Assembly: GCA_964106645.2 (NCBI GenBank)
Contig: OZ067039.1
DNA length: 64,000 nucleotides
DNA from: Podarcis pityusensis
Taxonomy: Eukaryota
Reading direction: 5' to 3' (one strand)
The notes beneath the pieces were generated by a model. The model had not been told where the DNA came from and ran no database searches. It worked only from the letters and a program-made list of their open reading frames with translations. The translations under genes were made by a program, and so were the position numbers. Numbering within the stretch: position 1 is the first letter of the stretch; the number at the start of each line of letters is the position of its first letter. This document shows, piece after piece, positions 1-64,000 of this stretch.

Positions 1-2276
1 TTGCACACCATTTTTCTGGGTCCTTCCTCTCTCCTGCAAGTGAGGGGAGCACCCTGTTGCAACAGTTCAATAAAGGCCAAGCCTACAGGCTGCTGTTTTG
101 CTCCAAGTTATCCTGGTTGGTGTCTTTGTTTTTGTCCAAGGGAGCCCTTGGATTTTTCCGTTAACACTGTCTCTCTCCTAACAAAAGTCTTTCTCATTCT
201 CTCTTTCAGTTAGTGAGAGTACTGACCTGCCTGTCCAATGCCTTATCTTGATGGCTTATAAGGAAAGCCCACCACCCTTATTACTGTACTTTCTTATGCT
301 GCAGTCTTACCCAAAGCCCACATCCCTTCTCATGACATAACACATTCCTAAACACACTTAACTTCTTAAAGGACACTTGAAGGAGTAATAATAACTACAC
401 AGGTTTAGGTTTCTCTGCAGTCCTTGCATAGCCTACAATTGCCATGCAAATGTTGGGACCTTTGCAAAAATGCTTAAGCCATCATGGCTTCTCACTTTGT
501 CATACAGAGTCCCAGGACTGGTACACACCAGGGCAAGCTGGGGATGGGGAAGAAGAGATTGGTGTAGGAAGTACTCACAGAGTGACAGAGGATGGTGAGG
601 CGATGGGACACAAGAACCAGAGCAGCAGGGCCCATCTCCAGGGACAGAGAAGCCCCTGTCTCCTCAAACACAGCAGGCTCTGAGGCATAGGGAGCAGAAA
701 GCTGTCCAGGTGGGGCTCGCTAGCTCTGAGGGGAGGCGTGTGATTCCTTAGCTGGAGTAGGCTGAGAACAGGTGAGGCTCACTTGCCTCATCAAGCCCAC
801 ATGCTGCAATCAGCATGCAGAGTACACAAGGGCAGCGGAGCTGAGGTGCTGTGTCTGCTCAACTTCTTGGATACTTCAGGATCTCTGAGGGACTGTGCTT
901 TGGTTTGGACTTTGGCCATGTGGATTGACTCCGGACATACCTGTTGTACTGTCTTGCTGCCAGGTAGGCCAGGGATTTGGGACAGGTGTGCAGGTGATTC
1001 AACCAGGATTCACCACAGCACCAGAATGCTGCAGTTGCTTACACAGTCCTAATTTGCTCAGAAGTTTGAAACACTTAAGAAAAAGGGAAGCTTGTGTATC
1101 CTTGAACTCAAAAGCTTATATGTCCCTGGTCCCCAAAACAAACATTGGCATACCTCATATCATACACCTGTGCAATTGCAACAATAATAGTCACATACTA
1201 TAGTCTATATATATACACACACAACCCTATAGTTTGTTGTATTATTGATTTGGTGTTTTCTTTTGCCCTCAGGCTTCCCTTGCATGCAATACATAAATTC
1301 AAAGACTTCTGTGCTTAAAATGCTGCAGTTTTGTGTGTTTACTCTAATAAATTTGGTACCTGACCAGGAAAAAACGTCCAAGCAGCGATACTGATGTAGA
1401 ATAGAGTGTCCCCATTTGCACCTGAGGAATGTTGGAGGTTGAGGCCTGGCACCAAGTATCTGAGGATTAAGTTGTCAGATACCACTCTCTCCTTGTTGTA
1501 AGATCTCTTTCGCATTTCCGTTACGGGGGCCAGGCTTCTGTCATACTCATGGGCTAAGTCCAACTGCAATCACAATTGCAAATAAGGACCCTCCGGCGTA
1601 GAAGTTCCTGAGTGGGGTTTGAAGAGGAGCTTAGTGATGGTGCAGAGGCAGACATACAGTAGGTGGCAGGTGGATAATGGGAAGTCAGGGATAGTGCAAT
1701 TTAAGATGTTCCACGTGCAGAAACAAAGGTTCATGAGATAGACTGGACATCTAAGGAATTAATAATGTGAAGGGCATTGTAAAAAGTACTCTTTCCCAAC
1801 GCTCCGTACAAATGGTAATAATGAGGGTGAGTAAGTTAAGGCTTAATGTGATCATTCTATGGGTACCTCCAGAGTCCAGGCTGTCACTATTTTGCAGGAG
1901 GGATTCAAGTGCATAGGATTTAGCTTGGAAGTAGGCAATACACCTTATTTGAAACTTGTATTAGTATTGATATTTTTGCCTCCCTGGGCACCTTGAAGTG
2001 AATGCAACACTGGAATTTAGGTTTGCAGAATGAAAGTGAATTAAAGCACTCTATTTCCCTAGCACAATGAATTGACCTAAAAAGCAAAGGCTAGTGTGAG
2101 GTGAACTAATTTATTTAGTTTGTGATCTTTGTTACAGGTTCAGATTGCCCAACGGAGTGTAATGTCAAATGGAAATGTACACTGTTTCAAAAATTACTCT
2201 TTTCAAGCTTTATGGAGATATTTTCATAAATATCAAGGGAAAACAATAAAGGGAAAACAGGAGCCTTGCTTGATAT

Positions 2277-3497
2277 TTTATTGTGCGTTTTGTCACTGAA
2301 ACATTTTCATTCTCAACTTAATATATAAAAGGCACATAAGAAAACCATATCAGTTTAAATATAGTATTAATTTAATTGTAATACAAACATGTATAAAATA
2401 ATTATTTAGTACCAAATTAGTAACAGTGTCAATAATATAACTAAAAAGAATACAATATGTAACTTTAACTATAACTTTAAATATTAAATAATGGCCACAA
2501 CTTAAAAGTCTTATTGTTACTGATTTCAATAAAATATTTCTCTCTAGATGTGCTCAGCATTATTGCATCACTTAATCACAGGTTTGTTTTCCAATGTTGA
2601 TCGGAAAATACTTAGAATATGCAACATTAAATATGTTAAATAGAACAGAAATAAATAAGTTCAACCCAATGGCATGAAACTGCTAAGAGGCAATAAACAC
2701 TATTTCAGTGCTTTCACACACCCCTCCATCTTTATGAATGGATGGATAGATGCAGACAACCATTTTACAACACATCTGACCAAGATTTATGCTGACATTT
2801 TCTGTACAACTTGACAGAACAATCCAGACAGCAGTGACATACACACATGCACCATGTTAAATTACTGCTTGGTCATCAGTTGCAGCTTTATACTAAAAAC
2901 AACACAGAATAGCAAATAACAAAGAATAAGAAATAAAATAAAAATTTGATTGCCCTTAGATGCTAAGGCATGGCCATACAATGGGAAAATTCTCCATTAG
3001 AACAACCCAATTTAGGGACAACTGTTTCTTCATGGTTCAGTGGCTTTTGTTGGTTTTAGGAGATGTCAGAGATCTTTGCCCTTTCTACACTCCAGCCCTC
3101 ACACCCAAAATTCCAGGGAACTGTAGTTTACCCATTACAGAGCTTTAATTCCCAGCCCCCCTAACAAACTGCAGTTCCCACGGTTCTTTGGTGGAAAGCC
3201 ATGTGCTTTAACTGTGCTATAAGTGAATGGTCTGGATGTGACTCCAGTCCTCAAATCTTTGCGCAAAACATCAACCTCCAAATACATATGGCGACGCTCA
3301 AGGGGTCTCTGAGCTCGCTGCTGTGGGTTAGATTGCATTATTATTGATTTATATTTCCTGGCTTAATAAATTAATTGTTGCATTTCCCTATTTGATGGCA
3401 TACATTAAGAATAACAAACATGAATGAGTTGTTGGTTTCCAGAACAATGTCGGATGCCATGGTTTCTTATTGGGGGGAAAAGAGATCCTCCCAGTTC
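2277..3497 (-). promoter_or_regulatory. Cytokine 3'UTR with AU-rich elements and polyA signal
   Basis: About 7 ATTTA pentamers including TTATTTATT (2658-2650) and TTATTTAAT (~2512-2504); AATAAA at 2282-2277 followed by a U-rich tract. Confidence 0.6.
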
Positions 3498-3617
3498 TTA
3501 TGATGTACACTTTTTCTTGTCCATGTAGCAGACATATAAACTTCTGACGTAGTCCAATAGAGCTGGACAGAATTCCTTCATCGGCCTGCTACCAATGTTT
3601 GGCAAAGTGCAGTTAGT
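3498..3617 (-). CDS. IL-4/13-like cytokine exon 4 (helix D, stop)
   Basis: Acceptor cttcttttaaag|; xxC...(M)KEF..L pattern resembles IL-4 SCPV...LENFLERL...KCSS; TAA stop at 3500-3498. Confidence 0.85.
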   Translation of the reverse strand, partial: TNCTLPNIGSRPMKEFCPALLDYVRSLYVCYMDKKKCTS

Positions 3618-6600
3618 CTTTAAAAGAAGATGGGGGGGGGGGAGGAGAGTTAAATTGACCATACAGTTCCAACAGTACAATGCTAATAAAATGGTAATTA
3701 GGAGGAGGAGGCCTGAGCTTATTTTGGCCCATTGAAAAGATTTATATTTTATTGCTTTTCCTGACAGTTGATTAGAGCTGACCTCTTAGGTAAAGTAAGT
3801 TAAAGCAATTTGTAAATACATTTGTAAAAATATACCCCAACCCACCGAGAATCCCTTCTGAACGTTTAAAAAAGGGGGCGCAAACTATTTCACTACTATG
3901 TCTCACTAGGGAGAAATATATATGTTTACAAAAAATACTCACATGGTCTTCATACAGAGAGTCGGGTGGAAGCATATTTGATACACTGCTGTTGCAAGCA
4001 CTTTGAGAGACATTTTTCAGAGCCTCGTTGACTTGGCAAAATACTCTGCCATAAGTTTTGCACTGTTGAAAAAAAGGTTTAAAATTGAATGCAGCATGAC
4101 CGCTTCAACGCAGTTTGAATGCAAGGTTCATTCGCGTTTTTTTCATTTGAGGTGATACTTTTTTATTTATCTGTTTAGGAGGAAAATGTTCTCTAGAATT
4201 TATATGTACAGTCATTCCTCGGGTTGAATGTGCTTCAGGTTGAGCACTTTCGGGTTGCGCTCCACGGCAACCCGGAAGTAACAGAGCACGTCACTTCCGG
4301 GTTTTGCCACTTGCGCATGTGCAGACGCTCAAAATGACGTCATGCGCATGTGCAGAAGCGGCAAAACATGACCCGCACACGCGCAGACACGCCATCGCAT
4401 CTTACATTCCATTCAGGATGTGAACGGGGCTCCGGAATGGATCCCGTTCGCATCCCAAGGTACTACTGTATGTTGATCTGACAGAATGGTGCATGTTACT
4501 CATTATCGGTCCATATAATAATGCTATAGCAGATCTATTCCTGATGCTTTTCCCTAGGCAAGCCAGTTGCATTGTATACACATTTTCAATTATGCTGTGT
4601 ATATTTTAATCTGGTTTTTGAAGTGCAATACAGTGGTGCCCCGCAAGACGAATGCCTCGCAAGACGAAAAACCCGCTAGACGAAAGGGTTTTCCGTTTTT
4701 TGATGCGCTTCGCAAGACGAATTTCCCTATGGGCTTGCTTTGCTAGAGGAAAAAGTCTTGCGAGTCTTGCGTTTTTTTCCGCTCCCCCCTTTTCTAAGCC
4801 GCAAAGCCGCTAATAGCCTTTTAGCCGCTAAGCCGCTAAGCCTTTAATAGCCGCTAAACTGCTAATAGCGCTAAGCCGCTAAGCCGCTAATAGGGTTGCT
4901 TCGCAAGACGAAAAAACCACTAGACAAAGAGACTCGCGGAATGGATTAATTTCGTCTTGCAAGGCACCACTGTAGTGCTGTTCAGAAAAAGCATGTTCCC
5001 TTCTAGCAGGTTGCCAGCCAGAGACATGACATAATAACTATGCAGGTGCCGCTGCAACCCCAAAACTTTGAGCGTCCTCCGGTTAGTGCAGCTCTGGAAA
5101 AGACATTCCCCTTCTTCTCCAGTGCGCTTCAGCGACATATATCAAATGATACATGTACACTAATCTTCTAGTAAAACACAGCAAGAAGCGTGAGACATCG
5201 TAGAGCTAATCTATGTATTTATTTACACACTATGTACAGACAAAGGAGTCATGGCGTCCTCTCTCTCCAGCTCTGAGAGAAAAAACAGGCAGAAGTAAAA
5301 GCAAAAGTACAGTGGTACCTCAGGTTAAGAACTTAATTCATTCTGGAGGTCCGTTCTTAACCTCAAACTGTTCTTAACCTGAGGTACCATTTTAGCTAAT
5401 GGGGCCTCCCGCTGCCGCTGCTGCACGATTTCTGTTCTCATTCTGAAGCAAAGTTCTTAACCCGAGGTACTATTTCTGGGTTAGCGGAGTCTGTAACCTG
5501 AAGCGTATGTAACCTGAAGTGCCTGTAACCCAAGGTACCACTGTACAGTACAGTAAGTATATACAGCGGAAGAGATAAGACTGTCTTCCATTCCCACATT
5601 CTTCCTAGACAGGCATGTGATTTACACCAATCTCTTCTGCAGCATCGGAGGCGTGAAATACTAACAAGATGAACACCTGGAGTCTTTAAGATTGAAGACT
5701 CCTTAGAAAAAGCCCCAGTGAGTTCCATATGACTTACTCCAAGGCAAGAATGTATGACAGCAATAGGCTGCAATTCTTATCTGGGAGTAAACTCCAGTAC
5801 TTAAGTAAGATTAACTTCTGAATAGACATGGTTAGCATTGTGGCACTTGTCTCCTAACGAATGACTTCCTTGTACTCCAGACTGAGAAAGGCTTCAAGTT
5901 TTAAACAGAAGGCCTCAATACTTGCAGAAGCAAGGCTCCTTTTCCACATACCCCTGGTTGGTCATAAGAAGGCATTGCATAGCTTATAGATTTCTGCCTC
6001 CACATTTTTCTTAGTGGTTTAAAGTTCTATGAACCTGAACCATATCACGTATTGTGAAGAGACCTGCCTGAATCAAATGAAGTAGCAGGCTGAGAAGCGG
6101 CACACCCAAAAACTTTTATAACTGAGGGAAGCAGAAAACTAAGTAAAAAGTAATGTATTGATTTAATGCTGCAATTTCCCCAAAAATGTAATCTAGCATT
6201 GTAGGTCACCCCAACAAATCTCCTGTACTGAGAAATTGTATGGTAATTTCCAACTATGGAGAATGTTTTCAGTGGAATTCCATTTTTGTGATGTGTTTTT
6301 CATTTAGTGTCCCTTCCATTGACCTGCCATTGCAACAAACACTGTGACTGCTTAGACAGTAATCTGTAGAGAAGTTCTCAAATAAAGTGTACAAGTTGTG
6401 AGACTCCTATGAAGGTTCTCAATGTCCAAATATAGCATTTCAAAATAATGAAGGAAGAATGGCTTGATGCCAGCTGTGGACACTCCTCAATAAATTAGCC
6501 ATGGCTGATGTTTGAAAATTACGGAAGATTTTCTAAGTGTCCATTATGTCAAGGACATAAACATTTTGCTTACCGTTCGCTCAGCATTAGGTTCAAAGCG

Positions 6601-8214
6601 AATCTTTCTTATTTCTTCATTACCACAAGATGATTTCTGAAAAACAAAAGGCAATAAATCGGTTAAGGAAGGAAACTTTGCCAAGCGAGTCCTGACTTTC
6701 TGGCTAAACCTTGGGCAACTGCCTCCTGCTCCCGCCCTCATTTCCATTTTAGAGGAAAGAAGCAGGAGAAGTGCATGCTGGTCTTCTTGACAGCCTTCAA
6801 ACATGGACTAGGCTGATTCAATGAGAAAGAGCGTCTCAGTGGCTGCAATAATTCAACATGAAGCCTCTACCTGCAAAGGCAGGGTATGCTTAGTTGCCAG
6901 ATGCTGGGGACAGCCAACCTGGGATGGCAATTGCCACCATCAGGGCTCATTTGTAGACTTGCCAAAGATATGAGGATGGACGTTGCTGTGAAAAGGATGT
7001 TCTGCAAAGAACTCCAGGGAAAACATTTTTTTTTTAAAAAAAAAAAACAACAACAACCCTCATGCTGTAAACTTTGCAAGCTGAACTGAGTGAGAGGAAC
7101 ACTTTTGTCCTCGTAAAGATGAAACAATCTTTTGAAAACAATCTTCTACAGGCAACCTGTTCCTGTATATTTCATGCACAGAAGCCTACCAGCATAAGGA
7201 AACATGGTTAAAGGGGTAATAGGTGGATTTGTATCATGTGTATTGTGCCAATTGCTCTAAGATACACAGGGAACGCTATGCAGCCATGGACCTCAGCATC
7301 ATATCTCTGGATTGTGGTCCCTGGGCAGAGCAGGATGTGTGACCTGTAATTTCAGTTCTAGATTTTACAAAGAAAGGAGATTACTCTGAGGTTTCCTTGT
7401 TGTCTCATTGTTCTGAGAGCATTCACAAAATCACCATTACCAGTTTCTGCTTATATTAATATTTATGATTCTAGATTAGATACTAGCCTGGTCTACTTAT
7501 AGCAACTAGCAAATATCTTAAGCTCTTAGCAGCATAATTTTTATCTTGAAAATGTACACAGTTATTTATTCATTACATTTTCCACCCCACCTTTCTGCAA
7601 GGAGCTCAAGGTGGCATACATCACTGAATAAAAGTTCTGATGTGGCTCAGGATTATAAAGTATTGAAGATTTTGTCTAGTAGCTGCACATTAACAAGATA
7701 ATAATGTATTGCCTTTTAAAAGTAGGAACGTTTTAAAGATTCATTTTGATTATTTCAGTTCTGCAACATGTAAAATACCAAACTGGGTATCATTGTCAAC
7801 ATGTCATGCCTGCATATTAAGTAAAGCAATACGTCCTGTTGAACTATTTCTGCTGTGTAAGAAAGTGCTTACTTTTTATTCTTAGAGAGACAGCACATTC
7901 TGAGAGAGAAAGTAACAACATCTGGCTTCCATAAGTTCATTCAGTAATAAATCTTTCCTCCTTGCCTTCTTTGCAATTGTTAAACAAGCAATAAATTGGC
8001 TGCAAAACATAATAAAAATTTTTTTGTTATGTACCTCCAGGTTCTCGCATTCCGTAATGAGCCGTTTCTGTAATATTGTTAGTTTTCTTTGAAATCTGCA
8101 CTTGTCCGTTTTCTGTACCTCTCTTTTGAACTTGCCTAGTTGTTTTAACGGAGTAGTAGAGATAATTTCTACCAGCAAACAGATTGCCAGGATTGCTTTC
8201 AGAAACACAGCCAT
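3498..8214 (-). CDS. IL-4/IL-13-family short-chain four-helix cytokine (IL13 syntenic position), 4 exons: 8214-8035, 6636-6574, 4062-3943, 3617-3498; 160 aa
   Basis: Manual splice assembly. All three introns are GT-AG and phase 0, and the frame is open throughout: MAVFLKAILAICLLVEIISTTPLKQLGKFKREVQKTDKCRFQRKLTILQKRLITECENLE|KSSCGNEEIRKIRFEPNAERT|CKTYGRVFCQVNEALKNVSQSACNSSVSNMLPPDSLYEDH|TNCTLPNIGSRPMKEFCPALLDYVRSLYVCYMDKKKCTS*. Hydrophobic signal peptide, TATA box upstream, and FCQVNEALKNVS resembles IL-13 YCAALESLINVS and IL-4 FCRAATVL. Lies 3' of RAD50 on the same strand, as IL13 does in mammals. Confidence 0.85.
3943..4062 (-). CDS. IL-4/13-like cytokine exon 3
   Basis: Acceptor ttttttcaacag|, donor CAT|gtgagt, 120 nt, phase 0, FC-x4-L motif of IL-4/13 helix B. 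Confidence 0.85.
4209..4468. mobile_element. Tc1/mariner-type MITE (cytokine intron 2)
   Basis: TA flanks; imperfect TIR CAGT...CCT / AGG...ACTG; related copy at 22074-22293. Confidence 0.7.
4631..4972. mobile_element. Tc1/mariner-type MITE with internal AGCCGCTA repeats
   Basis: TIR CAGTGGTGCC..GCAAGACG; TA TSD; inverted sibling at 38594-39093. Confidence 0.85.
5310..5543. mobile_element. Tc1/mariner (Tigger-like) MITE, family A
   Basis: TIR CAGTGGTACCT, TA TSD; near-identical copies at 9012, 9616, 30111, 48010. Confidence 0.85.
6574..6636 (-). CDS. IL-4/13-like cytokine exon 2 (KSSCGNEEIRKIRFEPNAERT)
   Basis: Acceptor tttgtttttcag|, donor ACG|gtaagc, 63 nt, phase 0, Cys at position 4 as in IL-13 exon 2 (APLC). 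Confidence 0.8.
8035..8214 (-). CDS. IL-4/13-like cytokine exon 1 (signal peptide + helix A)
   Basis: ATG in context ACGATGG; 60 codons; donor GAG|GTACAT. Confidence 0.85.
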
Positions 8215-8280
8215 CGTCCTTTTGATTATTAGGAGCTACAGACAAGATCCTTACTGCTTGTTGCTCTTTTGCAAGCTGGA

Positions 8281-8420
8281 TATTTATATGTACAACAGGG
8301 GAAGGAGATAGGTGGTGTGGAATCCCCACTATCCGCAAAGCGCAAAACCACATCTATCTGATTATGTGGAAGATCTCTCAATGCAAAATGAGTAATTGTT
8401 GCTGCTTAATGGAAATCGCA
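8281..8420 (-). promoter_or_regulatory. Proximal promoter of the IL-4/13-like gene
   Basis: TATAAATA 8288-8281; GATA sites 8306-8311 and 8354-8359; kB/NFAT-like GGGGATTCCA 8327-8318; RUNX TGTGGTT 8352-8346; AP-1-like TGAGTAA 8389-8395; NFAT TGGAAA 8410-8415. Confidence 0.75.
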
Positions 8421-8901
8421 GAGACATCACCTTGCCACCAAAGGTCTGTATAGTTAAAGCCATGGTTTTCCCAGTAGTGATGTATGGAAGTGAGAGCTGG
8501 ACCATAAAGAAGACTGATCGCCGAAGAATTGATGCTTTTGAATTATGGTGCTGGAGGAGACTCTTGAGAGTCCCACGGAATGCAAGAAGATCAAACGTAT
8601 CCATTCTTAAGGAAATCAGCCCTGAGTGCTCACTGGAAGGACAGATTGTGAAGTTGAGGCTCCAATACTTTGGCCACCTCATGAGAAGAGAAGACTCCCT
8701 GGAAAAGACCCTGATGTTGGGAAAGATGGAGGGCACAAGGAGAAGGGGACGACAGAGGACGAGATGGTTGGACAGTGTTCTCGAAGCTACAAACATGAGC
8801 CTGACCAAACTGCGGGAGGCAGTGGAAGACAGAAGTGCCTGGTGTGCTCTGGTCCATGGGGTCACGAAGAGTCGGACACGACTAAACGACTAAACAACAA
8901 C
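8421..8901 (+). mobile_element. RTE-BovB LINE, 5'-truncated 3' fragment
   Basis: Translation MVFPVVMYGSESWTIKK...DAFELWCWRRLLRVP...LKLQYFGHLMRR-type is BovB ORF C-terminus; (CAA)n tail; 13-bp TSD AATGGAAATCGCA at 8408-8420 and 8902-8914. Confidence 0.95.
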
Positions 8902-9011
8902 AATGGAAATCGCAAGCAGGGCTTCAATGTGAAGAAGGTTGTCTTTGCTTTGGCCATAAAGCTCTATTAGAATGTCCAGTGGGTTTCAAGGTCCAGTTCA
9001 GAGTTCTGGTA

Positions 9012-9253
9012 CAGTGTTACCTCAGGTTAAGTACTTAATTCGTTCCGGAGGTCCATTCTTAACCTGAAACTGTTCTTAACCTGAAGCACCACTTTAGCTA
9101 ATGGGGCCTCCTGCTTCTGCCGCGCCACCGGAGCCCGATTTCTGTTCTCATCCTGAAGCAAAGTTCTTAACCTGAAGCACTATTTCTGGGTTAGTGGCGT
9201 GTGTAACCTGAAGCCTATGTAACCTGAAGCGTATGTAACCCAAGGTACCACTG
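9012..9253. mobile_element. Tc1/mariner MITE, family A
   Basis: TIR and TA TSD. Confidence 0.85.
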
Positions 9254-9615
9254 TATTATCTATCAAAGCCAGGATACCCTTAAGCAGGCTCATGTGGGGC
9301 AATGAGGAGCTGGGCACACTTGCCCCAGGCCTTGGAGGGCTAAGCTGGCAGGCAGGGGAGGGGGCGCCAGGAACCAGCTGCTTTTCTGTTTGAGTTTATA
9401 AAATATCTGCATCGGAGTCCTTTTCAAAATCTACCTGCCTATTGATCTGAGGTGGGTGGTAAGGAAAGGGTCTTCTTGTTGGCAGTGGTCTAGTTATTGA
9501 ATGGCCTTCCACAAAAGGCTCACTTATGTTAGGATTTTGGTCGCAAACCTTTTGTTTTCCCAGGCCTTTTAGCAACTATTATTTTTACTGCTTCAGTTTT
9601 GACTATATATATGTA

Positions 9616-9833
9616 CAGTGGTATCTCGGGTTACAGATGCTTCAGGTTACAGACTCTGCTAACCCAGAAATAGTACCTCGGGTTAAGAAATTTGCTTCAG
9701 GATGACAACAGAAATCGCATGGTGGCGGCAGCGGGAGGCCCCATTAGCTAAAGTGGTGTCTCAGGTTAAGAACAGTTTGAGGTTAAGAACGGACCTCCAG
9801 AACGAATTAAGTTCTTAACCCAAGGTACCACTG
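9616..9833. mobile_element. Tc1/mariner MITE, family A (inverted relative to 9012 copy)
   Basis: TIR and TA TSD. Confidence 0.85.
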
Positions 9834-10329
9834 TATATGTATATATATCTTTGGGGTTTTCTTGTCTCATTGTTCTGAGAGCATTCCTGCCTTTAAATAT
9901 ATATTATTTGCTGCCCTTTTGCTGGGTTATTGATTCTATATTGCACATGGGTGTGTGTGTTAGGGGAGTGGTAGTACCTCTGGTAGGGGACATGTTGTGC
10001 TCCTTCTGAGGTAGTTTGTCCATCTTTGGTCCCCACTCTGCATTCAGCTCTCACTTGTGGCTCTTAGAAGCTGTCAGCAAGCGACACCCTTGGAAACAGC
10101 TTTGACTTGCCAACTAAACCAGGTGAAGGTAGCCGGTGGGTCTCAAACCCTCAGTGAATTAGAAATTTCCCCTGCATGCGAAGACAGGCTCTGGCAGATT
10201 GAGTAGTGGGCCCAACAGTCAAGAAGGCAGTTTCTGCACATGCTGTAGAGGGAAGTGAGGAGTAGGCTCATCAACCTGGGAAGGTAGCCCATCTAGGAGA
10301 AGGAAAACTCTGTTTCTAAACAAGGGGAG

Positions 10330-10825
10330 TGTGGCGATCACACACAGGGCCCCCGGACATTTGACGGTCTATTGACCCTGTGCCGCCACTGCGATTGCTT
10401 TTTCCGCTGCCACCACCCCGTATCTCATGGGGACACACGGAGTCCAGTCAGTTGTTAAGATTAACAAATAATCAAGTTTATTTTTAAATGCAGGAACAAG
10501 CTTATGGTTTCAGTTAGTTTTTCTTGACAGTTTCTTAATCTTAGTTCCTAACAACTTCAAACTGATTATTCCAACTATCTATCTGACTCCACCTCACAAT
10601 TCCTCTCACTCTCTCACAATACAACTCTACCAACCCACACCTAAGCCTCCCTCTTCCTTCTTCAACTCCCAAAACTCAACTCTCAACTCAACTAACTTTC
10701 AAAATCTCCCACTCTAACTTTTATTCCCCCCTTGCATTCTCACTGGCCAATCACATCACACCTATTTTAACCCTCACCTATTTTAACCCTTTCCTTATGA
10801 CCCATCCTAGGAGGCAAATGCCACA
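10330..10825 (-). mobile_element. Solo LTR nested in a short DNA-transposon remnant (10321-10928)
   Basis: TGTGGC...GCCACA termini; 5-bp TSD GGGAG (10325-10329, 10826-10830); AATAAA on minus strand. Confidence 0.7.
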
Positions 10826-11498
10826 GGGAGGCAGGGAGGGGCAGCTGTCCCCCCCATCAATAAAAATCAATAAAAATACATAGCAAACTGAGGTACTGCC
10901 CCCCCCCCAAATCCTGGCTACACCCATGCTTCTGGTTGCAGTCTCTCTCTCTCTGCCTCTCTCTCTCTCTCTCTCGGGGGGGGGGGGTGTCTAAGAAGAT
11001 TACCTATATCCATCATGTGGATATATCACTGCAAGTTGTGTATTGGCTCCCTGGGGTTTATGGCACATGGGTATACTCAATCACCACAATTTATTCATTA
11101 TGGTTTGAATCCAAATGTGTCCTTCAACTGATGGCCAGGCTTCCATTAGTGGCCAGCAGGTAAAGCCTTTGCTCCAAGGAGTTTTGGGTGTCCCCCCTCA
11201 TTTATCCTCAAAGCAACCCAGTGAGCTTGTCTCATGGGCAGCCAGTGAAATTTAAAGATTTGAATCTGTATGAGACTCTATCTCATACAGCACACCACGT
11301 GCTGGCATGTTTGCGCTCACAGATAAAATAGCAAAACAAATTGCATGTCTATCTCCCAAACTTGCAGCAAGTAAGTAGTTGGGAGGCATTTTAAGTCCTG
11401 GACAGTTTCTTGGATGTCAAGATAGCATCCATGATACGAGTAATGCCTGTTGGTTGGTTCATCAACTGTATCTTCTTCTAGGAGCAACAATGTAGCTA

Positions 11499-11499
<1 letters not shown>

Positions 11500-11546
<47 letters not shown>

Positions 11547-13305
11547 TATACCCCACGCTTCTGGCTGGGTTTCCCCAGCCACTCTGTGCAGATCACAGCA
11601 TATATCAGAACATTCTAAAACATCAGACATTAAAAACATTTTGATACAGGACTGCCTTCAGTTGTCTTATAAAAGTCAGGTTATTGTTTATTTCCTTGAC
11701 ATCTGGTGGGAAGGTGTTCCACAGGGCAGGCACCACTACCAAGAAGGCCCTCTGCCTGGTTCCCTGTAACCTCACTTCTTGCAGTGAGGGAACTGCCAGA
11801 AGGCCCTCAGAGCTGGAGTTCAGTGTCCGGGCTGAATGATGGGGGTTGAGACGCTCCTTCTGGTATACTGGGCTGAGGCCATTTAGGGCTTTAAAGGTCA
11901 GCACCAATACTTTGAATTGTGCTCGGAAACGTACTGGGAGCCAATGGTCCCCACGCCACTCTGTCACCCGTACAGCTTCCCCATTCTGGATTAGTTGTAG
12001 TTTCTGGGTCACCTTCAAAGGCAGCCCCATGTAGAGTGCATTGCAATAGTCCAATTAGGAGATGCACCACTCTGGCAAGATAGTCTGCGGGCAGATAGGG
12101 TCTCAGCCTGAGTACCGTGGAGCTGGTAGACAGTTGCCCTGGACACAGAATTGACTTGAGCCTCCGTGGTCAGCTGTGAGTCCAAAATGACTCCCAGGCT
12201 GCACACCTGGACCATCAGGGAAAGAGTTACCCCTTTCAGGACCAGGGAGTCTGCCCACACCCGAGCCCCCAAAACAGTACTTCTGTCTTGTCAGGATTCA
12301 ACCTCAATCTGTTAACCACCATCCATCCTCCAGCCGCCTCCAGACACTCACACAGGACCTTCACTGCCTTCCTGGTTCAGATTTGAAAGAGAGGTAGAGC
12401 TGGGTATCATCCACATACAGGTGAATGCCCAGCCCAACCCCCCTGGTGATCTCTCCCACCAGCTTCATATAGATGTTGAAAAGCATGGGGGAGAGGACGG
12501 AACCCTGAGGAACCCCACAAATGAGAGCCCAGGGGTCTGAACATTCATCCCCCAACACCACTTTCTGGACATGGCCCAGGAGGAAGGAGCTGAACTACTG
12601 TACAACAGAAGATTTGAGACTGGGTGGTAGTTGATCATATTGGCTGGGTCCAAATATGTTTTGTTTTTTTAAGAAGTGGTTTAATAACAGCTTCTTGAAG
12701 CAGCTCTGGGAAGACTCTTTCACAGAGGGAGGCATTCACCACCCTGTGGAGCCCATCACCCAGCCCTTCCCAGCTCACTCTTATGAGCTAGGATGGGCAA
12801 GGATCAAGAAACAGGTGGACGGTTTCACTCATCCAAGCACCCTGTCCACATCCTTGGATTGGAATAGATTGGAATTGATCCCACACAATTTGACCAGACA
12901 GGACTCTAGCACTCTCCCGCCCCAGCCCCTCTACCACAGTGGAATCTACCTCTTCCCGAATCTGAGCAACTTTATCTGCAAAAAACTTTGCCAAACCATT
13001 TCAGGAGATCTTTGGGTCTTCACCAGACCCCAATGATGAAGGTGGTTCTGTTAGATTGTAGACCACCTGAAAGAGTCTCCTGCTGCTGTTTTCTGCTGAT
13101 GCAATAGAGGCGGCAATGAAAGTCCTCTTCCACTTGGTATTGCCACTTGGTATGCTCGATGTGGAGCTCTAACCCATGTTCGGTCAGATTCAGAATGACT
13201 TTTCCTCCACCAGCACTCTAGCCATCTCAGTGATTGTTTCATCACCCTCAGTTCCAAGGAAAACCATGTGGCTCTCAGGGCTCCATGCAGTCGGAGAGGG
13301 CGCTT
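11500..13305 (-). mobile_element. L2/CR1-group LINE 3' portion, degenerate RT
   Basis: Fragments GVPQGSVLSPMLFNIYM, HLYVDDTQLY, DYCNALYMGLPLK, HWLPVRFRAQFK; (TTA)n tail at 11500-11541. Confidence 0.9.
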
Positions 13306-14430
13306 CTATACTGTCATTCACAGTATAGTAAACCTTTCTTTGGGACTACTACAATATGCTTTATGTATGTCTGATTTTGAAGGGTGTTCAGTATACTGTG
13401 ACCCGGTTGTTGATTTCAGCCAATCGCCGTAATACAATCGCCACATGTTTCTCTTATGCAACATGATTGTAGCATAGCATTTTTAATGCTGCCCAAGATT
13501 AGCAAAATGAAAATGAGCACACTGTGAGAAAAGAAAGTTGTTTCTTTCTTTGGCTGTTATTGGGGGGGAGAGAGAGAGAGAGAGAAAAGGAGCATGTCAT
13601 TTTAAAAGATGCAACTTAATGTGGATATTGGTAGGAAACTGGAGTGTCAGTTATTAAAATAAACCACCATGGGACAAACAAGCAAGAGTTAGATAAAAGA
13701 TTTTATCACAAAGTGACGCTTAAGAAAAAATGATGATACTAAACAAAAGAAATGGTTATGATAGTTCACGTAGCATGAGTGGAAGGCAGGTTCGTAGGAG
13801 CTAACGGAACCTCATTCTTAGAAGTTGCCCCACTGATTTTACACGTATAAGCAAACTAAGAATTAGTAATTGGACTCGCCGTATCAGCCAGAATACATGG
13901 GGTGGAAAGTTGTAGCATGAATTAGTTGTCTCTTCAAGTGGTGCTAATTATTAGCAACTTGGGCTTCTGATGCTCAGTGCAATATAACTACCACTATTTA
14001 AAAAAATGGTAAAACTAATGTGTCATCAGATATCACTCGCTAACGGTAGAGAAAGATTTGTAGACACAGATCCATCTAAAGCTGAGCACCATCTGTATGG
14101 GTAAGGGATATGTGTGATCCCTTAGAAAGCAAATTTTAAAGGCTGGAATAAAGCTATAGTCAGGTCTTTGTAGATGTGAAAAATTAGTAACATAAGAGAA
14201 CTGATGGGTCAACCAAAGGCCAATCTAGCCTAACAGTCTGTTTCCCATAGTTGCCAATCAGGTGCCTATGGAAAACCCATGAGCAGGTATGAGACAATAG
14301 TTAGTTGACATCCATTTGTCTTGGGGGACAATGGAGGAGTGCGCCTTTGGGGGTGAAGTCAAACTATTGGAAGGTTACAATGTGTCAGTAACTGGTATAC
14401 AAAAGCATGGCGCCTCTGATTTTGAAGGTG

Positions 14431-14565
14431 GGGCGGGAGAGCTCAGCTGGTAGACCATGAGACTCTTAATCTCGATCTGCCTCATGTTGCACAAAAAGAT
14501 TCCTGCATTGCAAGGGGTTGGACTAGGATGACCTTTGTGGTTTCTTCCAACTTGACAATTCTATG
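14431..14565 (+). mobile_element. tRNA-Lys-derived SINE with CR1-like tail (degenerate)
   Basis: AGCTCAG..GGTAGA.CATGAGACTCTTAATCTC (tRNA-Lys CTT arm) followed by TTCCTGCATTGCA.GGGGTTGGACTAG. Confidence 0.65.
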
Positions 14566-15037
14566 GCCCATGAGGCAAGGTGAGGCAACTACCTCGCGTA
14601 GCAGGGACCACAGGGGCAGAAGATCTAGCCTCCAATGAATGCATCACACAGTGCAGCTGGCGTGGCAGGAGTGTCAGAGACTGTTGTGACACTCCTTGGG
14701 AGGTTGGATACATCACCTCAACTGCTTGCAATGCTCCCCACTAGGAGGGGAGAGAGACCATCACCAGAGCCTCCTTTTTGCGAGGCCACTATGCAATGCT
14801 GCTGATCTCCCATCCCCAGGAGGAAATGGCAGAGGCTGTCCTCTGGGGTCTCCTGGGCTCTGCAACCACCCGGCATGATTCAGACTGGGCCTCTTTTTCC
14901 TTCGCAAAGGCCTTTGATTCCCACTTCAGCTGCTGGGCAAGAATGATTTGATTCCCCCACCGCATGTTTCTTGTGTAGATCTTTGCTCACTGGCATTTTC
15001 TGATTCACCTCAGGTGCCAAAATGTCTTGGGTCAGCT

Positions 15038-16457
15038 CCATTTCAGTCCAGATTCCGTCCTGGTTTTGGGACGGAGACGGCTCTGATCGCCCTAACAGAT
15101 GATCTCCGCAGACAACTGGATCAAGGCGGGTCGGGACTGCTGATTCTCTTAGATTTGTCAGCAGCCTTTGACATGGTCGATCATGATCTTCTGGACCACC
15201 GCCTCGCCGACGTGGGGATACAGGGCATAACCCGTAAATGGCTGTGCTCTTTTATCTCTGGTCGGGGACAGAGGGTGGCGCTAGGGAGGGAGTTGTCGTC
15301 GCACCACTCCTTGGTGTGTGGAGTGCCACAGGGCGCAATCCTCTCCCTGATGCTTTTTAACATCTTTATGCGCCCCCTTGCCCAGATTGTCTGGAGCTTT
15401 GGGCTGGGTTGTCACCAATATGCTGATGACACTCAGCTCTATCTGCTGATGGATGGCCATACTGACTCGGCCCCGGACACACTGAGCAGATGTTTGGAAG
15501 CTGTGGCTGGTTTTGTGGGAGCCGATTGAAACTAAATCCTTCGAAAACAGAGGTCCTCTTGCTGGGTCGGGATGGCATGGGGATGAGGGACCAACTCCCT
15601 TCTCTTGCGGGGGCCCAATTAGTGCCATTGCCTTCTGTTAAGAGTTTGGGTGTAATCCTTGACACCTCCTTTTCCATGGAGGCGCAGGTTACAGCAACAG
15701 CCAAGGCGACATTTTTCCACCTTCGCCGCATCAAGCAGTTGGTCCCTTACCTTTCCTGCCCCGACCTGGCCACAGTGATCCATGCGACGGTCACCTCCAG
15801 GCTTCACTACTGTAATTTGATCTACGCGGGGCTGCCCTTGAAGCTGTCCCAGAAACTCCAGCAGGTGCAGAATGCTGCAGCGAGGCTCCTCACGGGGTCT
15901 CTGCCATGGGAGCATATTCATCCAGTGCTTTTCCAGCTGCACTGGCTCCTGGTGGAGTACAGGGTCAGATTAAGGTGCTGGTTTTGACCTTTAAAGCCCT
16001 TCACGGCCCAGGACCTCGTACCTACGGGACCGCCTCTCCTGGTATGCCCCACGGAGGACTTTAAGGTCCATAAATAGCAACACCCTAGAGGTCCCAGGCC
16101 CTAAGGAAGTTAGATTAGCCTCAACCAGAGCCAGGGTCTTTTCAACACTGGCTCCGGCCTAGTGGAACGCTCTGTCTCATGAGACCAGGGCCCTGTGGGA
16201 TCTGATTTCTTTCTGCAGGGCCTGTAAGACAGAGTCGTTCCACCTGGTCTTTGGCTTAGAATCAGTTTGATTCCCTCCCCCTCTTTCTTTTTCCTTTCTC
16301 CTCCTGTGAAGAGACTGCATCTTAATGTTTTAATGTTGCATTTTAATCTTGTTTTTTAAATTGTATTTTAATCAACTTGTTTTTATTATTGGTTGTTAGC
16401 CGCCCTGAGCCCGGTCTTGGCTGGGGAGGGCGGGGTATAAATAAAATTTATTATTAT
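15038..16457 (+). mobile_element. L2/CR1-group LINE, 5'-truncated, RT largely readable
   Basis: FQSRFRPGFGTETAL, LDLSAAFD, GVPQGAILS, YADDTQLY; frameshift near 15520; AATAAA plus (TTA)n tail. Confidence 0.92.
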
Positions 16458-17564
16458 AGTAGTATTATTATGGTGGCAAGTAGACATAATGCTGATCATC
16501 CACACTGGAGTTTTAATGTGGATTTCAAGATGGAGAGGGGGAATTTCCACAACATCCTCTCGATCCAAGTGGACACCTGTACCGTCTCCCCACTAAACTT
16601 GATTTTCCCAAGTTAAGGATAACTTAACACCCACGTTGCTCGACTGGATGTACTGAAGTGAATTGTATAGGCAGGTTTTTTCTTTCTTTCTTGTTCTAAA
16701 GATGTATAGTGACATTTCGCTTGGTGCTATTATCACACACCCAACTTCAATTTTGTTTCTATCAGCCCAAAGGAAAGGAGGCAGTTTGCACTTCTGTTGC
16801 TGTTGAAGGAATGTTCACAGTATTTTTAAAGCATCTGCTTTTGCACAGAACAGCTACATTAACAACAAACATAAAATTTACTCTTGCAGGTATGAGAGGC
16901 AGGAAAGGAGCGGGAGAAGGAAGTGGCAGTCTTTCATGGGAGTGATGCCACTGGAGCAACACACAACTATACACATGTAAGTATATTATTTTTGAGTGTA
17001 AATCTGATTTCCAACTTATGCTGGGTGGGGAAATACTGAGATCCTCAAATGTCTGGCCACCTCTCTTAATATGGAAGTTGCTAATTTGGGTTGCTCTTTT
17101 TCACACCTTTCTCCATTCTGCAATATCCTTTTCAAGTGTGATGGTCAGAACTATAGAGTCTTCTAAGTGTGTTACATGCTTCAACTAAAACCACCTGATT
17201 CAAAGGAGGCCCCTTATTCATAAGCAGCCTGGTTTGGGGGAGGGGGCAGTCCACACCTTTTGATGCCAGAATTTCCTGGGGCCGGCAGATAGTTCAATTG
17301 TCCCCTATGATTCCACAGGCAATGGAGTTATTACTGAGGGTATGCTGAACAAAAAGGGGAAAATTGTACAGAAAGGCTTGGCTTTCCTAAGTCAGGCCTA
17401 CACAGGGGGAGAAACTATTTCAGAAGTACATGTTGAGCCTCATCCTTGGTGGAGTTTTGGGCACGTCAGCCCACTGGAGGTCAAAGTAGAGGAGTAACCA
17501 ACATGGTGCCCTTCAGGTTTTGGGACAAGTCACACTTGGCCACCAACCAAGCAATATTACATGC

Positions 17565-17891
17565 CAGTGCCGTATTAAACCCTGTGAGAGGCCCCTAGGC
17601 AGTCTAAATCTCAGGGGGCCTCTCACAAATTATCTCAAAGCTTCTACTCAACTACTTGTGAATATTCTAGTAGGATCTGGCGTCTGTGGGAACTCACCAC
17701 ACACTAACTCACAGAAAGCTTCATATCAGGTTTCTCGTATGCGCACTCTAGAGGGATCACATTGAACATAAGAAATTGTAATTTTCGTTCAAGATCAAAT
17801 ATTATTTTGATCCGTTGTTGCAGGGCCCCTAAAAGGTGTGGGGTCAATAGGCTGCTGCTGCTTACTCTGCCTACTTGGTAATCTGGCACGG
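17565..17891. mobile_element. hAT-type MITE
   Basis: Imperfect TIR CAGTGCC..ATTA; degenerate 8-bp TSD. Confidence 0.55.
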
Positions 17892-19425
17892 GTACAAGCA
17901 CCAATCAGCCAGAAAACCCTCTTACTTGTGAGCAGGCACCAATCGCACCAAGAAAGATCAACTCAGATGAAGGAAAAATATATACAATCAGACCAGGCAG
18001 GTACTAACCAGCCTCCCTGGCCTGAGGGGTGATTGGTCCTATAGTAGGTCTGCTCCTACAGACTTAGACGAAAGAAAGCATTCCATATGGCTGGAAACTG
18101 ACAGATTCTGCTGTAATACATGGAATAACTCGCAAGTAAGGACACATGCAAGGTCTGGAACTGTCCCTGATATGAAGCTAAAACATGCCCAACATTCAGT
18201 TGCCTGCCTTACTGTTTAGTTTGGTTAACAGTCTTGCCTGCCTAGGAAAGTAGTTTGATGGTGGGAGTAAGTAATGTAAGAAGCAGGGATAGTCCACTCT
18301 AACTTTCCCCTTCCATTTTTGATTTATAAGGATGATCTCAGAAGTATATTTTAGGAAGTACACAGTTAATACAAAGGGTTTTTTTTAAAGAGTAATTCAG
18401 AACAATGGAACATTTTTTAAAATAGTCTGTATCAGTTCACAGGATGAAATTTTTGCATGAAAAATTGCACCCAAGTGCCTGTTGCTAAGTATCGTTTCAT
18501 GTTAGCATGCACAGTATCTTGTAATCAGTGGTTAAATTTTGAAACCATGTGTTTCAATTCTTATTTTAGATATATACCACAGGAAGTTTTAAAGTATAAG
18601 CAAATGTTGTGGGCATTCAATAAGCTCACCATGACAGAATGAAACACATTAAGGAGAAATGCAAAGAAACGATACCACAAAATATCCAAATTATTATTAT
18701 TAATGCCAAATGGGTCAAAGTTTGATAGAATGAAAAAGCTATTGAGAATTAGTTGACAAGTATTGCATTGTATGTTATAAAATGGTATGGTATCGGTGGC
18801 AGACCTTGGTGTCTCAGATTTCAGGTGTGCCCTGTGTGACACCCTCTACTGCTTCTCACTTTCTGTTGGATTTCATAGTTGCAGTGCCTGCTGCAGTACC
18901 CCAGAAGCTCTGCAGCCAGTGCCACCAAACCGGTCGTGCTCCCCTAGATCCACCTTTGATAACAGGATGGAATATAGAAAGTTGTCTGCATTAGATCTTT
19001 CAGCTGAGTGCTGACTACAATAACTGGCAGTGAGTCCCCAGGGTTTCAGGCAGGAGTCTTTCCCAGCCCTATCTGGAGATGCCAGAGACTGCAGAGAACA
19101 ATGGCAGGTTCTCTACCAGTGAGCCATGTTAAATGTTTCCCTGAAACACAATACATTACTATGTGTAGCGCATCAGAGTAGCAAGCAGAGGGCTACACTT
19201 TTAGCTTTGCCCCAACACCCCCAGTAATTACATGTTGTACACAGTTGTCTAAGCAGAAAGCACAAAGCTTGAGCTCCTTCCTGCTCATGAGTAAGGGTTT
19301 TGTGTGATTTGGGTATCCCAATTGCACAGAGTTCACACACTGGGCATTCTGCTCATGCAACTTTGCACTATAGCGGCAATTTAGAGGGCAGAGATAGAGG
19401 TGCATCGCTGCTCCTTGGTCTACAC

Positions 19426-19561
19426 CAGGCATCCCCAAATTCGGCCCTCCAGATGTTTTGGGACTACAACTCCCATCATCCCTAGCTAACGGGACCAATG
19501 GTCAGGGATGATGCGAATTGTAGTTCCAAAACATCTGGATGGCCGAGTTTGGGGATGCCTG
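19426..19561. mobile_element. Palindromic hAT-type MITE
   Basis: Near-perfect fold-back; 8-bp TSD GTCTACAC; sibling at 39775-39886. Confidence 0.85.
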
Positions 19562-19758
19562 GTCTACACACTTAGAGGACTCACACATGAGAAATATTGA
19601 AAGAAGGCTTAGCTTTTAGAACACCACATTTCTGTGCTCAGAATTTTAATCTCAATTTCCCCTCTTTTTAATAATACAACTGTTTAACAGAAATCAACCA
19701 GCTACACATGCAGCAAAAAGTCTCCATCAGCAAGCATCTGATGCTATCCAAAAGCAAT

Positions 19759-19764
19759 TTTATT
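19759..19764 (-). terminator. RAD50 polyadenylation signal
   Basis: AATAAA about 55 nt after the stop codon. Confidence 0.55.
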
Positions 19765-19817
19765 TTCACTCTATTATGTTTTGGATAAGTCCCATATCAC
19801 AAAAGCATTTGCAAACT

Positions 19818-52447
<32,630 letters not shown>

Positions 52448-53329
52448 TTACTCTTACTTTCTTCCTAGACAAGAATAAGAAATTGTAATGAATAATTAAA
52501 GAAAGCAGCAAATTCCTTTTCTATATCTTTATAGGTAGTTAAAATACTGACACGATGCTTTTGTTATGATATATCATCCTTCAGCTAATTTTCATTCCCA
52601 GATCAGAAGACAGACTAGATCAGATTTATTGGATCAGATCAGAAAAATCAGATTTTGTGAGTAGGAAACCTCAGGCAGGCCTAGGGGGCAAATTTGGCTC
52701 TCCATGCCTCTCTATTGGGCCTTCAGATGTACATCAATAGCCTTGCCCTGCACCCTCCACTGTTGTTTTTGCTTGGCTAGATAGAACTATAAAAATATTT
52801 CTTGCTTGCCTGTAAGAGGGATTTGTGAGTGGGGTGTAGAATCTAGCCTACTGTATGTAGATAACATTCACTGCCATTGAGCCATCCACTTTGACCTCTG
52901 ACCTTGCCCACTTTCACTTCTGGACCTGCCAACCATTGGCATGTGGCCCCAAATGGTTGCCCAGAAGCGAATGCAGCCTTCACTGCAACCCCCTGCAATG
53001 CAGGCATTCACCGAGGGCTTCAAACCACGAACATTCAGGCACACTAACCCATGCTGAAATACAACTGGTTTTTTTATTTGTGGGTTATGGCCTGCTCTCA
53101 GTTCACAGCCCAACCCAAGCTGGGTTACACCACCATCACTACACGATCATTTCTCTCTCTTTTTAATGCTGTTCCTTCTTTAAAAGAAGCAGGGGGGCAG
53201 AAGAGAGAAGGCATGAGAAATAAATTCAGGAAGAGCGATCAGGGAAAACTCGTCAGTGAAAACTGGTCCTATCTTTCTCACTGGAGGTGGAAGATGGCTT
53301 CTAATACTCTTCTGGCAGGATTTACGGCA

Positions 53330-54300
53330 AGTGAGCCCCTGATCTACCCACTATTAAGAGATAAGGAGGAGGAGGAGGCCTCCTCACCGCCCCCAGTGAC
53401 TCATCCGCCGCAGCGTGGCCTCCAACCCCGCTGGGGAGGAAGCCACGGCTTCGAGGAATCTCATTCTAGGAACTCAGGAGGAGGAGGAGGAGCGCCAGGG
53501 AACTGCAGCCGCAGGAGGAACCGTAAAGCCGGGAGGGACCCCCAAAGGTCATCCAGCCCAACCCTCTGCAGCGCGGGGGGGAGGGGGCGCTCCGAGAGTG
53601 ACTGGGCTTTTAAGGGGCTAGAAGGAAGGACCCCGTGGCCACGGGAGAGGGAGAAGCCGCGGCTGCTGGGATACTCCTCAGCCCCTCACAGAAGCACCTG
53701 AGAGGCGGACGAGCCTCGGTCTCCACCCAAGAAAACGGTTCTCCGCGAAGGGAAAGCGCCGCCTCCGCTTCCCGCCCCAACAGGCCGCCCTCACCTCACG
53801 TCCCAGAAGCCACAAGGCTTTCGCGCCAATGGCAGAAAGCGCCGCCCGGCCGACGTCATCGGCATCGCGGGAGGCCCCGCCCCCATCTCCAACATAGAGA
53901 TAGGAAAGGGCTAGAGGCGCGCGCCGTCGCTGGCTCCTCCTTCCCGCTGAACTGCTCTACCCCACACCCACCTTCTCGCCCGCAACGTAGGAGGGATATT
54001 AGAGGGCGGCGGTAGGGGCGGCTTCCGCACAGAGCTAGGAAAGTATAGAGAAGGGGGCTGCCGGGAGCTCGTGCAGCGAGAGGGGACTTACGAGGCCCCC
54101 CTGCCGCTCTCCCGCCCTGGCCCTGAGGAGAGAAAAACCGCCCACGGTAAAAGCACGCGGAGAGACCCGCTTCCCGGTGCCGCCGGCCAGAGACTTACGT
54201 TGCAGCCTGACGACGCGGGCCTCAATTTCCGGTTCTTTTAGATAATTCTCCGCCCCTCTCCTGGAGGAAGTGAGGAAATACAATCGGGAGGTTTTGCGCA
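53330..54300. promoter_or_regulatory. CpG-island promoter of RAD50, with probable non-coding first exon
   Basis: High GC and CpG density; CCAAT 53826-53830, GACGTCA ~53852-53858, GC box ~53876-53884, ETS-like GGAA sites; minus-strand donor GAG|GTGAGG at 53795/53794. Confidence 0.85.
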
Positions 54301-55927
54301 GTTACAAAGCGGGGCAAGACAAAAATTGACATCTGCCCCTCCCCTCTGGTTTGTATTTTTAAGCCACGCTCCTTGGAGCGCAGGAAGACCAGTGCAAGCT
54401 TTATCGTCGGTCAACTCCTGTTCTGCTTCACATTTCTGTACTTGAGCCTATATTGTTTTTGTTCTTTTGCAATACTAAATGTGCATGTGATCTAGTCCTG
54501 CTGAATGCAGAACCCTTACCCTCCAACTCTCATAATTCTACAGGGATAATGGACTGTAAGGGTTTTGGCAGAGAAACTTTTAAAATGTTTAAAACTATTC
54601 CTTTGCTAGTCCTGGTGTCATCTTCACACCATACACTGAAGGCTCTCTTACACTACTAAAAGTTAAGGCTTCCCCCAAAGAATTCTTAGAACTGTAGTCT
54701 GCTAAGCGTGTTGGGAATTATAGCTCTGAGAGGGGTCTCCAAACAACTCCCAACACCCTCAGCGAAGTAGAGCTCCCATGATTATTTAGAGGAAGCCATG
54801 GCAATCAAAGTGGTATAAGATGTTTTACATGAATGGGTGCAATGTTCTCATGGAGTTATTTTTCTTTTGTTACACTCTAAGATTGAACGTTTGATTTTTC
54901 TAGTCAATTTTCCAGCAAATAATGCAAGGCATAAGGTATCCATACCATAGATGTTCTAAAGCAATGGCACTGCAATCCATAGAGACTTGTGTCCCAAATA
55001 CAAAAAGTTGCACATATCACTTAGGGTTTCTGTGTGAACATTGTCATATCAAGGGTAGCAGCATAATACAGGAAGGAAATGGCTCTACCCCCACCATCTA
55101 TGGAACCCTGTCCTATTGAATTGGCCATGTCTCATTTTCACCTGGCAAACAAAAGAGAGACTATTCTGGAAATTTATTGGACTGTCTTGTTTGTGCAACA
55201 TATTTTGTTGGTGAATTCTTTTTGCCACCAAAAGTGCCATATCAATTTGCTGGATTATATTTAGTTAAAGCAAAGCAAGCAGGAATTCAGAATACCTTAG
55301 AGAGCAGCATTTTGGCTTTCACGCTTTCTATGTAGCAGCCCAAATGCTACATGTATTGTGTACATAGAAACATTCAGTTCACCCATTTGTCTTTTCTCTG
55401 AATGGCATGCACCAGTCAAAATTTACCAGCTCCTGGGAATAATCCAGTGACTCAAACAAAGAAGGCAATTAGTCAGTTAATTCAAATGGGAATTTTTTTT
55501 TTTAATGTCACAATCAGGTATTATGATCAGTCACTAGGGATTGGGCAGTTGCTGAGTGAGCAACAATATATCAGTGTGAGCAGGTTCCTCATTTACTTTA
55601 ATATAATTCCCCCCTGCACATTTTTGTAAATGTATAACTCAATCTACTTTCCAACCACATCCTGAAGAATCGATACTCCATTTTCGCTGACACAGTGAAT
55701 GCTCATATTCTTAGAAACAATTATTTCATACATCTATGGGGAAATTGATAATAAGTAGACCAGTTATCAAGTCATTTATGGTATACTTATTATTTTTCAA
55801 CTTTTGGGTAGTAGCATTTATATCTACAGAAATGGACATGGTAATGGGGTATGGGCAAAACTGAACTCTGTTTGAATAAAAAGGAAATTCCAGCCCACCT
55901 TCAGTATCAATTTAATGCTGGTGCTAT

Positions 55928-56190
55928 GACCCGGGTGGCACTGTGGTCTAAACCACTGAGCCTAGGGCTTGCCGATCGGAAAGCCGGTGGTTCAAATCCC
56001 ACCTAGCAGTTCGAAAGCATGTCAAAGTGCAAGTAGATAAATAGGTACTGCTCCGGCGGGAAGGTAAATGGTGTTTCCATGTGCTGCTCTGGTTTCGCCA
56101 GAAGCGGCTTAGTCATGCTGGCCACATGACCCGGAAAAACTGTCTGTCTGTCCCTCGGCCAGTAAAGCGAGATGAGCACCGCAACCTTTT
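55928..56190 (+). mobile_element. Sauria SINE with internal deletions
   Basis: Homology to the 57544 copy. Confidence 0.8.
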
Positions 56191-57543
56191 TATGCTGCTA
56201 TTACTTTCATATGCTTCCTTTACCTTTTTATGTTGCTATTACTACTAAACAAAATTATTCTTCCAACATTACAAAACATAAGAGGATTGTTCTTCAAGCA
56301 AGACAAAATTGAACAAAACGCTGGTGTCCAATAACCACCAGCCAGCAAATCAGATTTTTCTGGAGCCGTCAGATCACTAAGCTGCCAGCCTTCATTTGCT
56401 GAGGCTATGTACATTTTAGCAGCTTAAAATGGTGAGGCAATTTCGCTTCCCCTCTGCTGCATTACAAGTCATCTTTGCACCTTGCTCTACACATCAGAGA
56501 AGTGGTGGGGATATCTTCACCCAACCCACGGGTGTGATCCAGACTAAACACCCCTCCCCCCCACAAAAAATCGTAACAGTATAATCTAAAGTAACGGACA
56601 ACAACATTCCATAAAAACACATCTTCCTGGAGATTTTTATATAAGGAATGCTTTTGTTACCATTTCTTTGATGTTAAGCTGTACATCTGAATCCGGCTAC
56701 TTGTCCATCAAATCTATAACTTTATAGTGAGCAAATGGCCAGATGTTGCAGAAGTCAATTACTAGTTTCCGGTTTCCTGTTCCTTGTTGCCTCAAAAGTT
56801 CAAAAACAATCAGAAAACTTTAAAAATAAGTAATTTTTACATATTCCTGGACTCCAAAGTAAGTTTTACTATACTGCATGACCAAGATATTGCCACCTTC
56901 GGAATCCGCAACACAGTCAAAAGTATTGTGTATGTCATGTGTGGTGCCCTCTGACAACATAAATTAAGCAGCTCAGGCTGTGCACTTCACAGTAAGCACT
57001 GAGCCACACCAAATTATACACCCGCATTTCCAAGAAAGTGCTGCCTAAAAGGTGGCATTGAATCATGTCCAGACCAAAGCTCTCCTGCAGCACAAACCAA
57101 CATCAAACATGACATTTCCACAAATCTTAGTCAAAAATATGTAGAACTGGATAAGGAAATGGGGAGCTGTACCCTCGCAGAAATGGTTTTGGCTGAAACA
57201 AATCATACCCATCCAGAAAGAAGTCCTCTATGATGGCTTTGAATTGTATATTGCTCAAAGCTTTCATTAGGTGCAAGACACTGTCATCTGGTTGGCCACT
57301 GTAAGAGCAGAGTGCTAAACTAGGTAGGCCTTTGGTCTGATCCAGCAGGAGAACCCTTAACTGTGTTCTTAAGGTATATTGTTACATAAATAGAAATATT
57401 CAGGAGGCAATAAAAGAGTGGTATGTTTAACATAGTAAATATTTTAGGAAATACATGGTGGTTTTGCTTTTTAAATAATTTTTATTTGTTTTGTGGCGGG
57501 GAGCAATGTATAACATCATAAACATATAACTAACATATAGTTA

Positions 57544-57907
57544 AGGGACGCGGGTGGCACTGTGGGTTAAACCACAGAGCCTAGGACTTGCTGATCAGAA
57601 AGGTTGGCTGTTCGAATCCCCGCCACGGGGTGAGCTCCCGTTGCTCGGTCCCTGCTCCTGCCAACCTAGCAGTTCAAAAGCACATCAAAGTGCAAGTAGA
57701 TAAGTAGGTACCGCTCCGGTGGGAAGGTAAACGGCGTTTCCGTGTGCTGGTCTGGTTCGCCAGAAGCGTCTTAGTCATGCTGGCCACATGACCCGGAAGC
57801 TGTCTGCGGACAAACGCCGGCTCCCTCGGCCAATAAAGCGAGATGAGCGCCGCAACCCCAGAGTCGGCCACGACTGGACCTAATGGTCAGGGGTCCCTTT
57901 ACCTTTT
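57544..57907 (+). mobile_element. Sauria SINE, full length
   Basis: 15-bp TSD TAACATATAGTTAAG; ACCTTT tail. Confidence 0.92.
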
Positions 57908-59619
57908 TAACATATAGTTAAGAGCATTGGTTGAATCTCTGTTGTACGGCAAGACATTTGTTCTTCTTTACTTATGACTAAAATTTTCCCTTTTTGTTTA
58001 CAATGTCATGTTATACATCATTCAAAGTGCAAACCTGGAACTTCCTCCCCTCCATTCTGGCATTGCTTTTTGCTAACTACCAGAGGGCAGGGCAGGCCCA
58101 TGCAAAGGTGGGGGCACCCAGGTACACTTGCCTCATCCTCTGAAGGCTAACCTGGCCAGGGGCCCTTGCCAGGGTCCTGCTGGACTTATAATGTCATGTG
58201 CCAAGAACACCCCTGCCTTCCAGCCGACTGGGGCCTTCCGCCTTGGGACTCAGACAAGCTCTTCACTCGCCTGGCACAGTGCAGGGCAAATAGTCTTAGT
58301 CTTGCTGATGGCTTCTCTGTGTGCGTATTTTGTTAGGTCAATGTCTCAGCCGTTCTGGTGACTAGCTCTTGATGGCTCCTCTCCCAGGTGATTTCCTGGA
58401 CTGGGAAAGCAGAGTCCAGCTACTTAAAGCCTAAATTTCAGTTTAACCCTCCAATCGTTGATTACTTGTAACTTTTATTAGACCCAGGAATTTAGGGGAA
58501 ACTGCCCCCCCAACTCAAAACATCATCTTCCTATTTTTTCATTTTTTCTTTAAAGTACCTGATAGATGGTGATGCCCCAGTAGAGAAGTCTCTTAACATA
58601 TATAATCCTTTAATGGCCCGCTTTTGAAAGGGTTTAAGTTTGTCCATGCAATAAAAGCATGGGTGATGGGTTTCTAGGGTTTGCTCTATGTCTGTATCAG
58701 ATAACTAGAGGTTATCTATGGTTTGCGTATTAGCGGTTTTCCAGGATGTAGATGTCGATACAATATCAGTCTGAAGTTTTGTATCACTGGCTCATTTCCA
58801 ACCCACTCCCCATTTAGATCAATATCTCCTCCCTCAGCCCCCTGTCATACTCTAGCAGTGTCATTAGTTATAACATGTGGCATCACATGAGTAATAGCTA
58901 TGAAAATTATTGTTGACCTTTTAAAGTCATTTCCAGTCTGTACCACTAATAAAACCTCTTAATTATCTGTTTGCGGGGGTGGGGAGATGTCCTACTATCA
59001 TCTGTTCCATCATTCATTAGGATTTCCAGGTACACTATATGTCAGTGGTGGGGAAACACTTTTAGCCTGAGGGCCTTCTGAGCAACCTTCCGAGGACCAC
59101 ATGTCAGTGGTGGGTGGGGCCAAAGCCAAAAGTAGAAGGAGCAACCAATGTAACTCTTACCTTTGTACAGTAGGCTATTTTCTACACAAACTCCCCTCTG
59201 TCCTCCATGCAGGCAAGAAAGAGGCATTATCTAGGACTGCCATACATCCAGAATTTCCAATGTCAGAAGTCTAGACTTTGGTGAATTTCCTTAAAAATAG
59301 CTCTAAAACTTCTCTCTTTTTTGAGATTTTGCAATAACGTTTGACAAAAAATCTTTGCCAGGAGGCCCAGTACTAAGAGACAAATGCTGTGTCTGAGGTA
59401 ATGAGATTATTGGTGCACAAACAGAAATGCAGGCCTTCCAAGTGTCCCTATTTTCCAGGGACAGTCCCAGATATACAGAAACCATCCTAGTTTCTGATTT
59501 GATCCTGGAATGTCCCTCTTTTCCTTAGGATGTCCCTATTTTCACTGGAGAAATGTCAGAGGGTTTGGAGTTATCTGACTCCTGAGTCAAGGAAACAAGT
59601 AACTATACAATCTTTAGAA

Positions 59620-59947
59620 CAGGGGTAGGCAACCTAAGGCCTGTGGGCCGAATGCAGCCCAATCGCCTTCTCAATCCAGCCCCCGGACGGTCCAGGAATC
59701 AGCGTGTTTTTACTTGAGTAGAATGTGTCTTTTTATTTAAAATGCATCTCTGGGTTATTTGTGGGGCCTGCCTGGTGTTTTTACATGAATAGAATGTGTG
59801 CTTTTATTTAAAATGCATCTCTGGGTTATTTGTGGGGCATAGGAATTCGTTCATTCCCCCCCCCCCAAAAAAAAATATAGTCCGGCCCCCTATAAGGTCT
59901 GAGGGATGGTGGACCGGCCCACAGCTGGAAAAGGTTGCTGACCCCTG
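59620..59947. mobile_element. hAT-type MITE with internal direct repeat
   Basis: TIR CAGGGGT.GGCAACCT; TSD (C/G)TTTAGAA. Confidence 0.8.
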
Positions 59948-60429
59948 GTTTAGAAAAACATCTGAAGGCAGCCCTGTATAGGGAAGTTTTTTAATGTCTA
60001 ATGTTTTACTACGTTTTTATATATGTTAGAAGTTGCCAGGAATGATTGGGGCAACTGGGTGGGGTATAAATAGTAAAATCAGGAAGCCCCTTGCAATCTT
60101 TTCAAAAAATATAGCCCTAAGGTGCTTTCAAATGGAGGGAGGATTAATACTGTAAACAGGTCACTGAGAAATTGCAGATGGGTTGTTTGGAGCAGGTTGT
60201 TTTCCACAGAAAGGGTAAATATGGATTAAATGGGGAGGATACATACTAGTATTTGGGTGACATCATGTGAAAAAATAAACCTTACATGCAGGAGGACCAC
60301 CCACCCGACAATTCTGGCAGCACTCCTAATCTTTACTTTGCACAACTTCAGAACTGTCACAATATTATAAAACAGTAGAGGGCAGTCATTCAGGGATGCC
60401 AACTATACGTTGGAACCAACCCCTGTTTA

Positions 60430-62020
60430 TTGTAAGGCCTTCAGCATGGTAAATTGTAATGCCCTGTGGACTGTCCTTCTGAAAATTGGCTGCCCAGATA
60501 AATTTGTGAATATCCTTTGGCTGTTCCACAATAATATGACAGCAACAATCGAGGTAACAATGACTCTCAAAGTGAACTGTTCACAGTGGGATCAGGTGTT
60601 AAACAGGGATGTGTTATCACCCCAACTCTATTTATTATTTTCACTGCCATGATCCTACACATTGTCAAAGGGAAACTCCCCACTGGGGTAGAAATCATAT
60701 ATCGGACAGATGGAAAGCTCTTTTATCTGAGTAGGCTAAAAGCAAAGAGTAAGGTTACCATAACTTCAGTCGTAGAGCTTCGATATGCTGATGACAACGC
60801 AGTGTCTAAACACTGAGAGGATGACCACCAAACCATCCTAAATATTTTTGCAGAAGCTTACAAAAAGCTTGACCTATCGCTCAACATCCAAAAAACCAAA
60901 ATGCTGCACCAACTAGCAGTGGCAGAGCTTCATGCTCCAGCATTGGGGGGGGGCGGAGAGCAGGCAGGGGCACGGCTGGCGAGCGTCCCAGGGGCGTGGC
61001 ACACATCCTGGGGGCATGGTGTGCCATCTGCGGGGGCGTGGGGGGCAGCCATGATGGCACCCCACCGGGATCACACTGCCGGGGGCAGTGCGCTCCCCCC
61101 GCCCCCCTCTTCCTCCGCCTGTGCCAATTAGCACAAAACAACCCCTCTGCAGCACCACAAATCCAATGTTGGAAAATGTCAATCACTTATCCTACTTGGA
61201 CAGTTATCTTTCCACAAGGGCCGACATGGATGCCGAGATCCAGCACTGCCTGAGCTCTGTGAGTGCAGCTTTCTCCCAGTTGAAGTGCAGAGTGTTTGAG
61301 GACTGAGATATTTGCAGGGAAACCAAAATGCTTGTTTACAAAGCTATTGTACTACCAACCTTACTGTACACTTGTGAAACATAGACCACATATAAACATC
61401 ATCTCCAACTCCTCAAAAGATTCCATCAACGGTGTCTCCCAAAAAATTTACACATCACCTGGGAAGACAAGCAAACTAATGCCAGTGTACTGGAAGAAGC
61501 AAAGATCACCCAGAGTCAAAGCAATGATTCTTCAACATCAAAGAAGCAAAGATCACCAGTGCCGAAGCAATGATTCTTCAACATCAACTTTGTTGGAATA
61601 TTCATGTTGTTCAGATGCCTGATTATCATTTTCCAAAGCAACTACTCTATGCTGAAATTAAAAATGGAAAGTGTAATGTTGGTGGTCAACAAAAGAGGGT
61701 TAAAAGACTCTCTCAAGGCAAATCTTTAAAAATGTAGTATAAACACCAACAATTGGGAAACACTGGCCTGCGAACTCTCCAACTGGAGAACAGCCTTTAC
61801 CAAAGGTGTCATGGACTTTGAAGACACTCGAACTCAGGACAAAAGAGGAATGCTAAGAGGAAGGCACGTTTGGCAAACCCTCACCTTGATCAACTCCCGC
61901 CCAGAAACATATGTCCCCGCTGTGGAAGGATTTGAGGAACCAGAATTGGCCTCCACAGTCGCTTACAGACTCACTGTTAAGACTGTGTTCATGGAAGACA
62001 ATCTTACTCGGCTATGAGTA
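60430..62020 (+). mobile_element. RTE-clade LINE, degenerate (distinct from BovB)
   Basis: KAF..V...LW..L.KIGCP.KF, GVKQGCVITPTLF, LRYADD, YLDSYLS; C-terminal Cys-containing remnant. Confidence 0.88.
60917..61123. mobile_element. GC-rich hAT-type MITE nested in the RTE LINE
   Basis: TIR CAGTGGCAGAG / CTCCGCCTGTG; 8-bp TSD CCAACTAG / CCAATTAG. Confidence 0.75.
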
Positions 62021-62669
62021 ATTGAGAAAGAAAGAAAGAAAGAAACCAGCAGGTGGCAGTCCAGTACTGAAAACAGGATTGTCAGAAATCGAGAGAGATA
62101 AGAAAACCTACTGGTTTTATTTGTTTTGGTTTTGGCAACACTGTGTCTATTCTCAACTCACACACTCTTTCACTCTTGCGTGTTTCTCTTCTCCCCCTCC
62201 ACCACCCACCATACATAAGGTCAAACTGGAGCTGCAGAACAGCAACATCTGAAAGGATTCAGGTCCTCCATTCCTATTCTGCAAGGAAACATCTCCCATA
62301 CTCCCATAATACACGAGTGACTCTCGACTTTGCTTTATCAGGGTGCATAAGTGAAGAAAAGACTACATGATCCTTGTGATCCATAATAAGCATAATAATT
62401 CAATATTAAAATAAACAAATCCACCGTTCTCAGATTTATTACATTCAAAGGGAGGGCTTCCATACATGTCTGCCAGGTAATACTTACATTTCCTGCTAGG
62501 AAACCCCAATGGCTATTTACAGGTTCTTAAGAAAGTTGCAATAGGCATAAAACCAATGGCCTATCATTTGAGCAGCAATAATGCTGTTTTGCTCCTGACT
62601 TGGGAGTAGGCCTGGCTTTATTTTGCCTTGTCTATGGAAAAAGAATGATGTACATAGTACAGGGCCCCA

Positions 62670-62800
62670 TACTGAGCCTCTTGGGCTTGCCAATCAGAAG
62701 GTTGGCGGTTTGAACCCCTGCGATGGAGTGAGCTCCCATTGCTCTATCCCAGCTTCTGCCAACCTAGCACTTCAAAAGCATACCAGTACAAGTGGATAAA
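62670..62800 (+). mobile_element. Sauria SINE fragment
   Basis: Homology to other copies up to ...CAAGTGGATAAAT. Confidence 0.75.
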
Positions 62801-63378
62801 TTGAAATGTAAAGTATTGCACTTGGGCAAAAAGAATGAGAGGCACAAATACAAGATGGGTGACACCTGGCTTGAGAGCAGTACATGTGAAAAGGATCTAG
62901 GAGTCTTGGTTGACCACAAACTCGACATGAGCCAACAGTGTGACGCGGCAGCTAAAAAAGCCAATGCAATTCTGGGCTGCATCAATAGGAGTATAGCATC
63001 TAGATCAAGGGAAGTAATAGTGCCACTGTATTCTGCTCTGGTCAGACCTCACCTGGAGTACTGTGTCCAGTTCTGGGCACCACAGTTCAAGAAGGACACT
63101 GACAAACTGGAACGTGTCCAGAGGAGGGCAACCAAAATGGTCAAAGGCCTGGAAACGATGCCTTATGAGGAACGGCTAAGGGAGCTGGGCATGTTTAGCC
63201 TGGAGAAGACGAGGTTAAGGGGTGATATGATAGCCATGTTCAAATATATAAAAGGATGTCACATAGAGGAGGGAGAAAGGTCTTTAAGCAGAGGCTTGAC
63301 AACCATATGTCAGGAGTGCTCTGAGGGTGTTTCCTGCTTGGCAGGGGGTTGGACTCGATGGCCCTTGTGGCCTCTATT
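62795..63378 (+). mobile_element. CR1 LINE 3' fragment
   Basis: KCKVLHLG...EKDLGVLVD...[15 protein letters not shown]; CR1 3' terminus. Confidence 0.92.
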
Positions 63379-64000
63379 TGCTTAGACCACAAAAAGGAAA
63401 CATGGCATTACTGACAGCCGTATACGGCCCATTCTGACTTCACACCTCACTGACACTTCAGATTTCTGTTATACAGGAAACAGTGTTCATGCTCAAAAGA
63501 CCTTCTACAAGATAGTAAAGATAGTAGAAGAAACGGGATTTCTGGGCTTAATTAAAGGCCTACTTTCCATGCCAGTACTACAACCCCCTTATCATTGGGC
63601 ATACTAGCTGTGTCTGATGGGAGCTGGAGTCCCAATATCTGGAAGGCCACACATTTCTACCCTCCCTCCTGATCTATGTGATGTGTTCCCAGAACTTGAT
63701 GATATGAAGGTGAATGGAAGAATGGCTTCCACTGAAAAATATTGTATTTGAAGTGATTAAAAACTTTTTCTGTAGCGCATGTTATATTAACAAAACCTGT
63801 GCATGTGCACATTCACCACCTGACTGCAACATCGTGTGGTAATGCACTGAAGGGTTTTTAATAGGGCTGCTACATTTAGGTCTTAATCACTATAAACACT
63901 TAACCTGGGAATAAGTTCCATTGAACTTGGTGTGACTTACTTCTGAGCAGACATGCAGAAGGATAGCTCTGTTAAGTCAGACAATTCAAAATACAAAATT

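Follow-up and report, generated by a model that had tools for sequence, protein, structure and literature searches.

The minus strand of the 64,000-nt stretch of Podarcis DNA analysed here (the window) carries a confirmed, spliced gene predicted to encode a secreted product, which very probably belongs to the IL-4/13 family. It is probably the gene for a secreted cytokine of the short-chain four-helix type and, in lacertids, one of two copies of an apparently single squamate IL-4/13 gene located between RAD50 and KIF3A, without one-to-one assignment to IL-13 or to IL-4. It adds a new, still unnamed gene to a known family and bears on the timing of the split between IL-4 and IL-13. The original prediction of a four-exon, phase-0 cytokine of the IL-4/IL-13 kind is supported by expression, layout and position next to RAD50, with secretion judged from hydropathy.

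The four coding exons lie at 8035..8214 (180 bp, 60 codons), 6574..6636 (63 bp, 21 codons), 3943..4062 (120 bp, 40 codons) and 3498..3617 (120 bp, 39 codons and TAA), all on the minus strand. Exon 1, covered by RNA-type contigs over 8035-8250, holds the predicted signal peptide and helix A, and has a homologous counterpart in five other genes. Exon 2 corresponds to the A-B loop with one invariant cysteine, and exon 3 to predicted helix B followed by a helix C that is short or irregular. Exon 4, containing a KEFC motif, comprises the C-D loop and predicted helix D and is the best conserved part of the gene among the homologues compared. The introns, of 1398, 2511 and 325 bp, are all GT-AG and phase 0, and splicing yields an uninterrupted frame of 160 codons. 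Four coding exons with three phase-0 introns are the layout described for the family (PMC4905449).

Residues 1-20 are hydrophobic (Kyte-Doolittle peak 3.4), in agreement with the predicted signal peptide, and are followed by a mature chain of about 139 aa. Judged by hydropathy, the product has the signal peptide and 120-150-residue mature chain of the IL-4/13 family. A scan of window positions 1-19800 for a TATA box, an ATG, a hydrophobic start and a phase-0 donor gave exon 1 as its single match, shuffled sequence giving 1.8 matches per 64 kb. The window sequence contains no N.

All three predicted junctions (8035/6636, 6574/4062 and 3943/3617) are joined within single RNA-type contigs X1 and X3, 1369-1370-nt pieces that start at 8246-8250; they come from a close relative, and the runs are guessed to be RNA. 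The contigs differ at 3943/3617 by a single synonymous change, which falls in the first codon of exon 4; this third junction is also seen in X4 contigs of a second species. Non-repeat stretches of the introns are nearly without contig coverage. P0001 and P0007, considered as isoforms, were rejected: in both, exon 1 runs on into intron 1, on DNA contigs.

The RNA-type contigs begin 33-37 nt downstream of the anticipated TATA box, TATAAA at 8283..8288 (minus strand, 8288-8283). The proximal promoter (8246..8476, minus strand) can be aligned with those of the Podarcis paralogue, Pogona (E 6.5e-12) and both snakes. On the other side of the gene, the 3' UTR of about 1.2 kb (2277..3497, minus strand) probably ends after AATAAA at 2282-2277, contig coverage reaching down to 2310. 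Its description as ARE-rich holds in part: the count is not significant, because 8 ATTTA motifs are observed against 4.5 expected (P = 0.08), but an AU-rich block at 2424..2797 (minus strand), which holds a cluster of them, is conserved in Pogona (E 2e-27).

Upstream, a conserved non-coding element at 13686..13910 (minus strand) contains GATA cores and a STAT5-type TTCnnnGAA site and is collinear in Pogona, Naja and Vipera. It is likely an enhancer, at a position matching that of the mammalian CGRE, found 1.6 kb upstream of mouse Il13 (PMC6299044). By analogy with the family, type-2 lymphocytes would switch the gene on via GATA3 and STAT5 at this element, and the AU-rich UTR would keep the message short-lived. 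The protein, once exported, may fold in an up-up-down-down topology and act in responses to helminths and in repair, with IL-4Ralpha plus either gamma-c or IL-13Ralpha1 as its receptor and STAT6 as the downstream signal.

The four phase-0 exons recur in homologues from Podarcis, the dragon lizard Pogona and the snakes Naja and Vipera, at 29-53% identity. In Podarcis lilfordi, whose genome is 98% identical to the window at the DNA level, CAI5766591.1 (UniRef A0AA35JVR1, 'Hypothetical predicted protein') shares all four exons and 157 of the 160 residues. It is the same model in another, very close genome, and carries neither a name nor an assigned domain or function. Each of the five database homologues is labelled 'hypothetical' or 'uncharacterized'. 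The gene had been presented as hidden from annotation; it is indeed unnamed but not unpredicted, an automated pipeline having already given the same model.

Six genes from lizards and snakes have open reading frames, and dN/dS is 0.33 between the snakes and 0.29-0.36 between the window gene and the viper. The coding sequence is under purifying selection, and neither of the signs proposed as refutation, frame disruption or a dN/dS near 1, is seen. The six open frames, a dN/dS well below 1 and the spliced contigs refute chance exons or a pseudogene, a negligible prospect for which the missing Pfam match and poor AlphaFold confidence could be cited.

We ran sequence searches with the window exons individually and, for the whole protein, with the P. 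lilfordi database protein P0002, which differs at 3 residues. The original prediction had called for a comparison with the Pfam IL4 and IL13 families; Pfam, including IL4 (PF00727) and IL13 (PF03487), gave no match for the exons, P0002 or four aligned homologues. This is expected, because IL-4/13 members share just 18-25% identity across lineages (PMC4905449). PDB sequence searches with the gene's protein gave no match.

In the proposed structural comparison, AlphaFold reached a pLDDT of 42 from one sequence and 58 from four, with a clear helix C missing. The four-sequence model retrieved generic helical bundles in Foldseek, VIA-align and Atlas, with IL-15, IL-2, IL-4 and IL-21 among the non-significant rows; none of the three gave a significant cytokine match for these low-confidence models. 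ESM Atlas models (pTM 0.66) did match the IL-4/IL-2 type at a TM of about 0.6: against an IL-4 cluster the TM was 0.57/0.64 (Podarcis) and 0.62/0.63 (cobra), and against IL-4 and IL-2 together 0.57-0.69, in a resource that cannot separate IL-4 from IL-2, IL-7, TSLP and IL-3. By Atlas features, the protein scored 0.93 to short-chain cytokine clusters, the top matches being mixed with TSLP, IL-7 and IL-3 families.

These mixed clusters would also suit another short-chain cytokine, either from the IL-3/IL-5/GM-CSF/KK34 group or TSLP/IL-7-like, with a later relocation to the space between RAD50 and KIF3A; such families partly share the four-exon layout. We regard this as very improbable. The size of exon 3 fits IL-4/13, and both loss of IL-4/13 and its replacement would be needed, because the gene is the only cytokine found in the RAD50-KIF3A interval, a place occupied by IL-4/13 genes in species from shark to human (PMC9465101, PMC4905449).

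The gene follows RAD50 on the same strand at a distance of 11.6 kb. The last coding exon of RAD50, its upstream neighbour (19818..20023, minus strand), is 88% identical to the annotated Pogona RAD50 end, and a further upstream RAD50 exon at 48814-49080 matches PDB RAD50 (E 7e-34). RAD50 directly precedes the gene in the window and in Pogona, as predicted. In Naja and Vipera, the homologue is immediately followed by a kinesin gene in convergent orientation, taken to be KIF3A, whose presumed 3' end is 1.3 kb away in the cobra. The placement between RAD50 and KIF3A is thus pieced together from the RAD50 side in the window and Pogona and the kinesin side in the two snakes, linked by the shared upstream element, promoter and downstream blocks.

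Two downstream non-coding blocks are common to Pogona and the snakes, one with AATAAA on the KIF3A strand, and the Pogona RAD50-to-KIF3A interval is therefore probably complete; profile and de novo scans show a single family gene in it. As candidate IL4 exons, the two blocks were rejected: they are AT-rich, with out-of-frame gaps and an AATAAA on the opposite strand, and are therefore read as KIF3A 3' UTR. In Pogona, Naja and Vipera, exon-profile and de novo scans revealed no distinct IL4 gene ahead of KIF3A. A very divergent further cytokine could have escaped, because the sequence covered ends short of KIF3A in Podarcis (for P. lilfordi, 10 kb past the paralogue) and short of RAD50 in the snakes.

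Exon 3 measures 120 bp in the window gene and both snakes, 126 bp in Pogona and 129 bp in the Podarcis paralogue. Its published range is 105-114 bp for IL-13 and 126-177 bp for IL-4 (PMC4905449); none of the five genes has the IL-13 size, and three of them, the window gene included, do not have the IL-4 size. IL-4/13 of gar, elephant shark and Xenopus, by published description, likewise lies between KIF3A and RAD50, with four exons, three phase-0 introns and an exon 3 of 120-129 bp (PMC4905449, PMC9465101). Those genes are likewise not assignable to IL-4 or IL-13 and are prone to lineage-specific duplication. Unlike them, the squamate genes occur in amniotes, have eight to ten mature cysteines and include an inverted lacertid duplicate.

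The original prediction specified IL13, with IL4 to its left, and this part of it is not supported. A one-to-one IL-13 orthologue, with IL-4 further towards KIF3A or lost in squamates, would account for several traits shared with mammalian and avian IL-13: first position after RAD50 on the same strand, four exons and a GATA-rich conserved upstream element, which resembles the CGRE. The short helix C region points the same way, as does helix B, which presumably resembles that of IL-13. However, exon 3 is outside the IL-13 range in all five genes (120 bp in the window), the gene is followed in P. lilfordi by an inverted paralogue, and the snake homologue adjoins KIF3A. The gene also has far more cysteines, no following IL4 was found in the scans, and the Atlas matches listed include IL-4 clusters and no IL-13-dominated cluster. 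Such an orthologue is rather unlikely.

Descent from IL-4 is unlikely; here, a squamate deletion of the IL13 coding part would have left the IL13 enhancer ahead of IL4. As with mammalian and avian IL-4, the snake homologue adjoins and converges on KIF3A, the Atlas structure matches are IL-4 clusters, and two copies, with an exon 3 of 126-129 bp, just reach the IL-4 range. Two cysteines, the one encoded by the third codon of exon 4 and the terminal one, are presumably IL-4-like. IL13RA2 is, in addition, reported as unretrieved in squamates (PMC13005343). Against this descent, the 120-bp exon 3 of three of the five copies is under the IL-4 range, the helix C region of the window copy is short and proline-containing, and a search between upstream element and promoter revealed no remnant of a deleted gene.

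The preferred reading, a single squamate IL-4/13 gene, entails a duplication in wall lizards. The next gene on the far side in P. lilfordi is an inverted copy with 53% identity, probably lacertid-specific, and the introns and flanks of the two Podarcis copies are alike at 70-73%. A tree of exon 4 and UTR groups these copies at 100/98, with alternatives rejected (p = 0.008). A second DNA segment weakly favours the pair (86/92), and a third places the window gene with Pogona (85/86, not significant). The protein tree, of five squamate homologues without an IL-4 or IL-13 outgroup, did not settle the branching. A weak tblastn match at L002:18277-18387, just past the left end of the window, was not recovered by exon profiles and is not accepted as a third copy.

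According to one paper, clear IL-4 and IL-13 orthologues exist only in mammals and birds (PMC4905449); the timing of the split of a single IL-4/13 into the two has been described as an open question for which reptile data are lacking (PMC9465101). A 2026 review gives both IL-4 and IL-13 in reptiles (PMC13753702). Our search of the openly searchable literature, subscription reviews apart, found no paper on an IL-4 or IL-13 gene of any squamate. A single gene in Pogona and the snakes implies either squamate loss or independent duplications. It is possible, if doubtful, that lizards and snakes have retained the IL-4/13 gene in its ancestral, never-duplicated state. In that case, birds and mammals would not have one amniote pair of IL-4 and IL-13 in common, and the wall-lizard inverted copy would mark another split, independent of the others, that brought a new disulfide and possibly a distinct receptor preference. 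The squamate sequences make the question of the split testable, and reptile immunology gains a first candidate type-2 cytokine to assay.

Among the homologues compared, C39 and C151 occur together and only in the window copy. The ten mature cysteines could all pair in an up-up-down-down topology, as 39-151, 56-138, 64-104, 82-158 and 90-124.

The gene lies on the minus strand and comprises four coding exons, 8214-8035, 6636-6574, 4062-3943 (120 bp) and 3617-3498. All are divisible by three in length and stand where the original prediction had put them; its GT-AG boundaries at every intron and its open frame of 160 codons plus TAA, with no internal stop, were likewise confirmed in a window free of N bases. 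Residues 1-20 of the protein are hydrophobic, and the promoter carries a TATAAA at 8288 on the minus strand. A combined scan for TATA box, ATG, hydrophobic stretch and phase-0 donor over window 1-19800 returned exon 1 only; shuffled DNA gives 1.8 hits per 64 kb in the same scan.

Contigs from four public runs (X1-X4, guessed to be RNA) were aligned across window 2310-8300. The runs come from close relatives, with exons about 97% identical, and represent at most three samples from two studies. In X1 and X3, single contigs of ~1370 nt span 8247-8035, 6636-6574, 4062-3943 and 3614-2661 and contain all three predicted junctions (8035/6636, 6574/4062 and 3943/3617); X2 covers the same junctions through separate contigs, and X4, which represents a second species, has the third. 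Outside repeats, the introns have almost no contig coverage. Intron 2 holds several multi-copy repeats (4110-5710) of very high contig depth.

Sequence searches used the exons individually. Exon 1 retrieved P0002 (CAI5766591.1) from Podarcis lilfordi, 160 residues long and annotated as 'Hypothetical predicted protein', with which whole-protein questions were addressed: its joins match those of the window gene, its sequence differs at three residues, and the DNA of the two loci is 98% identical. Wider searches returned a 152-residue P. lilfordi paralogue (53% identity) and proteins of Vipera latastei, Pogona vitticeps and Naja naja (27-32%), all unnamed and all encoded by four phase-0 exons. 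The dN/dS ratio is 0.33 between the snakes, about 0.6 between the lacertid copies and 0.29-0.36 between the window gene and the viper, away from the value near 1 that the prediction had named as telling against it; these values indicate that the window gene is under purifying selection. In the public Vipera model the first exon has two codons, lies 12 kb upstream and leaves the protein without signal peptide (L004:10001, in the Vipera locus); a TATA-preceded ATG at L004:22109 opens a normal, cobra-like exon 1. Intron 3 of the Pogona gene has a GC donor instead of GT (L005:14413).

Pfam and PDB sequence searches with exons, P0002 and homologues gave no matches, and our own AlphaFold models, which are weak (pLDDT 42 and 58), no significant match in a fold search. 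For the P. lilfordi protein and its cobra homologue the ESM Atlas has better models (pTM 0.66), which align with an IL-4 cluster at TM 0.57/0.64 and 0.62/0.63, respectively. Both also match IL-2-containing clusters, and nearly all their Atlas feature neighbours at 0.90-0.93 are short-chain cytokine clusters, which points to a fold class, not a family.

It is genomic position that narrows the family to IL-4/13. RAD50, on the same strand, ends at 19818, 11.6 kb upstream of the gene, and extends to about 53800, where its promoter region, near 53400-54300, is GC-rich; the Pogona homologue likewise follows RAD50. The Naja and Vipera homologues each precede a convergent kinesin gene, which we read as KIF3A. 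In species from shark to human, the genes found between KIF3A and RAD50 include IL-4/13 members, all built of four exons separated by three phase-0 introns (PMC9465101, PMC4905449). Together with the Atlas fold class, this makes the predicted IL-4/IL-13-family membership very probable.

An upstream element (13686-13910) and the promoter are common to lizard and snake genes, so the RAD50-adjacent and KIF3A-adjacent genes look like one locus. RAD50 lies 5-6 kb from this element in lizards, whereas in the viper it is absent from the 18 kb upstream (L004:1-18000, where LINE-like sequence occurs), which may reflect an expansion or a rearrangement. Two downstream blocks shared by Pogona and the snakes look like the KIF3A 3′ UTR; in one of them an AATAAA in KIF3A orientation is conserved. 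By exon profiles, DNA tiling, tblastx and a de novo scan, Pogona and the two snakes showed one cytokine gene apiece within these bounds, RAD50 being reached in lizards but not snakes, and KIF3A in snakes but not Podarcis.

The prediction had assigned the gene to the IL13 position, with IL4 to its left. Published exon 3 lengths are 105-114 bp for IL-13, 126-177 bp for IL-4 and 120-129 bp for undivided IL-4/13 in shark, gar and frog (PMC4905449). At 120 bp in the window gene and 129, 126, 120 and 120 bp in its homologues, exon 3 is longer than in IL-13 and falls within the undivided range. In P. lilfordi, moreover, the next gene, 7.3 kb downstream of the window gene's stop codon, is the 152-residue paralogue, an inverted four-exon copy (L003:10001-14000, in OX395127.1, past the window's left end). 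Exon 3 size, the apparently single-gene loci and this inverted copy argue against a plain IL13 identity.

Introns and flanks of the two Podarcis copies are 70-73% identical. In the exon 4 and UTR tree, built from squamate sequences, the paralogue groups with the window gene (100/98; alternatives rejected, p = 0.008); neither the protein tree nor the two remaining DNA segments separate the alternatives, and copies of older origin may instead have been made alike by gene conversion. Expression of the second copy is likewise probable, since a further contig of X1 has 84% identity to the window gene's proximal UTR, the same value as the paralogue.

The gene had been expected to be hidden or uncharacterised: its homologues are all unnamed, but its model is already in public annotation, without a name. 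A literature search turned up no paper describing IL-4 or IL-13 from squamates, though prior mention is possible, and published statements on reptile IL-4/IL-13 conflict (PMC9465101, PMC4905449, PMC13753702). The window gene is a real, unnamed, new member of a known family; of more interest is the apparent single-gene squamate locus with its lacertid inverted duplicate, based on four species. IL13RA2 is among genes not retrieved in squamates in a 2026 paper (PMC13005343), as would be expected if the system were simpler.

Across all four species the upstream element retains GATA cores together with a TTCnnnGAA site, and it occupies the position of CGRE, the GATA3-bound element preceding mouse Il13 (PMC6299044); given these motifs and this position, GATA3 and STAT5 would drive the gene in type-2 lymphocytes. 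The 3′ UTR had been called ARE-rich: its ATTTA count is not significant (P = 0.08), but conservation of the cluster-bearing block in Pogona suggests that mRNA decay is regulated.

The mature chain has eight cysteines in snakes and ten in the window copy, where C39 and C151 occur together and exclusively. With the IL-4 disulfides as a guide and an up-up-down-down topology assumed, the ten could be paired as 39-151, 56-138, 64-104, 82-158 and 90-124. The inverted paralogue lacks the two extra cysteines and has its helix-B cysteine shifted by four residues; the helix C region of the window copy is short and contains proline. As expected from the family, the protein is predicted to signal via IL-4Rα to STAT6.

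Upstream of RAD50, a de novo scan of window 54000-64000 (10 kb) found no IL5-like first exon; this stretch is rich in retroelement fragments, and IL5 may therefore lie further out. Retroelement remnants occur at 8396-8970, 11623-12272, 14948-15987 and 60400-63400, and 14948-15526 matches Pfam RVT_1 (E 4e-20).
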